From NCBI GenBank assembly GCA_002297365.1, contig DBKT01000013.1:1601-65600 (forward strand): a stretch of 64,000 bases of DNA, given 5' to 3'. How positions within the stretch are numbered: position 1 is the stretch's first letter; each line of letters begins with the position of its first letter. Origin of the DNA: Bacillales bacterium UBA743. Its GTDB lineage: Bacteria; Bacillota_I; Bacilli_A; RFN20; CAG-826. The notes under the pieces are model-generated. The model saw nothing but the letters and a program-made list of their open reading frames with translations, did no database searches and was not told where the DNA came from. The position numbers were made by a program, and so were the translations under genes. Positions 1 through 64,000 of this stretch are shown here, piece after piece.

Positions 1-1089
1 AGCTTGGCCATCCAACAAGGAAACGTTATCTCCAATCACAGCGCCCATAGAGAAAATGAGAGCGGCTGATTCACCGATAATTCTGCCGATAGAAAGAAGG
101 GTGGCGCTTAAAATGCCCGGTAACGAATTAGGGAGAGTTACCTTAAAAATAGTCTGAACTTTGCTCGCACCCAAAGCCAAAGAAGCTTGAGAGAGAGAAG
201 CAGGAACCACTTTGATAGACTCTTCTACGGTTTTGACGATTGTAGGCAATAACATAATCGCCAAAGTAAGGGATCCAGAGAAAATAGAACCGCCCGTATG
301 CCCGGTAATGCCGTTTATAAAAGGAATGAATATCAACGCGCCAGCTAAACCAAAAATGATAGAAGGTATGCCGCTTGTGACATCAATAAGCGTTCGTATC
401 CCTCTTGTAATCTTGTTGTCTTTTGCGTAAATGGCTAAATAGATTGCTCCGCCAATGCCTAAAGGCAAGGCAAATAACAAAGAGAAGCCAATCAAACAAA
501 GGGTGGTCAATAAGGATCCGCGAATCCCCTTGCCCTGGCTCGTTAAAGTCCCATCGTAAATGGAAAAAGCTTTTTCCAAGCCTTCGGATAAAGCTTTCGC
601 TCCTTCTTTTGCGCCATATACGCTCATATCCCCATCATCATCATAAGTCATTAATGAAGAGAGAAAATATTCCGTATTAATCGACATTTTCGCACCGGTT
701 GAATCGACTAAATCATTAAATGGCGAATCTTCATGAATCGAAACGATATAAATAACGCTTTCTTCTCCGTTTTTGCCATCTTCGAAGCCGATTCCCCAAC
801 GATGGGAATACGCATCCACATTATCCGTATTCTCAAAATAAGAAGTGACAGGCACATTGTTTCCGTCTTTGCTTCGAATCGTATAAGAATGCTGATTGTA
901 ATCGCCGGTTATAAAATCCCAGGTTAAATATTGGGCGCCATTCTGCACAACGTATACGACCATCCAAATCAAAATTGCAAAAGTGAAAAGAGAGAAAAGA
1001 ACGGTCGTGAAGTAAGAGCCAAAATCTTTGGCTCTCCTCAAATGGATTCTCTTTTTTAGAGAGGGGGCCATCATTTCTTTATTTTCCAT
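1..1089 (-). CDS. pstA: Phosphate ABC transporter permease PstA. It is partial because the C-terminus runs off the window start.
   Basis: The minus-strand ORF starts at an ATG at 1087-1089, preceded by a GGAGG RBS, and overlaps the pstC stop. Its translation has a PstA-like C-terminal permease signature (…LPNSLPGILSATLLSIGRIIGE…). It sits in pstS-pstC-pstA order. Confidence 0.75.
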   Translation of the reverse strand, partial: MENKEMMAPSLKKRIHLRRAKDFGSYFTTVLFSLFTFAILIWMVVYVVQNGAQYLTWDFITGDYNQHSYTIRSKDGNNVPVTSYFENTDNVDAYSHRWGIGFEDGKNGEESVIYIVSIHEDSPFNDLVDSTGAKMSINTEYFLSSLMTYDDDGDMSVYGAKEGAKALSEGLEKAFSIYDGTLTSQGKGIRGSLLTTLCLIGFSLLFALPLGIGGAIYLAIYAKDNKITRGIRTLIDVTSGIPSIIFGLAGALIFIPFINGITGHTGGSIFSGSLTLAIMLLPTIVKTVEESIKVVPASLSQASLALGASKVQTIFKVTLPNSLPGILSATLLSIGRIIGESAALIFSMGAVIGDNVSLLDGQA

Positions 1090-2086
1090 CTGAAGTTACC
1101 TCCTTCTTTCTAAAAAGAGATTTTATTTTGTAGAAGAAAGAATCTTCTTTTTTGTAATTTGGGTTAATTCTTTCCTTTATGGCTGAAAGCAACGAGGAAA
1201 CAGCAAGAATCACCAAAATTAAAACAAGCCCAAGAGAGAAACGGGTATCATAACCAATGCCAGCGGCTTCGCCAATACCGGCCAACATGGCGCTTGTTAA
1301 GGTGTTTCCTGGAGCAAAGACATTATAGAAAGAAGTCCCTAAGGAGTTGTTTCCGATAACCATTTGGACAGCGGTCGCTTCGCCAAGAGCCCTGCCAATG
1401 CCCAAAATAATTCCGGCAAAGATGCCAGACGTAGCTGTCCCAATGACGATTTTGAAATTGGTTTGGGCGTTGCTTGCTCCTAAAGCGATAGAAGACTGTA
1501 TGAGTTTTTGATCCACCGCTTCCATCGCATTCATAGAAAGCGTCGTCATCGTCGGAATCGACATCATCGCCAAGACAATCACGCCCGAAAGAATGGATCT
1601 GCCTCCATAGGTATCTACTCCTAGAGAAGCGACAATTGGGCAAATTACGCCCGTTCCAAACAAACCATAAATAACAGAAGGGATGGAAGCCAACAAATCC
1701 ACAGCGCTTTGAAGAATGCTTTTTAAAAACTTAGGAACGATTCTTACCAAAAGCAAAGCGGTAAAAATGGACGTAGGGACGGAGATAACCAAGCTCAATA
1801 AAGTCGTATAAAGCGTGGTAAGCAGTAAGAAAAACATGCCGCCCGTCCCATCGTATAACCACCTCGTATTGGTGAAAAATTTCCCAATGTCTTGGTGAAT
1901 ATAATTCCCTTCAACCAACGAATAGTTGTGAAAAAATGGATAGATTCCTTTGTAAGTAATAAAGACCGCGATAAAAATTACAAAGGAAGCGCATACCAAA
2001 GCCAAAAAAAAGAAAAAGTACTTCACGACTTGGTCGAGAAGCCTTTTTCTTTCGTAGATGTTTTTCTTTTTCTCTAACGAGTCCAT
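1079..2086 (-). CDS. pstC: Phosphate ABC transporter permease PstC
   Basis: A 335-aa polytopic membrane protein with a binding-protein-dependent permease motif. It lies immediately downstream of pstS and overlaps the pstA start. Confidence 0.8.
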   Translation of the reverse strand: MDSLEKKKNIYERKRLLDQVVKYFFFFLALVCASFVIFIAVFITYKGIYPFFHNYSLVEGNYIHQDIGKFFTNTRWLYDGTGGMFFLLLTTLYTTLLSLVISVPTSIFTALLLVRIVPKFLKSILQSAVDLLASIPSVIYGLFGTGVICPIVASLGVDTYGGRSILSGVIVLAMMSIPTMTTLSMNAMEAVDQKLIQSSIALGASNAQTNFKIVIGTATSGIFAGIILGIGRALGEATAVQMVIGNNSLGTSFYNVFAPGNTLTSAMLAGIGEAAGIGYDTRFSLGLVLILVILAVSSLLSAIKERINPNYKKEDSFFYKIKSLFRKKEVTSDGK

Positions 2087-2088
2087 TC

Positions 2089-3102
2089 TTATTTCGCTAA
2101 AGCAGGATACTTTGCTTGTTGAATTTCAGACCAGCTTTTAGCGGTGGCTAAACCAGAGATGATGCCACCAGCAGATTTAATGGTTGCAAGGCCTTCTTTG
2201 GTGGTCATGAAATCAACGAAAGCGTTGACAGCGATCTTTGTATTAGAGTCTTCTGGATAGTCTCCACGAATGACATAGTTAAAGTTACGGCTTAATTTAT
2301 AAGTTCCATCGTTAACTGTATCTTCAGAAGCGGCGACGCCCTCGAAAGTAAGCCCTTTGACATTTTCTGCATTAGAAAGCGAATCTAACGAGCAATAGCC
2401 GATGCCTTTAGGATCTGCTCCAATGGCATTCATCATATCGCCGTTGGTAGCTTGGCTAGATACCGTCAAGCCAGAAACCCACTTATCTTCGGCTTTAACA
2501 TCGCTATAGCCAATGCCCTCAAAGAAACATTCTCTGGTTCCAGATCCTGCTTCTCTTGAATAGAGTTTGACTGCTTCGCTAGCTAAGTTAGCATCAACAT
2601 CTTTCCAAGTCTTCTTTTCGCCTTTATACAAAGCAACCAAGGTCGCTTTGTCGGTAGCAGAATAGGCGTTTGCAGAATTCACGATTGGGACAACGGCGTC
2701 TTTGCAAATTCTTCCAGTCTTATTTGCTTCCGTAAGAGCGGTTTTTTCAGAGTCTTTAATTTCTCTAGATAAGAAACCAATATCATATTTGGTATTATTT
2801 TTTCCGGTGGTAACACCAGTAGTAGCGTCTCCACTACCATGTTGATCTTTCTTTAATGTAACTTTGTTGCCAGTTAAATCCGCAAATTTAGACCCAAGAT
2901 AGGTAATGACTTTGTCAACGGATGTAGAACCGCAAGATTTTAATTCGACAGCGGTAAATTCATTGTTTACGCTTTCATTGCTTTTTGAGGAGGATTCGTT
3001 TTGTTCTTGGCTTTTTGAGGAGGATTCGTTTTGTTCTTGTCCGCAGCTGAATAAGGTTAAGCTAGCAAGGGCAAGAATCATTGTTTTTAATGTTTTTTTC
3101 AT
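2089..3102 (-). CDS. pstS: Phosphate-binding lipoprotein PstS of the ABC transporter
   Basis: Lipoprotein signal peptide with a lipobox (LFSCG) and a PBP-like fold. It is the first gene of the pst operon. It contains an in-frame 30-bp tandem duplication in the N-terminal linker. Confidence 0.8.
   Translation of the reverse strand: MKKTLKTMILALASLTLFSCGQEQNESSSKSQEQNESSSKSNESVNNEFTAVELKSCGSTSVDKVITYLGSKFADLTGNKVTLKKDQHGSGDATTGVTTGKNNTKYDIGFLSREIKDSEKTALTEANKTGRICKDAVVPIVNSANAYSATDKATLVALYKGEKKTWKDVDANLASEAVKLYSREAGSGTRECFFEGIGYSDVKAEDKWVSGLTVSSQATNGDMMNAIGADPKGIGYCSLDSLSNAENVKGLTFEGVAASEDTVNDGTYKLSRNFNYVIRGDYPEDSNTKIAVNAFVDFMTTKEGLATIKSAGGIISGLATAKSWSEIQQAKYPALAK
2981..3040 (-). repeat. Perfect 2x30-bp in-frame tandem duplication inside pstS. 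It encodes SKSQEQNESS twice in the lipoprotein linker.
   Basis: The sequence gctttttgaggaggattcgttttgttcttg occurs twice, back to back. Confidence 0.9.
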
Positions 3103-3154
3103 ACTTTTTGCCTTTCAAACACCAACATTCTAAAAAGACGCGGCGAAACGTTAT

Positions 3155-3181
3155 ACCATATACTTGTAAAAGAATGTAAAG
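3155..3181 (-). promoter_or_regulatory. Candidate Pho boxes, about 55-80 nt upstream of pstS. These are three direct TTTACA repeats (on the minus strand) with a 10-11 bp periodicity.
   Basis: The plus strand reads TGTAAAagaaTGTAAAggaatTGTAAG, which is the complement of the TTTACA PhoP/PhoB-type half-sites. It lies between the divergent response regulator and the pst operon. Confidence 0.5.
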
Positions 3182-3271
3182 GAATTGTAAGGCTTTTCAA
3201 AAAGGGGGCAAAAAGCCTAAAAGAGCAAAAATAAAGGGATATAATGCAGTCGTTGTGATTTTGTTTGAACT

Positions 3272-3937
3272 ATGAACCAACCATTGATTTATTGCATAGA
3301 TGATGAAGAAAACATCCGTTCCTTATATGAAGACGCTCTAAGCGTTGGAGGCTTCCAGTGCGTTACTTTTCAAGATGGAGCCTCTTTCCTTGCAGAATTA
3401 AATAAGAAGCAGCCGGATTTGATTGTTTTGGATGTGATGCTGCCAGGAATGAGTGGCTTAGAAATCCTTGAGAATCTAACCCATGGTCCCTATTCCACCA
3501 TCCCCGTCATTATGGTTTCTGCAAAGGGCGGAGAAAGCGATGTGGTCAAAGGACTGAATCTCGGTGCATCCGATTATATCGCTAAGCCTTTTGGCGTAAT
3601 GGAATTGTTGGCTCGAATCAAAGCCAATCTTCGAAAGAACGGCTTTAGCAATACCATCACTTATAAAGAGCTGACGCTAAACAAACCGATGCACACCTTT
3701 TATTTAAATGGCGAACCTCTTTCTTTATCTTTAAAGGAATATGATCTTTTGGAATATCTTCTTAAGAACGCCGAAAAAATGGTTACCAAGGAAGAGCTTT
3801 TATCTAAAATATGGGGAATAAATTGCGAGATTGAAACACGAACCATTGATATGTTTATCTCTCGCGTAAGAAAGAAAATATCCTCCTCAAATATTCGAAT
3901 TGAAACCCTTAGAGGGGTTGGTTACATCCTCCGTTAA
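3272..3937 (+). CDS. OmpR-family response regulator (PhoP/PhoB-like), with a receiver domain and a winged-helix DNA-binding domain
   Basis: The receiver carries the acidic pocket (IDDEE), the phospho-acceptor Asp (LIVLDVMLPGMSG), a conserved Ser (VSAKG) and Lys (YIAKPF). A winged HTH is at the C-terminus (…RGVGYILR). No histidine kinase gene is adjacent. Confidence 0.85.
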   Translation: MNQPLIYCIDDEENIRSLYEDALSVGGFQCVTFQDGASFLAELNKKQPDLIVLDVMLPGMSGLEILENLTHGPYSTIPVIMVSAKGGESDVVKGLNLGASDYIAKPFGVMELLARIKANLRKNGFSNTITYKELTLNKPMHTFYLNGEPLSLSLKEYDLLEYLLKNAEKMVTKEELLSKIWGINCEIETRTIDMFISRVRKKISSSNIRIETLRGVGYILR

Positions 3938-6793
3938 TTATTTCAGATATATATCTAGCACGTGCTCCCCTGAGGCTTTTTCATCGAAATTGAAAATCAG
4001 GGTTTCTTTTCCATCTATTTTGAATTTATGGATATGGGTCGCATACTTTCCGATTTCTTTATGCAAATGAACGGAATATTTCGCCTGATATGTTGAATAG
4101 ACATAGGATAATTCTCCTACGCTTTTTTCAAGCAAAGGCAATATTTTCTTCTTATCGCTAAAAAAGGGGATCCCCACACTTTCTTTGATAGCCAATAAAA
4201 GCCATGTTGCCGTTCCGGAAAGAATTGGCCCTATGTCCTCTTTCGTAAACGGATTCGCATATTGGCAACAGAAACGCGGATTCCCTTTTTTGATATACGG
4301 GTCAAGTATGTCGCCATATGGATAGGTTTTCCTCATCATGAAAAAAGCATCATCTAGCATTTTTTCTCTTAAAGAATCCGAAGAAACGCGTTTCGCTCCA
4401 ACAAGAAGAGATTCCACGAACATCATGCCAGCATGTTTAAAAACGCCGCCATTTTCTCTATCGCCAGGGAAATAATGGCTTGTTGCGGAGTCTTTGCTTC
4501 CTAAAATGGTAAGATCCCCTTCTGTCGTTAAACGATACCCTACATCCGTTTTTAAATAGCGGTCTACGAGAGGCAGCATTTTAGCGATTTCTTCCTCATT
4601 GGCGATTCCAGAAAGAACGCTCCAAGAAAAGGAATTCAAATACAGGGTTCCGTTATTTAGTTCAGGATTTTCTGACAAACCATCTCCGAGGGACCCCACA
4701 TAAGAAGACTTCCCTCTATTTGAATTCAGCAGCACTCTTGCATAAAACCCATTAATCCATGCGTGCTTACGGATATTTCTTTCTAATCTCGTTTTTATTT
4801 CTTGATAAAAAAGCACCTCATTTTCCATAAGCGCATTTGTCTCCAAAAGAGAACGTATGCCAGCCAAAAGCAGAAAAGCATTCATAACCGATTCCGAATA
4901 GTCGCTAATGAAAGGGTCTCCATAATGAATAAAGCCCTTTTCGATCTGCTTTTTGTATTCCCTTTCTTTTTCGGGACCCGTTAAAGGAGACGAGTCAATC
5001 TTTAGACAATCGTTCCAATCTGCTCTATCAAGCAAAGGCAAGCCATGTTTCCCAATCGAGATGCACCCGGAATACATAACAATCGCTTTTAATGTATCTC
5101 TCAGCTTTCTTTTTGAATTTCCCTCGGCCACAGGAAATTCTTCCTCTAAGATATCAATATCGCTGCTCTCATGCATATATTCGCTTACCGCTAATAAAAG
5201 CCACAGAGAGTCGTCGCTGCATTGCCCCGCTTCTTTCCCTTCATAGTAGAAATTATGGTTAGCGTAACCAAAGGAATAGACGTTTCTTATCCAATTGGCC
5301 AAAAGATTCTTTGCCAAATCCTTTTGCCCATTGGCAAGAAAATAAGGGATAGACGCATATAGATCTTGAATTTCTCTGAATCCAATCTCACGATAGCCTT
5401 TTTGAGTTTGAGCGAAACTCCTGCTAACGAAGCTTTGATAAAGATTTTGGAATGGAAGGTTTCTGGAAGCTAAAGAATTGAATTCTTTGTCTTTCGAGGT
5501 GATGGCGAAAGAAGATGCGTATCTTTGAAAAGATCTTTCTCTTTCCAACAAAGCGTCCTTCATGGCGCCAATGTCTTTTTTGTCTTCCAGAAATCTCTTT
5601 AATTTGGATAAGAAATCCTTCTCATTTTCCAAATCCGCGAACCCCGTGTAACTATATAGATGTTTTTCTTTGTTTTTCTTCAAAGACACGTTTTTCTTTA
5701 AAGCAAAAAACGAAGCTCCTTTTTTCTTTAACGCGCTATCTAAATGATATATGCCTTGAGGATTTTCGATATTTCCATTGCCTAAGAAAGAGGCGGCATC
5801 GTTGCTGAAGGCGGTTGGAAATGAATCTCCATCTCGAAAGCCGAAAAATCTTCTTTTGCTTGAAAAATAATGCGGATAATAATGTGGCGAATAGGCTACT
5901 ATTTCTTCTTTTTCATTTCTAATGATGGAACTTTCTTGTATGACTGTTTGATAAATCACGTCATTTTCCATACAAGAAGGATTTGAGAAACCAAACATGC
6001 CTGTGAAACATATCTCTAGATTCCTATCTGTTGGAGAAAAGAGATTGACTATTTGTATTTCTAGCGCTTCAGGCTCTCCTTTTTTATAGGAGGGCAAGAA
6101 AAAGATTCTTTCAATTTGAAGGCCGTCTTTCAAAAGATAACGAATGGTTGTTTTATTGACGGAATGGACGCATTCGGCTTTTTCGACGTTTTGAGATATG
6201 CTGGCGCTATAGAAAATTATCTTCCCATCTTCAACCAGATAAAATTGCCTGTTGAACGGGTTGCCATTTTCCTCAGGAAGAATATCCCATCTCGTGGCCA
6301 ATATCTGATAACCGGCTGGGCCGCGAAAAGAGCCTCTTGCAAAGGAGTCGAGCACGCTTTTGGGGGTGCTTAACAAGCAATCGGAAACGTTTGTCCTGTC
6401 TCCTAAAAGAAGGTTCACGCCATAATGAGGCCCAACTTCGCCACTTTTTAAATCCAAATGAAGAGAGCCATCGTTGTCCAAATATCCACCATATGATTCT
6501 AATTTCTTCAAAGCCGAAAAAATAACGTCTTCTATTTCCTTGGAAATTCTTTTGCCTTGCAAGGAAACAACGCCATTTTCAATTTGAAATAAATATGTGT
6601 CTCCATCCAAATTTGAAACATAGTTAGCAAAAATCGGCTCGTTTCTTAAAAAAGATAACAAGGGGACGGAGCGGAAAGAACCTGCGAAACCAACATATTT
6701 ATGGGAGGAGGTAAGATATCCTTCATCTTTTAAAGAAGGAACGTCTTGAAAGGGCGATTGAAAATCCCTGGCATTGGTAAGCTTTAAAAACAT
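3938..6793 (-). CDS. GH94-family glycoside phosphorylase, 951 aa, similar to cellodextrin or laminaribiose/beta-glucan phosphorylases
   Basis: Its length and the conserved RADWNDCL catalytic-region motif are shared with the 807-aa GH94 paralog in this window. It is the last gene of the sugar ABC operon. Confidence 0.7.
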   Translation of the reverse strand: MFLKLTNARDFQSPFQDVPSLKDEGYLTSSHKYVGFAGSFRSVPLLSFLRNEPIFANYVSNLDGDTYLFQIENGVVSLQGKRISKEIEDVIFSALKKLESYGGYLDNDGSLHLDLKSGEVGPHYGVNLLLGDRTNVSDCLLSTPKSVLDSFARGSFRGPAGYQILATRWDILPEENGNPFNRQFYLVEDGKIIFYSASISQNVEKAECVHSVNKTTIRYLLKDGLQIERIFFLPSYKKGEPEALEIQIVNLFSPTDRNLEICFTGMFGFSNPSCMENDVIYQTVIQESSIIRNEKEEIVAYSPHYYPHYFSSKRRFFGFRDGDSFPTAFSNDAASFLGNGNIENPQGIYHLDSALKKKGASFFALKKNVSLKKNKEKHLYSYTGFADLENEKDFLSKLKRFLEDKKDIGAMKDALLERERSFQRYASSFAITSKDKEFNSLASRNLPFQNLYQSFVSRSFAQTQKGYREIGFREIQDLYASIPYFLANGQKDLAKNLLANWIRNVYSFGYANHNFYYEGKEAGQCSDDSLWLLLAVSEYMHESSDIDILEEEFPVAEGNSKRKLRDTLKAIVMYSGCISIGKHGLPLLDRADWNDCLKIDSSPLTGPEKEREYKKQIEKGFIHYGDPFISDYSESVMNAFLLLAGIRSLLETNALMENEVLFYQEIKTRLERNIRKHAWINGFYARVLLNSNRGKSSYVGSLGDGLSENPELNNGTLYLNSFSWSVLSGIANEEEIAKMLPLVDRYLKTDVGYRLTTEGDLTILGSKDSATSHYFPGDRENGGVFKHAGMMFVESLLVGAKRVSSDSLREKMLDDAFFMMRKTYPYGDILDPYIKKGNPRFCCQYANPFTKEDIGPILSGTATWLLLAIKESVGIPFFSDKKKILPLLEKSVGELSYVYSTYQAKYSVHLHKEIGKYATHIHKFKIDGKETLIFNFDEKASGEHVLDIYLK

Positions 6794-6798
6794 GCCAT

Positions 6799-7683
6799 CT
6801 ATCCCTTCACGCTGCCTTCAGTCGTTCCGGCAACAATAAATTTAGAGAGGAAAAGATAAACGATAACAAGAGGTATGATGGCAAAGCCAATCAAAGCATA
6901 TACCTTGCCCATATCAAAGGAAGAAGGATCCGAGGCCTTAACGGCAGCAATGATAAGCGGCAGCGTTTTCTTTTGGTTATCGCTGATTAAAAGAGCGGGG
7001 ATAAAGAAGTTATTCCAGTTGCTGACAAAAGCAAAAATAAGTTGAACAGCTAAAGCCGGTTTGATGATAGGCAAGGCCATTTGATTAAAGATGCGGAATT
7101 CCCCCGCCCCATCGATGCGGGCCGCTTCAATCATTTCTAACGGAAGAACGGATTCCATGTATTGTTTCATATAGAAAAAAGTGACGGGTGAAGCAATGGA
7201 AGGGATGATAAGTGGCCAAAGCATATCAGATTGGCCCATATTCGTAAGCATCCTCGCAAGGCCGACGCCGGATATGGTCGTTGGGATCATCATGATAACC
7301 AAAATGAACTTGAAGATGATTTCACGCCCTTTGAATTGATAAACCTCAATCGCATAAGCGGTCAAGGCGGAGAAATAAACGCAAAGCAACGACCCGAATA
7401 CGGAGACAACAACGCTGTTACCTAAAGCGGAAAGAACGGGCAAGTGATCATCAGAGAAAACATTTTTCATGTTCTCGAAGAAATTGTTGCCGAACCAAAA
7501 AGAGAAACTTGTGGCAATTTGGCCATTGTTCCGAGTCATGTTGACAAGCAATGTCCAAATGGGGAACAGACAAAGGAAGGTTAATATGATTAAAATGATA
7601 TAAACGCAAATTCTACGCGTTCTTAAGATAGCCGACATGCCCAAGAGGCTCTTTTTCTTACTCATGTTTTTGTTTTCTCTCAT
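6799..7683 (-). CDS. Carbohydrate ABC transporter permease (MalG-like)
   Basis: Six-TM permease with the EAA-like loop (…EAARIDGAGEFRIF…). The start is placed at the internal ATG, just after the upstream stop. Confidence 0.75.
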   Translation of the reverse strand: MRENKNMSKKKSLLGMSAILRTRRICVYIILIILTFLCLFPIWTLLVNMTRNNGQIATSFSFWFGNNFFENMKNVFSDDHLPVLSALGNSVVVSVFGSLLCVYFSALTAYAIEVYQFKGREIIFKFILVIMMIPTTISGVGLARMLTNMGQSDMLWPLIIPSIASPVTFFYMKQYMESVLPLEMIEAARIDGAGEFRIFNQMALPIIKPALAVQLIFAFVSNWNNFFIPALLISDNQKKTLPLIIAAVKASDPSSFDMGKVYALIGFAIIPLVIVYLFLSKFIVAGTTEGSVKG

Positions 7684-8768
7684 AAGCTTTCTCCCCTTTG
7701 ACGCGCAATTTCTTTTTCTGTTTCTTTGCAACCAGCATAAGTTCTAAAACGCTTGTTGCGGCAATGGCGAATTTCTTTTTCCATGTTCTTTGTGTGGTAA
7801 TTGGAAAAATAGACGCCGCAAGACAAAATCAAAGTAATGATGAAGAGAACGATGCTAAGCGCGCCCGCTTGCCCGTAGTTATGTTTTACGGTCACAAGAT
7901 TATAGAGGTACATCATGACCGTTTCCGAACTCTTTAAATATCCGCCTGTCGTCTGAGTGAAAATTTGAGCGATGTCGAAAAGCTGGACGCCGCCAATCAT
8001 CGATGTGATAAAAACATACAAGAAGATTGGTTTCAACAGAGGCATTGTGATGCTCCAGAAGGTTTTTTGAGCACCCGCCCCATCGATGCGGGCCGACTCA
8101 AAGATCGATTCATCGATGCCCATGATGCCAGACATAAGCAATAACGTCGTGTTTCCAAACCACATTAAGCAATTTAAACCGGCGATAATGATATGCGTCC
8201 ACATCTCGTTATTAGCAACGTTAATCAAATTATTCTCATCAACCCATCCCCAAGATATCAAAAGCTGGAAAATAGGGCCGTTCGTTGCAAAAATCATTAA
8301 GAAGAGCATGCCGAAAGCCGAAGCCATAATAAGGTTAGGCATATACATAACCGTCTTCCAGAAACGCTGGCCGCGGATCTTCAAACGAGCATCGGTAAAC
8401 CAAACCGCCAAAGCTAAAGAGATGATAATTTGGGGAATGAAACCGATAATCCAAATCACCATCGTGTTCATCAAATAATAAAGGAAGGTTGGAATGTGGG
8501 CGTTTGCGGTGAATGTATGATTAAAGAAGGTGATCGATGTTGCATCCTCCACGCCCGATTGGAAGATATATTTAAAATTATCGAATCCGCACCAATTAGG
8601 ACCGACGGTGTCTAGCAAATCATCATAGTATTCTTGAAAAGCATAAAGAAACGTTTTCCCTAAAGGAACTAATTGGAACAGAACGAAAGCGACAAAAAAA
8701 GGAACAAGGAACAAATAGCCCCATTTATCATAACGAACGCTCTTTCTCTTTCGTTTTTGGTTATTCAT
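7680..8768 (-). CDS. Carbohydrate ABC transporter permease (MalF-like)
   Basis: Permease with the EAA motif (ESARIDGAGAQKTF). The start is placed at MNNQKRK, preceded by an AGGGAG RBS. Confidence 0.75.
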   Translation of the reverse strand: MNNQKRKRKSVRYDKWGYLFLVPFFVAFVLFQLVPLGKTFLYAFQEYYDDLLDTVGPNWCGFDNFKYIFQSGVEDATSITFFNHTFTANAHIPTFLYYLMNTMVIWIIGFIPQIIISLALAVWFTDARLKIRGQRFWKTVMYMPNLIMASAFGMLFLMIFATNGPIFQLLISWGWVDENNLINVANNEMWTHIIIAGLNCLMWFGNTTLLLMSGIMGIDESIFESARIDGAGAQKTFWSITMPLLKPIFLYVFITSMIGGVQLFDIAQIFTQTTGGYLKSSETVMMYLYNLVTVKHNYGQAGALSIVLFIITLILSCGVYFSNYHTKNMEKEIRHCRNKRFRTYAGCKETEKEIARQRGESL

Positions 8769-8836
8769 TTTTTTCTCCCTTTCTGATGAAGGGGCAGCGC
8801 CTAAGCGCCACCCCTCAATTTTTTGATAATCAGGAA

Positions 8837-10315
8837 TTAAAGCGTTTTGCCATCCCATGCATCCCATTCAGAGGAGAACTTGAGATTGTTGGCTTTTTCT
8901 TCAACGGTCCTCTTGAAAGCGGCAAGAGCATTAGCATAAGTCGTCGTTTCATTGAAGAAATAGGCCTCGAAGGAATTTTGAATGCCTTCATTCAACGTCT
9001 GGTCATATGGACCAGCATTGCTCATGTCAATCTTTTCTGCGCTTTCTTTGAATAGAGCGATGTGATTCTGCCCACCAAGGAACTCAGAGCCATAGCTTGC
9101 ATCGTTAGCGAGTTTGTTCATGGCTGTCTTGTTGTTGGTATAGTCTTGGGTTTCACGAGTGATGTTTTCGGCAATCGTTGCGTCGCAGGTCAGCTTCTTC
9201 ATAATGTCTTTGATTTCTTCTTTGTTGTCCGTGCCTTTGGCTGCGCAAAGCCAGCTGCCGCCCCAATACCAGGATGCCGGTCCTTTGCAAACCGCATAGT
9301 CACCATAAAGAGTCTTGGTTGTGTCAATGGAACCATCTGGATTCTTTGCTTCATTCATCTTTTTGGCATATCCGTCTGGATCGGCATTCCCAGCGAGGGT
9401 GAAGTTAATTCCCCAAGTGCTATAGAAGAAGCCGAAGGTCTTCTTGCCGGTTGCGGTAACATTGCCTTTTTCATCTTTCAAAGCATGTCCGTCTGGTCCT
9501 TGGTCGGCTTGCCATTGAGCGCTCCAAAGAGGAGCGTCATCAATATATTTTTTATCAGCGTAATCTTTGGTGTTGACAATCCATTTTTTGATTTCTGGAT
9601 CAAGGCGGATGGTATTGTCGTTTGTTACCCATTTATCCGTCATGTTATTGGAGTATGGGCGGTAATTGTCAGCAAAACCAGAAAGCATTTTGACGTTAGC
9701 GGTCTTCATTTGAGCCGCGACTTCATTGAATTTTGTCCAATCGGAAATCTTTTCCTGAACTCGGGCTGGATCATCTGTCCCCAAAACAGATTTCGCAATA
9801 TCGCGACGATAAGCAAAAAGCCCAGGGGTGGCTTGCCAGCTTGTCGCCTTTAAATGGCCATCATAAGTAACAATATCTTGAGTGTATTTGTATTGGTCGG
9901 CAAGATCTTCTGCGGTTAAACCGATGTCTGTCTTTAAGTCCAGAGTATAAGATGTCTTGGTGTATTTTGTCGCATAGTCTGCTTCGATAAGGAACATATC
10001 AACCTTATCATCGGCAGCGGCCTTATCTTGGCCTTTTAATTTTTCGTCTAATTTGTTTTGATAATTGTTGTTGTCGTTTGGCTCAATAACGAATTTAACC
10101 TCAACGCCATTCTTTAAGGTGTAGGTCTTTTTGGTCCCTTCTCCCTTAATGGTTACATCAGGGTAGAAGCCTTCAAAACGTTCTTGGAATTCCGTATTCC
10201 AGCACATAATGTTAAGGACCTTACCGTTTTCCTCTGTTTTTGTTTCGGAACAACCAGCTAACGCTAAGAGCCCGGTTGTAGAGATGGCGAGTGCCGCAAG
10301 CATTGATTTTTTCAT
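8837..10315 (-). CDS. Sugar ABC transporter substrate-binding lipoprotein
   Basis: Lipoprotein signal (LLALAGCSE). It is about 490 aa with a family-1-like solute-binding protein architecture, and a GGAGG RBS precedes MKKSMLAAL. Confidence 0.75.
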   Translation of the reverse strand: MKKSMLAALAISTTGLLALAGCSETKTEENGKVLNIMCWNTEFQERFEGFYPDVTIKGEGTKKTYTLKNGVEVKFVIEPNDNNNYQNKLDEKLKGQDKAAADDKVDMFLIEADYATKYTKTSYTLDLKTDIGLTAEDLADQYKYTQDIVTYDGHLKATSWQATPGLFAYRRDIAKSVLGTDDPARVQEKISDWTKFNEVAAQMKTANVKMLSGFADNYRPYSNNMTDKWVTNDNTIRLDPEIKKWIVNTKDYADKKYIDDAPLWSAQWQADQGPDGHALKDEKGNVTATGKKTFGFFYSTWGINFTLAGNADPDGYAKKMNEAKNPDGSIDTTKTLYGDYAVCKGPASWYWGGSWLCAAKGTDNKEEIKDIMKKLTCDATIAENITRETQDYTNNKTAMNKLANDASYGSEFLGGQNHIALFKESAEKIDMSNAGPYDQTLNEGIQNSFEAYFFNETTTYANALAAFKRTVEEKANNLKFSSEWDAWDGKTL

Positions 10316-10345
10316 GAAATTAATTCCTCCTTTCAATGTCGCAAT

Positions 10346-11371
10346 TTATTTTTCCGATGTTGTTTCACCGGTTGAAACCTGAATGGTTCCTCCTTTTTGA
10401 AGAAAGCCTTTTACTTTGATTGTTTTCGGAACAAAGAGCTTTGGTTCCTCGATGCGTGAGACAAGCTCTTCCACGGCAAAGCGGCCGATTTTATCACTGT
10501 CTTGGCAATAAGTGGTTAGAGATGGTTCAATCATTCTAGAAAGAGAGATGCCGTCATACCCCGCTATAGAAACGCCTCTTACGTAGGTGGCGTTCTTCGA
10601 GCTAAGCAAAGCAAGCGCGCTGATATCATCCGGACAAAGAACGCAGGTTGGTTTCTCTCTAAGGGAGACAAGCTCTTTGAAAGCAAGACGCACAGAATCA
10701 GGGTCGTGGTAACGAGCTGGAAGAAGATATTTGTCGTTTATCTCCAGGCCTAATTCGCGAAGGGCTCTAAGATAACCGGCAATTCTTTTATGGGTAACGC
10801 CCGTATCCTCGCCATGAATGAAAGCGATTCTCCTATGGCCTTGTTGATAAGCGTATTTTACAAGCTCATAGCTCCCATCCTCGTTGTCCGACATAATAGA
10901 AGAGCATCCTTCAAACATATGATCGATGCTGACAACAGGAATGCCACTATAAGCGAGCTCAGAAACATCTGGATCAAAGAAATCCACGGATGTGATAACC
11001 ACGCCATCAATTCCTCTTGATTTCACATGTTGGAGATAAGAAGGCGTCAATCCAGAATAATTTCCGTTATTAATAAAGGTCAAATCATAGCCTTTTGCTT
11101 CTGCAGCAACTTTTAGCGAGTTAAGGATAGAAGAGAAATATTCATGCCTAAGACCACTACCTGTTTCGTCAACGAAAAGAACACCTATGGTGAAAGATCT
11201 ATGCATTTTAAGCGTTCTAGCGAAACTGGATGGAACATAGCCCATCTCTCGCGCCGCGTCTTTGACAAGCTTTTGAGTAGTTTGAGAAATCTCTTTGCTG
11301 CCATTTAAAGCTTTGGACACGGTCGCATTGCTAAGATTTAGTCTTTTTGCAATATCAGAAATCTTTGCCAT
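10346..11371 (-). CDS. LacI-family transcriptional regulator
   Basis: N-terminal HTH (IAKRLNLSNATVSKALNG) followed by a periplasmic-binding-fold sugar-binding domain. Confidence 0.85.
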   Translation of the reverse strand: MAKISDIAKRLNLSNATVSKALNGSKEISQTTQKLVKDAAREMGYVPSSFARTLKMHRSFTIGVLFVDETGSGLRHEYFSSILNSLKVAAEAKGYDLTFINNGNYSGLTPSYLQHVKSRGIDGVVITSVDFFDPDVSELAYSGIPVVSIDHMFEGCSSIMSDNEDGSYELVKYAYQQGHRRIAFIHGEDTGVTHKRIAGYLRALRELGLEINDKYLLPARYHDPDSVRLAFKELVSLREKPTCVLCPDDISALALLSSKNATYVRGVSIAGYDGISLSRMIEPSLTTYCQDSDKIGRFAVEELVSRIEEPKLFVPKTIKVKGFLQKGGTIQVSTGETTSEK

Positions 11372-11448
11372 TGCCTTTTTCCTAACTACGAAATCGTTTT
11401 CGTTATCTCAATGCTAATTTTCTAAAATTTGCTTGTCAAGCCAAAATT

Positions 11449-11462
11449 TGTAAGCGTTTACA
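11449..11462. promoter_or_regulatory. cre-like, LacI-family-type operator TGTAAGCGTTTACA, in the divergent promoter region between lacI and the GH94 gene
   Basis: It matches the catabolite-responsive-element consensus TGWAANCGNTNWCA at every position. It is a near-palindrome. Confidence 0.5.
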
Positions 11463-11674
11463 TTTCGATTTTTCCTATACTTTAGATAGGGTGTAATCTT
11501 TTCGTTGTTTTTTCGTAACAGAAAATTTTTTTCGGCTTGTAATCGATACTTTTTGCTTTAGAATGAAAATATAACGAAAACGTTTAAGCGTCGATATTGC
11601 CTATATTATCGTCCTTGTGAATACGTATGCGTTATTATTAATAACTTTTAATCAGTAAAAATGAGGAAAAATTT

Positions 11675-14098
11675 ATGAAATATGGATATTTTGACGACAA
11701 AAACAAAGAGTATGTCATTGAAACGCCACGAACTCCTTCCCCTTGGATAAACTACTTAGGCCAAGATCATTTCTTTTCTCTCATTTCCAATACTGCTGGA
11801 GGATACAGCTTTGATACAGATGCCAAATTAAGACGCATTACGCGTTATAGATACAATGACGTTCCAAGAGATTTCGATGGACGCCATTTTTACGTCAATG
11901 AAAAAGGCGTTATTTGGTCTCCAACATATCTTCCTAGTAAGACGCAGCTCGATTTCTATGAATGTAGACATGGGTTGGGGTATAGCGTCATTACGGGAAA
12001 GAAAAACGGCCTTGCAATTCGTTGCACCTTCTTTGTTCCGAATGATGCTCATTGTGAAATTCAATACATTCAGTTAAGAAACGAAACCAACGAGAAGAAA
12101 ACCTTCTCCTTCTTCGCTCAAGAGGAATGGTGTTTATGGAATGCGAGCGACGATGGAGAAAACTTTCAAAGAAACCTCTCCACCGGTGAAGTCGAATGCT
12201 ATAACGGCATCATCTACCATAAAACGGAGTTCAGAGAAAGAAGAAACCACTACGCCTTCTATTATGTGAATCATGAGACCAGCCATTTCGAATCTGATCG
12301 CGATTCTTTTTTGGGTATGCATAATGGGTACGATCATCCAGAAGAAGTCTTTAAAAATAAATTAGGGGACCATGTGGCATCAGGCTGGCATCCGATTGCC
12401 GCTCATCAAATCGATTTGGAGCTCCAAGCGAATGAAGAAAAGAGCTTAATTTTCATTCTCGGCTATTGCGAAATCAAGGAAGGAGAAAAGAAATTTATTG
12501 CCCCTGACGTCATCAATAAAAAACCGGCTGAAGATATCATCGAGCAATTCAATTCCGATGAAAAAGTAATACACGCCCTCGCTCTTTTGAAGAAAAAGAT
12601 GAATTCCTTCCTAGAGATTTACCATGCTGAAACCGGAAACGAGAAACTTGACCGCATGGCAAACATTTGGAATCCATACCAAAGCATCATCACTTATTGC
12701 ATGTCGAGAAGCGCATCTTATTACGAATCCGGGATCGGAAGAGGGATGGGTTTCCGGGATTCTTGCCAAGATTTGCTCGGCTTTGTTCATATGATTCCTT
12801 TAAAAGCAAGACAAAGAATCCTTGATATTGCAGCCATTCAAAAAGAAGATGGCTCCACTTACCATCAATACCAGCCGTTAACCAAAAAGGGAAATTCCGC
12901 TATCGGCGGAGGCTTTAACGACGATCCTTTGTGGTTGGTTGCCGCAACAAGCGCATATATAAAAGAAACGGGTGATTATTCCATCTTAAAAGAAGAAGTT
13001 TCTTTCGATAATAAAGCGGGAAGTGAGAAGCCGTTATTGGAACATCTTAGACGCTCCATCCATTTTACGATGAATAATTTGGGCCCACATAAGCTCCCGC
13101 TCATTGGAAGGGCGGATTGGAACGATTGCTTGAATTTAAACTGTTTTAGCACAACTCCAGGAGAATCTTTCCAAACCACAGAGAATAAAGGCTCAGGAAA
13201 AGTCGCAGAATCCGTCTTTATTGCAGGCATGTTTGTCTTATATTCGAATGAATACGCAAGGATTCTTTCTCATTTGGGTTTGAAAGAAGAAGAAAAAGAA
13301 ATCCTCGAAGCAAAAAAGAAAATGGAAGAGGCAACCATCAAATACGGCTTTGATGGTGAGTATTTCCTTCGTGCCTATGACGCTTCGGGAAAGAAAGTTG
13401 GTTCCCACGAAAACGAAGAAGGGAAAATTTTTATAGAACCGCAGGGTTTCTGCGTCATGGCTGGAATCGGCCACAACTTAGGATACGGCAAGAAGGCGTT
13501 GGCGAGCGCTAAGAAGTATCTAGGGTGTAAATATGGCTTAGAGCTTCTTTCCCCCGCATACCACACCTACCACGTGGAATTGGGGGAAATCTCCTCTTAC
13601 CCGCCAGGATATAAAGAAAACGGGGCAGTTTTTAACCATAACAACCCATGGGTGACGATCGCTCATTGCATAGAAAAAGAAGCGGAAGAAGCATATGCTC
13701 TTTATATCAAAAACTGCCCTGCTTTCATTGAAGAGGAAAGCGATATCCATTACACAGAACCCTATGTCTATTCTCAAATGATCGCAGGTCATGAAGCAAT
13801 CCATTATGGGCAGGCTAAGAATAGCTGGTTGACAGGTTCTGCTTCTTGGTCTTTGGTGGCCTTGCAAGAATACCTTCTTGGGATTCGTGCGGATTATGAC
13901 GGCTTGATTGTGGACCCGTGCTTACCCAATAAGAAATTTCCGTACCTACACATCCAAAGAAAGTTCCGTGGAAACACCTATGATATTGAAATCCATAACG
14001 TAAAAAACGCTTCTTTGTACGTGGATGGGGAAAAGATAGAAGGGAACCTTATCCCCTTTAAACCGCAAAAGGAGATAATACGTGTAATAATGAAATGA
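11675..14098 (+). CDS. Cellobiose phosphorylase (GH94), or a closely related member
   Basis: It is 807 aa, with the classic N-terminus MKYGYFDD…[18 protein letters not shown] and the [10 protein letters not shown] motif. Confidence 0.85.
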
Positions 14099-14360
14099 TA
14101 GTGCGTGACTTATTCGTAGAAATAGCGCTGAAAAACATTGCTTTGGCTGCAGATTTCTATGAATGCATGCTATTTATTATTTATTTTTCCATGAAAGAAA
14201 ACGATTAATCTCTATTGGCGTTAGCAACATGAAAAGAACGTCTTCTCAAAAGCCGATTTCGACGTTCAAAAATGCGCGATCTCCTTATTGCTCAAAGCTT
14301 TTAAGCGCAAGAAAACTCAAAAACTTATTCTACAAATTTAAGTGATGTTCCAAGCTTAGA

Positions 14361-14669
14361 TTATTCAACAAAGAAAGTGTGTTTCGTAACCCACTTCTTC
14401 ATTTTGATTGTAACCCAAAGGCCATAAATGCCAAACGTAATAACGGTAAGCAAAAGCCATTTAATCCAATTTCCAAATAATTGTAAGGCATTCCCGTCAA
14501 AACGAAGTCTTTTTCCTTCAATCACCGTATGTTTTACTTCCCAGTTAACCAACATACATTTTGCCCAAGGAAAGCAAATTCCTAAGGTGCAAACGGTGAT
14601 AATCGTTCCAAGAATGCACCAACCGATTTGTTGCAAAAGGCCACCATCAAAATAAGATTCTTTTTCCAT
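14361..14669 (-). CDS. Small membrane protein, YjgN/DUF898-like
   Basis: The C-terminal segment FGNWIKWLLLTVITFGIYGLWVTIKMKKWVTKHTF resembles the DUF898 repeat. The start is placed at MEKESYF, downstream of a GAGGGGG RBS. Confidence 0.45.
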   Translation of the reverse strand: MEKESYFDGGLLQQIGWCILGTIITVCTLGICFPWAKCMLVNWEVKHTVIEGKRLRFDGNALQLFGNWIKWLLLTVITFGIYGLWVTIKMKKWVTKHTFFVE

Positions 14670-15003
14670 AATTTCCCCCTCACTTTTTATTAACGGCATC
14701 TTCATTATATAAAAAGCGTTCCTATTCGCAATAACTAAAAAACAACAGCACCTATCGTTCCATAGGAATATACAAAAAATCTGGCACATTTTGTATCAAA
14801 CCTATGCTTTTATTATGCGTCCGGTTGCCTATTTTAAAACGATTTGCGTACATCTCTTGCAAAGTGCATACGGTTGAAAAGAAAAAACCTGGCTCCGTAA
14901 CTTTTAATGGGGATGGCAAAATCGCCATCCCCATCCATCCCCATAAATCCAACCCCATAAAAAGTTAGAAAGCCCAGAATTTTGGGGGACGTTTCATACA
15001 CAT

Positions 15004-15101
15004 TGATGGAGTCGAGGGGAATTGAACCCCTGTCCGAAGAATCTCCCGCAAGGACCTCTACAGTTTAGGTCCTATCATGATTTGACCAATTGGCACGATA
15101 A
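15004..15101 (-). repeat. A 98-bp degenerate copy of the tmRNA 3' end. It is the att-like direct repeat (remnant) of the ssrA integration.
   Basis: It is about 93% identical to 16444-16541. The CCA end has decayed (tgatgg here versus tggtgg in the intact gene). Confidence 0.85.
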
Positions 15102-15121
15102 AACGAAAGCGTTACCAAACA

Positions 15122-15340
15122 TTAACACAATTTTTCGTATTCCCAGCTTTTATAAAGGACAAGGGCAAAAGGCATGCTGTTCGGCGTTTCAATCAAGATC
15201 GAACCGTCTTCATATATTTCACACACCAGTCCAATGGTTTCTTTTGGGACATGTATCGACTCATTGCCATAAAACGTGTCCTTATCAATCAAGGTTTTGA
15301 TGCTGCTTCCCATCTTTATTCCCATTTTTTGTCTCCTCAT
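15122..15340 (-). CDS. Hypothetical 72-aa protein, second gene of the islet operon
   Basis: An ATGA start/stop overlap with the upstream 172-aa ORF. It ends exactly at the repeat boundary. Confidence 0.4.
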   Translation of the reverse strand: MRRQKMGIKMGSSIKTLIDKDTFYGNESIHVPKETIGLVCEIYEDGSILIETPNSMPFALVLYKSWEYEKLC

Positions 15341-15855
15341 GGTATTAAAGTTAGTAGTCTAACTCGTCCATCTTTCTGTATTTGCCAAGCCGTGGTAACA
15401 ACGCAATTGTTAAGGGTTGTTTTTGCTTCCGCATTAAATGTGTATTGATTTATGGATTTGAAAGAAAGGGTGCAAAAATCGGTATTAAATTTTATATCAT
15501 TGATCAATTTTTGCTCATTGCTTTCGGAATAACCTAATTTTTTTAGAAAAACACTTTTATCTCTCCCAATTTGTTTTGTCAAAAGATACGTAATTTTGGA
15601 AGGTTCAATTAGCGCATCTTCGCTTTTAAGAAATTTTCTAAAATATTTTACAAACATTTCGCAATATTCTGCTTCATGAATTCTATAGTCGGGAAAATGT
15701 ATCTTTAAATCAAGATCATCCATTCCAAACACATATATTAGAACGAGATTCCGCATGTCCCTTTCTTTCAAATCCAACAAAGAAGCTTTTCTGTATCGGC
15801 CGTCATTTGGATCGTAAGTTTGTAAATGGTCGCCTCCACCAATTTTTAAATTCAT
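15337..15855 (-). CDS. Hypothetical 172-aa protein of the islet
   Basis: A long ORF that is translationally coupled to the 72-aa ORF. No recognisable motif. Confidence 0.45.
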   Translation of the reverse strand: MNLKIGGGDHLQTYDPNDGRYRKASLLDLKERDMRNLVLIYVFGMDDLDLKIHFPDYRIHEAEYCEMFVKYFRKFLKSEDALIEPSKITYLLTKQIGRDKSVFLKKLGYSESNEQKLINDIKFNTDFCTLSFKSINQYTFNAEAKTTLNNCVVTTAWQIQKDGRVRLLTLIP

Positions 15856-15947
15856 GCTTTTCTCCTTTGTTATTGGACTATTTAATTGTCATTGAAATTA
15901 CTCTTTTCTTCAATTATATTTTATTCGTTAAACTTTTATTTAGTTTT

Positions 15948-16382
15948 ATGATTAAAAATTGGAATCTCCGTTTGAAAGAAAAAAGGTTACAAGCGAGTCT
16001 AACGCTAAGCCAAGTAAGCGAAATGAACAGCAAACATCTATCTCAGCAATCCCTTATCAAATACGAAAAAGGGCAAATCTGCCCACAAATTGATACTCTA
16101 GAAGAGCTATGCCAAATCTATAAAACAGACATTAATTATATTATGTATGGTTCGGAGAATCTAAATATCGCAATCAACAAAAGCGATATGTTAATTACCA
16201 TTTGGTATCTGATGGTCTCAAATCAAATTGAGCTCATTGGCGATACTTTGGCTATCAAAAACGAAAGCCTAAAAAAACAGATTTTTTGCTTAAATGTATT
16301 TGTTGAAGAAAAAGGTATTTCATCCATGAAAGACCTATACAGCTTAATAGCGGGGATCAAAAACATGAAGCAGGATGTGTAA
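15948..16382 (+). CDS. XRE-family (Cro/CI-type) HTH transcriptional regulator
   Basis: HTH segment LRLKEKRLQASLTLSQVSEMNSKHLSQQSLIKYEKG. The start is placed at MIKNWNL, because the longer ORF would overlap the convergent gene. Confidence 0.55.
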   Translation: MIKNWNLRLKEKRLQASLTLSQVSEMNSKHLSQQSLIKYEKGQICPQIDTLEELCQIYKTDINYIMYGSENLNIAINKSDMLITIWYLMVSNQIELIGDTLAIKNESLKKQIFCLNVFVEEKGISSMKDLYSLIAGIKNMKQDV

Positions 16383-16443
16383 TAAAGCATCGTGAATTTA
16401 CATCCCGATACGAAAAGCCCTGTTGAAGTAATTAAAATACACA

Positions 16444-16843
16444 TTGGTGGAGTCGAGGGGAATTGAACCCCTGTCCGAAGAATCTCCCACAAGGACCTCT
16501 ACAGTTTAGGTCCTATCATGATTTAACTAACTGGTACGATAAGGCCAAGTCCAATTAGCGAGGCTAAGAGGGTTTTCGTCGCCTTTCCCTAGCCAAGGAT
16601 TGGCGCTTATCACCTTATTTAGCGCCCTGACCGTTAGTAAGGTGCGAAACTAACGGAGGACGTGCTCCTCCTAGACGATGCTAGGAAACCCGTAGGTTAC
16701 TGATTAAGCGGCAGCATACGAAACGCGTTGAGCGCGGTTCGCATAGATATAACTGTTGTCAGTTATTGTTTTTCGATGTTAAAGCTCATCACGCTACTGC
16801 AGTCCAGGCAAGATCGGTTCCCCGTCAAAACCAGAACGACCCC
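16444..16843 (-). ncRNA. ssrA: tmRNA (ssrA)
   Basis: The minus-strand 5' end reads GGGGTCGTTCTGGTTTTGACGGGG. The 3' tRNA-like end reads …GGGGTTCAATTCCCCTCGACTCCACCA. An internal ORF resumes at GCG and ends …TATGCTGCCGCTTAA. The predicted tag, approximately ANRAQRVSYAAA, is a low-confidence call. Confidence 0.85.
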
Positions 16844-16995
16844 ATAAGCTCAAATCATTTTGAGCCTTTGTAGTATATGTCAAAAATCAGCAGAAATACA
16901 TTCCTTTCTTGTCTCTTAGAGACAATAGGAGCGGTTTCCTTTGTATAATCGTCTCATTTGTTGTAAAGTTTCAATGCTTAAACAAAGGATAAACT

Positions 16996-18096
16996 ATGGC
17001 AAAGGCAAAACCAATTAAACAAAAAAAGCAAAATAAATTTCTTCAACAATTGAAGTTTTTACTGAAATCCCTCTTTTCTAATGACGCTTGCGTTACAGGA
17101 AGAGAACACAAATGGTATGGACCGGTTATCGTGGCAATCGTTGCCGCTCTTATCGCAACCATTCCGACCATGGTTGGATATTTCACAACAAAGGCATCGG
17201 ATTTCTTCACGAGCGGATATACCTATGATTACGAAAATGCTCTTGTGGCTTTTCAAAAGGAAACGTCCGATGTGAGCATGAAAATCGAAAATGGGGCTTT
17301 GACATTAGATGAAGCGGCTTGGAAAAAGAAATGCGTAAATCCAAACGGAGAAGACGTTTCCTATTGGGGCTATTATTACAAAGTTCCGGTTTCCATTACG
17401 GAAGAGAAGCCAGCCGATGAAAATAATTCTTCCACTTCCTCCCAAGCGGCTGGCATGATCACCGCCAAAGATCAATGGCATTGTGGCTTAGCCGTTTATT
17501 ATTGCGGCGATGAAAATCCTTATAAGTTCGCCACAAATAAATTCTCTAATCTTCAAAACGATCCAAACGCTCAATTAGGGCAAACTCTGGAAAGTTATAG
17601 CACCAATACCATCGTTATAGGAAAAGATGCCATTTACCTTGCCAAAGGGGTCAAAGGTAGTCAAGTCACCAAAAACGTACAAGTAAAATATGATTATAAA
17701 GGCTTTGACGGAAAGGATTTGCACACCATCCTCGCCCCAGAAGAAAATCAAACAATCATCGACACTTGGTGCAATTTCTTAGAGAATGGCTATGTCTCAA
17801 CCCGTAACACCCTTGCTTGGGAATATAGCGGAATCATGCTTGCCATCTCAGTCGGTATCATCTTCTTAATGGGCCTTCTTGTCTTTATCATGACAAGAGG
17901 AAGAAACAATCCATTTAGAATCTATACCTTCTGGCAATGCCAAAAGATTGGCTATTACGCATCCTTGTGCCCTGCCCTGCTTGGCCTACTCGCTTTCGTT
18001 CCATCCTTCTCGGGAATGACGATGTTCCTCTTCCCAATGATGTACATCCTTAGAATTACTTGGATGTCGATGAGAAACCTTCGTCCGCAGGCTTAA
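16996..18096 (+). CDS. Hypothetical membrane protein (366 aa), with an N-terminal TM, a Cys/Trp-rich extracellular region and C-terminal TMs
   Basis: A long ORF with hydrophobic segments and no recognised domain. Confidence 0.5.
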   Translation: MAKAKPIKQKKQNKFLQQLKFLLKSLFSNDACVTGREHKWYGPVIVAIVAALIATIPTMVGYFTTKASDFFTSGYTYDYENALVAFQKETSDVSMKIENGALTLDEAAWKKKCVNPNGEDVSYWGYYYKVPVSITEEKPADENNSSTSSQAAGMITAKDQWHCGLAVYYCGDENPYKFATNKFSNLQNDPNAQLGQTLESYSTNTIVIGKDAIYLAKGVKGSQVTKNVQVKYDYKGFDGKDLHTILAPEENQTIIDTWCNFLENGYVSTRNTLAWEYSGIMLAISVGIIFLMGLLVFIMTRGRNNPFRIYTFWQCQKIGYYASLCPALLGLLAFVPSFSGMTMFLFPMMYILRITWMSMRNLRPQA

Positions 18097-18156
18097 TTGC
18101 CTAGATATGAAAAATCCTCGTTTCCGATTAAAACGAGGATTTTCTTTTACTTCTTG

Positions 18157-18495
18157 TTAATCTCCGTAATCACTGCCGCGGCTCTTATCTTCGACATATA
18201 TTTTCAAAGGATCGGAAATGTCAGAAATCTCACGGTAAATGAAACCGTCTTTTTCCATAAACGGAGAATCATAAGACCAAGTGAAGATTACCTTCTCATT
18301 CTTTTGAATAACATCAAAGATGCCATTTAAAAGATCTTGGTAACGTTCTTCTCTTTTTTCCTTAAAACCTTGCATGCCCGCATAAAAACCCGGTTCAACA
18401 TAGAATATATGGCCTTCTTTGGTTTTGTAGGCATTGCAATAAGGGTTTGCTGGATCAACGAAGGACTCAAATTGTTCAAATTCAGGATAAATCAT
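18157..18495 (-). CDS. Hypothetical protein (112 aa)
   Basis: ORF only. Confidence 0.4.
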   Translation of the reverse strand: MIYPEFEQFESFVDPANPYCNAYKTKEGHIFYVEPGFYAGMQGFKEKREERYQDLLNGIFDVIQKNEKVIFTWSYDSPFMEKDGFIYREISDISDPLKIYVEDKSRGSDYGD

Positions 18496-18516
18496 AATAA
18501 CTATATATTACTCCTA

Positions 18517-18996
18517 TTACTTATGATAAGGCTCATTCCTAAGAATCTTGAAGGAGCGGTATATTTGCTCAAGAAGAATGATTCTTGTCATTTGATGGGT
18601 GAAAGTTAAGGAAGATAACGTCAAAGTCGCATTAGCCCTATTTCTTATTTCCTGGGATAAGCCAAGAGAGCCGCCAATAACGAAAGTCAAATTGCTGCCG
18701 GACAGTTCCATCCATTTGGAGAGCTTCTTGGCTAATTCCGGGGAGGTCATTTCTTCTTTCCCTAAATCCAAAAGCACCAGGAAGTCGCTTGGCTTTAATT
18801 TCATGAGAACCTCTCTTCCTTCTTTGAGTTTTATTTCCTCTTCTTCTTTCAAAGACGCGCCCTCTCTCGAAGGAAGGTCATTACACTCGATGACCTCTAT
18901 TTTGCTATATGGGTTAAGTCTTTTTAAATATTCTTGCTCAGCAGCTCTCCAGTAGCTTTCCTTGAGCTTGCCAATGGCAATGATTCGTATTTTCAT
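18517..18996 (-). CDS. rlmH: 23S rRNA (pseudouridine1915-N3)-methyltransferase RlmH
   Basis: It is 159 aa with a SPOUT fold and the signature …LTFVIGGSLGLSQEI…. It is typical of YbeA-family proteins. Confidence 0.8.
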   Translation of the reverse strand: MKIRIIAIGKLKESYWRAAEQEYLKRLNPYSKIEVIECNDLPSREGASLKEEEEIKLKEGREVLMKLKPSDFLVLLDLGKEEMTSPELAKKLSKWMELSGSNLTFVIGGSLGLSQEIRNRANATLTLSSLTFTHQMTRIILLEQIYRSFKILRNEPYHK

Positions 18997-19751
18997 TTAT
19001 CTCCTCCTAACAAAGGCTCACTTGCGGGGGCTGCTCTTAAATTGTATTTGGAAACGGATAAGCCTCTTTCTTGAAATACTTTGTCCCAAGTTTCGAGGGC
19101 TTTTTGCGGGGTGTTGCATTCTAAGGAAAGATGGGCGAGAGTGATTTCTTTCGTTTTTTCTCCGACAAGATCAGCAAAATAACGAGCGGATTCCTCATTG
19201 GAGAGATGCCCATGCTTGGAATGGATTCTCTTTTTTAGAATCAGGGGTCGATTCGATTCTCGAAGCATCTCCAAATCATGATTGGATTCCACGATATAGA
19301 AATTCGCATTCTCCATATAAGGAAGACTTTCCTCGGGAATATAACCCGTATCTGTCATATAGACGAGCTTTTCTTTCCCTTGGATGAAAACAAAACCGAG
19401 CGGATGTTTTGCATCATGTGAAGTGCGAATGGGAATAACCGTAAAATCGCCGATATCGAAAGAAGACTCTTCTTCCACGATGTGGGTCGGCTCTTTTAAG
19501 GTTCCTTCTCCCGCATAGGTGTCTATCTTAAGACGTTTGTAACAAGATAAAGACAATCCCTTTATGTGATCGGAATGTTCATGGGTGATTAAAAGAGCTT
19601 GGATGTCTTCCAATCGATAAGGAGTCAAAGATATGGCTTTCTTAAGCGCATTTAAAGTAACTCCCATATCAACCTGAATGAGAGTTCTCTCGGAATAAAT
19701 GAAAGCGGCGTTCCCCTTGGAAGAGGAAGAAACCATTACGTAACGTATCAT
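18993..19751 (-). CDS. MBL-fold metallo-hydrolase (YycJ/WalJ-like)
   Basis: It carries the HEHSDH metal-binding motif and lies next to dnaB. Confidence 0.75.
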   Translation of the reverse strand: MIRYVMVSSSSKGNAAFIYSERTLIQVDMGVTLNALKKAISLTPYRLEDIQALLITHEHSDHIKGLSLSCYKRLKIDTYAGEGTLKEPTHIVEEESSFDIGDFTVIPIRTSHDAKHPLGFVFIQGKEKLVYMTDTGYIPEESLPYMENANFYIVESNHDLEMLRESNRPLILKKRIHSKHGHLSNEESARYFADLVGEKTKEITLAHLSLECNTPQKALETWDKVFQERGLSVSKYNLRAAPASEPLLGGDK

Positions 19752-21217
19752 TCTTCGTCTGAAGGATATCCTTCTTCGCCGTTTAGCCTTCGCTCTTCGT
19801 CTTCCGCTTCTAAGGAGAAGTTGTCAAAATGCTGAATGGCTTTAGAAAACATTAAAGAAACCTTGCCTGTTTGACCATTACGGTTTTTCGTGACGCTAAT
19901 TGTGGTCACCGAGCCAGAGTCTTTATTTGGACCGGCTTGTTTTGCTTTTTCCACTTGAGCATCCATCTTTTGTTCATAAGCGGATTGTCCTTTAACAATA
20001 CGTTTGCCCTGGTTATCATAATAATCTTTGCGGTACATGAGCATAATGATGTCGGCATCTTGCTCAATAGAGCCAGAGTCTTTTAAATTGGCCATGCTAG
20101 GGACGCCGTTTTCGTTTTTATCCGCATCACGGTTAACCTGAGCAAGAGCGATTACCGGTATTTTTAAAGTACGTGCCAATTCTTTTAGGGAAGAGGTGAT
20201 TTCTGCGACTTCCAATGAACGAGATTCAAATGTTTTTTCCGTATGAATAATATTGATGTAGTCAATAAAAATGGCGCAAAGATTCGGCTCGCTGTTTTTT
20301 AATTTGATGGATTTGGCGATAATATCGCCTAATTTTGGGTTGGGTTTATCGTCGATATAAAGATTCATGCGTTCGACTTCGCTAACAGCAAGGGCGATCT
20401 TCCCTAAATCTCGATCCGTCAATGTTTCGTTTCCTGAAAGGGAAACGCGGGAGATGGAAGAAAGGATACGTTTCATAACCAATGTAGAATCCATTTCTCC
20501 AGAGAAGAAAGCAACAGGTTCTCCCTTATAAGAGGCAGCATTGACCGCTAAATTTAAAGCGAATGCGGTTTTGCCAACGGAAGGACGGGCAGCCAAAACA
20601 ATAAGGTCGCCCGCTTGCCAACCATGAGTAAGCTTATTAAGACCGCGAAATCCCGTATCCACGCCTGTCAAAGAGCGATTGGAACGTTTCGCTTCAGCGA
20701 TGATTTTGAGCTTTACCTCTTTCGCGATCTCCCCTCCCTTACGGAAACCGCCAACCGATCTTCGATTGGTGATAGCCGTTAAGGTTTGCTGAGAATTCGC
20801 CAAAAAATCTCCGATATCGGAGATTTTCCCTTCCGCATAGTCTTTTTGAATATCTTGAAGCTCTAAAAGAAACTCCCTCAAAACTTGTTGGTCTTTGACA
20901 ATTCCAACATAATGTTCGACATTCTCTGGGTTAATGACGCTATTCATCAATTCCAAAAGATAGGAAGAATCCCCTGCCGCGCTTAAAAGGTTGGTGTTGA
21001 TAAGTTCGTTCGTTACCGTTTGGGGATCTATGATTTGTTCGTGCTGACTAAGATTTTCCATCGCATGGAAGATGATCTTATTTCTAGGGTCGACATCGGA
21101 AAAAGAATCTTCCGTCAAAGAAGCAATGGCAATGTTGCAAGCATTGGCAGACAAAAGCATGGCGCCCAAAACAGAGCGCTCCGCCTCAACATTAGAAGGA
21201 AGAGATACTTTCGGCAT
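19748..21217 (-). CDS. dnaB: Replicative DNA helicase DnaB
   Basis: Walker A (ARPSVGKTAFALN), the RecA-like C-terminal domain and an N-terminal helical domain. It is in the rplI-dnaB arrangement. Confidence 0.9.
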   Translation of the reverse strand: MPKVSLPSNVEAERSVLGAMLLSANACNIAIASLTEDSFSDVDPRNKIIFHAMENLSQHEQIIDPQTVTNELINTNLLSAAGDSSYLLELMNSVINPENVEHYVGIVKDQQVLREFLLELQDIQKDYAEGKISDIGDFLANSQQTLTAITNRRSVGGFRKGGEIAKEVKLKIIAEAKRSNRSLTGVDTGFRGLNKLTHGWQAGDLIVLAARPSVGKTAFALNLAVNAASYKGEPVAFFSGEMDSTLVMKRILSSISRVSLSGNETLTDRDLGKIALAVSEVERMNLYIDDKPNPKLGDIIAKSIKLKNSEPNLCAIFIDYINIIHTEKTFESRSLEVAEITSSLKELARTLKIPVIALAQVNRDADKNENGVPSMANLKDSGSIEQDADIIMLMYRKDYYDNQGKRIVKGQSAYEQKMDAQVEKAKQAGPNKDSGSVTTISVTKNRNGQTGKVSLMFSKAIQHFDNFSLEAEDEERRLNGEEGYPSDEE

Positions 21218-21678
21218 TATTTTTCCTCAGAGATATGAACGTTAACAGTGCCGACAACCTCGCCAGCGCTGCCTTTATAAAGTTCGATTTTCAAACGGGT
21301 GTATCCCAAAGCGTTGGCAGGATATTTATCGATGAACTTACGCTTATCGATAGTGATATTCCATTGAGCTTTTAAGCCTTCTTCGATTTGCTTTGGGGAA
21401 ATAGCGCCGAACATCCTCCCATCGCTTCCGACTTTGGCCTTAAATTCAACGTTAATGTGTTCAAGACGCTCTGCTAATTCTTCCGCTTCTTTTTTTAAAG
21501 TTTGTTGTCTTGCATCCTCTTCGGCATTGTTCTTTGCTAAAATCTTTTGATTGCTATCCGTGGAAATAACAGCTAAACCACGTGGAATAAGGAAATTCTT
21601 AGCAAAACCGTCTTTAGCATCAACGGTCATTCCTTTTTTGCCTACGCCTTTAACATCGGCTAATAAAATGATTTTCAT
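21217..21678 (-). CDS. rplI: 50S ribosomal protein L9
   Basis: N-terminus MKIILLADVKGVGKKG…FLIPRGLA. Confidence 0.9.
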   Translation of the reverse strand: MKIILLADVKGVGKKGMTVDAKDGFAKNFLIPRGLAVISTDSNQKILAKNNAEEDARQQTLKKEAEELAERLEHINVEFKAKVGSDGRMFGAISPKQIEEGLKAQWNITIDKRKFIDKYPANALGYTRLKIELYKGSAGEVVGTVNVHISEEK

Positions 21679-23726
21679 ACATTGTTTCCTCCCGCAGTGA
21701 CGTTTACTTTTGAAGCGTCTAAGTAATCATTCAAACATTCTAAGAGCTTCTTTTCCGCTTCATCGACATGAGTGACATTCGGAACCTTTGGATTTGGGAA
21801 TAAGGTTGCAGCCATCGTTAAGTGGCCTCCACCCCCTAATTGTTCCATAAGAAGCTGGACAGACACTGTTCCATCGCTTCTTGCGGATATGCTTATTTGC
21901 TTATCGGCCGTTCTTCCAATAACGAAGGAAGCGTGCACATCTCTAAGAGAAAGAAGGGAATTGGCCACCTTGGCAAGAGCGCTTCTTTCGACAATATCAT
22001 TATCCTCTGAAACGCAATAGAGAACTCCATAAGATGGGGTCTTCATTGTTCCAAGTATTTTATTCGTCAAAGCGAATTCCTCGTAATCGTCTTTGAGATA
22101 TTCGTCCGCAAGGGTGTTTTCAGCGCCGTATTCTTTCAAGATTTCGGCTGCTTCGAAAGTTCTCATGCCTACAGATTTGCTTTTGAAATATTGTGAATCC
22201 ATGAAGATGCCAGACAGCATAATCGTGGCATAAGACGGTTTTAAATCAATACGAGGGTTTGCAGCCGCATAACGAATCATCTCCGTAATCAATTCGCAAG
22301 CGCTAGAAGCGGAAGGCTCGATATAAGATAAAGATGGTCTTTCAATAAAGGAATCGCCGCGACGATGGTGATCGATAACAACGACCTTTCTAGCTAAATC
22401 AAGAATCTTAGGAGCCATGACATTCCTTGGAACAGAAACATCCACGACAACAACGAGCGATGTTTCTTTAATTTGAGACGCAGCCTGTTCTGGAGTTACG
22501 GTCAGTTGGTCCAAAGCATCTTTCGAGAAAGCGCTCGTGAAAGCAAGCCTGGCCTTCTTTTCCGTTCGCTTAGGGGAATAGATAATCTTCGCTGGTTTTT
22601 TGCACCAATCGCAAATTGCCTTAACGCCCAAACAGCTTCCTAAAGCGTCCATATCCATTTCGGTATGTCCCATAATAAAGACAGCGCTGGAATCCTTGAT
22701 TAATTTAGCAAGCCCCCCAACCATAGAACGGACCTTAACTTTAGAGGTGTTTTCAATGGCAGCGGATTTCCCGCCAAAGAAACGAAGTTCCTTGCCATAT
22801 TGCGAAACAACAGCCTGGTCACCGCCACGTGCCAAAGCGGTATCAATCGCCTCTTCTGTCATTTCATATAGTTTTCCCACATCGGGGAAATCATGGGCAA
22901 AGCCAATGGATAAAGTCAGCGGAGTGTCTTCTTTGTCTTGTTTTTCACGCACTTTATCCATCACAGAGAAACCGTCTTTCTCCATTTGATCAAGAGCATT
23001 GAAATTGCAGACCGCGAAATAACGGTCTTGCTTTACTTGAGTGAGAAGAACTTTATATTGGCGGAAATAATCACGGAGAATAGCGCGAACATTCATGACC
23101 GCGTCCGCCACTTCATCCGTATCTGAAGCAACATCGTTAAAGTTATCGATCATGACAACGCCTAAAGCGATGGCTTGTTCCTTAGAATAATTGACAACGT
23201 TATCATATTCAGTCACATCTTTGAAAACAAACAACCTTGGCTCGCTTAAGAAACGAACTTCATATGATTTTCCCTTCATATCAAGATGGACAGCCTTATC
23301 GCTTTTGAGCTTGACTAGTTCTTTCAAAGCAGGAAAGGTTTGGAAAATATCCGTGTCAACCAAATCCAATTGCCTTTCGTTAAATAAACTGTTGCTCCAA
23401 AGCACAAGGCCGCTTTCATCGATAGCCAATAAGCCGATTTGATTGAAGTTATAGGCCATTTGAATATCATTGCCAATAAGAGAGGCCACTTCTATATCAT
23501 TGCTTTGCCTTTTCCTAGAAAGAAAAGCCAAGGCAAGCCAGGTAAAAAGGATATCGGCTAGGCAAAGAACGACAAAACCCAGAAATATATATTCCTCTAT
23601 ATCTTTAATATCACGGATGCCAAAAGTGTTATAAACCCAGAAAAAGGTAAGGGTTCCAATAAGGATTAGCTCTATTAGAGCAAAGACGAAGGTGATGTTG
23701 CGAAACTTCTTAATGGATGCGTTCAT
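21675..23726 (-). CDS. gdpP: GdpP/YybT-family DHH phosphoesterase (cyclic-di-AMP phosphodiesterase-like)
   Basis: Two N-terminal TMs, a degenerate GGDEF region, then DHH (…VIDHH…) and DHHA1 (GGGH) domains. It is in the conserved gdpP-rplI-dnaB order. The start is placed at MNAS, downstream of the rpsR terminator. Confidence 0.75.
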   Translation of the reverse strand: MNASIKKFRNITFVFALIELILIGTLTFFWVYNTFGIRDIKDIEEYIFLGFVVLCLADILFTWLALAFLSRKRQSNDIEVASLIGNDIQMAYNFNQIGLLAIDESGLVLWSNSLFNERQLDLVDTDIFQTFPALKELVKLKSDKAVHLDMKGKSYEVRFLSEPRLFVFKDVTEYDNVVNYSKEQAIALGVVMIDNFNDVASDTDEVADAVMNVRAILRDYFRQYKVLLTQVKQDRYFAVCNFNALDQMEKDGFSVMDKVREKQDKEDTPLTLSIGFAHDFPDVGKLYEMTEEAIDTALARGGDQAVVSQYGKELRFFGGKSAAIENTSKVKVRSMVGGLAKLIKDSSAVFIMGHTEMDMDALGSCLGVKAICDWCKKPAKIIYSPKRTEKKARLAFTSAFSKDALDQLTVTPEQAASQIKETSLVVVVDVSVPRNVMAPKILDLARKVVVIDHHRRGDSFIERPSLSYIEPSASSACELITEMIRYAAANPRIDLKPSYATIMLSGIFMDSQYFKSKSVGMRTFEAAEILKEYGAENTLADEYLKDDYEEFALTNKILGTMKTPSYGVLYCVSEDNDIVERSALAKVANSLLSLRDVHASFVIGRTADKQISISARSDGTVSVQLLMEQLGGGGHLTMAATLFPNPKVPNVTHVDEAEKKLLECLNDYLDASKVNVTAGGNNV

Positions 23727-23780
23727 ATTTAAATTATAATTTAACCCCTTATGGGTTAAAAGGGGAAAGAAACGAAACGT

Positions 23781-23812
23781 ATATAAGAAAAGCCTCACAG
23801 TTAAGTGAGGCT
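23781..23812 (-). terminator. Rho-independent terminator after rpsR
   Basis: The inverted repeat AGCCTCAC-N6-GTGAGGCT is followed by a T-rich tract on the minus strand. Confidence 0.5.
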
Positions 23813-23831
23813 AAAGACGTAATAATTTCGC

Positions 23832-24062
23832 TTAATTGGCGCCAACTTCTGGGAGCAATCCCATATAACGGGCGTTTTTGATTGCTTTCGCTAATTGACG
23901 TTGATATTTAGCACAGGTACCAGTGCTGCTTCTTGGCATGATTTTTCCATCCGGTGTGATGAATCTTTGAAGAAGCTCAACGTTCTTATAATCGATATGT
24001 TTAATATGATTCTTAGTGAAATAGCAAACTTTACGTCTGGATCTCATTTTTCTGAAAGCCAT
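23832..24062 (-). CDS. rpsR: 30S ribosomal protein S18
   Basis: …[23 protein letters not shown]…. Confidence 0.9.
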
Positions 24063-24079
24063 AATAAATTTCCTTTCTA

Positions 24080-24523
24080 TTAGAATGGTAGATCGTCGTC
24101 TACAACATCAATGGCATCTAAATTACCGCTATCTGGTTGTGGGGCTGGGGCTGGGGCGGCTTCTGGTTGAGAAGCATATCCGTTTGCCTCCGCTGAAGCT
24201 GAGCCTTTCGTATCCAAGAAATCAAAGTTATCAACGATTGTTTCGACAACCGTGACTTGAACACCGGCTTTGTTCGTGTATTTTCTTTGTTGAAGTCTGC
24301 CTTCAATAGAAACCATCGAACCTTTGTGGGTGTATTTGGCGAATGTATCAGCACGCACACCGAATAATGTGCAGTTCATGAACAAAGTGTTTTTTGTTCC
24401 ATCCGGATTTTTGCGGGAATCATCTACTGCAAGCGAGAAGGACACGACAGAGAGATTAGAGGCGGTCTTGCGTAACTCAGGGTCACGGGTAAGACGGCCG
24501 ATTAGAATGACACGATTTAACAT
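24080..24523 (-). CDS. ssb: Single-stranded DNA-binding protein
   Basis: An OB fold ([18 protein letters not shown]…), a Pro/Ala-rich linker and the acidic tail DDDLPF. Confidence 0.9.
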
Positions 24524-24562
24524 ATTTTACGATCCTCCAATGTTTTTCGTATAAAACGATGA

Positions 24563-24850
24563 TTAGTCTTGGTCAATCGTAATCAAGAAACGAAGAACGT
24601 TTTGATCAAGTTTCGCTTGACGGCTCCACTCATTAAGGCCAGCAATCTCGCCATTCACTTTAAGAACGACATAGTAGCCTTTGAGTTGCTTTTTAATTGG
24701 CGTAGCGAAATCTTTCATGCCTAATTCTTGGGTATTGGCGACTTTAACTTTGTTAGCTTCCAAAATCCCTTGAAGTTTGGCGATTTCATCTTTCCTAGCT
24801 TGTTCTTCAAGAACGCTATTCAAGATGTACATGATCTCATACTTTTTCAT
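24563..24850 (-). CDS. rpsF: 30S ribosomal protein S6
   Basis: MKKYEIMYIL… in the rpsF-ssb-rpsR order. Confidence 0.9.
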   Translation of the reverse strand: MKKYEIMYILNSVLEEQARKDEIAKLQGILEANKVKVANTQELGMKDFATPIKKQLKGYYVVLKVNGEIAGLNEWSRQAKLDQNVLRFLITIDQD

Positions 24851-25187
24851 GTTAGCACCTCCTAAATTTGGTCTAATGGATCGTATCGAGTACGACCATA
24901 AGAGAATGTTGCTTCTTCCTTCTAAAGAAGCCTAAGAATTATACACGAGAAAAAAGCAGTCTTCAAATGATGATTACGACAAGATTCGGGACATCGTAAA
25001 ACCCAACGGAAAGGAAATGGTTTTCAGAGACGAAAACAGATACACGTCCCCTTATTTTCCGTTAAAAACAAAGGGATTAGGAATTTAGACTATTTTGATT
25101 ATCTTTTGCCTCCCACTTATAGAAAGACGGGGAAAAAGAAAAAATGCCAAAAAAATCGAAAAAGATTAATCAGGAAACCACGATCAA

Positions 25188-26189
25188 TCAAAAAGAAAAA
25201 GATGTTTTTTCTTTTGTTTCTTTGTTATGGAAAATGACGGCTTTCTTAAATTGATTCTTTTTAATGAGGGTTTCGGCTTCTAAATGGGTTTGATGAACGT
25301 TTATTCTTTGGAAAAATGTATTCTTCCTCGTTCCTAAGAGATAGCTTGAAACGCTTCCTTCATCAACCGTGCCGGTGAATATCAAAGAGAAGGATGGATG
25401 TTTAGCGACAATATCCTGACTTTCCTTCTTTTTTAATTGAGGGTCAGCGACAAGCAATATGTTTGAATTATCAGAAGGCCTTATATCCACTTTCTTTTTT
25501 AAATAATCGTTTTCTTCTTCGTGAAAAAAAGGTTCCCCCACGATGCTATAAGGAATTCCATGGTCATTGAAAATAGAAATGACCTCTATACCTCTACCGT
25601 TTTTTGGAAGAGGGAGAATAATATTCTTCCCCAAGGAGGTAATCAATTTCAAAAACGCGGATTTATTATCTTCCATGCATTTCTCATCCGCAGGATATGC
25701 TCCATCGACAATAGCCACGTCTCTTTCTAAATTTCTAATTTCATCGCAGGAAAAAATGCTATCTTCGAGATAATCGCCAGTATAAATGATCGTTTTCTCT
25801 TCCATACGGATATCATATCCAAATGCGCCAAAACAATGCCCACTGCGAAAAGCTTTCACGCTTAGCCAGTCAAAAACATCTCTCTTTTCTTGATAGTGAA
25901 GAAAGAAAGGCTTGAAATTGGTTAAACCGATGCAATCATATGTGGGTTTTGATAAAAACACCTGCCCATGAAAACCTCTTTTAAATAATTCGCCGACCGC
26001 TCCGGTGTGGTCCAAATGAGAATGCGATAAAAAAAGCGCATTGAGAGTGGAAACGTCAATTTTAGAAAAATCAGGCAGTTCCCCTTTTTCTCCCAAACCG
26101 CAATCTAACAAAATCTTATGATGAGGGCTTTCTATTAAAAAAGCGTTTCGCCCATGTTCATTGATTCCGCCTAGCGAAAGAAATTTCAT
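25188..26189 (-). CDS. MBL-fold metallo-hydrolase. It is the last gene of the ABC importer operon.
   Basis: HSHLDH motif. Its start overlaps the ATPase stop. Confidence 0.65.
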   Translation of the reverse strand: MKFLSLGGINEHGRNAFLIESPHHKILLDCGLGEKGELPDFSKIDVSTLNALFLSHSHLDHTGAVGELFKRGFHGQVFLSKPTYDCIGLTNFKPFFLHYQEKRDVFDWLSVKAFRSGHCFGAFGYDIRMEEKTIIYTGDYLEDSIFSCDEIRNLERDVAIVDGAYPADEKCMEDNKSAFLKLITSLGKNIILPLPKNGRGIEVISIFNDHGIPYSIVGEPFFHEEENDYLKKKVDIRPSDNSNILLVADPQLKKKESQDIVAKHPSFSLIFTGTVDEGSVSSYLLGTRKNTFFQRINVHQTHLEAETLIKKNQFKKAVIFHNKETKEKTSFSF

Positions 26190-27205
26190 TAGCGAACCTC
26201 TCTTATGTCTTCTTCGCTAAAATAGATTGTCAAGGTTTTACCAATTTCTAGCGCTTTTTCATCAAAGAAACAGAAAACACGCCCGTTTGTATCCTTTGCT
26301 TCAATGAAATAGTTGCCGCCTTTACATTGAACGTGCTCCACAGTCACGGATATTTTTTCTTTCTTTTTGCTAAAGCTCAACGATATATCCTCTGGACGCA
26401 AAAAATGGTTAGGGTCCAGGAAAGAAGCCTTGCCGATGAATTCACTGACAAATTTGCTTTTCGGATGCCAATAAATTTCTTCCGGAGTTCCTTGTTCTAC
26501 GATCTTTCCTTTGTTCATAACGATTATCGAATCGGAAATAGACATTGCCTCCTCTTGATCGTGCGTCACAAATATGGCCGTCATTTTCAGTGTCTTAACA
26601 AGGTTCCTTATCTCCATTCGCATTTCTTCACGAAGAAGAGCATCCAGCGCACTTAAAGGTTCATCAAAAAGAATCAAAGATGGGTCAATCGCAATTGCCC
26701 TTGCAATAGCTACTCTTTGTTTTTGCCCACCGCTAAGTTCACTTGGCAAACGATTCGCATAGGCGTCCATTCGAACCATTTTTAGGCATTCCATGGCCTT
26801 GGTTTTGATTTTTTCTTTTCTTTCTTTATGTTTTTTCCAAAATGAAGTTACGGTCTCTTTGAGAGAAAGAGGAGGCATTTTGCTGTCTAAACCAAATTCT
26901 ACGTTCTGGAGAACGCTCATATTTGGCCAAAGAGCAAAATCCTGAAATACGAATCCGACATTCCTTTTTATCGGGGTTTCGTTTATCTTCTTTTCTGCAT
27001 CAAAAACCACTTTGTCGCCTAAAGAAATAGAGCCCGTATCGCTTGTTTCTAAGCCAGCAATGATTCTTAATAGAGTCGTTTTCCCACAACCGGATAAGCC
27101 AAGAAGGGTCGTTAAGCTGCCACTAGGAATCACAATGGATAAATCTTCGAGAACGTGTGTTTTATGGTCGAAGGATTTTGAAATATTATTGACTTTAACA
27201 TCCAT
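26189..27205 (-). CDS. ABC transporter ATP-binding protein (PotA/FbpC-like, with a C-terminal TOBE-like domain)
   Basis: Walker A (GLSGCGKTT), the signature LSGGQKQR and Walker B (ILFDEP). The start is placed at MDVKV, overlapping the permease stop. Confidence 0.8.
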   Translation of the reverse strand: MDVKVNNISKSFDHKTHVLEDLSIVIPSGSLTTLLGLSGCGKTTLLRIIAGLETSDTGSISLGDKVVFDAEKKINETPIKRNVGFVFQDFALWPNMSVLQNVEFGLDSKMPPLSLKETVTSFWKKHKERKEKIKTKAMECLKMVRMDAYANRLPSELSGGQKQRVAIARAIAIDPSLILFDEPLSALDALLREEMRMEIRNLVKTLKMTAIFVTHDQEEAMSISDSIIVMNKGKIVEQGTPEEIYWHPKSKFVSEFIGKASFLDPNHFLRPEDISLSFSKKKEKISVTVEHVQCKGGNYFIEAKDTNGRVFCFFDEKALEIGKTLTIYFSEEDIREVR

Positions 27206-27206
27206 T

Positions 27207-28910
27207 TTAAGCTCTCCCTTTCTTTTTTGTGGAAATATATTCAAGCGGCAATAACAACGCCAAGGTGATGCCGACGGAAACTACAGCCAAAGCCATGGCG
27301 GCTTGCTGATTCCCTTGTTCAAATTGAGAATCGATGAACAAAGAAATTGTATAAAATGCTGGTGGTTGAAGTAATTTTGCCGTCACTAATTCTCTTAAAG
27401 CCACAATCAAAGTCATCGCAAAGCCGTAGAAAGCTCCGCCAAGAGCCTGAGGCAAGAGGATTTTCAAATCTACTTTCATTTCATTTTTTGAATAGACCCT
27501 TCCCGCTTCAAGGAGGGATGAAGGCATCTGAACCAAGGAATTCTTGATATAAGAAACCATCCCTGGCAAAAAGACAACGCTATAGCCGATAATCAACATC
27601 CAAACCGTTCTATATGCAGGGAAAAACTTATAGATGGTGTTAAAGAACATAATCATGCCTATGCCCGTGACAATATTCGGAATCATTTGCGGCAACATAT
27701 CCAAAAATTCAACGCTTTTTGCCAAGACTCTTTTTTTGTTCTTGTGGCTATAGAAAGCAAAGAACAACCCCAAAAGAAGAACGATAAAAGAAGAAGCGAT
27801 GCCAACGAGAAACGAATTTCCAATCGCTTCGAATCCCGTCCCGAATCCCGTATCATCTCCAAAAGCGATTTGATAGTTCTCCCAAGTAAAATTCCCGGGC
27901 TCAAAAACGTTTTTGTATAAAATCTTTTTGAAGGAAGATACCACAATTGTAAACAAAGGTATAAAAGCAGAGAAAAAGAACAAAACGAGTAAGAAAACAG
28001 ACCCTATCGTTGTCAAAAAAATGCTTTTTGAATAGCGCCCTTCTCCCTCATTTTTTAAATTAACCGCTTTCTTATCTATGATGATCATTTGCAACATCCA
28101 AAGAAGCATGCAAATAAAAACAAGAAGGGACGCTAACGAAGCGGCCGAACCAAAATCAATCGGAGCGATTTGCATCCTATCCGTTATCATCGTCGTGAAT
28201 GTGAAAACCCCGATCGCCGGTCCAAAAGTAGCAGGAGTCCCATATTCGCTTAAAGCTTTGACGAATACTAAGAATGCGCCAATGAAAAAATTCGGCAGCA
28301 AAATTGGCATATAAACCTTAAAAAACCTTTTAATGCGGCTTTTCTGGTAAACATCATTTGCATCATCAAGGCTCTTCGGAAAGGAAAGAAAAGCGCTTTT
28401 TAGCATTGTCATTAAAAATGGAGAGGTATGCATAGACATAATCCAAACCATGCCAAAAAACGAATAAAAAGAAGAAGCCAGCGGTCTTAAAAAAGGCAAA
28501 TTCCTCCACAAAATCCCATTCCTTTGCATAAATAACATCCAGCCCATGGAATTGATGTAGGGTGGGACCATGAAGGGAATTATGAGAATAAGATCAAGCC
28601 ACCAAAGTTTTCTTAAGCGCGTCTTTGCTAATAAGTAGGCTTCGGGTACCGCAATTAAAGTAGATAACCCCGTAACAGAGATAGCCAACAATAAGGAATC
28701 CCATATTGCCTTCCCCGTATCTTCGTTAGAAAAAGCATTCACGTAATTTTGAAAAGTGAATGCGCCGTTTTCGTTCATAAGCGATTGGCTAAAAACAAAA
28801 ACGATTGGACAAACGATAAAAAAGATTAAAAAAACGCAAATAAGGATACCCTTGGTTAGGTATCCTAATTTTTGTCGGTTTTTGATGAAAGATAAAAACT
28901 GCGTACTCAT
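27207..28910 (-). CDS. ABC transporter permease, a fused two-domain type (FbpB/AfuB-like)
   Basis: It is 567 aa, about 12 TMs, with two EAA-like loops. Confidence 0.75.
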   Translation of the reverse strand: MSTQFLSFIKNRQKLGYLTKGILICVFLIFFIVCPIVFVFSQSLMNENGAFTFQNYVNAFSNEDTGKAIWDSLLLAISVTGLSTLIAVPEAYLLAKTRLRKLWWLDLILIIPFMVPPYINSMGWMLFMQRNGILWRNLPFLRPLASSFYSFFGMVWIMSMHTSPFLMTMLKSAFLSFPKSLDDANDVYQKSRIKRFFKVYMPILLPNFFIGAFLVFVKALSEYGTPATFGPAIGVFTFTTMITDRMQIAPIDFGSAASLASLLVFICMLLWMLQMIIIDKKAVNLKNEGEGRYSKSIFLTTIGSVFLLVLFFFSAFIPLFTIVVSSFKKILYKNVFEPGNFTWENYQIAFGDDTGFGTGFEAIGNSFLVGIASSFIVLLLGLFFAFYSHKNKKRVLAKSVEFLDMLPQMIPNIVTGIGMIMFFNTIYKFFPAYRTVWMLIIGYSVVFLPGMVSYIKNSLVQMPSSLLEAGRVYSKNEMKVDLKILLPQALGGAFYGFAMTLIVALRELVTAKLLQPPAFYTISLFIDSQFEQGNQQAAMALAVVSVGITLALLLPLEYISTKKKGRA

Positions 28911-29977
28911 TATTTGAGCAAATCAACGAAATTTTTGGCAATTTCTGTCCCGTTAGCAGCCATATTATCCCAATTAAGGTTCTCAAATTGTTTGATTTGG
29001 CTATAGCCCAAGCGGGAAGAATCAGCACTCACATCTTCTCTTCCAGGAAGAAGGAAAGCATCGGCCACAAGTTTTTGAGCGCCATCTGAGCACAGATAAT
29101 CCATAACCTTTTTTGCTGCGTTTTTATGGGTTGCGGTATTCATAATCATTGCAGGACGCGCATTAACAACCGTTCCGCCTTTTGGATAATAGATATCGAT
29201 TGGCTTGTCTTTTTTCTTATCTGCATAGGCATTATAGTCAACACCAGCAACAAGAATATCAACACTGCCACTTTCTACTGCAGCAAGAGCTGGTTTGTTT
29301 CCGCCGCCATTCTTTAATCCGGCACTGGCCCATCCATTGAAGTCGGTCCAAGCACTCTCTCCTTTGCTTGAAACATATCCAGCCAAGAAATCCTTGCAAG
29401 CACCGGATTTCGTTGGATCAGGAATGGAAATGGCTGCTTCTCCCGTTTCTTTTAAAGTCCCATTAACTTTGTCTTTATTGGCAAAATCCGTCCAATCGAG
29501 TTTTTCAATTTCTTCTTTCTTCACCTTATCGGTATTGTATAAAACACCGACCGCGGAAGCGCTAGTTCCCCAAATCTTGTTGCTCGAATGTTTGAATGGG
29601 GTAGCTAATTTGTCTCCATTAACTGGAGTGTATTCCATTAAATCAAGTTTGGATAAAGAATTAATTCCATCGCTCCAGGAAGCAAGAATTAACACATCGC
29701 AAATAGGATTTGTTTTTTCCGCTTCAATTTTGGCAAGCAATTCTCCGGTTGTCCCAGAGGTAACTTTCATATCAACTCCCGGATATGCCGCTTCAAACCC
29801 TTTTTCTAAAGCTGTTTGCAAACCAGCAGGTGAAGGCATATAAACATTCACAGTCTTTTCAATAGTTTCACCACTATTAGATTGGTTTTCATTTGAGGAA
29901 GCATCATTGTTTCCACATGCAGATAAGGCCGCCATAAGCATAAAGGCGAAGCCAAGTTTTAGATTTTCTTTCTTCAT
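28910..29977 (-). CDS. ABC transporter substrate-binding lipoprotein (Fbp/Afu-type)
   Basis: Lipobox (LSACGN). The start is placed at MKKENLK after a GGAG RBS. Confidence 0.7.
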   Translation of the reverse strand: MKKENLKLGFAFMLMAALSACGNNDASSNENQSNSGETIEKTVNVYMPSPAGLQTALEKGFEAAYPGVDMKVTSGTTGELLAKIEAEKTNPICDVLILASWSDGINSLSKLDLMEYTPVNGDKLATPFKHSSNKIWGTSASAVGVLYNTDKVKKEEIEKLDWTDFANKDKVNGTLKETGEAAISIPDPTKSGACKDFLAGYVSSKGESAWTDFNGWASAGLKNGGGNKPALAAVESGSVDILVAGVDYNAYADKKKDKPIDIYYPKGGTVVNARPAMIMNTATHKNAAKKVMDYLCSDGAQKLVADAFLLPGREDVSADSSRLGYSQIKQFENLNWDNMAANGTEIAKNFVDLLK

Positions 29978-30195
29978 TTTTTTAACTCCGCTATTTATTG
30001 TATTTTTAAAAATGTCGCACAAATGTAAAGGATTGTAAATGTTCATGAAGGAACTCTATTGTTTTCCTTTACGTTCAGAGAATTTCTTTTTAAATACGGA
30101 GAAAATGGAAAATAATTAAAAACGGACGTTTTCTTTTTGTCGAAACAAGCCATTAAACAATTTACGATGAATAGACACATATTCATTGGGAGCCA

Positions 30196-30232
30196 AAGAG
30201 AAAAGCGACTCCATTTTAGAGTCGCTCTTTTG
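30196..30232 (-). terminator. Rho-independent terminator after lysS
   Basis: AGCGACTC-loop-GAGTCGCT with flanking A and T runs. Confidence 0.55.
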
Positions 30233-30248
30233 ATAAATGATTTATCGC

Positions 30249-31733
30249 TTATTTTTCATCCTTCATGGTTGGGAAGAGAAGAACTTCACGGATGGTTGGT
30301 TGTTCAGTAAGCAACATACAAAGACGATCGATACCAACGCCAATGCCACCCGCTGGTTGCATGCCATATTCCATGGCTTCAAGGAAACTATAGTCAATGA
30401 CGTTTGCTTCATCGTCTCCTCTATCTCTTGCAGCCATCTGAGCTTCAAAACGCTCTTTTTGGTCAAATGGGTTGTTAAGTTCGGAATAAGCGTTTCCGAA
30501 TTCGAAACCGCCAATGAAAAGCTCGAAACGATCAACGAAACGAGGGTCGCTTGTTTTCTTGGTTAATGGAGAGACTTCAATCGGATAGGTCGTGATGAAA
30601 GTTGGCTGAATTAAAGTTGGTTCAACAAATTCATCAAAGAAGGCTTGCATGATATATCCGGTGGAATTCCAGGCTTTTTCAAGCGGGACTTTATGTTCTT
30701 TAGCAAGCTCTACCGCTTTTTCGAATGGAATGTCGTCTGTGAAATCAATGCCTGTCTTCTCTTTGATGGCTTCTGCCATAGTAATGACTTTAAACGGCTT
30801 AGCAAGATTGATCTTGTTGCCATTCCAGTCGTATTCCTCTTTGCCTACGACTTTATCAGCAACATAATGCATCATGCCTTCAACCCATGCCATCATGTCT
30901 CTTAAATCGCCATAGGCTTGATAAAGCTCAATGGTCGTGAATTCTGGGTTATGGCGATTGTCCATTCCTTCATTACGGAAGATACGGCCAATTTCATAAA
31001 CGCGGTCAATTCCGCCGATCATACATTTCTTAAGATTTAATTCCGTAGCAATACGTAAATAGAAATCCTTATCTAACGCATTATGATGGGTGATAAATGG
31101 ACGAGCATTTGCTCCGCCTGCAATCGGGGAAAGAACGGGAGTTTCCACCTCAGTGAAACCAAGGGAATCGCAATAATCGCGGATGCCTTTGACAATGGCT
31201 GGACGAAGAATAGCGGTTCTTCTGCTTGTCTCATTCATGATTAAATCAAGATAACGACGACGGCAACGATCTTCCAAATCGGTTAAGCCGTGGTATTTCT
31301 CAGCAAGTGGCTTTAGGCATTTAGAAAGGTGGGTGAATTTGCTGCAACGGATCGTCAATTCACCCGTGCGGGATTTCATCAACGTTCCTTGCACGCCACA
31401 AATATCGCCAACATCTTCCAATTTGAAAATCTTGTAGTTATCTTCTCCGACGACGTTCTTGCCAATCCAGACTTGAATGGTGCCGAATTCATCTTTCACG
31501 TTAAAGAATGCAGCCTTCCCCATATCACGGATAGCCATGATACGTCCGGCAATATCAACGTGGACTTCTTTGGTGGAAAGTTCTTCCGCATCCACTTCTC
31601 CATATTCTTTACGGATATCACGGATTTGATTTTTCCAATCATATTTTTGACCGAATGGGTCAACACCTAGTTCTTTATACTTTGGAAGCTTGGCGCGTCT
31701 GGCTAATTCTTGGTCTGTTAATTTCTCTTCCAT
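30249..31733 (-). CDS. lysS: Lysine--tRNA ligase (class II)
   Basis: A class II aaRS with motifs 2 and 3 (FRNEGMDNRHNPEFTTIELYQAY; GGIGVGIDRL) and an N-terminal OB anticodon-binding domain. Confidence 0.9.
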   Translation of the reverse strand: MEEKLTDQELARRAKLPKYKELGVDPFGQKYDWKNQIRDIRKEYGEVDAEELSTKEVHVDIAGRIMAIRDMGKAAFFNVKDEFGTIQVWIGKNVVGEDNYKIFKLEDVGDICGVQGTLMKSRTGELTIRCSKFTHLSKCLKPLAEKYHGLTDLEDRCRRRYLDLIMNETSRRTAILRPAIVKGIRDYCDSLGFTEVETPVLSPIAGGANARPFITHHNALDKDFYLRIATELNLKKCMIGGIDRVYEIGRIFRNEGMDNRHNPEFTTIELYQAYGDLRDMMAWVEGMMHYVADKVVGKEEYDWNGNKINLAKPFKVITMAEAIKEKTGIDFTDDIPFEKAVELAKEHKVPLEKAWNSTGYIMQAFFDEFVEPTLIQPTFITTYPIEVSPLTKKTSDPRFVDRFELFIGGFEFGNAYSELNNPFDQKERFEAQMAARDRGDDEANVIDYSFLEAMEYGMQPAGGIGVGIDRLCMLLTEQPTIREVLLFPTMKDEK

Positions 31734-32547
31734 ATTATCGTTTCCTTCCACTAATAAAACATGGATAGTTTAACGCGAATAAAGCGTTATTGCACCTTTT
31801 ATAGAAGAGAGAATGTTACCTAATATAAAAGGATAATCGTATGTAGACGGATAAAAGCCGCACGAAACAAAAGTCAAACAGTTCATGCGATCCTTTGTGT
31901 TTCAAAACCTTTGATTCTGAATTATGAAGTCTATCTCCAAATCACCAAATTCGTTTTAAATACGTTTCTCTTTCGTATAAATGTTTCATGAATCAAATTC
32001 CTATCTGAAAGCAACCGTGAAAATCCATAGTTAATAGATATTTTTTAAGTTTTCTTGTTTTTTCTCTATTAACTTACACTTTTAGGAAACATTCTCTTCA
32101 CCATCTAGAGATAAGATAAACTTGACCGTATGATGTGTGATAAACCTTTTACGCCGTTGAAAATCAACGATTCGATTGATGAAGTTTACGAGTAATAAGC
32201 GCTTTGCATTTTATTCCCGTTAAAGAACTTAATGAGATAATTTTCTTCGCCTTTCAATCATCATTAAGTAAAACATTGCATATAGGCCTCTTCTCAACAT
32301 AGAAATGGCTTTTAAACCATCATTAAATCTAAATGTTCTGCCGTTTGACACTCTCCAAGACGCATCAAATCGGCATGTAAAAAAAGAAATACCCTACTAA
32401 TTTAAAGTTAAAGTGGATTTAGAAAAGTTTCAAAACGTCGGATTTAAATCCTTCATTTCGTCGGTTTGTTTTGTTTCAAAACGTCGGTTTCATTGTTTAC
32501 TTCTTTGGTTTTTGCTGATTAAATAGAATCAAGCGAAGGAGCGAAGC

Positions 32548-33837
32548 ATGCCTTTTGAATACAGAAAACGTTTAGCAGAGAACATATTGAATGAAAAATT
32601 AAATTCTTCCGGATGTGTTTTAGTCACCGGTCCGAAATTCTGTGGAAAGACTACACTTTGTCAAAGATTTGCCAAATCAAGCATTTCTTTAAAAAACGGA
32701 AATACGATTGCTTTAGCAAATTCCGATCCAAAAGGAATTTTACAAGGAGAATATCCTCGTCTTATCGACGAATGGCAGAAAGCCCCGGAACTATGGAATG
32801 AAATAAAAGCCGACTTAGATGAAGAGTATCAGTTTGGCAAATACATCATTACCGGAAGCACTACTCCCATTGATCCGTCTAAAATTCAACACTCTGGGGC
32901 TGGACGCATTTCTACAATGAACTTGAAGCCGTTCTCTCTTTATGAATCTGGAGAATCGTCCGGATTGATCTCTTTATCTGAATTGTTTCAAGCAAAAGAT
33001 GCAAGGGAAGACCTTAACTACGTATTAGACAACTCAATTGGCTTAAAAGATATCGCTTATATGCTTTGTAGAGGAGGCTGGCCAATCTCTCTTATGGCAA
33101 AGAGGGAATATGCCATAGCCACCACGGAAAACTACTATGAAGGACTTTTTAGAATAGAAAAAGAAAGTGATGATTTTGCTCTTTTTCTTAAGAACAAGGA
33201 CGTTTCGCTTCTTGTTCTCATTTTGAAGTCTTTTGCAAGAAACGTCTCCACTCAAGCAAAAAGATCCAGCATGAGAAAAGATATATTAGAGTCCAGCATC
33301 CGCGAAACGTTGGATGACGAGACCTTCTCTTCCTATGAAAGGACTCTAAAAGATTTGTTCATTATCTATGATATGCCGGCTTGGGATTTGAATCTTAGAT
33401 CGACCATCGCCATAAGAAGCACACCAACACATCACTTTGTCGACACTTCGATGGCTACATGTGCTTTAGGGATTGAGCCGTCTGATTTAATCAATGATCT
33501 CCACTCCTTTGGCTTTTTCTTTGAAGATTTGGCAGTCAGGGATCTTTCTATATATGCGGATTCTCTTCAAGCAAAATTAAAACATTATCGCGATAGCGCA
33601 GGTCGAGAAGTAGACGCCATTGTAGAACTAAGAAACGGGAACTATGCCGCGATTGAAATCAAAATCTATAGCGATAAAAACATAAAAGACGCATTCGCTT
33701 CTTTAAATAAATTTGAGAAAGCCTTAAAACAAGATGGGTTAAAGCTCCCTCAATTCAAGATGGTTCTCACTAGCCATGGCCCTTGTTACCGTAAAGATGG
33801 AATATATGTCGTACCGATCACAATGCTAAAAGATTAG
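32548..33837 (+). CDS. AAA_14/DUF4143-type ATP-binding protein
   Basis: A Walker A (GPKFCGKTT) is near the N-terminus in an approximately 430-aa protein. This is the architecture typical of the PF13173/PF13635 ATPase family. Confidence 0.7.
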   Translation: MPFEYRKRLAENILNEKLNSSGCVLVTGPKFCGKTTLCQRFAKSSISLKNGNTIALANSDPKGILQGEYPRLIDEWQKAPELWNEIKADLDEEYQFGKYIITGSTTPIDPSKIQHSGAGRISTMNLKPFSLYESGESSGLISLSELFQAKDAREDLNYVLDNSIGLKDIAYMLCRGGWPISLMAKREYAIATTENYYEGLFRIEKESDDFALFLKNKDVSLLVLILKSFARNVSTQAKRSSMRKDILESSIRETLDDETFSSYERTLKDLFIIYDMPAWDLNLRSTIAIRSTPTHHFVDTSMATCALGIEPSDLINDLHSFGFFFEDLAVRDLSIYADSLQAKLKHYRDSAGREVDAIVELRNGNYAAIEIKIYSDKNIKDAFASLNKFEKALKQDGLKLPQFKMVLTSHGPCYRKDGIYVVPITMLKD

Positions 33838-33851
33838 TAACGTTTCACCAT

Positions 33852-35135
33852 CTATAAACAAAACAACGCATAAAGTGGAATAGACTTAATGCCATTTTCG
33901 TAACCAAAATTTTTAGAAGACAACCGAATAGAATATTTTGGTGAGTATTTTTCAACGTAAACTCTTAAACTTTTAGCGCGAACATTGTCCGCAGATTTAA
34001 CTTCAAGAGGAATGGCAGAGTCATCTTTTCTTAGAACAAAATCCACCTCTGCCTTGCCATTAGATTCCCGATAGTTTAAGCGATAGCCACATGATACAAG
34101 TTGTTCTGCAACATAGTTTCCTGCCAAAAGGCCTCTTGCCTTATCGGATATTGCACTTTCGACAAGAATATCTTGAGGCATAATTCCAGATTTGAAGCAA
34201 AGAAGTCCAACGTCAGAATAATAAATCTTGAATGCATCTAGCTGTTCATACAAAGAAAGCGGCAATTTCCCTTCACTCACTTTAACGTTTTCCAAGACCG
34301 CATTTGCGGCCTTAAGCCATTGAAGGGACAGTTCATAGTCTTTCGCACGAGCGTTGCTTTTAATTGAGGCGTAAATGAACTTCGTGTTCTCTTTTGCCAA
34401 TTGAGATGAAAGAGTATTGAAAATGGCTATGCTTTTGATGGTTTCATTTGGCGAAGCATACTTGGCCATATCAGCAATATAAGAATCGGAAATATTGGCC
34501 TGCATCGAACGTACGGAATCAAAATCATTTGTGTCAAGAAAGTTTTCAATGACCGCTGGATAACCACCAATAACCAAATATTTTCCATAAAGATCCAATG
34601 CGAGTTGATGATAAACCTCGGGGAGAGGAGAAAAAGCAGCGTAGGATTCGCGTATTTTTTCTATTAATGCATCATTATTGTTCGCCAATAAGAACTCTTC
34701 AAAAGAAAGAGGAAACATCGTTAACATATTTACCTTTCCGACAGGGAAAGAGAAGTTTCCTCTGTCAATACTGAGACCTAAAAGGTTCCCAGCAGCGACG
34801 ATATGATATTCATTCGCTTCTTCGGCAAAATATTTCAAAGATGTCAAAGCTCTTTCGGATGCTTGTATCTCGTCAAAAATAATCAAAGTCTTGCCCGGCA
34901 ATATCGTTTGTTTTGTATAGGCTGAAATCTCTTGGATGATACGCCTAGGATTTAAATCGGGAGAAAAGATTTTAGTAAGTGTTCCTGCGTCCCCTTCAAA
35001 ATGTAAATAAACAACGTTTTCATAATACGTCTTGCCAAAATCTAATAACGTATATGTTTTACCGACTTGCCTTGCGCCCTTTAATAAAAGCGGTTTACGC
35101 TGTTGCGATTTTTTCCATTCTAGAAGCGAATTCAT
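33852..35135 (-). CDS. AAA_14/DUF4143-type ATP-binding protein. It is a paralog of the previous gene.
   Basis: Walker A (GARQVGKTY), Walker B (IFDEIQ) and the same length class. Confidence 0.7.
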   Translation of the reverse strand: MNSLLEWKKSQQRKPLLLKGARQVGKTYTLLDFGKTYYENVVYLHFEGDAGTLTKIFSPDLNPRRIIQEISAYTKQTILPGKTLIIFDEIQASERALTSLKYFAEEANEYHIVAAGNLLGLSIDRGNFSFPVGKVNMLTMFPLSFEEFLLANNNDALIEKIRESYAAFSPLPEVYHQLALDLYGKYLVIGGYPAVIENFLDTNDFDSVRSMQANISDSYIADMAKYASPNETIKSIAIFNTLSSQLAKENTKFIYASIKSNARAKDYELSLQWLKAANAVLENVKVSEGKLPLSLYEQLDAFKIYYSDVGLLCFKSGIMPQDILVESAISDKARGLLAGNYVAEQLVSCGYRLNYRESNGKAEVDFVLRKDDSAIPLEVKSADNVRAKSLRVYVEKYSPKYSIRLSSKNFGYENGIKSIPLYALFCL

Positions 35136-35151
35136 TATTAAACGTCTTATT

Positions 35152-35700
35152 GGACTGCTAATCTTTAAGTAGACAGTGCATTACAATTTTGCATGCAGAT
35201 TGCAATGCTCTGTAGACAAGGAGGTTACAAAAATGAAACTAACGAAAGAAGAAAGGCTCCCGGTCGGCAAGATGCTGCACGAAGGGAGCCTTTCCTACAA
35301 GGACTGCATGGAAAAATACGGCGTTTCCAGATCCGCATGCTCCAACTGGGTGAGGGAATACAGGCAAATCAACGGAATCCCCCCAAAAGCCCCCATGGGG
35401 GCTCGCGCCGGCATGGGCCAAAGCGATTACGGATCGATGACAAAGAGCCAGCTCCTCGTTGAGCTGATGCGCAAGGACATCGAGGTCGCGAGACTAAAAA
35501 AAGGTATGCGGTGAAAGGGGGTGGTCGAAAAAAGGAATTCGTTTCTATAAGCGGCTCGAGTACCAAGTGATAATGGAGCTTTCCGGAAAATGGCCGGTCG
35601 TAGCCCTCTGCAGGGTGGACATAGCAAAAGTATACAAATCAATCAAACATTTCTTATCCGCCATGGTCATCTTATAAATCGGCATTGAAACTCCGCGGTC
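35152..35700 (+). mobile_element. Truncated IS3-family element, comprising the left inverted repeat, orfA and only about 50 codons of orfB
   Basis: The IRL reads TGGACTGCTAATCTTTAAGTAGAC. OrfA is a HTH protein (MKLTKEERLP…) with a GGAGG RBS. A frame-shifted orfB start (…WPVVALCRV…) stops after about 55 codons. The segment is GC-rich relative to its surroundings. Confidence 0.7.
35233..35514 (+). CDS. IS3-family transposase OrfA (HTH)
   Basis: See the mobile-element entry above. Confidence 0.65.
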   Translation: MKLTKEERLPVGKMLHEGSLSYKDCMEKYGVSRSACSNWVREYRQINGIPPKAPMGARAGMGQSDYGSMTKSQLLVELMRKDIEVARLKKGMR

Positions 35701-35916
35701 TAAGTAATATCCACCACCTTTGCCGTGTTTCGTTTCAATGTTAAAAGAATAACGTTCGTCTGTTGAAACTTTATCCAATTCCCTTTTATATTCAAGAATA
35801 TTCCTTTCTTTAGTGCCCAATTCTTCAGCTAACTCTTTTATGGAATGAACCCTTCCGTCATTCAAACACCGTAGCATTTCAATGCATTTTGCTGCTTTTC
35901 CTTTTTCTTTTTCCAT
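35545..35916 (-). pseudogene. HTH-WYL-type regulator truncated by the IS3 insertion. Only the N-terminal HTH survives.
   Basis: The N-terminus MEKEKGKAAKCIEMLRCLNDG…ELAEELGTKERNILEYKREL is homologous to the two full-length WYL regulators in this island. The C-terminal approximately 20 residues are read from the IS remnant on the opposite strand. Confidence 0.5.
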
Positions 35917-35968
35917 AATAACACACTCCAAAATATACAAAATCAATAGGCTTTGGGTTAACTTGCTG

Positions 35969-36676
35969 TTAAATTTTCCTTAATCCTTTTTTCCAAAAAA
36001 AGCACGAGGATGGATGGGCGCTTGCAACAAGTCGAAGCCCCCTTCTAATCAAACACTCCGTAACCTTTCCGTTCAGATCATTTGGATTTTTCACATTTTG
36101 AAAACCGCCAGTGCACGAATTTATAATTAGTGAAGGCTTATATTTTACAATACGTTTCAAAAATTCCTTTTTCCCACCGCAAGCCCACACATCCGAAAAA
36201 ACTATATCTCTCGCTTTTTTATTGCCATTCAGCTTCAAATTGCTTGCATTGCTACATTGATACGATACGGCATTAACAAGAAGCAATCGATAAATTCCGT
36301 CTCTCAAATGAATTATTTTACTCGCGATAGCCATATTAAGAACGGGCAATAAGTATTGCTCCAAGTTTCTTCCTGTAGTGGACAAGGCTGGCCCAAGAGG
36401 GGTTGATCCATGATATTCATATTTATGAGGCGATTCCAAAACGATGCAAATCACAGGGCACATCATTCTCTTAAATGTGTCAGTTATTTCTTTTGGCCTT
36501 TTCTTTCCACCAAAATAAATGCACTCGTTTTTGCCAAAAACACAGATACCATTTCTTATCCGAATAATTGCAACGTATTCATCATTAACGGGTCTTGGAG
36601 GAAGACCAGTTCTCATGGTTTTGCAGTTTCCATAATTCCTTATACAGCTTTTTTGAAAGACTAGGCCGAGGTACAT
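35969..36676 (-). CDS. Hypothetical Cys-rich protein (235 aa)
   Basis: It has a GGAG RBS. It contains several Cys and His residues and has no assignable family. Confidence 0.4.
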   Translation of the reverse strand: MYLGLVFQKSCIRNYGNCKTMRTGLPPRPVNDEYVAIIRIRNGICVFGKNECIYFGGKKRPKEITDTFKRMMCPVICIVLESPHKYEYHGSTPLGPALSTTGRNLEQYLLPVLNMAIASKIIHLRDGIYRLLLVNAVSYQCSNASNLKLNGNKKARDIVFSDVWACGGKKEFLKRIVKYKPSLIINSCTGGFQNVKNPNDLNGKVTECLIRRGLRLVASAHPSSCFFWKKGLRKI

Positions 36677-37398
36677 ATACTTTCTCCTTTTTTATTATTT
36701 TCTCACAAGAATCGTTTTGTTTAAAAGCCAGTAAGAAACAGGATTATTTATTTTGATTTGTTAGTTATCAATTGATATGAAGCATTTGAGAAGCCCGGGG
36801 CATCCAATCTCGAACTTATTTTGTATCGGCCTTCTCATCCCTTCAACTTGATTCGGGGACTGAGGATCAACGTAATTCTCAGTGCATCATAATGTTCTTT
36901 GTTTCATCTCACGTCGCAGAGTAAGAGTCGAAATGAGCAAAAACTCAGCCTCCTTTAGATTTTTTCCTGATTGACCCTGTGCAATCTCTCGGTCTTCCGC
37001 TGTATGCGGAGTGATAAAAGCAACTTATTTTCACTTTTTGACAATGTGGTTTTTACAAATTTTGCATCGACCCTTGAAGAATTTCTCCTCTTCTTTCATT
37101 TTGTATGATGGGATTATCATTTTGAATATTTGCAAGTAGTACAGCAAGCGGTCAAACATCACGATCATAATGATGGAATTTAAAAGGGTGGCTACATACC
37201 TTTCATTTCTAAGATTTTTTGTAAAAATGGCTTATGCTAAATGCATGCTATTTTAAAATCTAAAAATCCTTCTTTTGTAGTTTAAAGGCTGTAGTCCTTA
37301 CCCCTTATGCGGTGGTTAGCCGCAAAGATGAAATTGCTCTAAACAATCCGTATTTTTGTAATACTTCTAAAAAATTCAAAGCGACACAGTCAATGTCA

Positions 37399-38379
37399 TT
37401 AGTTCCCTTTTCTTATTCCTTTTTCTATTTGATGCGAGTTTCCGAGAATTTCTAATGCGTTTTCTTTAATTGCTTCCTTCAGCCAATAAGGTTCAAGTAC
37501 TTTGCAATCTCTTCCAAAGCCAAGAATAAAAGAAACGATATTTTCTCTAAAATGCATGGTCACTTCAAATACTGTGCTTCCATCTGGCAAATCTTCAACA
37601 ATTTGTTCCTTCCCATAGCAATAGTCCTTAGCGCGAACAGCGGAACGACCATAAAGCTGAAATTTGATTCTATACCATTCATCAGTTTTAATTTTAGTCA
37701 AACCGTATTTATTAAAGAAATCTCTAGGGTTAAAGAACGTATCGTAAACAAACTTTCTACCCGTTGAGGCATAATTTGAAATTCTACACAATTTAAAATA
37801 GCGATAATCTTTTGCAAGCTCGCAATAACCAATTAAATACCAAGATCCGCCCCAGGAAAAAAGATACATGGGTTGAACGTTTCTTTCTCTTATGACATTA
37901 TCATTGGATAGAAAAGACATTCTGATTACCTCACGTTTTGAAATCGCTTCTTGAAAAAACAAATAACGTTTATTGATTTCTTCCTTGGATAAAGCTGAAG
38001 GAAAATGGTCAATAAAAACGAATTCTTCTGAATCGTTTGAATGAATTATCGAGGATAATATTTTTCCCATCGCAAGTTCATATTCTTTTTGATGTGGGAA
38101 TATATTCTGGGGGCGATTCATCTGATAGGCTTCCATTAAAGCATCTTTTTCCTTTTCCGTTAGAAGAATGCTTGGAAAAATGCTGGTATTTTCTAATTTA
38201 TATCCGCCATATCTACCCGGAATGGAGACAATGCTATATCCTGAATCTTCGATTTCCTTTTTGTATTCCAAAATATTTCTAGGATTTGTCTCGAGAAGAT
38301 TCGCTAATTCTGAAATTTTATAGATGTTTCCTGTATTTAATATTTGAAGCATTTTGATGCAAGACGAAGTTTTACTCAT
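37399..38379 (-). CDS. HTH-WYL domain transcriptional regulator (YafY/BrxR-like)
   Basis: An N-terminal HTH_11-like segment (CIKMLQILNTG…ISELANLLETNPRNILEYKKEIE) and a C-terminal WYL-type region (…FSWGGSWYLIGYCE…). Confidence 0.7.
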   Translation of the reverse strand: MSKTSSCIKMLQILNTGNIYKISELANLLETNPRNILEYKKEIEDSGYSIVSIPGRYGGYKLENTSIFPSILLTEKEKDALMEAYQMNRPQNIFPHQKEYELAMGKILSSIIHSNDSEEFVFIDHFPSALSKEEINKRYLFFQEAISKREVIRMSFLSNDNVIRERNVQPMYLFSWGGSWYLIGYCELAKDYRYFKLCRISNYASTGRKFVYDTFFNPRDFFNKYGLTKIKTDEWYRIKFQLYGRSAVRAKDYCYGKEQIVEDLPDGSTVFEVTMHFRENIVSFILGFGRDCKVLEPYWLKEAIKENALEILGNSHQIEKGIRKGN

Positions 38380-38390
38380 ATCCGTTTTCT

Positions 38391-38891
38391 CTATAGTTTT
38401 TCATTCCATCGTGCCTGTCCATTGGATTGATAAAACGTTATAAATAAATGTTCTATAGTTTCTTTATAATACCATGGCGTTACTTCAATTACCTTGTAAT
38501 AGATCTTTTTCTTGTTTTGTCGCTTTCCCAAATAATCATAAACATTCTTTATTTGCGAATTGGTGCTTGAGGGTTTCCCATATTTCTCCCCCTCAAAATT
38601 GTCGTTTTTGACTAAGTGCTGCGTTAATCTTAAATGGACATTATTAGCCGTACCAACATATAAAACGTTATTTTGTTCGTCTCCTATAAGATAAAGATAA
38701 GCGGTTGTGAGGTTTCCGGCATCTTCGTCTTTTTCAAAAGACAAAATTTCATCAAGGCAGTCCAAGGAATAGATGCCCGTTTTAGGATCAAAGGATGGAT
38801 TACCATATCTAAGTTCTATCCAAGGGGCCTTTCTAATTTTATTCTCATAATGTAGTCTTAGCAAAAATGAGATTAATTTCATGATTGTCAT
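38391..38891 (-). CDS. GIY-YIG nuclease-domain protein
   Basis: It has the canonical motif YLYLIGDEQNNVLYVGTANNVHLRLTQH. It lies immediately upstream of the WYL regulator, within 12 bp of it. The start codon is uncertain (alternatives at 38924 TTG and 38882). Confidence 0.65.
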   Translation of the reverse strand: MTIMKLISFLLRLHYENKIRKAPWIELRYGNPSFDPKTGIYSLDCLDEILSFEKDEDAGNLTTAYLYLIGDEQNNVLYVGTANNVHLRLTQHLVKNDNFEGEKYGKPSSTNSQIKNVYDYLGKRQNKKKIYYKVIEVTPWYYKETIEHLFITFYQSNGQARWNEKL

Positions 38892-39024
38892 CTTTTTTGA
38901 ATAATTATTATTGCAATATAGCAATCAAAGACAATAATACGCATATTAAGAAACGGGTGAAAGCGTTGAGTAAGATTTTTCTTATTTTCCATTATTTCAG
39001 CAAAACTACATTGCTTTTAATGAA

Positions 39025-39225
39025 CTAGCTCAATAAGGTAAGGCATCCGAAAACAATCAATGTAGTTCCAAGCATAAAACTAAGCGCCATGAAGATGGCC
39101 CAACGAATAGAAGCGGCCTTCGAAAAATTCCATCCCTTTGGATTTCTAGCGATTCTAATAATTCCAAGGCTCAATGCCGCTACACAGCCGACAGTTCCAA
39201 TGATAATTTCAATAATTCCTAACAT
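39025..39225 (-). CDS. Small 2-TM membrane protein (66 aa). It is a divergent paralog of the two upstream small proteins.
   Basis: TM-(IRIARNPKGWNF)-TM topology. Confidence 0.45.
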   Translation of the reverse strand: MLGIIEIIIGTVGCVAALSLGIIRIARNPKGWNFSKAASIRWAIFMALSFMLGTTLIVFGCLTLLS

Positions 39226-39246
39226 ATTTATATCCTTTCTTTTTCT

Positions 39247-39423
39247 TCAGAATGCTGCAGCAATCAGTATGACCCCACCGACAAATCCAATGATGGAACA
39301 AACAGCAAACATGATTCCGTAGAAACCTCTGAGGTTGTCTGGGGTTCTAATAATGCAAACGACAGTTGCTGCAACTGCAAGCACGCAAAGAACAATACCG
39401 ATAATTAACATAATTAAGTTCAT
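39247..39423 (-). CDS. Small 2-TM membrane protein (58 aa)
   Basis: MNLIMLIIGIVLCVLAVAATVVCIIRTPDNLRGFYGIMFAVCSIIGFVGGVILIAAAF. It shares the loop TPDNLRGFYGIMF with the next ORF. Confidence 0.55.
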   Translation of the reverse strand: MNLIMLIIGIVLCVLAVAATVVCIIRTPDNLRGFYGIMFAVCSIIGFVGGVILIAAAF

Positions 39424-39525
39424 AAATTTTCTCCTTTTTAGCTTTTATAAGCCTTTTGAATATTTGGCAAATGTTATTTGAGAAGGCAACATTTTCGCCA
39501 GTATTTGTTGTCCTTTCGATTTCCT

Positions 39526-39702
39526 CTAAAGCGAGAAGACAATCAAAGCGACCCCTGCGGCAAGTCCTACTACTGCACAAATTCCAAACATGATTCCATA
39601 GAAACCTCTGAGGTTGTCTGGCGTCTTGATGACACAGCCAATTGGCAACCCAATGGCAAATAAGCAAAGAATAATTCCAACGACTAATGTGACTAAATTC
39701 AT
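39526..39702 (-). CDS. Small 2-TM membrane protein (58 aa)
   Basis: MNLVTLVVGIILCLFAIGLPIGCVIKTPDNLRGFYGIMFGICAVVGLAAGVALIVFSL. It starts 12 bp after the FtsH-like gene. Confidence 0.55.
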   Translation of the reverse strand: MNLVTLVVGIILCLFAIGLPIGCVIKTPDNLRGFYGIMFGICAVVGLAAGVALIVFSL

Positions 39703-39713
39703 AATTTTCTCCT

Positions 39714-41039
39714 TTAATTTTTATTTTCAAATACGTCATGTATTTCCTTAGATGAGAGAGATGTTTTCTCAAGCAATCTTGCGGCTAATTTCTCGATTTT
39801 TTCTTTTCCTTCTTCAAGAATTTCTACAGCTCTCTTTGACAACCCTTCTATAATTTCTGTTCCTTTAGCCTGTCTTTCATCCATTATTGTCATACTAAAC
39901 GGTCCACTGTATTCGGGATTCTCAAGAACGATATAATCAAAACCATAGAAGCCTTCATTGAGCATCGCTGAGATCGTTTTTTTCGCTTTTTCAAAGTCGT
40001 CTTGATTGCCCCCAAAGCATTTTCCCGTCATGACCTTTACGGATAAGAAACCAGCTAAGGCTATCATGCAGGTTTCTTCTCCACTTTTAAGTGTGAAAGA
40101 TTCTTGTCCTGTAGATACTGTTTCAGTGGAACCACTTGATTCCCCTTGTTGAAGAAGAGAAACGCTTCCAAGCTTTTCTGGGATAAGGCGGTAAATCATA
40201 TAAGCATGCCCCGCTTCATGATAAGCGGTTAGCTTTTGTTCTTCTTTTGAGCAAGCGGATTCTCTTGGCAAATCCTTAAAGGCAACACGCCGAATCGCAT
40301 ATGTGAAGTCTTGAATAGAAAGAGATTGTTCTCGTTTGGAAACAGCTTGAATGATGACTTCGTTAACAACGCATTCTATATCCGCCCCAGAGAATCCGCT
40401 TGTCATTTTTGCGATTTCATCAACGCTTACTCCCAAAGGCAGGTCCGTTTTTTCCAAGAAGTGTTCAATGATCAATTTTCTTTCTAAATCATTGGGAAGG
40501 GGAAACACAATCTGCCTATCAAACCTTCCGGAACGGCTTAACGCATCTCCTAAATATTTTCTTTCATTGCAAGTTGCAATCACGATGACGCCTTCTTTAG
40601 AGCTGATTTTGTCCAACTCATGTAGAAGAATCTTCTGGTTTTTAAGATTTTCCGTTATTTCGTAAGCATACTTACGGTAGCCTGCAATTTTCTCAATCTC
40701 ATCAATAAATAAAATGGCGCGATCGTTTTCATGTGCCCTTTTGAAGCCGTGATAGATGTCTTCTTCTACGCTCAATTTCCTTTCGATGGCATCTGAAACG
40801 CTAATTTCAATAAGAGGAATATCCAAATACTCCGCAATATCCATCACCAGGCGAGATTTGCCAGTGCCTGGCTGCCCATAAAAGAGCCAGCCTTTTGGAT
40901 AATGGGCTCCTCTTTCGAGATAAAGTTTCTCATTTTGGAATAAATCCACGATTTGAGCCGCTTCTTCCCTTATTTCCCTATATCCAGCGATATGAGGAAA
41001 CATTTTTTGTAATGTAGTTTCGTTAATTTTTTCAGTCAT
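39714..41039 (-). CDS. FtsH-like AAA+ ATPase/M41 zinc metalloprotease that lacks the transmembrane and periplasmic regions
   Basis: Walker A (GQPGTGKSRL), Walker B (ILFIDEIE), the SRH (…LSRSGRFDRQI…) and HEAGH (TAYHEAGHAYMIY). The protein starts only about 50 aa before the Walker A, so it has no N-terminal TM hairpin. Confidence 0.75.
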   Translation of the reverse strand: MTEKINETTLQKMFPHIAGYREIREEAAQIVDLFQNEKLYLERGAHYPKGWLFYGQPGTGKSRLVMDIAEYLDIPLIEISVSDAIERKLSVEEDIYHGFKRAHENDRAILFIDEIEKIAGYRKYAYEITENLKNQKILLHELDKISSKEGVIVIATCNERKYLGDALSRSGRFDRQIVFPLPNDLERKLIIEHFLEKTDLPLGVSVDEIAKMTSGFSGADIECVVNEVIIQAVSKREQSLSIQDFTYAIRRVAFKDLPRESACSKEEQKLTAYHEAGHAYMIYRLIPEKLGSVSLLQQGESSGSTETVSTGQESFTLKSGEETCMIALAGFLSVKVMTGKCFGGNQDDFEKAKKTISAMLNEGFYGFDYIVLENPEYSGPFSMTIMDERQAKGTEIIEGLSKRAVEILEEGKEKIEKLAARLLEKTSLSSKEIHDVFENKN

Positions 41040-41076
41040 ATCTCCTCCTTTCGGAACAAGATTATCTTAAAAGCCA

Positions 41077-41108
41077 TTCCTACATTATTTATGTATGAAT
41101 TCATTTTT
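41077..41108 (-). promoter_or_regulatory. Shared dyad motif, copy A (CTACATtatttATGTAT), 40-60 nt upstream of the FtsH-like gene
   Basis: See finding 3. Confidence 0.55.
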
Positions 41109-41142
41109 ATTAAAAATAATTTAGAAACTTAAAAACGTTATA

Positions 41143-41640
41143 TTACTTTTTGATGGTCAAAGTTCGACGAAGCATATGAGCCTTGATTTTGAGTTTCTCT
41201 TTTTGCTTTGTATAGAAACGCCCGTATTCGTCCACATATAGACCAGTGACAACGCTCGTATTAAGAAAATCCCAGACAATTAAGTGAACGTTCTTGCCGA
41301 ACTTAACTTTCCCATCGAAAATAATCTTTGTTGGAACGAGGCCGTTGTCTGAGTATTCAGGAACGGGGCAAAACTTTCTTAATTTTTCTACAGCATATTC
41401 TAAAGTTCCAGTTACTTGGTTTCCAGAAAAGGTAATGCGTTGAAAATCAGAATCGTAGAAATTTCCTTGATTGTCCTTATATGCGCCTTCAAGAACAATA
41501 GAAGAACCGTCTTTTTTAACATGTTCAAACCTGCAATAAGACAAAGATGGTCTTATTTGATTTACGCCTGTAAAAGGGAGGCTTATCGTTGTATATGTTA
41601 ATTCGACAAAATTATTTTTTTCATTTAAATGTAGTTTCAT
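41143..41640 (-). CDS. Hypothetical protein (about 165 aa)
   Basis: The ORF overlaps the LemA stop. Confidence 0.45.
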   Translation of the reverse strand: MKLHLNEKNNFVELTYTTISLPFTGVNQIRPSLSYCRFEHVKKDGSSIVLEGAYKDNQGNFYDSDFQRITFSGNQVTGTLEYAVEKLRKFCPVPEYSDNGLVPTKIIFDGKVKFGKNVHLIVWDFLNTSVVTGLYVDEYGRFYTKQKEKLKIKAHMLRRTLTIKK

Positions 41641-41641
41641 A

Positions 41642-42148
41642 CTAAATATCGTTATCATCGAATCCGGCTAGTTTTGTACTAGAATCTAGATTTTGGGAAT
41701 CTATATATTTAGCGTTTTTGAAACGAAAGATCGTTTTTAAAATAACGTTCGGAAATTCATTGATGTATTGATTGTAATCATTCACCAACTTATTAAGTTC
41801 TAATTGAGAATTTTGGTAAGCATCTGCTAAAGAGAGAACGAGATTTCCTGCTAAGGTAAAATGCGAAGATATCTTTCCTGTCGCCCCTCCAATCAACCTT
41901 CCTCCTTGATAAGAAGAATTAGCCACCTTATAAGCGTTCCCTTGCGAAGAATCCGCATCTATGGTTGCAGTTCCTGTCTTTCTCAAAACTTGAAGGTATT
42001 TTGCTTTTGCAATACGCACATTGCTTTGGGCATCACGAATATTTTCTCTTTTGCGGATCACCATATTTCGAAAGCCAATAATCCATCCGATTAACCAGCA
42101 AAAAGCTATAAAACCTAATGCCAATAACATCCATCCCCACCATCTCAT
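41642..42148 (-). CDS. LemA-family protein
   Basis: An N-terminal TM, then …FRNMVIRKRENIRDAQSNVRIAKAKY…, and a C-terminal FPNVILKTIFRFKNAKYI. This matches the LemA pattern. Confidence 0.65.
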   Translation of the reverse strand: MRWWGWMLLALGFIAFCWLIGWIIGFRNMVIRKRENIRDAQSNVRIAKAKYLQVLRKTGTATIDADSSQGNAYKVANSSYQGGRLIGGATGKISSHFTLAGNLVLSLADAYQNSQLELNKLVNDYNQYINEFPNVILKTIFRFKNAKYIDSQNLDSSTKLAGFDDNDI

Positions 42149-43701
42149 AAATTTGATTCCTTGTATTTCAATACATTTATTGCATTTTTTACCTTTTCTA
42201 GATTCACTTTGTGCTTAAACTCGTTCTTCTCTCTATCTGTAAAAACGCATCCATCCTCAATGAGCTTGTTCATGTATTCCCCCGCTTTAGGGAAGCCAAT
42301 AGAACAATGTCTTTGAATGTCGCTTATACCAACTGTTGGCATATTCTCACAATAGAGTAATACTGTAAGATAAGTCACGTCATTTGAATTAGAAACAGGA
42401 GCATTGCCACTTTTTACTTCACCATTTGGAACGAAAGTGTCTGTTTTCGGAGACTCTTTTTTCTTAGCCTTTAATTCAGTGAAGGCGCCCTCCGGCTTCT
42501 TAGAACAGCGCTCGGGATTGATATAGCCTTCTTCGCAAAGACGGTTGAATAAACGACCAGCAACCGGAAAGCCGATGGAATATTTCCTTTGAATAGTACT
42601 GATGCTAATGAATTCATCGTTTTCACAATCTTGGATCAATTCCTGATAAATGATATCCGTTGATTTTTGCTGAGTTTGATTTGAGTTTGTAAGCCCTTCG
42701 GCGTTTTTATTCGTCTGCTCTGGTTTAAGCTCTTTATTCGCCATCTCTGGTTTAAACTTTCTGTTGGATTTCAGAATCTTTCTTCCAATCGTCATTAATT
42801 TATCCCGGAGGATTTGAGGAGAAAGCACTTCGCATTCTCCCTGAAAGTCGAGAATAGCCCTAAGTGTTCCTTCTAAATCCTCTGTATCAAATTTCAAAAT
42901 GACAGAACCATCATCTAAAACCCTTTCCGATTGATTTGCCCCAAGCTCTCTTTTCCCAATGTAAGGGCATAAAGAGGACAAATGAAGTTCTACGTGATAT
43001 ACCTTTTCTTTAAGAAAGTTGAAATCCGTGTTATCAACGTAATCTTCATTGAAAAAATAATCTTTTGAAAAACCGATACCAGAAGTTTTGTATTCTTGAA
43101 TGTTATTTAATTTGATGCATTGATATTTCTTTTGGATTCGTGAATAGCAAAGAAGAAAAAGACTACCATCATCCATAATGAGTTTGTACGGTTCAACATC
43201 GTTTTCGATTGCTTTATGAATCGTGACCACGTAGACAATATGTGCTACAAGCCTCTTTTCAATGCATTTAACAAAGAAATCGTATCGTTCCTTTAACTCT
43301 TTGGTGGATAAAGCAAAACGACTACGGTCCGTTATTTTAACTTTGGGGGTTTCCTTTCCATCCCAACGGATAGCAGAGAAAATTTTGTTCATCGCCTTTT
43401 CAAAATCATCCCGGCAATAGATGGTTCCTTCATTGCTCACATACGAAGAAGCAAAAGCGAGAGAATCTCTTTCTTCCTTTGTAAAGCAAAGGGAGGGGAG
43501 CAAAACGGACTTCTTTAAACAAATCCCGCCATACCTTCCCGATGTAGATTCAAATTCATATCCACATTCTTGAAGTTCTTTCCTATATTCTGAGATGTTT
43601 CTTTCTTTAAAGCCCAAGGTGTTTGCCAATTCGGAGTTTTTATATTTCTTTCCCCCAGCGAGGGCTTGTAGCATCTTGATGCAATTTGCTGTTTTTCCCA
43701 T
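42145..43701 (-). CDS. HTH-WYL regulator fused to two C-terminal FtsK-gamma-like winged-helix domains
   Basis: The N-terminus CIKMLQALAGGKKYKNSELANTLGFKERNISEYRKEL is homologous to the other WYL regulators. The C-terminus carries SISTIQRKYSIGFPVAGRLFNRLCEEGYI and GISDIQRHCSIGFPKAGEYMNKLIEDGCV, which fit the FtsK gamma pattern S.S..QR…IGY.RA.R…LE..G.V. Confidence 0.65.
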   Translation of the reverse strand: MGKTANCIKMLQALAGGKKYKNSELANTLGFKERNISEYRKELQECGYEFESTSGRYGGICLKKSVLLPSLCFTKEERDSLAFASSYVSNEGTIYCRDDFEKAMNKIFSAIRWDGKETPKVKITDRSRFALSTKELKERYDFFVKCIEKRLVAHIVYVVTIHKAIENDVEPYKLIMDDGSLFLLCYSRIQKKYQCIKLNNIQEYKTSGIGFSKDYFFNEDYVDNTDFNFLKEKVYHVELHLSSLCPYIGKRELGANQSERVLDDGSVILKFDTEDLEGTLRAILDFQGECEVLSPQILRDKLMTIGRKILKSNRKFKPEMANKELKPEQTNKNAEGLTNSNQTQQKSTDIIYQELIQDCENDEFISISTIQRKYSIGFPVAGRLFNRLCEEGYINPERCSKKPEGAFTELKAKKKESPKTDTFVPNGEVKSGNAPVSNSNDVTYLTVLLYCENMPTVGISDIQRHCSIGFPKAGEYMNKLIEDGCVFTDREKNEFKHKVNLEKVKNAINVLKYKESNL

Positions 43702-43720
43702 ATAAATCCCCTTTCTTTTT

Positions 43721-44509
43721 TTAATAAATGACTGTACTCATGCAGACAACGGATGCTCTGTTTTTAACATTTCCAGACGTTAAGACAGAAGCGTTCGTGT
43801 AGTTTCCTTCCAAAACAACCTCGCCTGCCGCTTCAATTTGCAGAGTATCTAATGTGCAATTCGCTTTTACGGCTCCGTTCGTTTTTACGGATAAAACTTG
43901 AATAGAATTCAAGGCAATCTCAAAGAGGAAACTCCGTTTTTTAACTTTTTTTAGAGCATCCGCTTGAAAACTAAGATATAGTTCACCATTAGAATCTTTT
44001 TGAAAAATCAACGCATCATTTGGCAAATCATTGCCATTTCCATATATGGTGAAACAGCTCTTGTTTCTCGAAGCTGGATCCGCTCCACTATTTACGATCG
44101 TGATGTCTCCTGAAGGAATATCCAGGGACATGATTCTTGCATCCCCCAAAAAAATCTCCCTTCTCCTATTTAAGAGAATAACATCGGAGGAGAAATGAAT
44201 GGGGGCCTCTTTTGGCATACGGGCAGCAATGCTAGAGTTCTTTTTCACAAAAGGGGACAAGGCCTGAAATACGTCTTCTTTCGGATAAAACATGTTCTTG
44301 TTTGCTATACGGGTCAGCTCTTTTTCATCCAGAAGGGATGCGGGGTCCTCATCTTTTATCAAAGACGTAAGAACGTCAAGAAAGTGCTTTTGAGAGAGGT
44401 TGCCCCCTATAAAATCCGCCAAGAAGGAACACAGGTAGAGAGGTTGCTTGAATATCTGTTCTTTGTCTTCCCTATTAAGAATGATTTTAACTGCTTCAGC
44501 GTAAGTCAT
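43721..44509 (-). CDS. Hypothetical protein (262 aa) with a beta-rich repetitive C-terminal half
   Basis: The C-terminus has short degenerate repeats (VKTNGAVKAN / VLEGNYTNASVLTSGNVKN). Confidence 0.45.
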   Translation of the reverse strand: MTYAEAVKIILNREDKEQIFKQPLYLCSFLADFIGGNLSQKHFLDVLTSLIKDEDPASLLDEKELTRIANKNMFYPKEDVFQALSPFVKKNSSIAARMPKEAPIHFSSDVILLNRRREIFLGDARIMSLDIPSGDITIVNSGADPASRNKSCFTIYGNGNDLPNDALIFQKDSNGELYLSFQADALKKVKKRSFLFEIALNSIQVLSVKTNGAVKANCTLDTLQIEAAGEVVLEGNYTNASVLTSGNVKNRASVVCMSTVIY

Positions 44510-45344
44510 ATTTTGATTCTCCGATTGAATTTAGCAAAAAAAGAAAAAAGATGGTTATTCCAAAAATTATAATGGGAAGAAAGTAGGCTATAAGACTATA
44601 TGTGATAGATCCTTTTTCAGAAGGGAACGAAGATGCAGACACTGCAAAAGAAACGGATAATGCAGCTGCAACGCCAGTTGAATAAGGACGTAGATGAATA
44701 TTGTGTCGGTCACCCTTGTTTACTAAATGTTGATTCACAAAATAAAGAACAATTAAGATGGTTCCTGTAATTAAAGAGAACCAAAAGATATAAGAATCTT
44801 TTTTAAGAGCCCATCCAATCACGCCTCCCATAGTATTCATCAAAAACAAGATTCCATTGACGATGGCTGCGTGCTTTTTCCTGTGTTTCAAATGATTGAA
44901 ATTACTATATTTGTTCCATTTGTTTTCGATAACGGAGCTGAGGCACTGCACAAAGAAGGCGGCAACCCCTATAGCCAACATCATCCAGCAAGAGAAGAAA
45001 GAAGAAATGAAAAGCGCAATGAAAAACAAACAGACAAAAATAGTTAGAAAATAGGCATCATAGAAAATACTGGACTTGTTTTCATCATATTGAATATAGG
45101 ATGACTTATAACCCTCGACACCATGATTTTGATGAGGAACGTATCGATTAGAACGATTGAAGTTATGGGCGCCTCTAGCATTTTGCTTAGGACATTCCCC
45201 TCTCTTCTTTTTAGAAGTCTGAGCAATTCGTTGATTCGGAGGATTATTATCGCTAGAGGGAAAATGAACTATAAAAGGTGGTAGAGCGCCCTTCCTCCTG
45301 CTTCTTCTATTATTCATTTCGAAAGAATACTTATCTCGATTCAC
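44496..45344 (-). CDS. Hypothetical polytopic membrane protein with a basic N-terminal tail
   Basis: An N-terminal Arg/Lys-rich 80 aa is followed by 5-6 TMs. Confidence 0.45.
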   Translation of the reverse strand: MNRDKYSFEMNNRRSRRKGALPPFIVHFPSSDNNPPNQRIAQTSKKKRGECPKQNARGAHNFNRSNRYVPHQNHGVEGYKSSYIQYDENKSSIFYDAYFLTIFVCLFFIALFISSFFSCWMMLAIGVAAFFVQCLSSVIENKWNKYSNFNHLKHRKKHAAIVNGILFLMNTMGGVIGWALKKDSYIFWFSLITGTILIVLYFVNQHLVNKGDRHNIHLRPYSTGVAAALSVSFAVSASSFPSEKGSITYSLIAYFLPIIIFGITIFFLFLLNSIGESKYDLR

Positions 45345-45359
45345 GATATAACCTCCGCT

Positions 45360-46436
45360 CTAGTTTTCTCTAAGTGAAAGCATTCTTTGATAAAGGTATT
45401 GTAGATATTGTCGCATGTATTCAAGGTAATGGTAGATTTCCTCAGGGCAGTAAGATGGGTCCGATAAAATGGATTGTTTTTTCGATAAGTGAACATTGTT
45501 ACGAAGATCGTGAAATTTCTTTCTCATTTGGCCTTCCTTGCTTGAAGAGGGAACGTTAATAATCTTGTTTAGTTCAGCAATGCATTGACGATCCAAGGTC
45601 GGATCATGCTTCGCTGGGCGTTGAATTCCTAATAACATCGCTCCAATTTCAATTTCAATGGCTTCAATAACGCTATATGCTTGGGTAAAGATTTCACGAT
45701 AAATGGCTTTTTCAAGACTTGGATCTAATGCAGGATTAGCCGTGTTAACAAGATCCTTGTAAAAATACATTTCTCTAATGACGATTGCGATGTTATACAT
45801 CGATTCTTTACTTGTGGTTAGATAACGTAAGTTAAAGGCCTCGCAAATCTCATCTAACGTGAAATCGACAGCATTAAAGGAAAATCTAGTATATGGGTCC
45901 GTCATTTTAGGTTTTTGTTTGACAATATCGGAGGAGTTATTAACCATTGGCTGGATAGGCAATTCATTTGATAATCCAGGATTTTTCATGGCCGCCATTA
46001 AAATAGAAGTGGCGCATACTTGTTTTCTAATTCCGTCAAATTCAATTCTTTTCTGATGGGACAGACTTTCTTTTAAATCGTTTGAAAGACTGGCATTGTG
46101 GAAAGAAAATATGAAACCATAGAAAGAAACGTAAAGAACGTCTCCTTGATACTCATAGTAAAAATCAACGTCTTCCCTTTGCGCGCGGGTTTCGTACACG
46201 CATCGTTCTATTTTCCTTTTGAAGGAATAACCAATAGAACGATCTTTTTTTACAGCAAAATTCAAATAATTGAAAGAAGCCCAAACAAGGAAGGCATCCC
46301 CCAAGCTCTTTATTCTTAAATTTTCAATCGTAGAAAAACTACGTTTCACCAAACTATTGTCTACAGAGTTGTTATCAAATTGATGTTCTGCAGCATTTTT
46401 AAGAAGGGCGCTAAATATCGTTTGATAGTTATACAT
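45360..46436 (-). CDS. Hypothetical protein (about 358 aa)
   Basis: The start is placed at MYNYQ, abutting the upstream stop. No motif was recognised. Confidence 0.45.
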   Translation of the reverse strand: MYNYQTIFSALLKNAAEHQFDNNSVDNSLVKRSFSTIENLRIKSLGDAFLVWASFNYLNFAVKKDRSIGYSFKRKIERCVYETRAQREDVDFYYEYQGDVLYVSFYGFIFSFHNASLSNDLKESLSHQKRIEFDGIRKQVCATSILMAAMKNPGLSNELPIQPMVNNSSDIVKQKPKMTDPYTRFSFNAVDFTLDEICEAFNLRYLTTSKESMYNIAIVIREMYFYKDLVNTANPALDPSLEKAIYREIFTQAYSVIEAIEIEIGAMLLGIQRPAKHDPTLDRQCIAELNKIINVPSSSKEGQMRKKFHDLRNNVHLSKKQSILSDPSYCPEEIYHYLEYMRQYLQYLYQRMLSLREN

Positions 46437-46437
46437 A

Positions 46438-47040
46438 TTAAAACTCCGTCCAGCGAAAGCTGTTATTGTTTTCAGAATCATCTGGATTATTATTTTGTGC
46501 ACTAGAATAATCCCTTTCCGAAATCAGTTTTGTTTTGAGTTCAACTTTACTCGGTTCAAAAGAACGAACAACCGTCTTTGTCTTTCTTCCTAAGAAACCA
46601 TATTGAATGCAATGTATGTCACCAAGAACAAACTTTACAACAATTTGAATTTCTCCATCTTGGTTTAAATGTTGAGGCTGAAGAATGATTTCTTTTGTGA
46701 AATATCTTTTGTTTTCGAGCGGAATAACAGGTTCCCCTCCTAAATCAATTTGTTCATACTTATCATTGTCAAAATTTAAAGCGTATACTTTGATACTCAA
46801 TTGAGGCGTTTGAATTTCTTCTAAAAATGCATAAGTATTTTCGGAAGAAACCAATATGCCGTTTCCTTCATTAAACACGTCATAATCAATGTGGTCGAAG
46901 AAAACCCCCAAACGTACACCAATGGTCTTGTCATAGTGGTAAAGTCGGCATTGGTCCGAAATGTTGAAGTTGAATCTTTGATTGTGTTCGCTCACATACG
47001 CTTTAGATTCATTTTCGTCAAAAATATCAGAAACATTCAT
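46438..47040 (-). CDS. Hypothetical protein (200 aa). It is the first gene of the seven-gene unit.
   Basis: An ORF with the dyad motif upstream. Confidence 0.45.
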   Translation of the reverse strand: MNVSDIFDENESKAYVSEHNQRFNFNISDQCRLYHYDKTIGVRLGVFFDHIDYDVFNEGNGILVSSENTYAFLEEIQTPQLSIKVYALNFDNDKYEQIDLGGEPVIPLENKRYFTKEIILQPQHLNQDGEIQIVVKFVLGDIHCIQYGFLGRKTKTVVRSFEPSKVELKTKLISERDYSSAQNNNPDDSENNNSFRWTEF

Positions 47041-47097
47041 ATAATTCTCCTTTCTGAATGGATGACTTATTTTGTCATGGCTATTACTATAAAAATT

Positions 47098-47132
47098 ATT
47101 CCTACATCATTTATGTATGGATTAAATAAAAG
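47098..47132 (-). promoter_or_regulatory. Shared dyad motif, copy B (CTACATcatttATGTAT)
   Basis: See finding 3. Confidence 0.55.
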
Positions 47133-47141
47133 ATGAATTTA

Positions 47142-47936
47142 TTAAGAATCATCTTTCCAAAGAAGGCCCAAAGAAACATCGTCTCCGATTCCGATTTCTG
47201 TGCCCAATTTGAATACGAAGTCGACTATTTTTTCTTTTTTGCCCTTTTTTAGACTCTCTAAAATAGGTCTTACGCAAGAGGTGCAAAAATTATCAAAAGT
47301 TCTATACGGGTTTATGAAACCATCCGTAAAAACCATGGCTCCATCCACTTCCGAAATAGAAAGGATTTTAAGCCTTATATGTTGATAAGCGTCCGCTTGG
47401 CACATCGAGTACGTGATGTTTGCCACATTATCTTCCTCCTCCTGGAAGATTCTTTCGGCCGTGCCGTTCTTTAAAAGGAAGCAACCACCATCTCCTAAAG
47501 AAACACAAATCAACCTTTTTCCCAAGATCATTGCCCCATTTAAGGTAGTTCCGTATGCGATTTGAGGATCTTGAAGAATTAAAGTTCTTTCATCTTCATC
47601 TAGAATGGAGAGTTCTTTATCGGTGAAGGGGCGCTTAGAAATGTCTTCTTCGACAAGTCCATTCCATTTGCAGAGAATCGCAAGACGGATACGATTTTCC
47701 GCTCGGCTTTCGTTGAGTAAACGTTCCTCGTTTGTTTTCTTAAATACATATAGGATTGCATCGGAGGCAAATTTTGAGCCCCTGTCACTGCGAATATAGA
47801 GCTTTCCTCCATGGCCATCGCAAGAAGTAACAATGGTTCTTGTTTCATCATGATAAGAATCAGAATAGTCCTGACATATAATTCCGTTTTTTATATGAGA
47901 GTAACCAATAGATGTTGTTGTTAAATATTGAACCAT
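47142..47936 (-). CDS. PP2C-family Ser/Thr protein phosphatase
   Basis: N-terminal …GYSHIKNGIICQDYS…TSCDGHGG and C-terminal …MVFTDGF…. Confidence 0.7.
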   Translation of the reverse strand: MVQYLTTTSIGYSHIKNGIICQDYSDSYHDETRTIVTSCDGHGGKLYIRSDRGSKFASDAILYVFKKTNEERLLNESRAENRIRLAILCKWNGLVEEDISKRPFTDKELSILDEDERTLILQDPQIAYGTTLNGAMILGKRLICVSLGDGGCFLLKNGTAERIFQEEEDNVANITYSMCQADAYQHIRLKILSISEVDGAMVFTDGFINPYRTFDNFCTSCVRPILESLKKGKKEKIVDFVFKLGTEIGIGDDVSLGLLWKDDS

Positions 47937-47939
47937 AAG

Positions 47940-48671
47940 TTACCACTCCCAATCGTCTACTTCAGCAATCGCTTGTTGCACTAAACCCTTTATCTCTTCC
48001 GTTTGAGATGGTTTCTTTCCTTTTACTGATGAAGAACTCGATTTCACCTTGGAGGCTGTTATCACTATGATTTTGATGATTCGATTGAGCAAACGTGCGT
48101 CATAACATTCAATTACATCTCCGTTTCCCGAAACAAAATCGTTCAAGCAACGAATGGTTTTCTCATCATTTGATCCAACCGATATACCATATTTCAAAGC
48201 AATTTTGAACCATGGAAGTTTTTGCAAAGAAGACAATTCTGTTTTGATAGCTCCGTTACTAGGATGGCCATCGCTCATCAAGAGAATGATGGGAGCCAAT
48301 CCGCCAAAATCTGGCATGATTCCGCCTTGAGATTCTTTTTTTAAGATTTCGGAAAGAAACTTATAGGCAAGATGGATATTGCTTCGCCCTGCAGCCTTAA
48401 TGCCTTGAAAGCCAAATTTTTTCACTGGCAAGCATTTCTCGTCTTTATAAAACGAAGCTTGGGTGGAATATGTAATCAAGGTAATATAGAAATCAACATT
48501 GGTGTTTTCATCTTCCATCTTCGAAAGATAATCTTTAATTTCAAAAATGGCATCATTTACTTGTTCAATACGGGTACCCCGCATGCTTGAAGAAGTGTCC
48601 ACAAGCAAAATGATATTAAGTCTTTGCTTGGCGATGTTTCCTACAAAGACGTTACCAGTCTGTGTCGACAT
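47940..48671 (-). CDS. vWA-domain protein (TerY-like)
   Basis: MIDAS motif (LLVDTSSSM) and a …LMSDGHP… segment. The C-terminus is acidic (DDWEW). Confidence 0.7.
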   Translation of the reverse strand: MSTQTGNVFVGNIAKQRLNIILLVDTSSSMRGTRIEQVNDAIFEIKDYLSKMEDENTNVDFYITLITYSTQASFYKDEKCLPVKKFGFQGIKAAGRSNIHLAYKFLSEILKKESQGGIMPDFGGLAPIILLMSDGHPSNGAIKTELSSLQKLPWFKIALKYGISVGSNDEKTIRCLNDFVSGNGDVIECYDARLLNRIIKIIVITASKVKSSSSSVKGKKPSQTEEIKGLVQQAIAEVDDWEW

Positions 48672-49416
48672 CGTTCACTTCCTCTAAGTTATTGGCAATC
48701 TCTTTCTGAGCAACATCGTTATTATTAACAAGTCCGTTGCCATTTGAAGAGTTATCTCCGCTATTTGCATCGTTATAAGTTTTACTAGAGGAATTTGATT
48801 TAACTTTAGAGGCCGTTACCGCAATAACTTTGATTACTTTTCTTAAGGCTTCCGCTGTGTAAACCTTTAAAACGGTTTCACGGTTTCCCGTGAATTTAAC
48901 CAAGACGTCCATAGCTTCGTCGGTGTCAACGCCGATAGCAAGAGCGTATTTCAAGGCAACCTTGAACCAACCTTTTTTCTTTAATTCAGCAAGGCAATCT
49001 TCCCAATCAAAAGAAGTTGGATTTCCATCAGTCATTAAGATGATAATTGGGGCAACTCCGCCAATATCAGGCATTTGTCCACCATTACTCTTTTTCCTAA
49101 GCCATTTAGCTAATTCGTCATATGCAGCAGAAAGATTGGTTGCACCATCTATCGAAAGATCGTTCCATTTAAAATCCTCCACATTCTTTGGCTCAGAATA
49201 AATCCATTTAGCAGTATCGCTAAAAGCTAATGCAGAAATTTTAATCGTAGCATCGCTAGTATCCTCTTGAATCTCAGGCATGATACTCACAACGTCTCTG
49301 ATTGCATTATTGACTGCGCCAATCCTCTCCCCCTCCATGGAAGCGGAATTGTCAATCACAAACAGCAAGTTCAATTCTTGCCTTGCAACTCCATCACCTA
49401 AAACTACTTCAGACAT
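48652..49416 (-). CDS. vWA-domain protein (TerY-like). It is a paralog of the previous gene.
   Basis: MIDAS motif (FVIDNSASM) and …LMTDGNP…. The C-terminus is acidic (DVDTDW). Confidence 0.7.
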   Translation of the reverse strand: MSEVVLGDGVARQELNLLFVIDNSASMEGERIGAVNNAIRDVVSIMPEIQEDTSDATIKISALAFSDTAKWIYSEPKNVEDFKWNDLSIDGATNLSAAYDELAKWLRKKSNGGQMPDIGGVAPIIILMTDGNPTSFDWEDCLAELKKKGWFKVALKYALAIGVDTDEAMDVLVKFTGNRETVLKVYTAEALRKVIKVIAVTASKVKSNSSSKTYNDANSGDNSSNGNGLVNNNDVAQKEIANNLEEVNDVDTDW

Positions 49417-50705
49417 AATATTTCTCCCTTAACATTGTCATCAAATTCGATTTGTAGATTTTGAATCAATGGGATGACGCCATTTTTATCAATTTCTTTC
49501 GCAATTCCATTTTTATCCGTAATCTTGACATTCTTATCTAAAAAAAGACGTATCCCTAATAGCCCAGGGTTCTTCTTATTACGGATTACCCTTCCTTTTA
49601 TGGTTTGATAGTCCGAAGAATATTTGTCTAAATGACAAGCATAGATTTCTTTTCCTACATCTAAGACAATCTTGTTCTTTCCGAGTTCTAATACACACAC
49701 GTTCCCCTTACTTTTATGACAAGCAGGGCATTTTTCATAGGACTGTTTCTCTTCAAATCCGTAAATATATTGATAACCGCATTGTGGGCAAGTGATTAAT
49801 TCATCACGGTATTTTGTTAAAAGCCTTAACCACTCTAACTCAGTTGTTCTTTCGTTTTCCCTGTCTAACAATCCATTCACAAAAGTTCTATGGAAAGCCT
49901 CTTTGATATAAAGTGGCAAATACGCCCAACGCTTTAATACAGAAGTGTGATATCCACGGATCGGCCTGTTTGATTTATCCGTCTTGTGATAAATGAAAAT
50001 CGGATTGCTTCCATACATCTCATATTCGGCTTTTTCATCAATAAAGTCATAATCCTTCAACCTTTCCCCCTCAAAAGGATTCCCAAGGCAAAGGGCCATG
50101 AATAAGATAATCCCTAACGAGAAACGATCGGAATGAATGTCTGGCAAGCATTTCCCAGTCACAATTTCTGGGGCCATATATCTCATTTTTCCTAAGACGC
50201 CAAGATTTTTCTTATCTGCGGTCACGTTATCATTGTCACAAATGAGCAAGTCACCTGTCTTTGGATTCAAAAAGAAACTTCCATCATTTAGATCTTGATA
50301 AGAAAAACCTCTTTCGTGTAGAGCTTTGAAATCGGTGCATAAAGAGATACACCACTTCAGCAATAACGTTTGAGTATCAAAAGGATTCTTGCCATTTAAA
50401 TAGGAGATAAAGGAAACATATTCTTTTGGACGCAAATCCATAATGTATCCACTCGTTCCCTTATCATCTTGATAGATTTCTAATGGCCAAAGGAAATCGT
50501 CTGTAGGCCTTCCTTTTTCAATGTTGTGTTTGAGGTTAAAGAGGAAATCAGTGCTCATCTGGCTCTTATAAATTTTTAAAGCGAATTTATTTTTGCCATC
50601 GGATATCAAATAGACTTCACCCTGTCCCCCTTCTCCAAGTAAATCGACGACTTGATAAGTGTGGCCATCTTTAACGCTTATTTCATCGCCTTTTTTAAAA
50701 CGCAT
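49404..50705 (-). CDS. Ser/Thr protein kinase with a C-terminal zinc ribbon
   Basis: Gly-rich loop (LGEGGQGEVY), the invariant Lys (ALKIY), a catalytic YQDLNDGSFF segment, a DFG-equivalent region, and an APE motif (YMAPE). The C-terminus carries CPQCGY…CPACH. Confidence 0.8.
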   Translation of the reverse strand: MRFKKGDEISVKDGHTYQVVDLLGEGGQGEVYLISDGKNKFALKIYKSQMSTDFLFNLKHNIEKGRPTDDFLWPLEIYQDDKGTSGYIMDLRPKEYVSFISYLNGKNPFDTQTLLLKWCISLCTDFKALHERGFSYQDLNDGSFFLNPKTGDLLICDNDNVTADKKNLGVLGKMRYMAPEIVTGKCLPDIHSDRFSLGIILFMALCLGNPFEGERLKDYDFIDEKAEYEMYGSNPIFIYHKTDKSNRPIRGYHTSVLKRWAYLPLYIKEAFHRTFVNGLLDRENERTTELEWLRLLTKYRDELITCPQCGYQYIYGFEEKQSYEKCPACHKSKGNVCVLELGKNKIVLDVGKEIYACHLDKYSSDYQTIKGRVIRNKKNPGLLGIRLFLDKNVKITDKNGIAKEIDKNGVIPLIQNLQIEFDDNVKGEILCLK

Positions 50706-50747
50706 TTGTTAGCACCTCCTTTTAATGTGTTTTCAAGTATATGAAGG

Positions 50748-50775
50748 ATCCCTACATCATTTATGTGACGATAGG
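50748..50775 (-). promoter_or_regulatory. Shared dyad motif, copy C (CTACATcatttATGTGA)
   Basis: See finding 3. Confidence 0.5.
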
Positions 50776-51160
50776 ATTTTTTTAAAAAATAATTGCGACG
50801 TCCTTGAATATTGCTTTGTCCGTATAGCAAAAGGGTTGAAGAAAAGCAAAAATAGTCTTTTAGTTATGTCTCCTTATTTCTTAAAATTAATCGTTTTTCT
50901 TGCGCCTCCATTTAAATAAATGCACATATATTGCCAGAACAACCTTTTTTCCTTAAAAACAAACCCATTTTATCCCCCCCCGGAAAAGTCAATCTTTTTG
51001 ATATGAAGCATATCAATTTATTTGTCCCAAAATCACGTTATTCAAATGAAACACCCCCAAAACGCCAACGAAACTAATTAGGGGATTTTTTTGAAGAGCC
51101 CTTCCGTTCATCTAAAGCTTTTCTGGTGAATTCAACGTTTTGGCTAAATATTATGTTGAA

Positions 51161-51247
51161 AAAAGTATGAACGAGTATGAAAATATTATAAAAGTATGAA
51201 CGAGTATGAAAGGGTTTTAAAAGTATGAACGAGTATGAAAATAAAAA
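51161..51247 (+). repeat. 3 x 29-bp direct repeats (AAAAGTATGAACGAGTATGAAA + 7 nt). The third copy contains the real start codon of the downstream ATPase.
   Basis: The repeats are exact over 22 nt. Each carries ATGAACGAGTATGAA. The first two ATGs run into a TGA after 10 codons. Confidence 0.85.
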
Positions 51248-52295
51248 GAGCAATCCATTTACGCTATCTTTTGGGAAAAAGCCTTTTGAATATATCGGTA
51301 GGGAAGACAGCAAGAAAGAGCTGATTGGTCAAATTAGTTCCGATCCCGCCACTTCAAATTGTTATGTTATTACTGGCGTGAGAGGCTCAGGAAAAACGGT
51401 AATGCTTACGGCCGTCTCCAAATATTTTGAAACTGATAAAGACTGGATTGTAATCGATCTTAACCCAGAAGATGATTTACGTGAAGGCTTAGCCGCAAAG
51501 CTTTATACCGAAGCAAAAATTAAGCATCTCTTCATGGAAAAAAGTTTTAGCGTCTCCTTTCATGGTGTTTCCTTCAGCCTTTCTGGAAAAAATCCAATAT
51601 ACAACATTGATGATTTGCTAGAAAAAATGTTGGAAGAAATCAAAAGACAAGGGAAGAAGGTGTTGGTCACAATCGATGAAGCAACAAATAACGCCCACAT
51701 GAAGCAATTCGCCTTATCATTTCAATCTTTGATTCGAAAGGAGATTCCGATCGTCTTACTTGTAACGAGTTTGTACGAAAACATTTCCTCATTGGAAAAC
51801 GAGAAAAATATGACATTTCTTATTCGATCTCCAAAAATTTTTCTTTCTCCTCTTAGCATTCAAGCCATCACAAATTCTTATGAATCTAAGCTTGGATTGA
51901 AGTATGAAGAAGCATTAAAATGCGCAAAATTAACAAAAGGTTATGCGTTTGCTTTCCAGTTACTAGGATATCTTATGTTCAATAAAAATAAGAAAGAGGC
52001 GGATAAAGAAGTCTTATCCTCTTACGATCAATATTTAGAAGAATTTGCCTATGCAAAAATATGGTCCACCTTATCTGAGGTCGAAAGAAAGATTGTTATC
52101 TCCCTCCAGACAAATACATCAATTGGTGTATCCACAATATTGGAAAGAACGAACATGAAGAAAGAATATTTCTCCCGTTATAGGGATCGCCTCATCAAAA
52201 AAGGCATATTCCTTTCTCCAGCGAGAGGAAAGCTAATGTTCGCTCTTCCACGTTTTAAGGAATTCATCGATGTTGAGACGGCTTACGATTTCTAA
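51225..52295 (+). CDS. ATP-binding protein of the PF01637 (archaeal-type ATPase) family, with a C-terminal wHTH-like region
   Basis: …FEYIGREDSKKEL…CYVITGVRGSGKTVML… and Walker B (VTIDEA). Confidence 0.6.
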   Translation: MNEYENKKSNPFTLSFGKKPFEYIGREDSKKELIGQISSDPATSNCYVITGVRGSGKTVMLTAVSKYFETDKDWIVIDLNPEDDLREGLAAKLYTEAKIKHLFMEKSFSVSFHGVSFSLSGKNPIYNIDDLLEKMLEEIKRQGKKVLVTIDEATNNAHMKQFALSFQSLIRKEIPIVLLVTSLYENISSLENEKNMTFLIRSPKIFLSPLSIQAITNSYESKLGLKYEEALKCAKLTKGYAFAFQLLGYLMFNKNKKEADKEVLSSYDQYLEEFAYAKIWSTLSEVERKIVISLQTNTSIGVSTILERTNMKKEYFSRYRDRLIKKGIFLSPARGKLMFALPRFKEFIDVETAYDF

Positions 52296-52441
52296 CTTTT
52301 GAAAATTTAAAAAGAGCGGTTCTCCATCCCTAAACGCTTCAAACAGAGAAAGAAAATAAGAATTGAGACATAACGTTTTTATTGAAGGGCAATATAAGGC
52401 TTCCTTTAATCTATAAAAACATTCGATGTGGAGCCTATTTT

Positions 52442-52590
52442 TGACTGCCAACCCTTAAGTAGACGCGCATTACAATCTGCACGCAAAATTGTAATGCTTT
52501 GTGGACAGGGAGGCTACAAAGATGGAACTCACGAAAGAAGAAAGGCTCCCGGTCGGCAGGATGCTGCACGTTGAGAACCTTTCCTTGTTC
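52442..52590 (+). mobile_element. Second IS3-family left-end remnant, comprising the IRL and the first approximately 25 codons of orfA
   Basis: TGACTGCCAACCCTTAAGTAGAC…GGAGGctacaaagATGGAACTCACGAAAGAAGAAAGGCTCCCGGTCGGCAGGATGCTGCAC is about 80% identical to 35152-35290. It has the same orientation as the first copy. Confidence 0.6.
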
Positions 52591-52681
52591 TGGCATTAAT
52601 ATATGATAAAAGCATCTATAGAATGCTTATTTTGTCTTTTTTAGGCATTTTTTGATGCCATACTTTACACAAAACGGAACG

Positions 52682-54043
52682 TCAACAGGACACATTCTTT
52701 TTTCCTAAAGCAAAAACAAGGTAATATGGCAATGTCAATATTTCATTTTCATACCCAATGTTATAATCACCGAATTTAATCAGCCGAGTAATACCATAAT
52801 GTTCAGGATGCGCCATGACAGTTTTGCTTGATTTGGTATTTCCTGTTTTTGCTTTAGCTTCAATCAACGTAGATACACCATGATATGCAATCACGAAGTC
52901 GATTTGAAGGCCACTTTCTTTTGCGAAATAAAACGTTTGAATGCCCGCCTTATATAAAGAGTCTGCAACCGCCGCTTCAAAAACGTCGCCTTTATTCATC
53001 CCCATTTTTTCCTGCATTAATGAATTCAATGTATCAAAGCCACATAAAGTAATCATCGTCCCGATATCCGAATAATAAAGTTTGAAATCAGAATTGATTT
53101 TTCTTATCGCTAGAGGCAAAGATGGGTTTTCCACATTGTTCACCTTAAAAACAACGTTTGCGTTCAAAAGATAATCAACCGCATCATTTCTCTGATAGCT
53201 GTTCCCGTTTATTCTTGAAAGCACAAACCTCTTATTGTCCGTCAAAGAAAAAGCTAGTGTCAGATCGAAAGCTTTCTGAATTCTAGATATTTCAGTGACT
53301 GTATATAGGGGGTTTCCACCATAATCAACACGTTTAACCGGGTCTCCTTTGACATCAAAAATAAGACTTTCGTTTTTCTTATAAACAACTCCGAAGTTAT
53401 TCGAAGTCAAATATAGACTTACAGTTTCTGGATAGCCTCCAACACACATATATTCTTTGAAAAGAGTTTTCATTTTTTCATGAATCGCGGAAGGAATCGG
53501 CTTTTTTTCTTTGAGATAATTCAATAATTCACTCACTTGTTCTTCTGAATAGCCAGATGCCCAAAGGAATTCTTCAAAATCCATTGTTTTCATGCAAAAA
53601 ACATCTTCAGCACCATTTGGTAAGGGTGTATTTGCGTTTCTTTGCTGCTTTAAATTCAAACCGATATAAGAGCCACTGGCAATAACTTCAAATCTGCCAT
53701 CTTCTTTAAAACTTTTTAACGCTAGGCGAGAGCGCGGGCAATCTTGAATTTCATCCAAAAGGAAAATGGTCTTTCCCGGCTCATAATGGAAATCTTGAAA
53801 TTGAAAGGAAAGTTTTTTGATAATTTCATTTACGTCTAAAGAGCCATCAAAAGCATTCATAGCTTCTGGATTCGTCCAAAAATTAATCGAATTAACATAT
53901 TGAAAATGAGCATTAGCGAACTCTTGAATGCTCCTGGATTTTCCACATTGTCTTATCCCGTAAACCAGGGCAGGCGAATGTCCTTGTGTCTGGTACCAAT
54001 CAAGAAGAACTGTGTCAATTTTCCTTTTTAAATACTTACTCAT
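52682..54043 (-). CDS. AAA_14/DUF4143-type ATP-binding protein (third paralog)
   Basis: Walker A (GIRQCGKSR) and Walker B (FLLDEIQ). Confidence 0.7.
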   Translation of the reverse strand: MSKYLKRKIDTVLLDWYQTQGHSPALVYGIRQCGKSRSIQEFANAHFQYVNSINFWTNPEAMNAFDGSLDVNEIIKKLSFQFQDFHYEPGKTIFLLDEIQDCPRSRLALKSFKEDGRFEVIASGSYIGLNLKQQRNANTPLPNGAEDVFCMKTMDFEEFLWASGYSEEQVSELLNYLKEKKPIPSAIHEKMKTLFKEYMCVGGYPETVSLYLTSNNFGVVYKKNESLIFDVKGDPVKRVDYGGNPLYTVTEISRIQKAFDLTLAFSLTDNKRFVLSRINGNSYQRNDAVDYLLNANVVFKVNNVENPSLPLAIRKINSDFKLYYSDIGTMITLCGFDTLNSLMQEKMGMNKGDVFEAAVADSLYKAGIQTFYFAKESGLQIDFVIAYHGVSTLIEAKAKTGNTKSSKTVMAHPEHYGITRLIKFGDYNIGYENEILTLPYYLVFALGKKNVSC

Positions 54044-54095
54044 ATTTGTATTTTTATTTTATTTATGCTCTTATATTAAGTCAATCAAAATCTAT

Positions 54096-54154
54096 CCGCA
54101 CCAAAAAAGGGGGCGAGTTTTATATTGTTCCGCACCAAAAAAGGGGTGAGTTTT
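54096..54154. repeat. Two 25-26-bp direct repeats (CCGCACCAAAAAAGGGGGCGAGTTTT and CCGCACCAAAAAAGGGGTGAGTTTT) at the right edge of the island
   Basis: Read directly from the sequence. They lie about 50-110 nt upstream of the AAA_14 gene. Confidence 0.8.
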
Positions 54155-54335
54155 GCTAAAACTTGCACCAATTTTAATTACTCTAAAATTTAAAATAGGC
54201 TTTCTATCGATGTTTTATATTTCCTTACTACGATGAATTTAATTTTTTATTGGAACAGTCAATTAAAAATTGAAAGGTCTATTTAACTGGTCAATATTCA
54301 TTCTTCTGTATTTAAAGAAGATTTTTTAAGTAAAG

Positions 54336-54376
54336 AAAAACGCAAGGTTTCCCAAGAAGGTTGGCCTTGCGTTTTA
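54336..54376 (-). terminator. Rho-independent terminator after the ABC exporter operon
   Basis: AAACGCAAGG-N17-CCTTGCGTTT followed by a T run on the minus strand. Confidence 0.5.
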
Positions 54377-54379
54377 AAA

Positions 54380-56365
54380 TTAATCTTGTTGTTGGATGGC
54401 ATTGCCAGTATAGAGTTGGTAATACTTCCCTTTTTGCGCAAGAAGGTCATCATGCGAACCACGTTCAATAATATGCCCGTGATCAAGAACCATAATGACA
54501 TCTGAATTCTTAATCGTGGATAGACGATGAGCGATAACGAATACCGTTCTGCCTTCCATAATGGCATCCATGCCTTTGGTGACCATTGCTTCCGTACGAG
54601 AGTCGATGGAAGAGGTTGCTTCATCAAGAATGAGGACAGGAGGGTTTGCTATGGCCGCGCGGGCAATGGCAAGAAGCTGTCTTTGTCCTTGAGAAAGGGA
54701 TGTCCCGCCATTCTTTAAAACAGTGTTATATCCATCCGGTAATTGATTAATAAAGGTGTCTGCATTGGCTAATTTAGCAGCTGCATACACTTCTTCATCC
54801 GTTGCATCAAGTTTGCCATAACGGATATTCTCCATAACGGTCCCTGTAAATAATTTTGTATCTTGGAAGACCATTCCTAATGAACGACGCAAGTCCGCTT
54901 TCTTAATCTTATTGATGTTGATGTCATCATAACGAATCTTGCCATCCGCGATATCATAGAAACGATTCAAAAGATTGGTAATCGTTGTCTTGCCTGCGCC
55001 CGTAGGTCCAACGAAGGCAACCTTCTGTCCTGGCTCGGCATAGACGGTGATATCGTGAAGAACGATCTTATCGGGAGTATAGCCAAAATCAACATGGTTC
55101 ACGTTAATTTTGCCTTTTAGCCAGGTATAGGTTGTTTCTGATCCATCCGTATGAGGATGTTTCCAAGCCCATTTGCCCGTTCTTTCCTTTACTTCAATTG
55201 GATTGCCGTTTGCGTCTTCTTTTGCATTGACGAGTTCGACATACCCTTCATCAACTTCCGCAGGTTCATCAATGATGGCAAAGATACGAGAGGCACCAGC
55301 TAACGCCATAGTAACGGTGTTGAGTTGTTGGGCCATTTGTCCGATAGGTTGAACAAAGCTCTTCGAATAAAGAAGGAAGGAAATAATGATACCAATGGAA
55401 TAAGTGTGAGCAAAAGGAGGGAGCAAGGTGTAACCTTGAACGCTATTGATGACAAAAAGCCCACCGAGCAATGCAATAATGGCGTATTGAAGGTTTCCTA
55501 ATTGATTCACAGTTGGCATCAGTGTGTTTGCATAACGGTTAGCTTTCACGGATTCTTCATATAAGGCATCATTTACCTTCGTGAATCCTTCGATGTTCCT
55601 TTCTTCGTAGTTAAAGACCTTGACTACTTTTTGCCCTGAGACCATTTCTTCAACGTAACCGTTGGTTCTGCCCAGCTGGATTTGTTGCTGAACGAAGTGC
55701 CTTCCGGAATGGGAGGCAAAGAATTTCGTCAACATGAACATCACCAAGGCGAAAAGAACGACAACGAACATCAAATAAAGGTCGGTCATGATCATGATAA
55801 CAAGACAGGCGACCATAGCCATAAGGCTAGATAGCATCATTGGGATAGAACGGGCAAGCATCTCACGGAGAGAATCAACGTCGTTCGTGTATACCGACAT
55901 AATGTCGCCATGAGTATGCTTATCAAAATAAGAGACAGGCAAATCCTGCATATGGGCAAACATCTCATCACGGATTTTCTTTTGCAATCCTTGAGCGATG
56001 TATGCCATAAAAAAGTTGTATGAATATGACGCCAAAACACCCAAGGCAAAAACACCAACCATCACCCCAACCATCTCAAAGAAATGAAGATTGAAAACCG
56101 TGATTTCTTTGGTCATGATTTCATAGGCGCTGCCGACGCTTCCAAGAGGGTTTTTCAACGCAAATTGGTCCAAAGCAGGTTGGATGAATTGGTCAACAAG
56201 GATATTGCCGACGAAATAAGAGTTGGCAACGGACGCAAAAGAAACGATAAGCGTGGATAATATCACCAAAATGAAATACCCTGGGTAATATTTCCAGATC
56301 ATTTTGAAAAGACGGGCAAACGCCCCAGCTGTCTCTTCCTTGGTTGGTCTTTTATTCATGGACAT
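54380..56365 (-). CDS. ABC transporter ATP-binding/permease protein (type I exporter half-transporter)
   Basis: A six-TM domain, then an NBD with Walker A (GPTGAGKTT), the signature (LSQGQRQLLAIARA) and Walker B (ILDEATS). A GGAGGAGG RBS precedes MSMNKR. Confidence 0.85.
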   Translation of the reverse strand: MSMNKRPTKEETAGAFARLFKMIWKYYPGYFILVILSTLIVSFASVANSYFVGNILVDQFIQPALDQFALKNPLGSVGSAYEIMTKEITVFNLHFFEMVGVMVGVFALGVLASYSYNFFMAYIAQGLQKKIRDEMFAHMQDLPVSYFDKHTHGDIMSVYTNDVDSLREMLARSIPMMLSSLMAMVACLVIMIMTDLYLMFVVVLFALVMFMLTKFFASHSGRHFVQQQIQLGRTNGYVEEMVSGQKVVKVFNYEERNIEGFTKVNDALYEESVKANRYANTLMPTVNQLGNLQYAIIALLGGLFVINSVQGYTLLPPFAHTYSIGIIISFLLYSKSFVQPIGQMAQQLNTVTMALAGASRIFAIIDEPAEVDEGYVELVNAKEDANGNPIEVKERTGKWAWKHPHTDGSETTYTWLKGKINVNHVDFGYTPDKIVLHDITVYAEPGQKVAFVGPTGAGKTTITNLLNRFYDIADGKIRYDDININKIKKADLRRSLGMVFQDTKLFTGTVMENIRYGKLDATDEEVYAAAKLANADTFINQLPDGYNTVLKNGGTSLSQGQRQLLAIARAAIANPPVLILDEATSSIDSRTEAMVTKGMDAIMEGRTVFVIAHRLSTIKNSDVIMVLDHGHIIERGSHDDLLAQKGKYYQLYTGNAIQQQD

Positions 56366-58208
56366 CGAAATCACCTCCTCCTAATTGAGATTCATATAAT
56401 TCTTTGTAAACAGAGCAACGCTTCATTAACTCATCGTTATTGCCTTTGTCGACAATCTTGCCTCCGCTTTCTAAGACAAGGATGGTGTCGCAATCCTTAA
56501 TGGAAAGAACGCGTTGGGCGATGATGAATTTCGTAACGTTTGGCTTTGTTTGAGCCAATCCTTTGCGAATTAAGGAATCCGTATGGGTGTCGCAAGCGCT
56601 TGTAGAGTCGTCCAAAATCAAAATCTTAGGATTCTTTAGAAGGGCTCTGGCGATGCAAAGACGTTGTTTTTGCCCACCTGAAACGTTCGTTCCTCCTTCG
56701 GTGATTTGGGTGTCCAATCCTTTAGGAAAGGTATGAAGGAATTCGCTAGCTTGGGCAAGATCGCATGCTTCCCATATCTCTTCATCACTCGCATTCTCAT
56801 TGCCCCATTTGAGGTTATCGCGAATTGTCCCAGTGAAAAGAACGTTCTTTTGAAGAACAACGGATACGGCATCACGCAAGGTTTTGATGTCGTAATCACG
56901 AACGTCAATTCCTCCGATTTGCACATTTCCTTCATTTACATCATATAGACGCGCCATAAGGGAAACCAAGCTGGTCTTGCTAGAGCCCGTCGGGCCAATG
57001 ATGCCTACGGTTTCTCCTTGTTTAAAATGAAGATCGACATCATTTAAGACATATTTCCCTGGAACATATCCAAAAGACACATGGTTGAAATCCACATTGC
57101 CATTAGGGACTTCCATAATCGGGTGGTCATTATTACGAATATCTGGCACCTCATCAAGGATTTCCACAATACGCTCAGCGCTATTCCTTGCGATAGTAAT
57201 CATGACATAAACCATAGAAACCATCATGAGGGCCATAAAAATCATCATAACGTAGGTAAATAAAGAGGAAAGGGATTCCACTGTGAGATTGATTGGAGAA
57301 GCAACCAAACCATTAAGCCCCTCTACGACTTCAACGTTCGAAGTAATGATTTTTGCGCCTAAAATCGAGATCAGGATCATAGCCGCAAAAATAGCGAGAT
57401 TCATGAATGGGTTATTGAAAGAGAGAAGTTTTTCGTTCGCAACATAGTTCTTGTAAATGAAGTCAGAAACCTTATTGAAACGAGAAACATGGTAGTTCTT
57501 TCTATCAAAAGACTTCACGACACGGATGCCATCCACATCTTCTTCCACCGATTCGTTCAAAGCGTCATAGGTGTTAAAGATAAGAACGAATCTTCGATGG
57601 GCTTTAGAAGCAATAAAAAGCAAAACAAAAAGAATCAGCGGAATGATGATGAGGAAAATCCAAGCCAGTCCCGGAGCCATGATGAAGCACATAATCAAAG
57701 CAAAGAGCATCATCAATGGAGCCCTAAGAACCATGCGGATCGTCATCATGAAAGAGAATTGAACATTGGTCACATCCGTCGTTGTTCTTGTAACGATGGA
57801 AGAAGGAGAAAATTTATCGATGTTCTTAAAAGAGTAATCCTGTATCTTCTCAAACATGGATTGGCGTAAGTTACGCCCAAATCCAGCTGAAGCGCTAGAA
57901 GCCCAATAACCAGCTAAGATACCGAGAACTGCCGCTAAAACAGCCATCCCCGCAATAATGCAAGCCCAAAGAATGATTCCGTTGATATCATTAGCACGCA
58001 CTTGCTCTAATAAAAATTGAATAAAGAAAGCGATCAATATCTCCAAGGCGGTTTCAAAAATGACGCAGGTCCAAGTCAAAATGGAATCTTTCCAAAATCC
58101 TTTGATATGTTTGCTTAAAATCTTTAAGGTGTGCGAAGGCGAATATTTACGTGTTTCGCCGCTCAACGTCTTTCGTATTTTCTTTTCTTTTGTTTTTTCC
58201 ATATACAT
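56352..58208 (-). CDS. ABC transporter ATP-binding/permease protein. It is the partner half-transporter.
   Basis: A TMD plus an NBD (GPTGSSKTS; VSGGQKQRLCIARA; ILDDSTSA). It overlaps the downstream gene. Confidence 0.85.
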   Translation of the reverse strand: MYMEKTKEKKIRKTLSGETRKYSPSHTLKILSKHIKGFWKDSILTWTCVIFETALEILIAFFIQFLLEQVRANDINGIILWACIIAGMAVLAAVLGILAGYWASSASAGFGRNLRQSMFEKIQDYSFKNIDKFSPSSIVTRTTTDVTNVQFSFMMTIRMVLRAPLMMLFALIMCFIMAPGLAWIFLIIIPLILFVLLFIASKAHRRFVLIFNTYDALNESVEEDVDGIRVVKSFDRKNYHVSRFNKVSDFIYKNYVANEKLLSFNNPFMNLAIFAAMILISILGAKIITSNVEVVEGLNGLVASPINLTVESLSSLFTYVMMIFMALMMVSMVYVMITIARNSAERIVEILDEVPDIRNNDHPIMEVPNGNVDFNHVSFGYVPGKYVLNDVDLHFKQGETVGIIGPTGSSKTSLVSLMARLYDVNEGNVQIGGIDVRDYDIKTLRDAVSVVLQKNVLFTGTIRDNLKWGNENASDEEIWEACDLAQASEFLHTFPKGLDTQITEGGTNVSGGQKQRLCIARALLKNPKILILDDSTSACDTHTDSLIRKGLAQTKPNVTKFIIAQRVLSIKDCDTILVLESGGKIVDKGNNDELMKRCSVYKELYESQLGGGDFDVHE

Positions 58209-58221
58209 ATCTCTCCTTTCG

Positions 58222-58683
58222 CTATTTCACTTCTGCTTTTTGATTGTTTTGAATATGCTCTCTAAGCTTCTTCATTAAGAAATGAAGCTCTTCCAGCTCC
58301 TTTTGGCTAAAAGCCTCTTTAAAGAAACGATCGGCGTCGTTTAAAGCCTTATCGATGTCCTCTTCCAGGCTCTGTGCTTTCTTTGTAAGGAGGATTCTTT
58401 TAACGCGCCCATCTTCAGGCCATTCTTCAAATTCAATCAATCCTTTGCGGATCAAAGAGGCAAGGGTTTGAGACATCGTCGCTTTTGAGACGCCGATAAC
58501 TTCCATCAAATCTTTTGAAGAAACGATTTTGTCTCTATGGTTATAAACATGATGAAGAATGATTCCTTCGGTCGTGGAAATTTTTACTTGATGCTCATTT
58601 AAATTGTCGCAAATGAGTTTCCCTATATGCGCTTTGATAACTTTTGCCGTCTGTCTAAATTCAATCCCTAAGCTCTCGTCCAT
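58222..58683 (-). CDS. MarR-family transcriptional regulator
   Basis: A 153-aa winged HTH (…SKDLMEVIGVSKATMSQTLASLIRKGLI…). It lies upstream of the exporter pair. Confidence 0.8.
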   Translation of the reverse strand: MDESLGIEFRQTAKVIKAHIGKLICDNLNEHQVKISTTEGIILHHVYNHRDKIVSSKDLMEVIGVSKATMSQTLASLIRKGLIEFEEWPEDGRVKRILLTKKAQSLEEDIDKALNDADRFFKEAFSQKELEELHFLMKKLREHIQNNQKAEVK

Positions 58684-58720
58684 AAAAATCTCCTAAATAG
58701 TTAGGATACGAACATTCTAA

Positions 58721-58737
58721 ACATTTTTAAAAAATGT
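58721..58737. promoter_or_regulatory. Perfect palindrome ACATTTTTAAAAAATGT, about 40 nt upstream of marR. It is a candidate MarR operator.
   Basis: Read directly from the sequence. Confidence 0.4.
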
Positions 58738-58771
58738 GTAAGCCTAACTTCATTGAAAGCGTTTCCCACTT

Positions 58772-59755
58772 TTATAATTTGTTTCTCATCTTGATTCCGT
58801 TAAGGATTCTCTCGACGTCAGAATAACTCTTTATGTTCATCGAGATTTCCGCACGGATCTTTTTATAGCCTGGAAAACCCGTGAAGAATTTAGGAAGAAG
58901 CCCTCTTAACATCATGGCTCCATCTCTTTCTCCAAGATAATCACAAAGTTTACGTGCAAATTGCAAGGCATAATCCGCATCCTGATAAATGCTTGGCGGG
59001 GGCAACTGCTCTTCGCCGTTTATCAAGCGGTTGATATTTGTAACCAGCTCTGGATTGCCTACTCCCCCGCGGGCAACCATAACCAGTTTAGCCCCTGTTA
59101 TTTTCATTGCATTCAATGCGGCTTCCGGGGTAAAAATGTCCCCAGAAACACATAATGGGATGCTTAATTCATTTCCTAATCCGCGAATCTTTTCATAATC
59201 GGGCACACCCGTGTAGCCTTGAACGGAGGTTCTTGCATGGATGGTTATCATCCTCACGCCAATCTCTTCCATGCGTTTGGCTAATTCCACGCAGTTAATA
59301 TGCTCTGAATCCCAGCCAAGTCTCATCTTGATGGTCACTGGTTTAGAAGATTTCTCGATGACCTTTTTGGTATATTCCACCATTTCATCCGGACGTTTCA
59401 TCCAAGCGGATCCAGCGCCTGTTTTGCAAACCTTGGGCACTGGGCAGCCAAAATTCAAATCCAGGATATCGTAATCTGCATATTTTTCTAAAACTTCAAT
59501 CGCTTTCTCCGTGTTTTTAAAATCAAAGCCAAAGAGCTGAAGGCCGACAGGTCTATCATCTTTTGCCGTGCGGAAATACGTGAGAGTCTTGTTGTTCGAA
59601 TAATAAAGCCCGCAGTCAGAAATCATCTCGGAATAGGAAAGGGCTACGCCAAAAGGCTTCATAAACTCACGGTAAGCAAGCGTTGTCACTCCTGCCATTG
59701 GGCCAAGAACGACTCGACCATTTAATTCAATATCACCAATTTTTATCTTTTCCAT
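58772..59755 (-). CDS. dusB: tRNA-dihydrouridine synthase (DusB-like)
   Basis: A TIM barrel with …LGPMAGVT…, …NFGCP… and the catalytic Cys/Lys context. Confidence 0.85.
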   Translation of the reverse strand: MEKIKIGDIELNGRVVLGPMAGVTTLAYREFMKPFGVALSYSEMISDCGLYYSNNKTLTYFRTAKDDRPVGLQLFGFDFKNTEKAIEVLEKYADYDILDLNFGCPVPKVCKTGAGSAWMKRPDEMVEYTKKVIEKSSKPVTIKMRLGWDSEHINCVELAKRMEEIGVRMITIHARTSVQGYTGVPDYEKIRGLGNELSIPLCVSGDIFTPEAALNAMKITGAKLVMVARGGVGNPELVTNINRLINGEEQLPPPSIYQDADYALQFARKLCDYLGERDGAMMLRGLLPKFFTGFPGYKKIRAEISMNIKSYSDVERILNGIKMRNKL

Positions 59756-59765
59756 AAAATAGAGA

Positions 59766-59796
59766 AAGAGGGTCTCTTAAACATGAGACCCTCTTC
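59766..59796 (-). terminator. Rho-independent terminator after ftsH
   Basis: GAGGGTCTC-N8-GAGACCCTC followed by a T-rich tract on the minus strand. Confidence 0.55.
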
Positions 59797-59808
59797 ATTA
59801 GAACGAAA

Positions 59809-61992
59809 CTATTTGTCTTCTTTCTTATCTTCCGTTTTCGTTTCCGAAGGTTTTTCTGAAGAAGAATCAGAAGCTGAAGTAGAAGGCTGTTCGATGTCAC
59901 GTTTTGTCGGAGAAGAGACGATTTTATTCAATTTCTCTTTTGTTTCCTCCGAGATAGCATCGGTTTCTTGCACTTCGGCAACGACCTTCGTCGGAAGCTT
60001 GCCAGTCTTCACCAAAGATTCAATTTCTTCAGCCGTGATGGTTTCCTTTTCGAGCAAGGTTTCCGCGATTAAGGTCACATCGGCTTTATGCTCCTCAATG
60101 ATCTTACGTGCTTCTTCGTGACAGGAATCAATGATTTCGCGAACGGCTTTATCAATCTCATAGGCGATTTGCGTAGAGAAGTTCTTGTTCGTATTCGTGT
60201 AATCTCTTCCTAAGAAGACAGAGCCACCCGCTTGTTCGTATTGGATTGGCCCTAAATCGGACATGCCATATTCAGTAACCATGCTACGAGCTAAGCGTGT
60301 TGCTTGTTGAATATCGTTGCTTGCACCGCTAGAAACATCGTCAAAGAAAATCTCTTCAGAGCTTCTTCCGCCAAGAAGGCCCGTAATCATGGCGAGCATT
60401 TCTTTCTTAGTCATTAAGAAACGGTCGTCATCCGGAGTCATCAAGACGTGACCACCCGTATTCCCACGAGGGATGATGGTAATCTTTTGGACCTTTTCGG
60501 CATGAGGGAGAACAAGGCCAATGATGGCGTGTCCGGCTTCATGGAAGGCAACCTGTTTCCTTTCCGTAGGAGACATGCCTTTACTGGATTTTGCGGGTCC
60601 GGCGATCCTTCTATCGATAGCTTCATCAATTTCAGGCATGCCGACGCTTTCTTTATGGAAGCGGACGGCGAGGATAGCGGCTTCATTTAAGATGTTATCG
60701 ATATCTGCACCAGAGAACCCGACAGTGCGTTTTGCCAAGGCATGGAAATCAACAGATGGGTCAATCTTCTTGTTTCTTGCATGGACTTTGAAGATGGCTT
60801 CTCTTCCTTCCGTGTTTGGAAGTCCGACGGTAATGACACGGTCAAAACGCCCTGGACGCAACAACGCTGGATCAAGAACGTCGTCACGGTTTGTAGCGGC
60901 GATAACCAAAATACCGGAGTTATATTCAAAGCCGTCCATCTCAACGAGAAGTTGGTTTAAGGTTTGTTCCCTTTCATCGTTTCCACCGCCTAAGCCAGCT
61001 CCTCTTTGACGGCCGACGGCATCGATTTCATCAATGAAAACGATGCATGGTGCGGTTTGTTTCGCTTTTTTGAACAAATCCCTAACACGTCCTGCGCCAA
61101 CACCGACAAACATCTCAACGAAATCAGAGCCGGAAATGCTATAGAAAGGAACCCCTGCTTCTCCTGCAACAGCTTTTGCAAGCAAGGTCTTACCCGTTCC
61201 TGGCGGGCCGATTAAAAGGGCACCCTTTGGTAAACGTGCACCATATTTGGAATATTTCTTTGGATCTTTGAGGTAGTCAACCATTTCGACCATTTCGGCT
61301 TTCTCTTCATCGCATCCAGCGACATCGGAGAAACGAACCTTTGAAGATTCAACACGAGCGGGAGAGCGATTGAAATCCATCGCTTGGCGATTTGCGCCAC
61401 CCACAGAGGCGTTCAACCTCCAAAGAAGGAATCCGACAAAGAGAAGAATCAAAGCGGATTGGATAATGGTTGGTCCCCATGTGTCCCAGAAAGAAACAGC
61501 ATAGGGGTCAACGGCAACAATATAGGCAAAATCGCCATATGTCTTGTCATTTCCGGAAGCAGACCATAAATCCGTCGCCGTTTTGAAAATGCTGTAATAC
61601 GATGCGTGAACTGGGAAAGTTCCGTCTGTTGAGGCATTCGCATCATAGCTAAATTCTTCATTCCAGTGGTCGTATTGAATAACAACCGTGAAATCACGAC
61701 GATCGGTCTTGGGTTTTTCCTTGTTGTAACGACGACCATTCACCACTACAACCGAATTGTTCTTATTGGTAAAAGAGACGTGAGAAACATAATATTGAGA
61801 CTCTTCAACCGTGGTTTGCTTTGTGTTCACATTGTAACCAACATACGTATCAATATCGCTTTCATTCCACGTTTCAACGGGATTGGAAAATTGTCCAACA
61901 ATAAGCCAAACGATTAAAACGATTAAAACGGTAGTCAGCAAATAAGGCAAAATATACGAGATCTTGCTTTTCTTTGGTTTTTGTTCGTTCAT
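59809..61992 (-). CDS. ftsH: ATP-dependent zinc metalloprotease FtsH (the canonical, membrane-anchored form)
   Basis: Two N-terminal TMs, the AAA module ([13 protein letters not shown]; DEIDAV), HEAGH and a C-terminal acidic tail. The start is placed at MNEQKPKK after a GGAGG RBS. Confidence 0.9.
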
Positions 61993-62272
61993 GTTTTCCT
62001 CCTTTTCATTCAAATAAAAAATTAACGTCTATTAAAAACGCTATCAACAACATACACCCTTTAAGGGTGAAAAGGAAAGGATTTTGCATTAATTTGTTTT
62101 GATGCGAACTATCATCTAGTAATTATGCGCATCTTCCAACATATACAGAGACCTCATAATTGTCGGAACACTCATATGAGCGAACCTTGATTAAATTGTG
62201 AAGCAGAATATTGAAGAATTCGATTTTAAAAAGAAATGCACATCAAGACAAAAAGATAAATTGAAAAGACCG

Positions 62273-62539
62273 TTAAGATAAGATTTCCCTAACCTCATCG
62301 GAAAGAATCTCATACATCTCTTTGGCTTCATCTTTCTTCGCATAAGGCTTAGCCGCAAGGATTTTGGCTGTTATTTTATGTCTTCCCATGGTGAGAGTGA
62401 GGATGTCTCCAACACAAACTTCTGAAGACGCTTTAGCAACTTTGTTATTAAGTAATACGTCTCCATCATCACAGAGTTCTTTCGCCACTTCTCTTCTTTT
62501 CGTTAGACGTGACACCTTTAACCATTTATCAATTCTCAT
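62273..62539 (-). CDS. S4-domain RNA-binding protein (YabO/Hsp15-like)
   Basis: MRIDKWLKVSRLTKRR… is an S4 fold, and the gene lies between mfd and ftsH as in many Firmicutes. Confidence 0.7.
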   Translation of the reverse strand: MRIDKWLKVSRLTKRREVAKELCDDGDVLLNNKVAKASSEVCVGDILTLTMGRHKITAKILAAKPYAKKDEAKEMYEILSDEVREILS

Positions 62540-64000
62540 AAGATATTATCCCCTTCATTTTTTCTTTTTGTATATAGCTCATCGATTGTTTGAAGAATAC
62601 GATATAGCTCATCGATCCAGTCATCTTTCTTGTTGCGTTTTAGACGAACGTGGACTTTCTTGTCCACGAAATTCACTTTGATTTCATTCATAAATGGCAA
62701 AAGAGCGTTAAATAAGTCCACGGCTATATGTGAGACGCTCGTAAAAGAATCGCTCAAAAGAATGTCAACATAGGCATCCATTTGCTCTATCTTGAAGAAT
62801 TCTTCTTTCTCCATCAAGAAATTGATGCGCTTTTGCAAGATAAGCAGTTCCACCTGATGAGGCATTTTTCCATACACGTCTCGCATATGTGAGGCAACTT
62901 TCTTAAGCTCTTCTTCATTTTTGGCATTCTCTAAATCTTGATAGAGCTCAATCTTATCGGAAGCAATCGCATAGCTTTTTGGAATATAGGCGTCGATATC
63001 GAAAAGAGTTCGAGATTTGGGTGGGGCTTTCTTAATGCCCGTCTTTTTCTCTTCAATGGCTTCGTTAAGCAGCTGCATATATAAGTCCAAACCCACCGAA
63101 TCGATAAATCCGGCTTGTTCGGGACCGAGGATATCCCCTGCCCCGCGGATCATCAAATCACGTTGGGCAATCTTATATCCAGAGCCTAATTCAGTGAAGT
63201 CCTGTATGGCTTTTAGACGTTTAACGGCATCCTGGTTCATCTTCTTATGGGGTTTATACATTAAATAAGCGTAGGCAACCCTGTCCCCTCTTCCAACGCG
63301 GCCCTTAATTTGATAAAGCTGAGATAAGCCAAAATGATCGGCATCCTCTACGATAATCATGTTGGCATTCGGAACATCAATGCCGTTTTCAACAATGGAT
63401 GTCGCGACTAAAACGTTAAGCTCGCCATCATAGAATTTTTGCATCACGTCCTCGATATCTTCTTTTTCCATTTGGCCATGGACCACACCTACTTTAGCAT
63501 CCGGGAGGTGGCGAGAGATTTTGCTTCCGATTTCATAGATTGTCGAAATCGTATTGTGGATAAAGAAAACCTGCCCAGAACGAGCAAGCTCTCGCTTAAT
63601 TAATTCATATACGACATTATCTTCGTAAGGCGTAACGTAGGTTTGAATGGGGGTCCTCGCCTCAGGAGGAGTATTGATCGTAGACACGGGCCTTATGCCA
63701 ATTAAGGACATTTGCAAGGTTCTAGGTATTGGCGTAGCGGAAAGAGTCAAAACATCCACGTCCTTTTTCATTTCTTTGATTTTTTCTTTTTGGGCAACGC
63801 CAAAACGTTGCTCTTCATCGACGATAAGAAGGCCAAGATTCTTAAAACGAACCTCTTTGGATAAGAGTTTATGAGTGCCAATTACAAAATCGATGGTTCC
63901 TTTTCCCAACCCCTCCAAAATCAATTTGACTTCATGAGCAGAAACCATGCGGGAAAGCAAAGCGATATGCACCCCAAAAGTTTGAAAACGCTCTGTTGCC
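62536..64000 (-). CDS. mfd: Transcription-repair coupling factor Mfd. It is partial because the N-terminal part lies beyond the window end.
   Basis: Superfamily 2 helicase motifs (DEEQRFGV; TATPIPRT; helicase C, QLYQIKGRVGRG) and a C-terminal TRCF domain. The ORF is open to the window edge. Confidence 0.85.
   Translation of the reverse strand, partial: ATERFQTFGVHIALLSRMVSAHEVKLILEGLGKGTIDFVIGTHKLLSKEVRFKNLGLLIVDEEQRFGVAQKEKIKEMKKDVDVLTLSATPIPRTLQMSLIGIRPVSTINTPPEARTPIQTYVTPYEDNVVYELIKRELARSGQVFFIHNTISTIYEIGSKISRHLPDAKVGVVHGQMEKEDIEDVMQKFYDGELNVLVATSIVENGIDVPNANMIIVEDADHFGLSQLYQIKGRVGRGDRVAYAYLMYKPHKKMNQDAVKRLKAIQDFTELGSGYKIAQRDLMIRGAGDILGPEQAGFIDSVGLDLYMQLLNEAIEEKKTGIKKAPPKSRTLFDIDAYIPKSYAIASDKIELYQDLENAKNEEELKKVASHMRDVYGKMPHQVELLILQKRINFLMEKEEFFKIEQMDAYVDILLSDSFTSVSHIAVDLFNALLPFMNEIKVNFVDKKVHVRLKRNKKDDWIDELYRILQTIDELYTKRKNEGDNIL

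Follow-up and report, generated by a model that had tools for sequence, protein, structure and literature searches.

Among AAA+ proteases, FtsH is the textbook example of one anchored in the membrane; its soluble forms are known chiefly as truncations made in the laboratory. The 64,000-nt stretch of DNA analysed here (the window) encodes an FtsH-like protein without a membrane anchor, directly followed by three very small proteins with two transmembrane (TM) segments each, which raises the question of whether these are the detached anchors of a split FtsH or partners, or mere neighbours, of a naturally soluble enzyme. As the original prediction described, and as ORF coordinates and ribosome-binding sites confirm, four ORFs lie in tandem on the minus strand: the 441-aa soluble FtsH-like AAA+/M41 zinc protease (39714..41039), identified by ORF and domain searches, microprotein A1 (58 aa, 39526..39702), microprotein A2, or A' (58 aa, 39247..39423), and microprotein B (66 aa, 39025..39225). 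A1, preceded by a strong ribosome-binding site, starts 11 nt past the end of the protease gene; Shine-Dalgarno sequences (AAAGGAG, AAAGGAG and AAAGGA) are located 6-8 nt ahead of the three small ORFs. Judging from this layout, the protease and the three microproteins form a single 2-kb transcription unit, protease first, with its own dyad-bearing promoter. It is one of three transcription units in a TerY-P-type kinase/vWA/PP2C gene cluster.

Pfam searches identified in the 441-aa protein an AAA domain (residues 52-181), an AAA_lid_3 domain (204-245) and a Peptidase_M41 domain (263-436, E 2.4e-16), all of which are shared with canonical FtsH (MEROPS M41; TIGR01241). The NCBIfam FtsH_fam profile covers the protein only via its positions 152-598 of 598, so the TM and periplasmic N-terminus is absent; no TM segment was found in the protein, which bears out the earlier view that TM1, the periplasmic domain and TM2 are missing. 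Its extent is the same as that of the engineered FtsH delta-TM constructs 2ce7, 4ww0 and 2dhr. The scores against TIGR01241 (248.4 bits, equivalog cutoff 600) and PRK10733 (151 bits, cutoff 1008) are low, and the identity to any canonical FtsH is about 33%, with a clear score gap. The predicted structure has the FtsH-cytosolic fold (pLDDT 84.9), and the best Foldseek matches of the model are the FtsH structures 3kds, 2ce7 and 4ww0. An intact canonical ftsH, with the N-terminal TM region, the MFVGVGA pore motif and HEAGH, is present elsewhere in the window (59809..61992), also as predicted. Unlike it, the 441-aa protein is accessory and island-borne, being neither essential nor core.

The AAA module had been called complete, and this holds for Walker A (residues 55-62, G55-K61), the Walker B DE pair (D113-E114), sensor-1 N158 and the arginine fingers R169/R172 (SRH arginines R169/R172/R175), as well as for the protease site HEAGH (274-278, H274-E275-A-G-H278) with D348 as the third zinc ligand. 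The Walker, sensor-1, arginine-finger and zinc-site residues do not vary among 15 family members, and canonical FtsH has them too. It does not hold for the substrate-handling motifs: the pore-1 loop MFVGVGA, whose aromatic residue is F228 in E. coli FtsH, is replaced by the non-aromatic RKLSV-E, and the inter-subunit motif DGF by LDKI, while the pore-2 region is remodelled (AGY...Y). Relatives of the protein have KKIT, HKRT or LGKS at the MFVG position, which is not conserved across the family. The protease gene is under strong purifying selection (dN/dS 0.04-0.14). The protein is an intact member of a naturally soluble FtsH-derived family and, with these catalytic residues, is predicted to be an active protease; given that the pore-1 aromatic residue has been lost, whether it degrades proteins processively at all is uncertain. 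Retention of both catalytic sites together with the discarding of the substrate-gripping pore motif poses the question of how substrates are engaged.

The missing N-terminus does not result from a sequencing error. The protease start is delimited by a stop codon and a ribosome-binding site, as noted originally, no in-frame 5' extension is possible, and the 103-nt upstream spacer represents a conserved promoter/operator region; a frameshifted 5' TM extension is ruled out by this conserved intergenic promoter and its dyad. The frameshift explanation is also rejected because starts across the family fall 3-20 residues ahead of an IAGY motif.

The family comprises about 30 clusters at 90% identity among 5.8 billion clusters, and five loci were found in 241 million metagenome records. 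At 50% identity its short representatives (about 430-460 aa) make up at least 28 clusters, beside which larger multi-AAA fusions exist. No hydrophobic segment was predicted in 26 of the 28 short representatives; the other two have a lone segment above the threshold, which in P0012, a close relative of P0013, lies at residues 330-349, inside the protease domain and not at the N-terminus. HExxH is present in all but one of the 28 and MFVG in none. These proteins constitute a rare family lacking a name, which, as far as the sequences tell, has lost the membrane anchor and the canonical pore-1 and inter-subunit motifs and kept the ATPase and protease catalytic residues. The number of sequence clusters, together with the multi-AAA fusions, shows that soluble FtsH has been made repeatedly in nature. 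A contig search with generic FtsH patterns gave, among the matches listed, canonical FtsH loci only (at most 34% identity), and a plasmid search for the family likewise gave canonical FtsH only (at most 30%). A protein-pattern scan of IMG/VR yielded no match, and none of the 14 matches to an FPHIAGY DNA pattern in IMG/VR encodes a relative by tblastn; a BFVD fold search recovered giant-virus FtsH and AAA proteins only. Literature searches turned up no relevant account of a TM-less FtsH occurring naturally in bacteria or of FtsH associated with TerY-P.

Microproteins A1 and A2 are two-helix TM hairpins with the identical loop motif KTPDNLRGFYG; the loop TPDNLRGFYGIMF is invariant between them. 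The two had been described as nearly identical, which is true of the loop motif and its flanks, where identity is complete, and not of the proteins as a whole: overall identity is 52-56%, 63 of 177 nucleotides differ and dS is about 1.7. This divergence rules out a recent tandem duplication, and A2 is an old paralog of A1. Microprotein B, again a hairpin of two TM segments, has a basic loop of 19 residues (RIARNPKGWNFSKAASIRW) and is orthologous to a 65-aa ORF of L092-L095 (58% identity). The predicted model of a microprotein is a helical hairpin (pLDDT 86). All are small, hydrophobic and Gly/Ala-rich, with no soluble tails and just a 10-19-residue loop; types A and B terminate within TM2, with no charged tail. 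The loop is presumably cytosolic, a topology taken from the positive-inside rule only. Given dN/dS values of 0.06-0.28, with dS saturated, the microproteins are real genes. All loci with a protease at least 81% identical (window, L004/5, L006, L092-95, L112, L114, L118-121) have one to three copies after the protease gene, and the microproteins are confined to this narrow clade; the conservation of the small ORFs in homologous loci, on which the original prediction had depended, is borne out together with purifying selection. The window gene order recurs in JGI, ENA and Logan assemblies, where independent gene callers called all three small ORFs. Comparison of the microproteins with Pfam, PHROG, PADLOC and NCBIfam gave no informative match, and the protease with its small membrane proteins is indeed a conserved, apparently co-transcribed module outside standard annotation libraries.

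The 13-kb cluster is encoded entirely on the minus strand. It begins with a Ser/Thr protein kinase of the TerY-P type (49404..50705), with a Pfam Pkinase domain at residues 17-218 and a C-terminal zinc ribbon (CPQC at 306, CPAC at 326), followed by two vWA proteins, the first (48652..49416) with DNSAS as its MIDAS motif and a C-terminal tail of acidic-Trp type, the second (47940..48671) with DTSSS and a tail ending in DDWEW, and by a PP2C-type phosphatase (47142..47936; Pfam PP2C_2, E 4e-26). All components of the TerY-P phosphorylation triad, reportedly described by Anantharaman, Iyer and Aravind in 2012, are present, namely vWA with MIDAS (DxSxS), PP2C and Ser/Thr kinase with a C-terminal Zn ribbon; in contrast to the plain triad, the cluster has a duplicated vWA gene and additionally encodes the FtsH-like protease, membrane proteins, microproteins and two WYL regulators. 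Next come a 200-aa protein (46438..47040), kept in L004, L006, L092 and L007 (41% identity to L007), and a protein of about 360-380 aa (45360..46502), 44% identical to its L007 counterpart, whose true start is probably an internal ATG near 46442. A 282-aa integral membrane protein with about five TM segments (44496..45344), a 262-aa protein (43721..44509), a 518-aa wHTH-WYL-WCX regulator with two C-terminal FtsK_gamma-like winged helices (42145..43701) and a 168-aa LemA-like protein (41642..42148) are encoded further downstream. The LemA-like protein has one N-terminal TM helix and a Pfam match below threshold, and is 51% identical to its L089 homolog. A 171-aa protein (41143..41658) is the product of the last gene of the transcription unit upstream of the protease. 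No function is assigned to the 200-, 360-380-, 262- and 171-aa proteins; searches of PADLOC, PHROGs and NCBIfam with the cluster proteins lacking an assigned function gave no informative match. Downstream of the protease unit, a GIY-YIG nuclease-domain protein (38391..38924), an insertion specific to the window, fills a variable slot between the microproteins and the gene for a 326-aa wHTH-WYL-WCX transcription regulator (37399..38379), which closes the cluster and is kept at the cluster end in all related loci.

A perfect dyad TACATAAATAATGTA of the form TACAT-N5-ATGTA (41081..41095, minus strand), presumed to be an operator/promoter element, lies 42 nt ahead of the start codon of the protease gene and is identical in L004-L007 and L092-L095. 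A second copy (TACATAAATGATGTA, 47103..47117, minus strand) is found upstream of the 200-aa protein gene, and a third, with one mismatch (CACATAAATGATGTA, 50753..50767, minus strand), upstream of the kinase gene. None of 100 shuffles reached the three sites of the window, whose occurrence is statistically non-random; the shared dyad that had been proposed is real in this sense. The protease module sits under this dyad in an island of lower GC content with IS-like repeats on its flanks, in agreement with its placement in a defence-type island. The cluster looks like a defence system. Against validated defence-system models it gave only generic AAA and kinase matches; in PADLOC, the vWA and PP2C proteins had no match and the TerY-P kinase matched generic kinase families only. 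This result, together with the intact catalytic sites and the strong purifying selection, would also fit a housekeeping paralog with a role in cytosolic proteostasis, which would have no part in conflict systems and would merely lie beside an unrelated signalling operon. Such an origin is most improbable in view of the sparse and patchy spread of the family, the lower-GC island with its IS-like flanks, the dyad common to the protease and TerY-P genes, the flanking WYL regulators and the variable cargo slot adjoining the protease unit.

The combination of TerY-P, FtsH-like protease and WYL genes recurs in three clades, with 100%, 56% and 41% protease identity. In L007 (56%) the same dyad and TerY-P partners are found, with no membrane genes or microproteins between the kinase and WYL genes; the contig stops 200 nt past the WYL gene, and this absence covers the kinase-to-WYL interval only. 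In the 41% clade (L089 and L110), small TM ORFs not homologous, in L089, to types A or B follow the LemA-like gene, 5 kb from the protease, at the opposite operon end. The membrane module co-varies: in L089 the genes for the 5-TM and LemA-like proteins and the small TM ORFs lie side by side, and in L007 all of them are missing between kinase and WYL genes. The protease also occurs outside such clusters, half of the sampled members (L001, L002/3, L088, L115, L116 and L117) being located in other contexts without TerY-P, and is therefore not bound to the TerY-P system.

The split FtsH advanced in the original prediction, in which the microproteins, as detached anchors, would dock the soluble hexamer and rebuild a membrane-bound quality-control protease, gains from the 11-nt distance between protease and A1, from an adjacency strictly kept in the close clade and from the invariant, presumably cytosolic loop, which could serve as a docking epitope. 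It is nevertheless quite improbable and did not withstand the comparison with relatives. The protease family is TM-less, and in the gene neighbourhoods sampled most members were without an adjacent TM ORF. The A-type microprotein is confined to nine clusters among 5.8 billion; the anchor-less state thus long predates the microproteins. Overall, loci have anything from 0 to 3 copies, with none beside the 56%-identical L007 protease in the interval covered, and in the 41% clade it is the LemA-like gene, not the protease gene, that small TM ORFs follow. The microproteins show no similarity to the FtsH N-terminus and contain neither a periplasmic domain nor soluble tails. The pore-1 motif required for membrane-protein extraction is missing from the protease, and the genome already has a canonical ftsH. 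Rather than the lost anchor of the protease, the microproteins probably represent a membrane add-on that is optional.

An add-on could, in turn, have nothing to do with the protease itself. The position of the small TM ORFs of L089 and L110 after the 5-TM/LemA-like genes, and the joint absence of membrane genes and small ORFs from the covered part of L007, which retains protease and dyad, are what would be expected if the microproteins belonged to the 5-TM plus LemA-like membrane module and merely shared the protease transcript in the window clade. We give such incidental neighbourhood a modest chance of being correct, since the L089 ORFs lack homology to types A and B and, in the window clade, the gaps of 11-22 nt and the adjacency of protease and microproteins are invariant across 81-100% protease identity although dS is saturated.

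Small membrane proteins and peptides, SpoVM for instance, are among the substrates of FtsH. The microproteins might accordingly be membrane-depolarising toxins that the protease degrades all the time or ceases to degrade on a trigger; its loss or inhibition would kill or arrest the cell in the manner of abortive infection. Such toxin-antitoxin-like control agrees with co-transcription with the protease gene first, with the small, hydrophobic, Gly/Ala-rich hairpins, and with an effector-like turnover, visible as variable copy number and as the non-homologous small TM ORFs of the 41% clade. We consider it unlikely, if conceivable: the hairpins offer no cytosolic N- or C-terminal tail to grasp, just the 10-19-residue loop, the pore-1 aromatic residue is absent, and the protease is mostly found without microproteins. 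Nor do they resemble class II holins or type I toxins. A class II holin has two TM domains, ends in a charged tail in the cytoplasm and is encoded next to an endolysin, whereas the microproteins lack the tail and no lysin gene was found near them; type I toxins are single-TM peptides with antisense RNA, unlike the two-TM microproteins.

The reading that we favour, though with somewhat less than even confidence, is that the soluble FtsH-like protease and the microproteins constitute a unit inside a WYL-regulated TerY-P-type cluster, with the microproteins as part of an optional membrane module. In this scheme the WYL regulators would hold the three dyad promoters shut, presumably by binding the dyads, until stress or infection is signalled; the kinase/phosphatase/vWA triad would then serve as a switch, and the soluble FtsH-like hexamer, acting on putative targets, would be the constant ATP-dependent proteolytic executor or regulator. 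The microproteins, the LemA-like protein and the multi-TM protein would make up the optional membrane module. The best reading of the microproteins, which would not be FtsH fragments, is an accessory membrane effector or a docking role: they could perturb the membrane, or provide a docking site via the invariant cytosolic loop, with putative contacts to the protease. The locus is a compact, testable candidate for a branch of TerY-P-type defence that would be new and built on a protease. A bolder version, which we regard as rather speculative, is that there exists a soluble pore-1-less FtsH-like class devoted to conflict systems, in which the TerY-P-switched hexamer is recruited by the loop TPDNLRGFYG to form an inducible, non-covalent 'membrane FtsH'; if true, its engagement would trigger membrane permeabilisation or targeted proteolysis during infection. 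The strongly constrained microprotein pair, with its 10-residue invariant loop, offers a handle for interaction studies.

Parts of this arrangement are found in known systems. TerY-P triads are described as switches that work by phosphorylation, and TerY-P-like modules as anti-phage systems in their own right (PMC11090510); according to the summary in PMC11090510, the anti-phage activity was shown by Gao et al. 2020. In the type III-A CoCoNuT extension, a SpoVK/CDC48-like AAA+ protein is encoded beside a glycine-zipper protein, with duplicated TerY-like vWA genes flanking (PMC11090510). The cluster similarly joins TerY-type vWA genes in duplicate with an AAA+ ATPase of the classical clade and a small membrane-type protein rich in Gly. 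However, Pfam searches of 37399-50705 revealed none of the McrBC/CnuBC, HEPN or CARF genes of CoCoNuT (Type II/III-A). The CoCoNuT AAA+ is a tandem SpoVK-like ATPase, while that of the window is a single-module FtsH-type protein with an M41 protease domain of predicted activity, and the small CoCoNuT protein is PD-(D/E)xK-like with a C-terminal glycine zipper, while the window microproteins are bare two-TM hairpins.

The best PADLOC and NCBIfam defence matches of the 441-aa protease are to IetA (E 6e-30 and 1e-24), over residues ~22-279, the AAA module only. In IetAS, an FtsH-related AAA ATPase (IetA) is paired with a serine (subtilisin-like) protease (IetS), a likeness to the 441-aa protease; in the cluster no S8 protease, and hence no IetS subtilase, was found, and proteolysis would fall to the M41 domain fused to the ATPase. 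The 441-aa protein also lacks the TM helices and the extracellular domain of FtsH type that are found in IetA. Recruitment of an FtsH-type AAA+ protein into a vWA conflict system is also seen in the vWA-MoxR FtsH ternary systems of actinobacteria, deltaproteobacteria and planctomycetes, which require both a MoxR ATPase and an FtsH-type AAA protein of double build, its N-terminal copy being inactive (Kaur et al. 2020, PMC7159879). Unlike these, the cluster has no MoxR among its ORFs, a single AAA module, a TerY-P triad and a low-GC host (~40% G+C) with relatives that stem mostly from gut metagenomes. WYL regulators such as CapW and BrxR reportedly control defence operons. The two cluster regulators have the wHTH-WYL-WCX architecture of CapW/BrxR and a palindromic promoter site to which they would putatively bind; one of them (42145..43701) differs from CapW/BrxR in bearing two extra FtsK_gamma-like winged helices.

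The feature is real: it is an FtsH-lineage AAA+ protease encoded together with a TerY-P conflict operon. The FtsH-like protease is a 441-aa protein encoded on the minus strand (39714..41039), with Pfam domains AAA (residues 52-181), AAA_lid_3 (204-245) and Peptidase_M41 (263-436). The NCBIfam FtsH equivalog aligns with it over profile positions 152-598 only (248 bits, cutoff 600), and because the alignment begins at position 152 the TM1-periplasmic-TM2 region is absent, in agreement with the original prediction that the N-terminal FtsH anchor is missing. A transmembrane extension missed at the 5' end can be dismissed, as the ORF cannot be extended upstream and the 103-nt spacer preceding it is conserved and promoter-like. 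By sequence, the protein has the extent of the engineered delta-TM constructs 2ce7, 4ww0 and 2dhr. Its AlphaFold2 model is confident (pLDDT 84.9), the top PDB matches being FtsH cytosolic regions and the m-AAA and i-AAA proteases. The window also encodes an intact canonical ftsH with the N-terminal membrane region (59809..61992), as had been noted.

The AAA module had been described as complete, which holds for the catalytic machinery but not for the pore-1, DGF and pore-2 elements. Walker A, the Walker B residues D113-E114, the sensor-1 residue N158 and R169/R172/R175 are invariant in an alignment of 15 relatives, as are HEAGH (274-278) and the third zinc ligand, D348. The aligned counterpart of the canonical pore-1 sequence MFVGVGA is RKLSV-E, which is non-aromatic and unconserved within the family; LDKI occupies the place of the DGF inter-subunit motif, and the pore-2 region is remodelled (AGY...Y). 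As judged from these alignments, the catalytic machinery is intact, while the canonical substrate-gripping elements are not.

The search of 5.8 billion clusters recovered only about 30 clusters of 427-459 aa that are 40-100% identical to the protease; below them is a clear gap, canonical FtsH being next at about 33% identity. When 1.84 billion representatives were searched exhaustively by HMM, at least 28 short family members (423-468 aa) appeared among the top 150. None of these showed a TM anchor: hydrophobic segments are absent from 26 of the 28, and each of the other two has one lone segment that does not resemble an N-terminal anchor. The MFVG motif occurs in none of the 28, and HExxH is kept in all but one. 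The family was not found in IMG/VR, a plasmid search returned canonical FtsH only, at no more than 30% identity, and 241 million metagenome records yielded only five loci with a family-specific DNA pattern. The HMM search also returned many multi-AAA proteins of 800-1400 aa with the same module at the C-terminal end. Among proteins of this size, P0164-P0182 and P0206-P0221 combine 2-4 AAA modules with a C-terminal M41 domain, outscore canonical FtsH against the profile of the TM-less family, and look like another radiation of non-canonical FtsH-like proteases, as yet uncharacterised.

The upstream part of the 13-kb minus-strand cluster (37399-50830) encodes a Ser/Thr kinase with a CPQC...CPAC zinc ribbon (49404..50705), two vWA proteins with the DxSxS MIDAS motif (48652..49416 and 47940..48671) and a PP2C phosphatase (47142..47936). 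A zinc-ribbon kinase, vWA and PP2C constitute the TerY-P triad (PMC11090510), and the cluster, by its predicted domain content, has this architecture. Further genes on the same strand code for proteins of 200 aa (46438..47040) and about 360-380 aa (45360..46502) without assigned function, a 282-aa protein with five TM segments (44496..45344), a 262-aa protein without assigned function (43721..44509), a wHTH-WYL-WCX regulator with two FtsK_gamma-like domains (42145..43701), a LemA-like single-TM protein (41642..42148) and a 171-aa protein without assigned function (41143..41658). Beyond the protease lie the microprotein genes (39025..39702), a window-specific GIY-YIG gene (38391..38924) and a second wHTH-WYL-WCX regulator (37399..38379), likewise on the minus strand. 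The C-termini of both vWA proteins are acidic-Trp tails (...EVDDWEW in 47940..48671 and ...DVDTDW in 48652..49416), which are kept in the L089 and L007 homologs and could be a docking or degron motif.

The dyad TACATAAATAATGTA, noted earlier as a shared motif, withstood a shuffling control: the kinase, the 200-aa gene and the protease each have an upstream site of the perfect dyad form TACATAAAT(A/G)ATGTA, and a count of three was reached in none of 100 shuffles. The copy 5' of the protease is identical in the related loci L004-L007 and L092-L095. Since the dyad is common to these three genes, the protease and the microproteins probably form a separately promoted unit of one predicted regulon.

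The ORF call confirmed three small minus-strand ORFs after the protease, each with an upstream Shine-Dalgarno sequence: A1 (58 aa, 39526..39702), which starts 11 nt past the protease stop, A2 (58 aa, 39247..39423) and B (66 aa, 39025..39225). Independent JGI, ENA and Logan assemblies show this arrangement too, each of the three small genes being called there. A1 and A2, previously regarded as nearly identical, are 52-56% identical and differ at 63 of 177 nt; it is the loop and flank, (K/R)TPDNLRGFYGIMF, that are invariant in paralogs and orthologs. Pairwise dN/dS of the microproteins (0.06-0.28, at dS of 0.9-2.0) is comparable to that of the protease (0.04-0.14), which argues that they are translated genes under purifying selection. 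Type A is modelled as two helices (2-26 and 34-57; pLDDT 86) forming a hairpin, essentially without soluble termini. Basic residues are found in the loops of type A (K/R26 and R32) and type B (five in RIARNPKGWNFSKAASIRW), and by the positive-inside rule the loops would be cytosolic. Type A is limited to nine clusters (72-100% identity), and type B has a 65-aa ortholog (58% identity) in L092-L095. Neither type matched a family in Pfam, PHROG, PADLOC or NCBIfam.

Two roles had been suggested for these proteins. That they are the detached membrane anchors of a split FtsH is very improbable, given that TM-lessness is family-wide, the microproteins are narrowly distributed, vary in copy number, and have neither tails nor similarity to the FtsH N-terminus. 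Toxins under the control of the protease would be thematically plausible; however, the microproteins lack a tail that could be engaged, and the protease has a degenerate pore motif, which makes this role unlikely.

In the window and in all relatives with a protease identity of at least 81% (L004/L005, L006, L092-L095, L112, L114 and L118-L121), one to three small TM ORFs directly follow the protease, and the members of this group have the whole TerY-P cluster in common wherever the contig reaches (L004/L005, L006, L092-L095 and L118-L120). Locus L007 (56% identity) encodes the kinase, vWA, PP2C, the 200- and 350-aa proteins, the protease with the same dyad, and WYL; it has no small TM ORF, the stretch from the kinase gene to the WYL gene encodes no membrane protein, and the contig ends just after. 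L089-L091 and L110 (41% identity) carry the protease at the 5' end, TerY-P with a duplicated vWA, and WYL, and include a contiguous block of a 5-TM protein, a LemA-like protein (51% identity) and TM ORFs of 37 and 54 aa that are non-homologous to the window microproteins. This pattern makes the protease the constant partner of this TerY-P variant. The small TM proteins accompany the membrane module, and the family can do without them. It is rather unlikely that the microproteins are incidental neighbours within that module.

Other family members have unrelated contexts. These include KAP NTPase, DUF3990 and HTH genes in L001 and ABC permeases in L115. A second recurrent context is shared by L002, L003, L116 and L117, where three genes precede that of the FtsH-like protein; they encode a ~900-aa protein, a ~118-aa protein and a further stand-alone AAA ATPase (~375 aa), whose identity to the AAA module of the protease is 30%. 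In L088, four paralogous proteasome-beta-like genes of ~190 aa (5073-7418) lie directly upstream of a TM-less FtsH-like gene (8001-9353; product 49% identical); the paralogs have an HslV-like N-terminus and match Pfam Proteasome-subunit weakly (E 1.9e-4), and the set may be a separate soluble AAA-protease/proteasome-like module.

The established description comprises a soluble FtsH-derived protein with intact catalytic sites, the TerY-P architecture, the shared dyad and flanking WYL regulators, together with the predicted co-transcription of the protease with conserved microproteins and the co-variation of the membrane genes. A composite scheme, plausible but tentative, can be proposed on this basis: the WYL proteins would keep the dyad promoters repressed until stress or infection is signalled, the TerY-P triad would act as the switch and the FtsH-like protease would be the executor or regulator; the microproteins may, along with the LemA-like and 5-TM proteins, serve as an optional module at the membrane, with an effector or docking role. 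These mechanistic steps are much less firm than the descriptive core.

By its architecture the locus does qualify as a TerY-P triad. It also works like four other known systems without belonging to any of them. The protease departs from canonical FtsH in its anchor, pore-1 motif and equivalog score. The notion that it is a housekeeping paralog is hardly credible. Its likeness to IetAS is confined to the AAA module, with no IetS at the locus. The cluster lacks the MoxR of the vWA-MoxR FtsH ternary systems, and its protease has a single AAA module. The same theme is seen in CoCoNuT extensions, where TerY-type vWA genes flank those for SpoVK-like AAA+ and glycine-zipper proteins, but the cluster lacks an McrBC or HEPN core. 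A search of the accessible literature found neither a description of a natural TM-less bacterial FtsH nor a TerY-P/FtsH association. The interest of the locus lies in a naturally soluble, pore-1-less FtsH family and in tightly constrained microproteins.

Between the microproteins and the closing WYL gene there is a slot for variable cargo: L004 and L006 have nothing there, the window has the GIY-YIG gene, and L092-L094 have three genes without assigned function (773, 336 and 116 aa; L092 8524-12967). Large FIVAR-repeat and PT-HINT polymorphic-toxin genes lie directly downstream of the cluster in L004/L005 (9656-15329) and L089 (10547 onward), which places these related clusters next to another conflict system. 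The family representative P0007 (530 aa) has a C-terminal extension (~465-510) resembling an FtsK_gamma-like winged helix, a domain also present in the 518-aa WYL protein of the window and in small L089 proteins. The BLAST matches (E 7e-4 to 4e-3) were obtained against a tiny local database, and there was no Pfam match; the extension may connect the protease with FtsK_gamma-domain proteins in the Rosetta-stone sense.

The cluster is part of a 17-kb island with a GC content of 37.2%, compared with 40-41% in the flanks, bracketed by an IS-like direct repeat of ~100 nt (85% identical; 35130-35230 and 52420-52520). Both repeat copies contain an RBS and a near-palindrome (GCATTACAAT...ATTGTAATGC). 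After the left copy comes a 112-aa HTH_28/HTH_23 ORF (35176..35514) that looks like an IS3-family OrfA, and after the right copy a truncated 32-aa version of it. The genes flanking the island (33852..35135 and 52682..54043) encode paralogous AAA_14+DUF4143 ATPases. A 29-nt tandem repeat (AAAAGTATGAACGAGTATGAAAATATTAT; 2.9 copies, 87% matches) at 51161-51243 overlaps the start of a STAND-like ATPase gene (51225..52295, plus strand), which is divergent from the kinase operon. At the island edge, a 133-aa ORF (35545..35946) is similar to the wHTH at the N-terminus of the WYL regulators, has no WYL or WCX domain and looks like a truncated third regulator copy.

Follow-up and report, generated by a model that had tools for sequence, protein, structure and literature searches.

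Gene content of the locus

The window, the 64-kb stretch of DNA that was analysed, comes from an uncultured gut-type Bacillota bacterium and contains a rare gene island in which three consecutive operons are encoded on the minus strand. Unit C (47142..50705) was assigned by Pfam to the TerY-P type, with the triad defined as in PMC11090510, and consists of four genes: a Ser/Thr kinase in whose translation a C-terminal zinc ribbon, CPQC-N17-CPAC, was recognized (49404-50705), a first and a second vWA protein (48652-49416 and 47940-48671) and a PP2C phosphatase (47142-47936). The described TerY-P triad (Anantharaman et al. 2012; Gao et al. 2020, per PMC11090510) likewise combines a TerY-like vWA protein and a PP2C phosphatase with a Ser/Thr kinase whose C terminus carries a zinc ribbon. 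Unlike that triad, unit C has two vWA genes and sits in a larger conserved array together with a WYL-FtsK-gamma protein, a soluble FtsH-like protease and unknowns, and PADLOC models specific for TerY-P gave no match to it. Unit B (41143..47040; Pfam and TM scan), in which gene order is conserved, encodes seven proteins, namely a 200-aa protein (46438-47040), a 358-aa protein (45360-46436), a 282-aa protein with four TM-like segments (44496-45344), a 262-aa protein (43721-44509), a 518-aa protein with wHTH, WYL, WCX and two FtsK_gamma domains (42145-43701), a 168-aa LemA-like protein with one TM segment (41642-42148) and a 171-aa protein (41143-41658). Its unknowns had no matches in PADLOC, NCBIfam or PHROGs. 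Unit A (39025..41039) consists of a TM-less AAA+/M41 FtsH-like protease (39714-41039), whose ATPase part accounts for an IetA-like PADLOC match, and three small proteins of 58, 58 and 66 aa (39526-39702, 39247-39423 and 39025-39225), each with two TM segments and two of the three clearly alike; this content was derived from Pfam, the TM scan and gene calls in the related locus L128. These results bore out the gene content that a sequence-only reading had given for the three units.

Two further minus-strand genes follow, encoding a GIY-YIG protein (38391-38924) and a small 326-aa wHTH-WYL-WCX regulator (37399-38379), both assigned by Pfam, the latter being a candidate binder of the motif described below. 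On the plus strand, a divergent gene encodes a 356-aa STAND/AAA ATPase (51225..52295; Pfam), which also neighbours the kinase operon in L123 and L130. Weight-matrix scans found no motif of its own, and its membership in the system is uncertain.

A shared motif at the heads of the three units

The exact 16-mer CCTACATYATTTATGT (plus strand) occurs at 41079-41094, 47101-47116 and 50751-50766 and nowhere else in the 64 kb, which was the scope of the motif scan in the source genome. As the sequence-only reading had proposed, the three copies stand on the coding-strand side, 5' of the units, and each precedes a good Shine-Dalgarno/ATG start (41039, 47040 and 50705), the distances from the 3' end of the core to the ATG being 36, 57 and 42 nt, respectively. 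On the coding (minus) strand the 19-nt cores are ACATAAATAATGTAGGAAT for site A (41076..41094, 5' of the FtsH-like operon), ACATAAATGATGTAGGAAT for site B (47098..47116, 5' of the seven-gene unit) and ACATAAATGATGTAGGGAT for site C (50748..50766, 5' of the kinase operon), and every site reads ACATAAATRATGTAGGRAT followed by 9 nt and a -10-like TAnnnT. Allowing at most one mismatch, TACAT-N5-ATGTA had five matches in the window against 1.35 expected, a number that none of the shuffles reached. The arms alone, ACAT-N5-ATGT, had four matches against 0.92 expected, the fourth (at 7460) lying within an ORF. A weight matrix of 40 nt, derived from nine sites, gave 46-52 bits at the three sites and nothing else at or above 12 bits, and a 19-nt core matrix gave 29-31 bits and nothing else at or above 13. 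Directly 5' of the small WYL gene of the window, no full motif was found, only a lone half-site. The dyad symmetry suggested earlier stood in part: the arms ACAT/ATGT and, to the same degree, the 5-nt spacer AAATR are conserved, but the dyad is imperfect and asymmetric, with a conserved promoter-proximal flank (AGGRAT) and a variable distal one.

Conservation of the motif in diverged relatives

The relatives are metagenomic contigs throughout, and their orthologous sites are not independent observations. Where the proteins are 49-88% identical, gene order and the motif at equivalent operon heads are kept while the flanking DNA has diverged, with all three units lying co-linearly in one array. 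Site A is kept in L122/L121/L130/L131, L123, L132 and L136, site B in L122, L130, L123 and L140, and site C at the orthologous position in L122/L130, L123/L140 and L132. In relatives whose WYL-FtsK-gamma proteins are 59% and 49% identical, none of the three sites has been lost, and invariant columns concentrate in the motif, the -10 and the Shine-Dalgarno/ATG. The motif is missing exactly where units C and B are fused with a 15-nt gap (L132, site B), whereas sites C and A persist there. In L135, L138 and L141 it stands at the head of operons with different first genes. Orthologs of the small WYL regulator lie about 70-260 nt after the FtsH-like operon in L130 and L136. A metagenome scan with the motif alone returned 20 stretches, eight of which carry homologues of the system, and recovered further system variants; this result and the absence of other copies from the 64 kb indicate that the motif is no general promoter element. 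The sequence-only reading had put about 14 genes in three units under common control; co-linearity in relatives supports the common control, but the number and the division were revised. Since there are no terminators between the units, the sites probably mark three promoters within a single array of 15-18 genes and not the heads of three isolated units, and these genes, about 15-18 in number, probably constitute one co-regulated unit, judging from the sequences. With 64 kb of the source genome scanned, a more extensive regulon is conceivable.

The motif accompanies a clade of WYL regulators

The core with its -10 (ACAT-N5-ATGT-N12-TAnnnT) was also found in other gene contexts, beside members of the small-WYL clade that are 34-55% identical (L151, L155, L156, L159 and L160), with 1-3 copies per locus against 0-0.1 expected. 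In L151, L155 and L160 the motif accompanies the clade though all other genes differ, and FtsH-like loci without the WYL had no copy of the core. Because the motif travels through metagenomes with one WYL subfamily, the shared 19-base motif is very probably the binding site of that subfamily, in keeping with the earlier suggestion that one of the WYL regulators of the island may exert the control. The clade comprises at least 270 clusters, and its recognition helix, TNPRNIxEYKKEL (residues 33-45 in the AF2 model of the small regulator, pLDDT 81), is near-invariant in 120 of the 120 clade members listed and in the WYL-FtsK-gamma paralogs. Since both paralogs have the same reading helix, the small WYL protein, the WYL-FtsK-gamma protein or both may bind the motif.

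PafBC was the best sequence match of the clade among solved structures. Clade profile matches were 1.7e-17 for PafBC versus 2e-9 to 4e-5 for BrxR and 1e-3 for CapW, and the fold search of the small regulator gave DriD as the best match (2e-14), then PafB/C (4e-13), versus about 3-5e-8 for BrxR/CapW, a preference for activators that derives chiefly from the linker and the WYL-WCX parts, global TM-scores being low (about 0.4).

Predicted promoter geometry and comparison with known WYL sites

The -10-like hexamers, TAAGAT (41064..41069), TATAGT (47086..47091) and TATACT (50736..50741), all on the minus strand, lie 12 nt after the ATGT of sites A, B and C, respectively; the promoters were assigned by consensus. 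In relatives the hexamer of site C is TAGACT, TACACT or TAAACT at unchanged spacing. Of 22 sites identified with no -10 requirement, 19 had a TAnnnT exactly 12 nt past the dyad, as against 5 of 120 chance 16-mer sites; three copies in relatives lack such a partner (L155 at 5140, L156 at 9952 and L159 at 11042). Relative to the conserved -10-like hexamer, the motif thus stands where a -35 would be expected, in agreement with the overlap with the -35 region noted before. With the -10 read at N12, no -35 hexamer was found at the window sites (best match 2-3 of 6), the best match over all sites averaged about 3 of 6 against a background of about 2.5, and window-type sites have no TGn extension. 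Given the lack of both a -35 box and an extended -10, the regulator most probably acts as an activator that substitutes for the -35 contact.

This architecture has precedents. PafBC acts through a -26 element at promoters without a -35 (PMC8635444), and, as in the window, its hybrid promoters lack a -35 and pair a canonical -10 with an element, at -23 to -28, that is specific to the regulator (PMC8635444, PMC11804915), with two paralogous wHTH-WYL-WCX proteins that are encoded together. However, the PafBC element is not a dyad but a short, asymmetric motif containing GTC, and PafB and PafC, from adjacent genes, form an obligate heterodimer controlling about 150 DNA-damage genes, whereas the paralogs of the window are 4 kb apart, one carries FtsK-gamma domains and a heterodimer is hypothetical. 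SiwR, a homodimeric wHTH-WYL-WCX regulator of the msmeg_1357-56 promoter of Mycobacterium smegmatis, recognizes an imperfect palindrome of 19 bp that lies between -35 and -10 and has a GGA at -26 needed for activation (PMC10693628); the motif of the window, also of 19 bp, similarly has GGA/GGG about 9-11 nt 5' of the -10. The sequences are unrelated, and actinobacterial SiwR has one target operon of DinB-like genes, in contrast to three promoters and two paralogous regulators in an accessory island of Bacillota, where activation is proposed. Palindromic sites of 5-N5-5 geometry are also bound by the WYL activators DdaA of Moraxellaceae (CGWCA-N5-TGWCG; PMC12392091), which also controls defence genes, and DriD of Caulobacter (PMC9186387). 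These two, unlike the proteins of the window, control chromosomal DNA-damage regulons in Proteobacteria that are not tied to a single island, and the DriD sites lie 5' of an intact -35. Thus, of the dimeric HTH operator proposed earlier, the geometry fits known WYL sites, but the asymmetric element is placed like the '-26' elements of PafBC and SiwR, which makes activation likelier than classical operator repression.

We therefore consider it fairly probable that the motif is a WYL-dependent promoter element, composed of dyad, fixed gap and -10, through which the WYL proteins activate the three units. The proposed promoter would consist of the imperfect dyad ACAT-AAATR-ATGT (extended ...ATGTAGGRAT) and, 12 nt after the ATGT, a sigma-A-type -10 TAnnnT; with this hexamer at -12 to -7, the dyad would span about -37 to -19 and the proximal half-site ATGTAGG -28 to -22. 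The 326-aa regulator and its FtsK-gamma-fused paralog, which could bind as homodimers or as a heterodimer, would read the element with their N-terminal winged helices, most probably standing in for the -35 contact as PafBC and SiwR do. We infer that a ligand at the WYL domain would be the trigger, for which single-stranded DNA or another nucleic-acid or nucleotide signal provides a precedent. As an output, three sets of genes that may have an anti-phage or stress role would be induced together: the TerY-P module (kinase, vWA and PP2C), the seven genes of unit B, and the soluble FtsH-like protease along with its 2-TM microproteins. The second WYL protein, lying within the induced seven-gene module, would provide feedback.

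Alternative readings of the motif

The main alternative, possible but doubtful in our judgement, is that the motif and its WYL binder form an operator of the BrxR/CapW type, at which a bound dimer, overlapping an internal -10 or the -35 region, would keep RNA polymerase out until released by a ligand, for instance ssDNA. The defence-island WYL regulators described so far, BrxR and CapW, repress (PMC9122601, PMC11662680). Like the WYL regulators of the window, they are encoded within an accessory or defence island that has two or more boxes, each an inverted repeat whose arms are separated by 5 bp and unequally conserved. An AATAAT or AATGAT inside the motif could itself serve as a -10, with a TTGACA-like hexamer (4-5 of 6) 18 nt 5' of it at 6 of 23 sites, including A and C, and in L156-L158 a copy in reverse orientation lies over a TGnTATAAT promoter immediately 5' of the WYL gene, which looks like autorepression. 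Yet the internal -10 has, on average, a -35 match at background level (2.70 versus 2.51), and repression leaves the conserved TAnnnT 12 nt 3' of the dyad unexplained. Moreover, BrxR and CapW are proteins of about 285-300 aa encoded by the first gene of their operon, the boxes have 10-11-bp arms (for BrxR, PMC9122601) and lie 3' of a complete promoter instead of in the place of the -35, and in profile and fold searches the clade is nearer the activators PafBC and DriD. Activation thus remains more likely than repression on the architecture of the sites.

It is improbable that the motif is a duplicated promoter cassette, alike by common descent and read by RNA polymerase with an alternative sigma or an unusual sigma-A and no dedicated factor. 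The asymmetry of the motif would suit this, and the 9 nt between motif and -10 are partly alike among sites (AATGGnTTT), as expected after duplication. To our knowledge, the motif fits no known Bacillota sigma consensus. Pfam, NCBIfam and PADLOC found no sigma-like protein in the conserved cluster, conservation between distant contexts with completely different flanks is highest in the dyad arms, and the motif follows the WYL clade into L151, L155 and L160. We give hardly any credence to an RNA element of the 5' leaders, for example a hairpin that controls translation or stability. The dyad could form a 5-bp stem, but this amounts to 4-5 A/U-rich pairs, the loop is as conserved as the arms, which show no compensatory changes, the interval from 36 to 53 kb of the window had no Rfam match at E <= 1, and the -10-like hexamer is 3' of the motif. 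Only slightly less remote is a site-specific recombination site or cassette boundary that allows shuffling of the three modules. The sites are direct repeats at module boundaries and module order varies, the FtsH-like gene being first in L135 and C and B being fused in L132. Against this, no recombinase is conserved with the cluster, the distance to the -10 hexamer is fixed, the sites lie 24-45 nt from Shine-Dalgarno/ATG starts, L135 has a single copy, and one copy, in L138, stands at the outer edge, after pyruvate kinase and beside housekeeping genes.

A specific motif at the heads of three operons

The exact 16-mer CCTACATYATTTATGT (plus strand) was found at 41079-41094, 47101-47116 and 50751-50766, and a scan of the 64 kb revealed zero further copies, bearing out the three motif copies that the sequence-only reading had placed before units A, B and C, respectively. 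Matches to TACAT-N5-ATGTA with at most one mismatch numbered five in the 64 kb versus 1.35 expected, and the bare arms ACAT-N5-ATGT gave four matches versus 0.92 expected, the fourth of which, at 7460, lies within an ORF. Weight matrices of 40 nt and of the 19-nt core were built from nine sites. Sites A, B and C scored 46-52 bits with the 40-nt matrix and 29-31 bits with the core matrix, and nothing outside them reached 12-13 bits in the matrix scans of 64 kb. These counts and scores indicate that the motif is a specific element and not low-complexity A+T sequence; the objection that it might be a common low-complexity element thus failed within the part of the source genome that was scanned, namely these 64 kb.

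Predicted promoter anatomy

Alignment on the coding (minus) strand showed that each window site reads ACATAAAT(A/G)ATGTAGG(A/G)AT with a -10-like hexamer downstream, which is TAAGAT at 41064-41069 for site A, TATAGT at 47086-47091 for site B and TATACT at 50736-50741 for site C (all minus strand). The distances from the hexamer end to the ATG codons at 41039, 47040 and 50705 are 24, 45 and 30 nt, respectively, and all three ATGs have a good Shine-Dalgarno sequence. When the hexamer is set at -12 to -7, the 19-mer reaches from about -37 to -19, with the proximal half ATGTAGG at -28 to -22. The gap between ATGTAGG and TAnnnT is 9 nt at all window-type sites, and an extended -10 (TGn) was detected at none of them. 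The motif therefore sits at the -35 position, as had been proposed, but no -35-like hexamer is present there: the expected place of the -35 box is taken by the motif's ATAAAT, and the match to TTGACA at the window sites (2-3/6) is at background level. When the -10 is read at the N12 position in all 23 tabulated sites, the best -35 match is 2-4/6 versus a background of 2.5, and the -10 scores are 4-6/6.

The sequence (T)ACAT-N5-ATGT(A) is present in 23/23 tabulated sites, none of which departs from it at more than one arm position, orthologous sites of the relatives, all of which are metagenomic contigs, not being independent observations. The dyad symmetry described earlier stands as an inverted repeat with a 5-nt spacer, which would suit a wHTH dimer, although the repeat is imperfect and asymmetric. 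The spacer is conserved to the same degree as the arms ACAT/ATGT, and of the two flanks the proximal AGGRAT is conserved and the distal one is variable. ATGT-N12-TAnnnT was present in 19/22 sites by our tally over scans that did not demand a -10, versus 5/120 chance 16-mer sites, indicating that the -10 partner is not due to chance.

The leader of unit B contains a second small dyad, which lies after the -10 and before the Shine-Dalgarno sequence (47062-47078, minus strand, CATGACAAAATAAGTCATC). It reads ATGAC-N7-GTCAT in the window and GTGAC-N6-GTCAC, with both sides changed, in two relatives (L122 and L123; L numbers denote metagenomic contigs or loci retrieved through proteins or the motif), and is disrupted in L140. 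Predicted RNA folding of this leader dyad was not stronger than that of shuffled sequences (z -0.5 to -1.3).

Conservation of the motif in relatives of the island

The WYL-FtsK-gamma protein of unit B is rare, with three close clusters among 5.8 billion proteins. Contigs encoding its 59%- and 49%-identical homologues keep the full gene order and carry the motif at all three equivalent intergenic spots, and the adjoining non-coding DNA has diverged. For the FtsH-like protein of unit A, 15 clusters with 45-100% identity were found, the true FtsH set lying well apart at 33%. Members at 81% and 56% from the protein search and at 88% from the motif scan (L136) belong to the same system and have the motif; homologues 45-51% identical (L124-L127), which lie in other contexts and lack the motif, served as negative controls. 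In L132, where the fusion of units C and B leaves a gap of 15 nt, site B is missing, and sites C and A remain with a TAAACT hexamer at the same spacing. A promoter element would be expected to behave in this way. The search of related DNA foreseen in the sequence-only reading thus showed that copies are kept at the equivalent operon heads of island relatives.

A metagenome scan with the pattern ACATAAATRATGTAGG-N9-TANNNT yielded 20 stretches, 8/20 of which carry homologues of the system genes. In the rearranged loci L135, L142 and L150 the FtsH-like gene comes first and the motif separates it from a second AAA+ gene, after which the kinase operon follows; in L138 and L141 the motif precedes a small or HNH gene, which is followed by one for a proteasome-like protein and then by the kinase. 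The remaining 12/20 stretches have no GGRAT extension, and about half of them lie within ORFs of at least 100 aa. The 16-mer alone, too short as a pattern, gave single chance matches only, in unrelated taxa, in a genome collection of 596 Gb. Among viral contigs, the motif scan gave two chance-looking matches without system genes, one of them inside an 874-aa ORF, and the WYL clade profile found no relatives; there was therefore no sign of a phage-borne element.

Genes of the island

The island occupies about 32.5-54 kb of this uncultured Bacillota MAG, with lysS (30249-31751) on one side and an ABC/dus/ftsH/mfd block (54.4-64 kb) on the other, and is consistent with an accessory insertion, since the lysS protein is found on far more contigs than are the proteins of the island. 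Domain and TM scans upheld the earlier gene descriptions for units A, B and C. Unit C (47142-50705) encodes a Ser/Thr kinase with a C-terminal zinc ribbon CPQC-N17-CPAC (Pkinase, 4e-14), two vWA proteins (VWA, 5e-10 and 1e-6) and a PP2C protein (PP2C_2, 4e-26). The TerY-P triad has been defined as a TerY-like vWA, a PP2C and a Ser/Thr kinase with a C-terminal zinc ribbon/OB fold in one operon (PMC11090510), and by its predicted products unit C is such a triad. No TerY-P-specific model of PADLOC matched unit C, the kinase hitting generic kinase models only. Unit B (41143-47040) contains seven genes, for four of which no family was found in Pfam, PADLOC, NCBIfam or PHROGs. The other products are the wHTH-WYL-WCX protein with two FtsK-gamma domains, encoded by the fifth gene, a protein with a single TM segment and weak similarity to LemA, and one of 171 aa. 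A single-sequence AlphaFold model of a 358-aa unit-B protein had a mean pLDDT of 48 and was set aside. Unit A (39025-41039) encodes a TM-less AAA+/M41 FtsH-like protease and then three small 2-TM microproteins, which could be membrane anchors or effectors of the protease, and is followed by a GIY-YIG gene and a 326-aa wHTH-WYL-WCX regulator (small WYL, 37399-38379). Since no terminator-like structures were found between the units, the sites are best seen as three promoters on one co-linear array. From domain content and island context only, we infer that the regulated genes act in an anti-phage or stress response.

The microproteins (39025-39702) are 58, 58 and 66 aa long, and both 58-aa ones are clearly alike; a 141-aa ORF at 39347-39772 in the ORF list was rejected as an overlapping-frame artefact. 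Three DUF4143/AAA_14 ATPase genes flank both sides of the island (32548-35135 and 52682-54043) and match PADLOC PDC-S01 with E down to 1e-157. A genuine membrane FtsH of 734 aa is encoded at 59809-62013, 19 kb from the TM-less paralog, and tblastn with a distant FtsH-like query (L135, 510 aa) matched both at 26% identity each.

A WYL clade as the candidate reader of the motif

Two wHTH-WYL-WCX regulators are encoded in cis to the motif in the window. In Pfam, the small WYL matched WYL (3.4e-15), WCX (1e-12) and, weakly, HTH_11, and the WYL-FtsK-gamma protein (42145-43701) matched WYL (5.5e-4), WCX (3e-8) and FtsK_gamma (1e-15). The two proteins are paralogs, 32% identical overall and 53% identical in their N-terminal winged helices. 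Across ten aligned WYL proteins the winged helices are 46-67% identical, with R34, N35, Y39 and E42 invariant. The clade of the small WYL comprises at least 270 clusters (39-55% identical, 312-335 aa), and the segment LETNPRNI(I/P/V)EY(K/R)KEL is near-invariant in 120/120 clade members listed. In the AlphaFold (AF2) model of the small WYL (pLDDT 81), this segment (residues 33-45) makes up helix three of the winged helix.

The motif core adjoins clade members (34-55% identity) in five other contexts. In L151, two tandem sites precede an operon that ends with the WYL gene and lacks the kinase; in L155, three sites, two of them divergent, head FtsK-gamma/WYL and AAA operons; in L156 and L159, one site heads an FtsK-gamma-kinase-vWA-vWA-PP2C-...-WYL operon; and L160 has three sites and two WYL paralogs. 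In all five loci ACAT-N5-ATGT is followed after exactly 12 nt by TAnnnT, and the genes downstream are correctly oriented. The generalised pattern ACAT-N5-ATGT-N12-TAnnnT occurs one to three times per WYL-clade locus versus 0-0.1 expected, and zero times in three FtsH-like loci without WYL. In L151, L155, L156 and L159 the WYL gene comes late or last in the motif-driven operon, and each of these loci has a single WYL gene within about 11-21 kb and the motif nonetheless; the window, L121, L130 and L160 each have a pair of WYL paralogs that share the reading helix. The motif following the clade, the invariant helix and the -10 partner together make a strong, but correlative, case that this WYL subfamily is the predicted reader of the motif. 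To our knowledge, the motif resembles no known Bacillota regulator motif (TnrA, Fur, LexA and others).

In the window, the small WYL gene is preceded by a lone half-site and by no full site. Before the GIY-YIG and small WYL genes (about 38991-39020, minus strand), a sigma-A-like promoter, TTAAAA-18-(TG)AAATAAT, has the half-site AATGTAG in its spacer, which may reflect weak autoregulation or chance.

Of the basic residues that the small WYL and its clade have in the FKLxRI ligand motif, the second is replaced by Asn in the WYL-FtsK-gamma protein, whose WYL signature is weak and whose ligand pocket may be degenerate; the WYL-FtsK-gamma protein of L132, the sole WYL on that contig, is the exception to this change. 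FtsK-gamma winged-helix domains recur with the WYL clade. In the window type two copies are fused to the WYL paralog (42145-43701), and in other variants a separate FtsK-gamma protein of 94-96 or 261 aa is encoded first in the motif-driven kinase operon (L155 8328-8618, L156 4698-5483 and L159 5095-5379). It is conceivable that FtsK-gamma reads AGGRAT in a KOPS-like manner, but the correlation with the fusion is only partial, as L151 has AGGAAT together with a plain WYL.

Activation, repression and other readings

Both activation and repression are known in the wHTH-WYL-WCX family (PMC11662680). For the motif promoters we lean towards activation, which is favoured by promoter architecture, sequence profile and fold. 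The predicted promoters combine a canonical -10 with a putative regulator element a short, constant distance away from it, and have neither a -35 nor TGn. This architecture is like that of PafBC hybrid promoters, with their '-26 element' at -23 to -28 (PMC8635444), and that of the SiwR promoter, in which a 19-bp imperfect palindrome lies between -35 and -10 with GGA at -26 (PMC10693628). In contrast, BrxR boxes lie downstream of a complete promoter (PMC9122601) and DriD sites upstream of an intact -35 (PMC9186387). Inverted repeats with a short spacer have precedents in BrxR, DdaA and SiwR. The WYL clade profile matched PafBC best (1.7e-17), with BrxR at 2e-9 to 4e-5 and CapW at 1e-3, and a fold search with the small WYL model placed DriD, PafBC, BrxR and CapW on top, with the activators DriD at 2e-14 and PafB/PafC at 4e-13 and the repressors BrxR and CapW at 3-5e-8. 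That the motif is an operator for a WYL repressor of the BrxR/CapW type is a less likely alternative. The motif holds AATAAT or AATGAT, a possible -10 in itself, and in 6/23 sites a TTGACA-like hexamer (4-5/6) lies 18 nt upstream of it, but the mean -35 support for the internal AATAAT equals background. Repression would also agree with a reverse motif copy directly upstream of the WYL gene in L156 (9952-9970; also in L157 and L158), which reads TTTATGTTATAAT on the strand of the WYL gene; one half-site overlaps an extended -10 (TGnTATAAT), which suggests a putative autorepression site. The hallmark of BrxR and CapW, a regulator gene directly after its box at the island head, is however absent from the window.

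Readings without a WYL factor are disfavoured. Against an alternative-sigma or regulator-independent promoter, no sigma-like gene is conserved with the cluster, and the dyad arms survive where all flanks differ. A recombination site is unlikely because the motif keeps a constant distance to the -10 and to the Shine-Dalgarno sequence and no recombinase is conserved. As for an RNA element, Rfam gave zero matches in 36-53 kb at E <= 1, the stem is very weak and compensatory changes are absent. Within the activation reading, we consider it an unlikely, more speculative variant that the WYL paralogs heterodimerize in the manner of PafBC, or act as activator and anti-activator, and that the pair would replace -35 recognition at the three promoters and switch on a conflict system. 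Such a system would consist of the TerY-P signalling triad, FtsK-gamma DNA-sensing domains and the soluble FtsH-like protease with its 2-TM microproteins. Among WYL factors, PafBC is stated to be the sole heterodimer described to date (PMC11804915), and the heterodimer proposed here, if true, would be more notable, as it would place 'sigma adaptation' outside Actinobacteria in a previously undescribed multi-module system.

A predicted inducible unit and its variants

The motif ties about 15-18 'dark' genes into one predicted inducible unit, which offers a practical start for studying the function of an island centred on TerY-P and equipped with a soluble FtsH-like protease. The regulatory logic, in which a WYL factor is paired with a dyad of 5-bp spacing in accessory or defence-island promoters, is established (BrxR, CapW, DdaA, SiwR and PafBC). 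New are the predicted pairing of this motif with its regulator in a large Bacillota subfamily, the several promoters over a conserved array of TerY-P, unknowns and FtsH-like genes, the recurrent association of the clade with FtsK-gamma domains and TerY-P triads, and the two paralogous WYLs with one reading head; a literature search found no paper joining these components. The candidate regulator-operator pair, which is directly testable, would serve at least 270 clusters with one invariant reading helix, and its core site ACAT-N5-ATGT-N12-TAnnnT is precise. If activation is true, accessory/defence islands of Bacillota would also use the -35 replacement described for PafBC and SiwR in Actinobacteria.

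The motif is also useful as a search handle, since the motif-only scan found new variants with proteasome-like, MACPF or ABC modules. A proteasome/HslV-like gene (207-211 aa) lies directly before the TerY-P kinase in L138 (10308-10931) and L141 (1115-1750), and L159 has MACPF and ABC modules instead of the FtsH-like protease. These replacements indicate that effector modules are exchangeable around a TerY-P and WYL core.

Follow-up and report, generated by a model that had tools for sequence, protein, structure and literature searches.

A rare, co-regulated gene cluster with WYL regulators, a TerY-P module and a HEPN-like candidate effector, most likely a new kind of conflict system

TerY-P triads (Anantharaman, Iyer & Aravind 2012; Gao et al. 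2020), summarised in PMC11090510, occur together with effector systems of various kinds, the HEPN protein CnuE among them; an OB-fold version provides phage defence by itself. In defence systems, ssDNA is sensed by WYL repressors (PMC11662680; PMC9122601), and Toastrack was proposed to be a sub-membrane assembly platform (PMC11237479). Region 50766-37399 (minus strand) of the window, i.e. of the whole 64-kb stretch of DNA that was analysed, is interpreted here as one accessory, horizontally mobile conflict system, most likely of the anti-phage abortive-infection type, consisting of three units with one palindromic operator; the probability of this reading is put at about 0.5. The cluster is rare, co-regulated and composed of about 16 genes, and is wider than the seven-gene unit of the preliminary description. 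The host is an uncultured gut bacterium.

Like known TerY-P triads, the first unit associates TerY-like vWA proteins with MIDAS motifs, a PP2C phosphatase and a zinc-ribbon Ser/Thr kinase in one operon upstream of conflict genes:

49404..50705, minus strand: Ser/Thr kinase of the TerY-P type, with C-terminal zinc ribbon (CPQC...CPAC) and further beta-rich domain (Pkinase, E=3.8e-14)
48652..49416, minus strand: TerY-like vWA protein 1, MIDAS DNSAS, acidic/aromatic C-terminal tail ...DVDTDW (VWA, E=5e-10)
47940..48671, minus strand: TerY-like vWA protein 2, MIDAS DTSSS, tail ...DDWEW (VWA, E=1e-6)
47142..47936, minus strand: PP2C phosphatase (PP2C_2, E=4e-26)

Unlike these triads, the module of the window has two vWA copies (one only in the L085/L087 and L094 variants) and its kinase combines a zinc ribbon with a further beta-rich domain, where the validated stand-alone system has an OB fold. 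The CxxC pairs of the kinase were located at 306 and 326, and the protein was 92 % and 83 % identical in loci L002 and L003, respectively. No PADLOC model matched the vWA and PP2C proteins, and the literature examined held no report of the present gene set coupled to TerY-P. CoCoNuT systems of types II and III-A (PMC11090510) similarly display a TerY-P module inside a large operon with a predicted HEPN effector, some of their HEPN domains having shortened motifs, e.g. RxH. The window differs from them by lacking a McrBC-type GTPase or nuclease, the CnuH helicase and coiled-coil proteins, in whose place it has WYL regulators, a soluble FtsH-like protease and proteins associated with the membrane.

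The three units were delimited by a 15-bp palindrome, TACAT-N5-ATGTA, of which the 64-kb window contained exactly three copies:

50748..50766, minus strand: predicted operator/promoter motif 1 (ACATAAATGATGTAGGGAT), upstream of the kinase operon
47098..47116, minus strand: predicted operator/promoter motif 2, upstream of g1
41076..41094, minus strand: predicted operator/promoter motif 3, upstream of the FtsH-like gene

ACATAAATRATGTAGGRAT was encountered exactly three times in 64 kb against 0.12 expected, a number never reached in shuffled sequences. All three TACAT-N5-ATGTA sites were found at promoters, where they overlap the -35 region. Motif 1 was found at the corresponding position of L002 and L003, where a -10-like hexamer lies 9-10 nt downstream, and both the motif sequence and its distance to the -10 box were conserved across L001-L003. 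A counterpart of motif 2 preceded g1 in L002, L003, L087 and L095, while the position of motif 3 was the same in L001-L003, L085, L087, L093 and L094. The motif also occurred in variants 2 and 3 and in the minimal variant, and was confined to system-carrying loci (9 of 93). The upstream motif formerly claimed to be common to the TerY-P triad and the seven-gene unit was confirmed, and is conserved across lineages. The operator additionally displays a non-palindromic GGAAT extension. Unit 1 comprises the kinase-vWA-vWA-PP2C genes and unit 2 g1-g7; unit 3 starts with the FtsH-like gene, continues with three genes for 2-TM micro-proteins and is followed by a GIY-YIG gene and WYL2. The functional unit is larger than seven genes: its three operator-marked transcription units extend to the soluble FtsH-like protease and the three small 2-TM proteins, and the GIY-YIG gene and the second WYL gene probably belong to it.

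Unit 2 was composed of seven minus-strand genes (47040-41143), as announced in the preliminary description:

46438..47040, minus strand: g1, 200-aa all-beta protein with conserved N-terminus (DIFDE..SKAYVS) and C-terminal tail (NWTEF)
45360..46436, minus strand: g2, two-domain protein, N-domain (1-155) of no recognised fold and HEPN-like C-domain (about 185-358)
44496..45344, minus strand: g3, basic Pro/Asn-rich N-tail and about 4-5 TM helices
43721..44509, minus strand: g4, N-terminal helical domain and probable C-terminal beta-solenoid, conserved in variants 2 and 3
42145..43701, minus strand: g5, 518-aa wHTH-WYL-WCX regulator with two FtsK-gamma winged helices at its C-terminus (about 346-405 and 441-500)
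41642..42148, minus strand: g6, single-pass membrane protein, LemA-like (sub-threshold), N-terminal TM helix
41143..41640, minus strand: g7, 165-aa beta-rich domain of no recognised fold

The genes were indeed tightly packed or overlapping, being separated by 1 nt (g1/g2), 15 nt (g2/g3), 19 nt (g4/g5) and 1 nt (g6/g7), with overlaps of 14 nt (g3/g4) and 4 nt (g5/g6). The ORF listing gave longer versions of g2 (start 46502) and g7 (start 41658); orthologue alignments favoured 46436 and 41640. Four genes had been said to lack a recognisable domain, and g1, g2, g4 and g7 had no match in Pfam (even at E<=10), NCBIfam, PHROGs, PADLOC or PDB sequences; PADLOC models matched neither these nor g3 and g6. 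None of the unknowns was assigned to a housekeeping function.

The AF2 model of g2 (pLDDT 77.6) displayed a HEPN-like C-domain, which agrees with an effector role and makes g2 a candidate RNase effector. This assignment comes from a medium-confidence model and helical-bundle fold matches with non-significant Foldseek E-values, HEPN support being absent at the sequence level. The motif LRNNVHLSK.QSI was invariant in nine sequences, down to 35 % identity; its RNNVH core reads RxxxH and falls one residue short of the canonical HEPN Rx4-6H. No sequence-level similarity was found to HEPN toxins (MNT-HEPN such as HI0074 and SO_3166; RnlA/LsoA; the C-terminal domain of AbiA), from which g2 also differs by this Rx3H motif and by its extra 155-aa N-domain. 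In MNT-HEPN toxins the partner is an MNT nucleotidyltransferase, whereas the upstream partner of g2 is the all-beta g1. The latter was present in all variants, always directly upstream of g2, and is a candidate partner or inhibitor of it; its AF2 model gave no usable fold (pLDDT 40). The preliminary description of a polytopic membrane protein with a basic N-tail fitted g3 (17 K+R in 88 aa, pI 10.3). This was the fastest-evolving gene, and in other variants a comparable tail was followed by a soluble beta domain in place of the TM part (N-tails matched by hhalign, E=4.7e-4; g3sol HMM matches in L094 and L095).

Among the remaining members of unit 2, g4 was matched weakly by hhalign to the Toastrack region (E=0.027), and its L085 orthologue, again weakly, to the FapA beta-solenoid (E=0.002). 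The former assignment of g6 to LemA stood only in part: its C-terminal motif alone aligned, with 22.7 bits against a Pfam cut-off of 26.2, and its top PDB sequence match was LemA 2etd (E=0.05). It was highly conserved where present (88 % and 83 %) and missing from variants 2-4. In variant 2, the g7 domain was the N-terminal part of a Toastrack (DUF4097) protein: g7 matched L085 and L087 by BLAST (36-37 % over 121 aa, E=1e-22), and the L085 protein scored 38.3 bits against 22.9 for Pfam DUF4097. In the window a TM-anchored LemA-like protein, and in variant 2 a Toastrack protein, stand beside signalling proteins and transcription factors, which recalls PSP/Lia-type Toastrack systems (PMC11237479) and LemA; however, PspA, PspC and LiaF are lacking, the window itself has no Toastrack and the LemA match is sub-threshold.

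The three-domain wHTH-WYL-WCX core of g5 and WYL2 is that of BrxR, CapW and DriD (PMC9122601, PMC11662680, PMC10853764), with which they share palindromic promoter sites and a location beside presumed target genes in a defence-type island, here as two paralogues in one cluster. Unlike these regulators, g5 carries two to about five extra FtsK-gamma-like winged helices at its C-terminus, depending on the variant. Its previous description as a WYL protein with two FtsK-gamma domains held true: PF09397 was matched in two stretches (E=1.1e-15, 57.5 bits against a GA of 30.6) with the SIS.IQR..SIGF..A motif, WCX scored 34.5 bits against 23.9, WYL scored 20.3 bits, slightly below its GA of 21.8, and PADLOC WYL models were matched at E=2e-19 and 4e-16. 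The gamma domain binds KOPS and activates XerD. Unlike in FtsK/SpoIIIE, the g5 copies are in tandem on a transcription factor, are fast-evolving (42-52 % identical to L002, against 72-77 % for the regulator core) and have no translocase motor attached. The fusion is very rare, in line with the earlier view of it as unusual: of the proteins recovered from a set of 1.84 billion representatives, only three were confirmed to have it, all three encoded in loci of this system.

Unit 3 and the genes downstream of it comprised:

39714..41039, minus strand: soluble FtsH-like AAA+/M41 protease without TM/periplasmic N-terminus
39526..39702, minus strand: 58-aa small 2-TM protein, paralogue a (gene call in L088; 72 % identical in L002)
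39247..39423, minus strand: 58-aa small 2-TM protein, paralogue b
39025..39225, minus strand: 66-aa small 2-TM protein (42-59 % identity to L002, L085, L087, L093)
38391..38891, minus strand: GIY-YIG-like protein, probable member (GIY-YIG, E=4.5e-6; gene call in L088)
37399..38379, minus strand: WYL2, second wHTH-WYL-WCX regulator, g5 paralogue without gamma domains (49.5 % identical orthologue inside the L085 cluster)

The protease shares the AAA+ module and M41 HEXXH peptidase of FtsH and IetA, the latter being its top PADLOC match (E=6e-30). Walker A/B, Arg fingers and HEAGH were intact, and identities reached 82-88 % in L002 and L003 and about 51 % in variants 2 and 3. It differs from FtsH by its missing anchor, its altered pore-1 loop (RKLS in place of MFVG) and its score of 248 bits against an FtsH equivalog cut-off of 600; it differs from both by its pairing with 2-TM micro-proteins, and no IetS-like serine protease accompanies it. 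The 66-aa gene adjoined the FtsH-like gene in every locus covering that region (L002, L085, L087, L093, L094). A small protein of the variant-2 cluster displayed, by eye, a similar Y[VI]G...RLTQH motif to the GIY-YIG-like protein; BLAST gave no match between the latter and the small protein of L085. An HTH alignment revealed a recognition helix common to WYL2 and g5 (RNI.EY.KE).

Gene order and operator recurred in at least four divergent, metagenome-derived variants, the order of 12 genes being held at 31-92 % protein identity; recurrence beside kinase/vWA/PP2C genes, earlier put forward as a check, was observed in several divergent lineages. The constant core consisted of g1, the HEPN-like g2, the g3 tail and a WYL protein. 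Minimal variant L095 displayed only g1-g2-g3 and a WYL gene behind an ABC-ATPase gene. Since TerY-P is not adjacent there, the portable core is g1-g2-g3 plus WYL rather than all seven genes. The proposal that the seven genes form the effector part of an undescribed system was supported by the HEPN-like g2 but needed redrawing, the portable core being smaller and the functional unit larger.

In the preferred reading, that of a conflict system, dimeric wHTH-WYL-WCX proteins (g5 and/or WYL2, with near-identical recognition helices) would sit on the operator, and their WYL domains would bind a nucleic-acid cue such as ssDNA and switch transcription, as in CapW and DriD. The TerY-P module (STK-ZnR, TerY vWA, PP2C) may be a post-translational phospho-switch acting on downstream proteins. 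The g1-g2-g3 genes would form a portable effector cassette, the HEPN domain of g2 cutting RNA upon release or activation, while g4 (beta-solenoid), g6 (LemA-like), g7 (Toastrack-partner domain) and the 2-TM micro-proteins could keep the machinery at the membrane. The anchorless FtsH-like protease might clear an inhibitor, possibly g1, or turn over the effector, and the tandem gamma winged helices of g5 may add DNA contacts, either to the GGAAT extension or to other DNA.

That the seven genes are only functionally unrelated neighbours of the TerY-P triad was largely refuted. The 3.3-kb contig of L095, devoid of TerY-P, would suit this view, but an identical operator stands ahead of both units and their adjacency was kept in the window, L002, L003, L085, L087, L092 and L094 despite 35-70 % protein divergence. 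It is very improbable that g5 recruits or activates XerCD-type recombinases or reads KOPS-like polarity signals, with the remaining cluster devoted to chromosome or element maintenance. Tandem FtsK_gamma matches above the Pfam threshold and their variable copy number speak for such a role in DNA processing or segregation; against it, a translocase motor, a recombinase and a dif-like site are all missing from the cluster, it is the gamma repeats of g5 that evolve fast, L095 and other contexts indicate a regulator role, and all other components are signalling, protease or effector-like.

The membrane components would also suit an envelope-stress role. In an accessory envelope-stress or membrane-repair response like Psp/Lia, STK/PP2C would signal membrane damage, the LemA-like, Toastrack-partner, TM and micro-TM proteins and the FtsH-type protease would ensure membrane protein quality control, and the WYL proteins would be transcription factors. 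The TM-anchored g6, the variant-2 fusion of g7 to Toastrack, itself tied to PSP/Lia systems (PMC11237479), the polytopic g3, the three micro-proteins and the FtsH paralogue point that way. This explanation is nevertheless unlikely: the membrane parts were the least constant (g6 missing in variants 2-4, the g3 TM domain swapped for a soluble one), in contrast to the core described above, and a rare insertion lacking from close relatives is unlike a physiological stress regulon. The cluster indeed lies in a 22.6-kb insertion (31752-54379) between lysS and an ABC transporter gene, a site that is empty in related genomes (lysS directly after the ABC transporter gene in L007, L008 and L012). Three PDC-S01/DUF4143 ATPase genes were also found on this island. 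Its truncated WYL fragment and decayed neighbourhood are what cargo of a decayed mobile element would show, HEPN toxins are classic toxin-antitoxin components, and the GC content of the locus, ranging from 27 % to 45 % among carriers, implies horizontal transfer. An addiction or exclusion module of toxin-antitoxin-like HEPN and regulators, stabilising the island and not defending the host, is still a doubtful alternative: integrase, transposase, relaxase and replication genes were absent from 31752-54379, plasmid, phage and IMG/VR collections gave no link to the cluster, and at least 12 genes go far beyond the needs of such a module.

The best reading is a system regulated by WYL proteins, gated by phosphorylation and equipped with a HEPN effector, for which we infer a role in defence. 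The cluster is most likely a "conflict" system of a new kind, acting against phage or in stress, novel in its composition and assembled from parts that are individually already known.

The motif ACATAAATRATGTAGGRAT, which the preliminary description had reported as shared by the TerY-P operon and the seven genes downstream of it (g1 to g7, minus strand, 47040-41143), was found exactly three times in the 64 kb, against 0.12 expected occurrences, and none of the shuffled sequences reached three. The sites were located as follows.

Operator sites in the window
50748-50766, operator 1, before the kinase gene
47098-47116, operator 2, before g1
41076-41094, operator 3, before the gene of a soluble FtsH-like protease (39714-41039, minus strand), itself downstream of g7

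The operator core, TACAT-N5-ATGTA, was a perfect palindrome. A -10-like hexamer followed 9-10 nt downstream, so that the core was centred near -31, where a -35 box would lie. No canonical promoter was seen at these sites, a scan for consensus promoters and terminators giving nothing above shuffled sequences. In variant loci the operator preceded FtsH-like, micro-TM, g1, kinase and WYL genes, and it was confined to loci bearing the system (nine of 93 loci compared). The conserved palindrome at all promoters is a candidate site of the wHTH-WYL-WCX regulators. The WYL paralogues all displayed the same recognition helix, RNI.EY.KE, so that g5 (the 518-aa regulator with FtsK-gamma repeats) and WYL2 (a second WYL regulator devoid of them, 37399-38379, minus strand) may bind the same site. 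The seven-gene unit proposed initially did share its motif with the TerY-P operon, but it was drawn too small, since a third operator-marked unit follows g7. Downstream of the FtsH-like gene came three small 2-TM genes (58, 58 and 66 aa), a GIY-YIG gene and WYL2. As judged from the sequence, the three operator-marked units probably form one regulon.

The seven genes were present as first described, their spacing varying between an overlap of 14 nt and a gap of 19 nt, and orthologue alignments backed the initially chosen starts of g2 (46436) and g7 (41640) against longer versions in the mechanical ORF list. The four genes considered to lack a recognisable domain (g1, g2, g4 and g7) indeed had no match in Pfam, where hits up to E=10 were allowed, or in NCBIfam, PHROGs or PDB sequences and profiles; PADLOC, which had been suggested for the whole unit, left these four without a match and recognised g5 through its WYL models (E=2e-19). 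Protein g1 was all-beta and always encoded directly upstream of g2; its AF2 model, built from eight close homologues, reached a pLDDT of 40. Protein g3 was a polytopic membrane protein with a basic N-terminal tail, as already noted, displaying a tail pI of 10.3 and about 4-5 TM segments. This basic, Pro-rich tail was the conserved part (hhalign E=4.7e-4), while the C-terminal part was exchanged between TM and soluble forms. A beta-solenoid is probably carried by g4, as suggested by a weak match of its L085 orthologue to the FapA solenoid (E=0.002). A Toastrack domain in g4 was considered and rejected as weakly supported (hhalign E=0.027 against the Toastrack region). No protein of the window matched Pfam DUF4097 (Toastrack) above threshold; a fusion protein from variant locus L085 did (38.3 bits vs 22.9). 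For g6, initially called LemA, the N-terminal TM helix stood while the Pfam LemA match remained below threshold (22.7 vs 26.2 bits) and aligned only at the C-terminal motif (profile positions 100-138 of 149). Its best PDB sequence match was LemA 2etd (E=0.05), and the hydrophobic segment at residues 3-31 of the 168 aa fits the LemA layout, in which a TM helix at the N-terminus precedes a domain of ~140 aa.

The AlphaFold2 model of g2 (nine sequences, pLDDT 77.6) displayed two domains, one of which has a predicted four-helix HEPN-like fold. Foldseek, also suggested initially, gave its best probabilities for this model to HEPN toxins, with E-values that were not significant (PDB, BFVD). The motif LRNNVHLSK.QSI was invariant in the HEPN-like domain; its RNNVH is Rx3H, one residue short of the canonical HEPN Rx4-6H motif, and shortened motifs have been reported for some HEPN proteins tied to TerY-P (PMC11090510). 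The N-domain (residues 1-155) had no family match. In the lineage of L001 and L002, two loci bearing the system, a 773-aa protein (L002 11975-14296) was encoded downstream of the FtsH-like and micro-TM genes. It appeared by eye to be repeat-rich (possibly Sel1/TPR-like), with a C-terminal canonical HEPN-type RNPSCH motif, and may be a second HEPN candidate of the system. In L001 it was followed by a gene whose TM product is paralogous to g3 (28 % identity).

The upstream operon displayed the composition of a TerY-P triad. Both TerY-like vWA proteins matched VWA/VWA_2 and carried the MIDAS motif DxSxS, as DNSAS and DTSSS, respectively. The PP2C phosphatase (PP2C_2, E=4e-26) and the Ser/Thr kinase (Pkinase, E=4e-14), with CPQC/CPAC pairs indicative of a C-terminal ZnR, were encoded by overlapping genes of the same operon. 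The vWA and PP2C proteins matched no PADLOC model at E<=1e-3, and the kinase matched only the generic kinase models mad6 and PD-T4-6. Short acidic/aromatic C-terminal tails were observed in vWA1 (...DVDTDW, near 48652), vWA2 (...DDWEW, near 47940) and g1 (...NWTEF, near 46438), the latter being kept in most variants; through these tails, the three proteins may dock onto one shared partner.

The FtsH-like protease (AAA, E=1e-25; Peptidase_M41, E=2e-16) retained Walker A/B, the Arg fingers and HEAGH, displayed an altered pore-1 loop and lacked the N-terminal region with its two-TM membrane anchor. It scored 248 bits with TIGR01241, against an equivalog cut-off of 600. A 66-aa 2-TM gene adjoined an FtsH-like gene in L002, L085, L087, L093 and L094. 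The genuine membrane-anchored FtsH of the host (59809-62013, minus strand; TIGR01241 753 bits) was encoded 19 kb away from this anchorless paralogue, to which it was 31 % identical.

Two FtsK-gamma copies in g5 had been reported from the sequence, and FtsK_gamma (PF09397) was matched in two stretches at 57.5 bits, above the Pfam threshold of 30.6. The WCX domain was equally recognised (34.5 bits vs GA 23.9) and the WYL domain was marginal (20.3 bits vs GA 21.8), g5 being 33 % identical to WYL2, whose WYL domain scored 56 bits; by sequence, g5 thus has a wHTH, WYL and WCX architecture. No P-loop motor domain was found in g5, so that gamma does not stand behind an FtsK/SpoIIIE translocase motor. 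Identity to the L002 orthologue was 72-77 % in the regulator core, 42-52 % in the gamma repeats and 13-23 % in the linkers. Gamma had been regarded as unusual in a regulator, and this was confirmed here. Only three proteins of the same architecture, one of them identical to g5, emerged from 5.8 billion clusters. A search of 1.84 billion representatives gave 764 proteins at E<=1e-3; among the 150 best of these, which were inspected, gamma occurred in only three long proteins (P0002, P0013 and P0015, the last two verified by Pfam), plus one 175-aa protein matching the gamma region alone. Nearly all remaining ones had a plain WYL-WCX layout, either at about 315 aa or as shorter fragments, and two of the 150 carried another enzyme domain, HAD or RtcB.

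Recurrence of the gene order in other genomes, an open point of the preliminary description, was observed: the 12-gene order kinase-vWA-vWA-PP2C-g1...g7-FtsH-like was found on the contigs of both non-identical g5 relatives. Identity to the window proteins in these two contigs was 31-42 % for g3, 48-60 % for g5 and 82-92 % for g6, the kinase and the FtsH-like protease. More distant variants were reached through a search with g2.

Gene orders of the variants
Variant 2 (L085, L087): FtsH-like, WYL2 orthologue, 66-aa gene, second FtsH-like, kinase, single vWA, PP2C, g1, g2, g3-position protein, g4, 694-aa WYL-WCX protein with about five gamma-like wHTH repeats, g7-domain protein
Variant 3 (L093, L094): kinase-vWA-PP2C-g1-g2-g3'-g4'-FtsH-like-67aa-WYL-gamma
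Minimal variant (L095): g1-g2-g3'-WYL (operator located 40 nt before g1)

In variant 2, the WYL2 orthologue (49.5 % identical) was present in L085 only, the g3-position protein displayed the same basic tail with a soluble beta domain, and the g7 domain was fused to Toastrack/DUF4097. No TerY-P was found on the L095 contig. The GC content of the loci ranged from 27 % to 45 %, and the system has therefore moved between hosts. It was found in none of 80 related GTDB loci. Neither GTDB genomes nor IMG/VR contained a match to patterns derived from the g6 alignment, and a single 1.8-kb contig was the sole match among JGI/ENA metagenomes; these patterns were W-rich TM peptides, making absence weak evidence. 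No match was obtained for g2 among PLSDB plasmids and INPHARED phages (tblastn), for the gamma region of g5 among phages, or in IMG/VR scanned with the g2 alignment.

The flanks of the cluster were chromosomal (mfd, ftsH, lysS, dnaB and a tmRNA gene). The latter (16445-16843, minus strand) encoded an unusually long tag peptide, DNSYIYANRAQRVSYAAA. The nearest genomes were MAGs of uncultured gut/rumen Bacilli, with titles including an "Erysipelotrichaceae" RUG MAG and Candidatus Enterosoma. Seven GTDB loci (L005, L006, L012, L013, L022, L030 and L041) displayed genes 57-98 % identical to those of the window under implausible organism titles, among them Escherichia coli, Faecalibacterium prausnitzii, Hallerella, Alistipes, Roseburia and Parasutterella, which suggests that bins of that submission series were mislabelled. 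In related genomes L007, L008 and L012, lysS directly followed the ABC transporter gene, so that positions 31752-54379 of the window (22.6 kb) constitute an insertion; in L005 only a decayed STAND-ATPase remnant separated both genes. The lysS/ABC transporter site appears to be a hotspot at which accessory or defence genes are inserted, the island also including the following features.

Further features of the island
32548-33837, plus strand, DUF4143/AAA_14 ATPase gene
33852-35135, minus strand, DUF4143/AAA_14 ATPase gene
52682-54043, minus strand, DUF4143/AAA_14 ATPase gene (these three: PADLOC candidate family PDC-S01, E down to 1e-157)
35545-35946, minus strand, truncated wHTH fragment of a third WYL regulator
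35969-36676, minus strand, neighbouring 235-aa protein
51225-52295, plus strand, divergent STAND-like ATPase gene (83 % in L003, also in L009; decayed in L002 and L005)

The third-WYL fragment shared 60 % identity with the WYL protein of L001 at its N-terminus, and a relative of the unassigned 235-aa protein (36 % identity) was encoded next to the variant-2 cluster (L087 16177-16743). The STAND-like ATPase was rejected as a member of the system: it lacked the operator, was absent from variants 2-4, and was also found intact or decaying beside the ABC transporter gene in relatives that lacked the system or whose contig ended there. A 29-bp tandem repeat (51161-51243; 2.9 copies, 87 % matches) spanned the RBS and first codons of the STAND-like gene, the 5' end of which was therefore triplicated. 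An ABC-transporter operon (25188-30046) lay on the other side of lysS, between it and a gene at 24080-24523. The two genes were only about 0.7-1.4 kb apart in L005, L007, L008 and L012, indicating a second indel relative to these genomes.

One operator, three units, conserved synteny, the insertion and the HEPN-like fold of the g2 model were observed. The proposed model is a system in which a WYL-switched operator, a TerY-P phospho-switch and a g1-g2-g3 effector cassette would act together; as a whole, it is given a probability of about one half. WYL dimers would occupy the operator and switch upon a nucleic-acid cue, by analogy with the WYL regulators CapW, BrxR and DriD (PMC11662680; PMC9122601), the gamma array possibly supplying additional DNA contacts. 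TerY-P would serve as the phospho-switch (PMC11090510), and g1-g2-g3 would form the effector cassette with g2 as candidate RNase. The LemA-like, g7/Toastrack-type, solenoid and micro-TM proteins may place the machinery under the membrane (cf. PMC11237479), and the FtsH-like protease would activate or clear components. LemA as a PSP/Toastrack partner was dropped, PMC11237479 making no mention of LemA.

With so many putative membrane proteins, an accessory envelope-stress response may be envisaged, which we consider unlikely; a role as addiction or exclusion cargo of a mobile element appears just as doubtful. It is quite improbable that the tandem gamma array is a DNA-reading sensor telling host from invading DNA, whether by reading short skewed chromosomal words in the way of FtsK or by engaging a Xer-type recombinase, with a proteolysis- and phosphorylation-gated HEPN suicide response at the membrane as output; if true, bacterial immunity would have a self/non-self sensing principle of a new kind. 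A gamma-centred role in DNA processing is less probable still. Chance adjacency to TerY-P, the least credible alternative, is essentially refuted by the operator common to the units and by synteny.

Every recognisable part of the cluster is of a known kind: TerY-P triad, WYL regulators, HEPN effector, AAA+ protease and Toastrack. Among described systems, the TerY-P-bearing CoCoNuT (PMC11090510) comes closest; all genes outside TerY-P differ between the two. No system in PADLOC or in the literature consulted matches the combination of parts, the WYL-gamma fusion, the anchorless FtsH-like protease with micro-TM partners, or the g1, g4 and g7 families and the g2 N-domain, which had no detectable relatives. 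To our knowledge, how TerY-P triads gate their effectors is not understood. Such triads attach to very different effector sets (PMC11090510). As a case for study, the cluster is compact and has clear limits, with one operator, two WYL paralogues, a presumed phospho-switch, a probable HEPN effector and an anchorless FtsH-type protease with micro-membrane proteins, and its fusion of WYL and FtsK-gamma is almost missing from sequence space. Should it prove to act in defence, it would represent a new type of multi-gene defence system and, in uncultured gut Bacilli, a tractable model of how an abortive-infection effector is controlled by transcription, phosphorylation and proteolysis.
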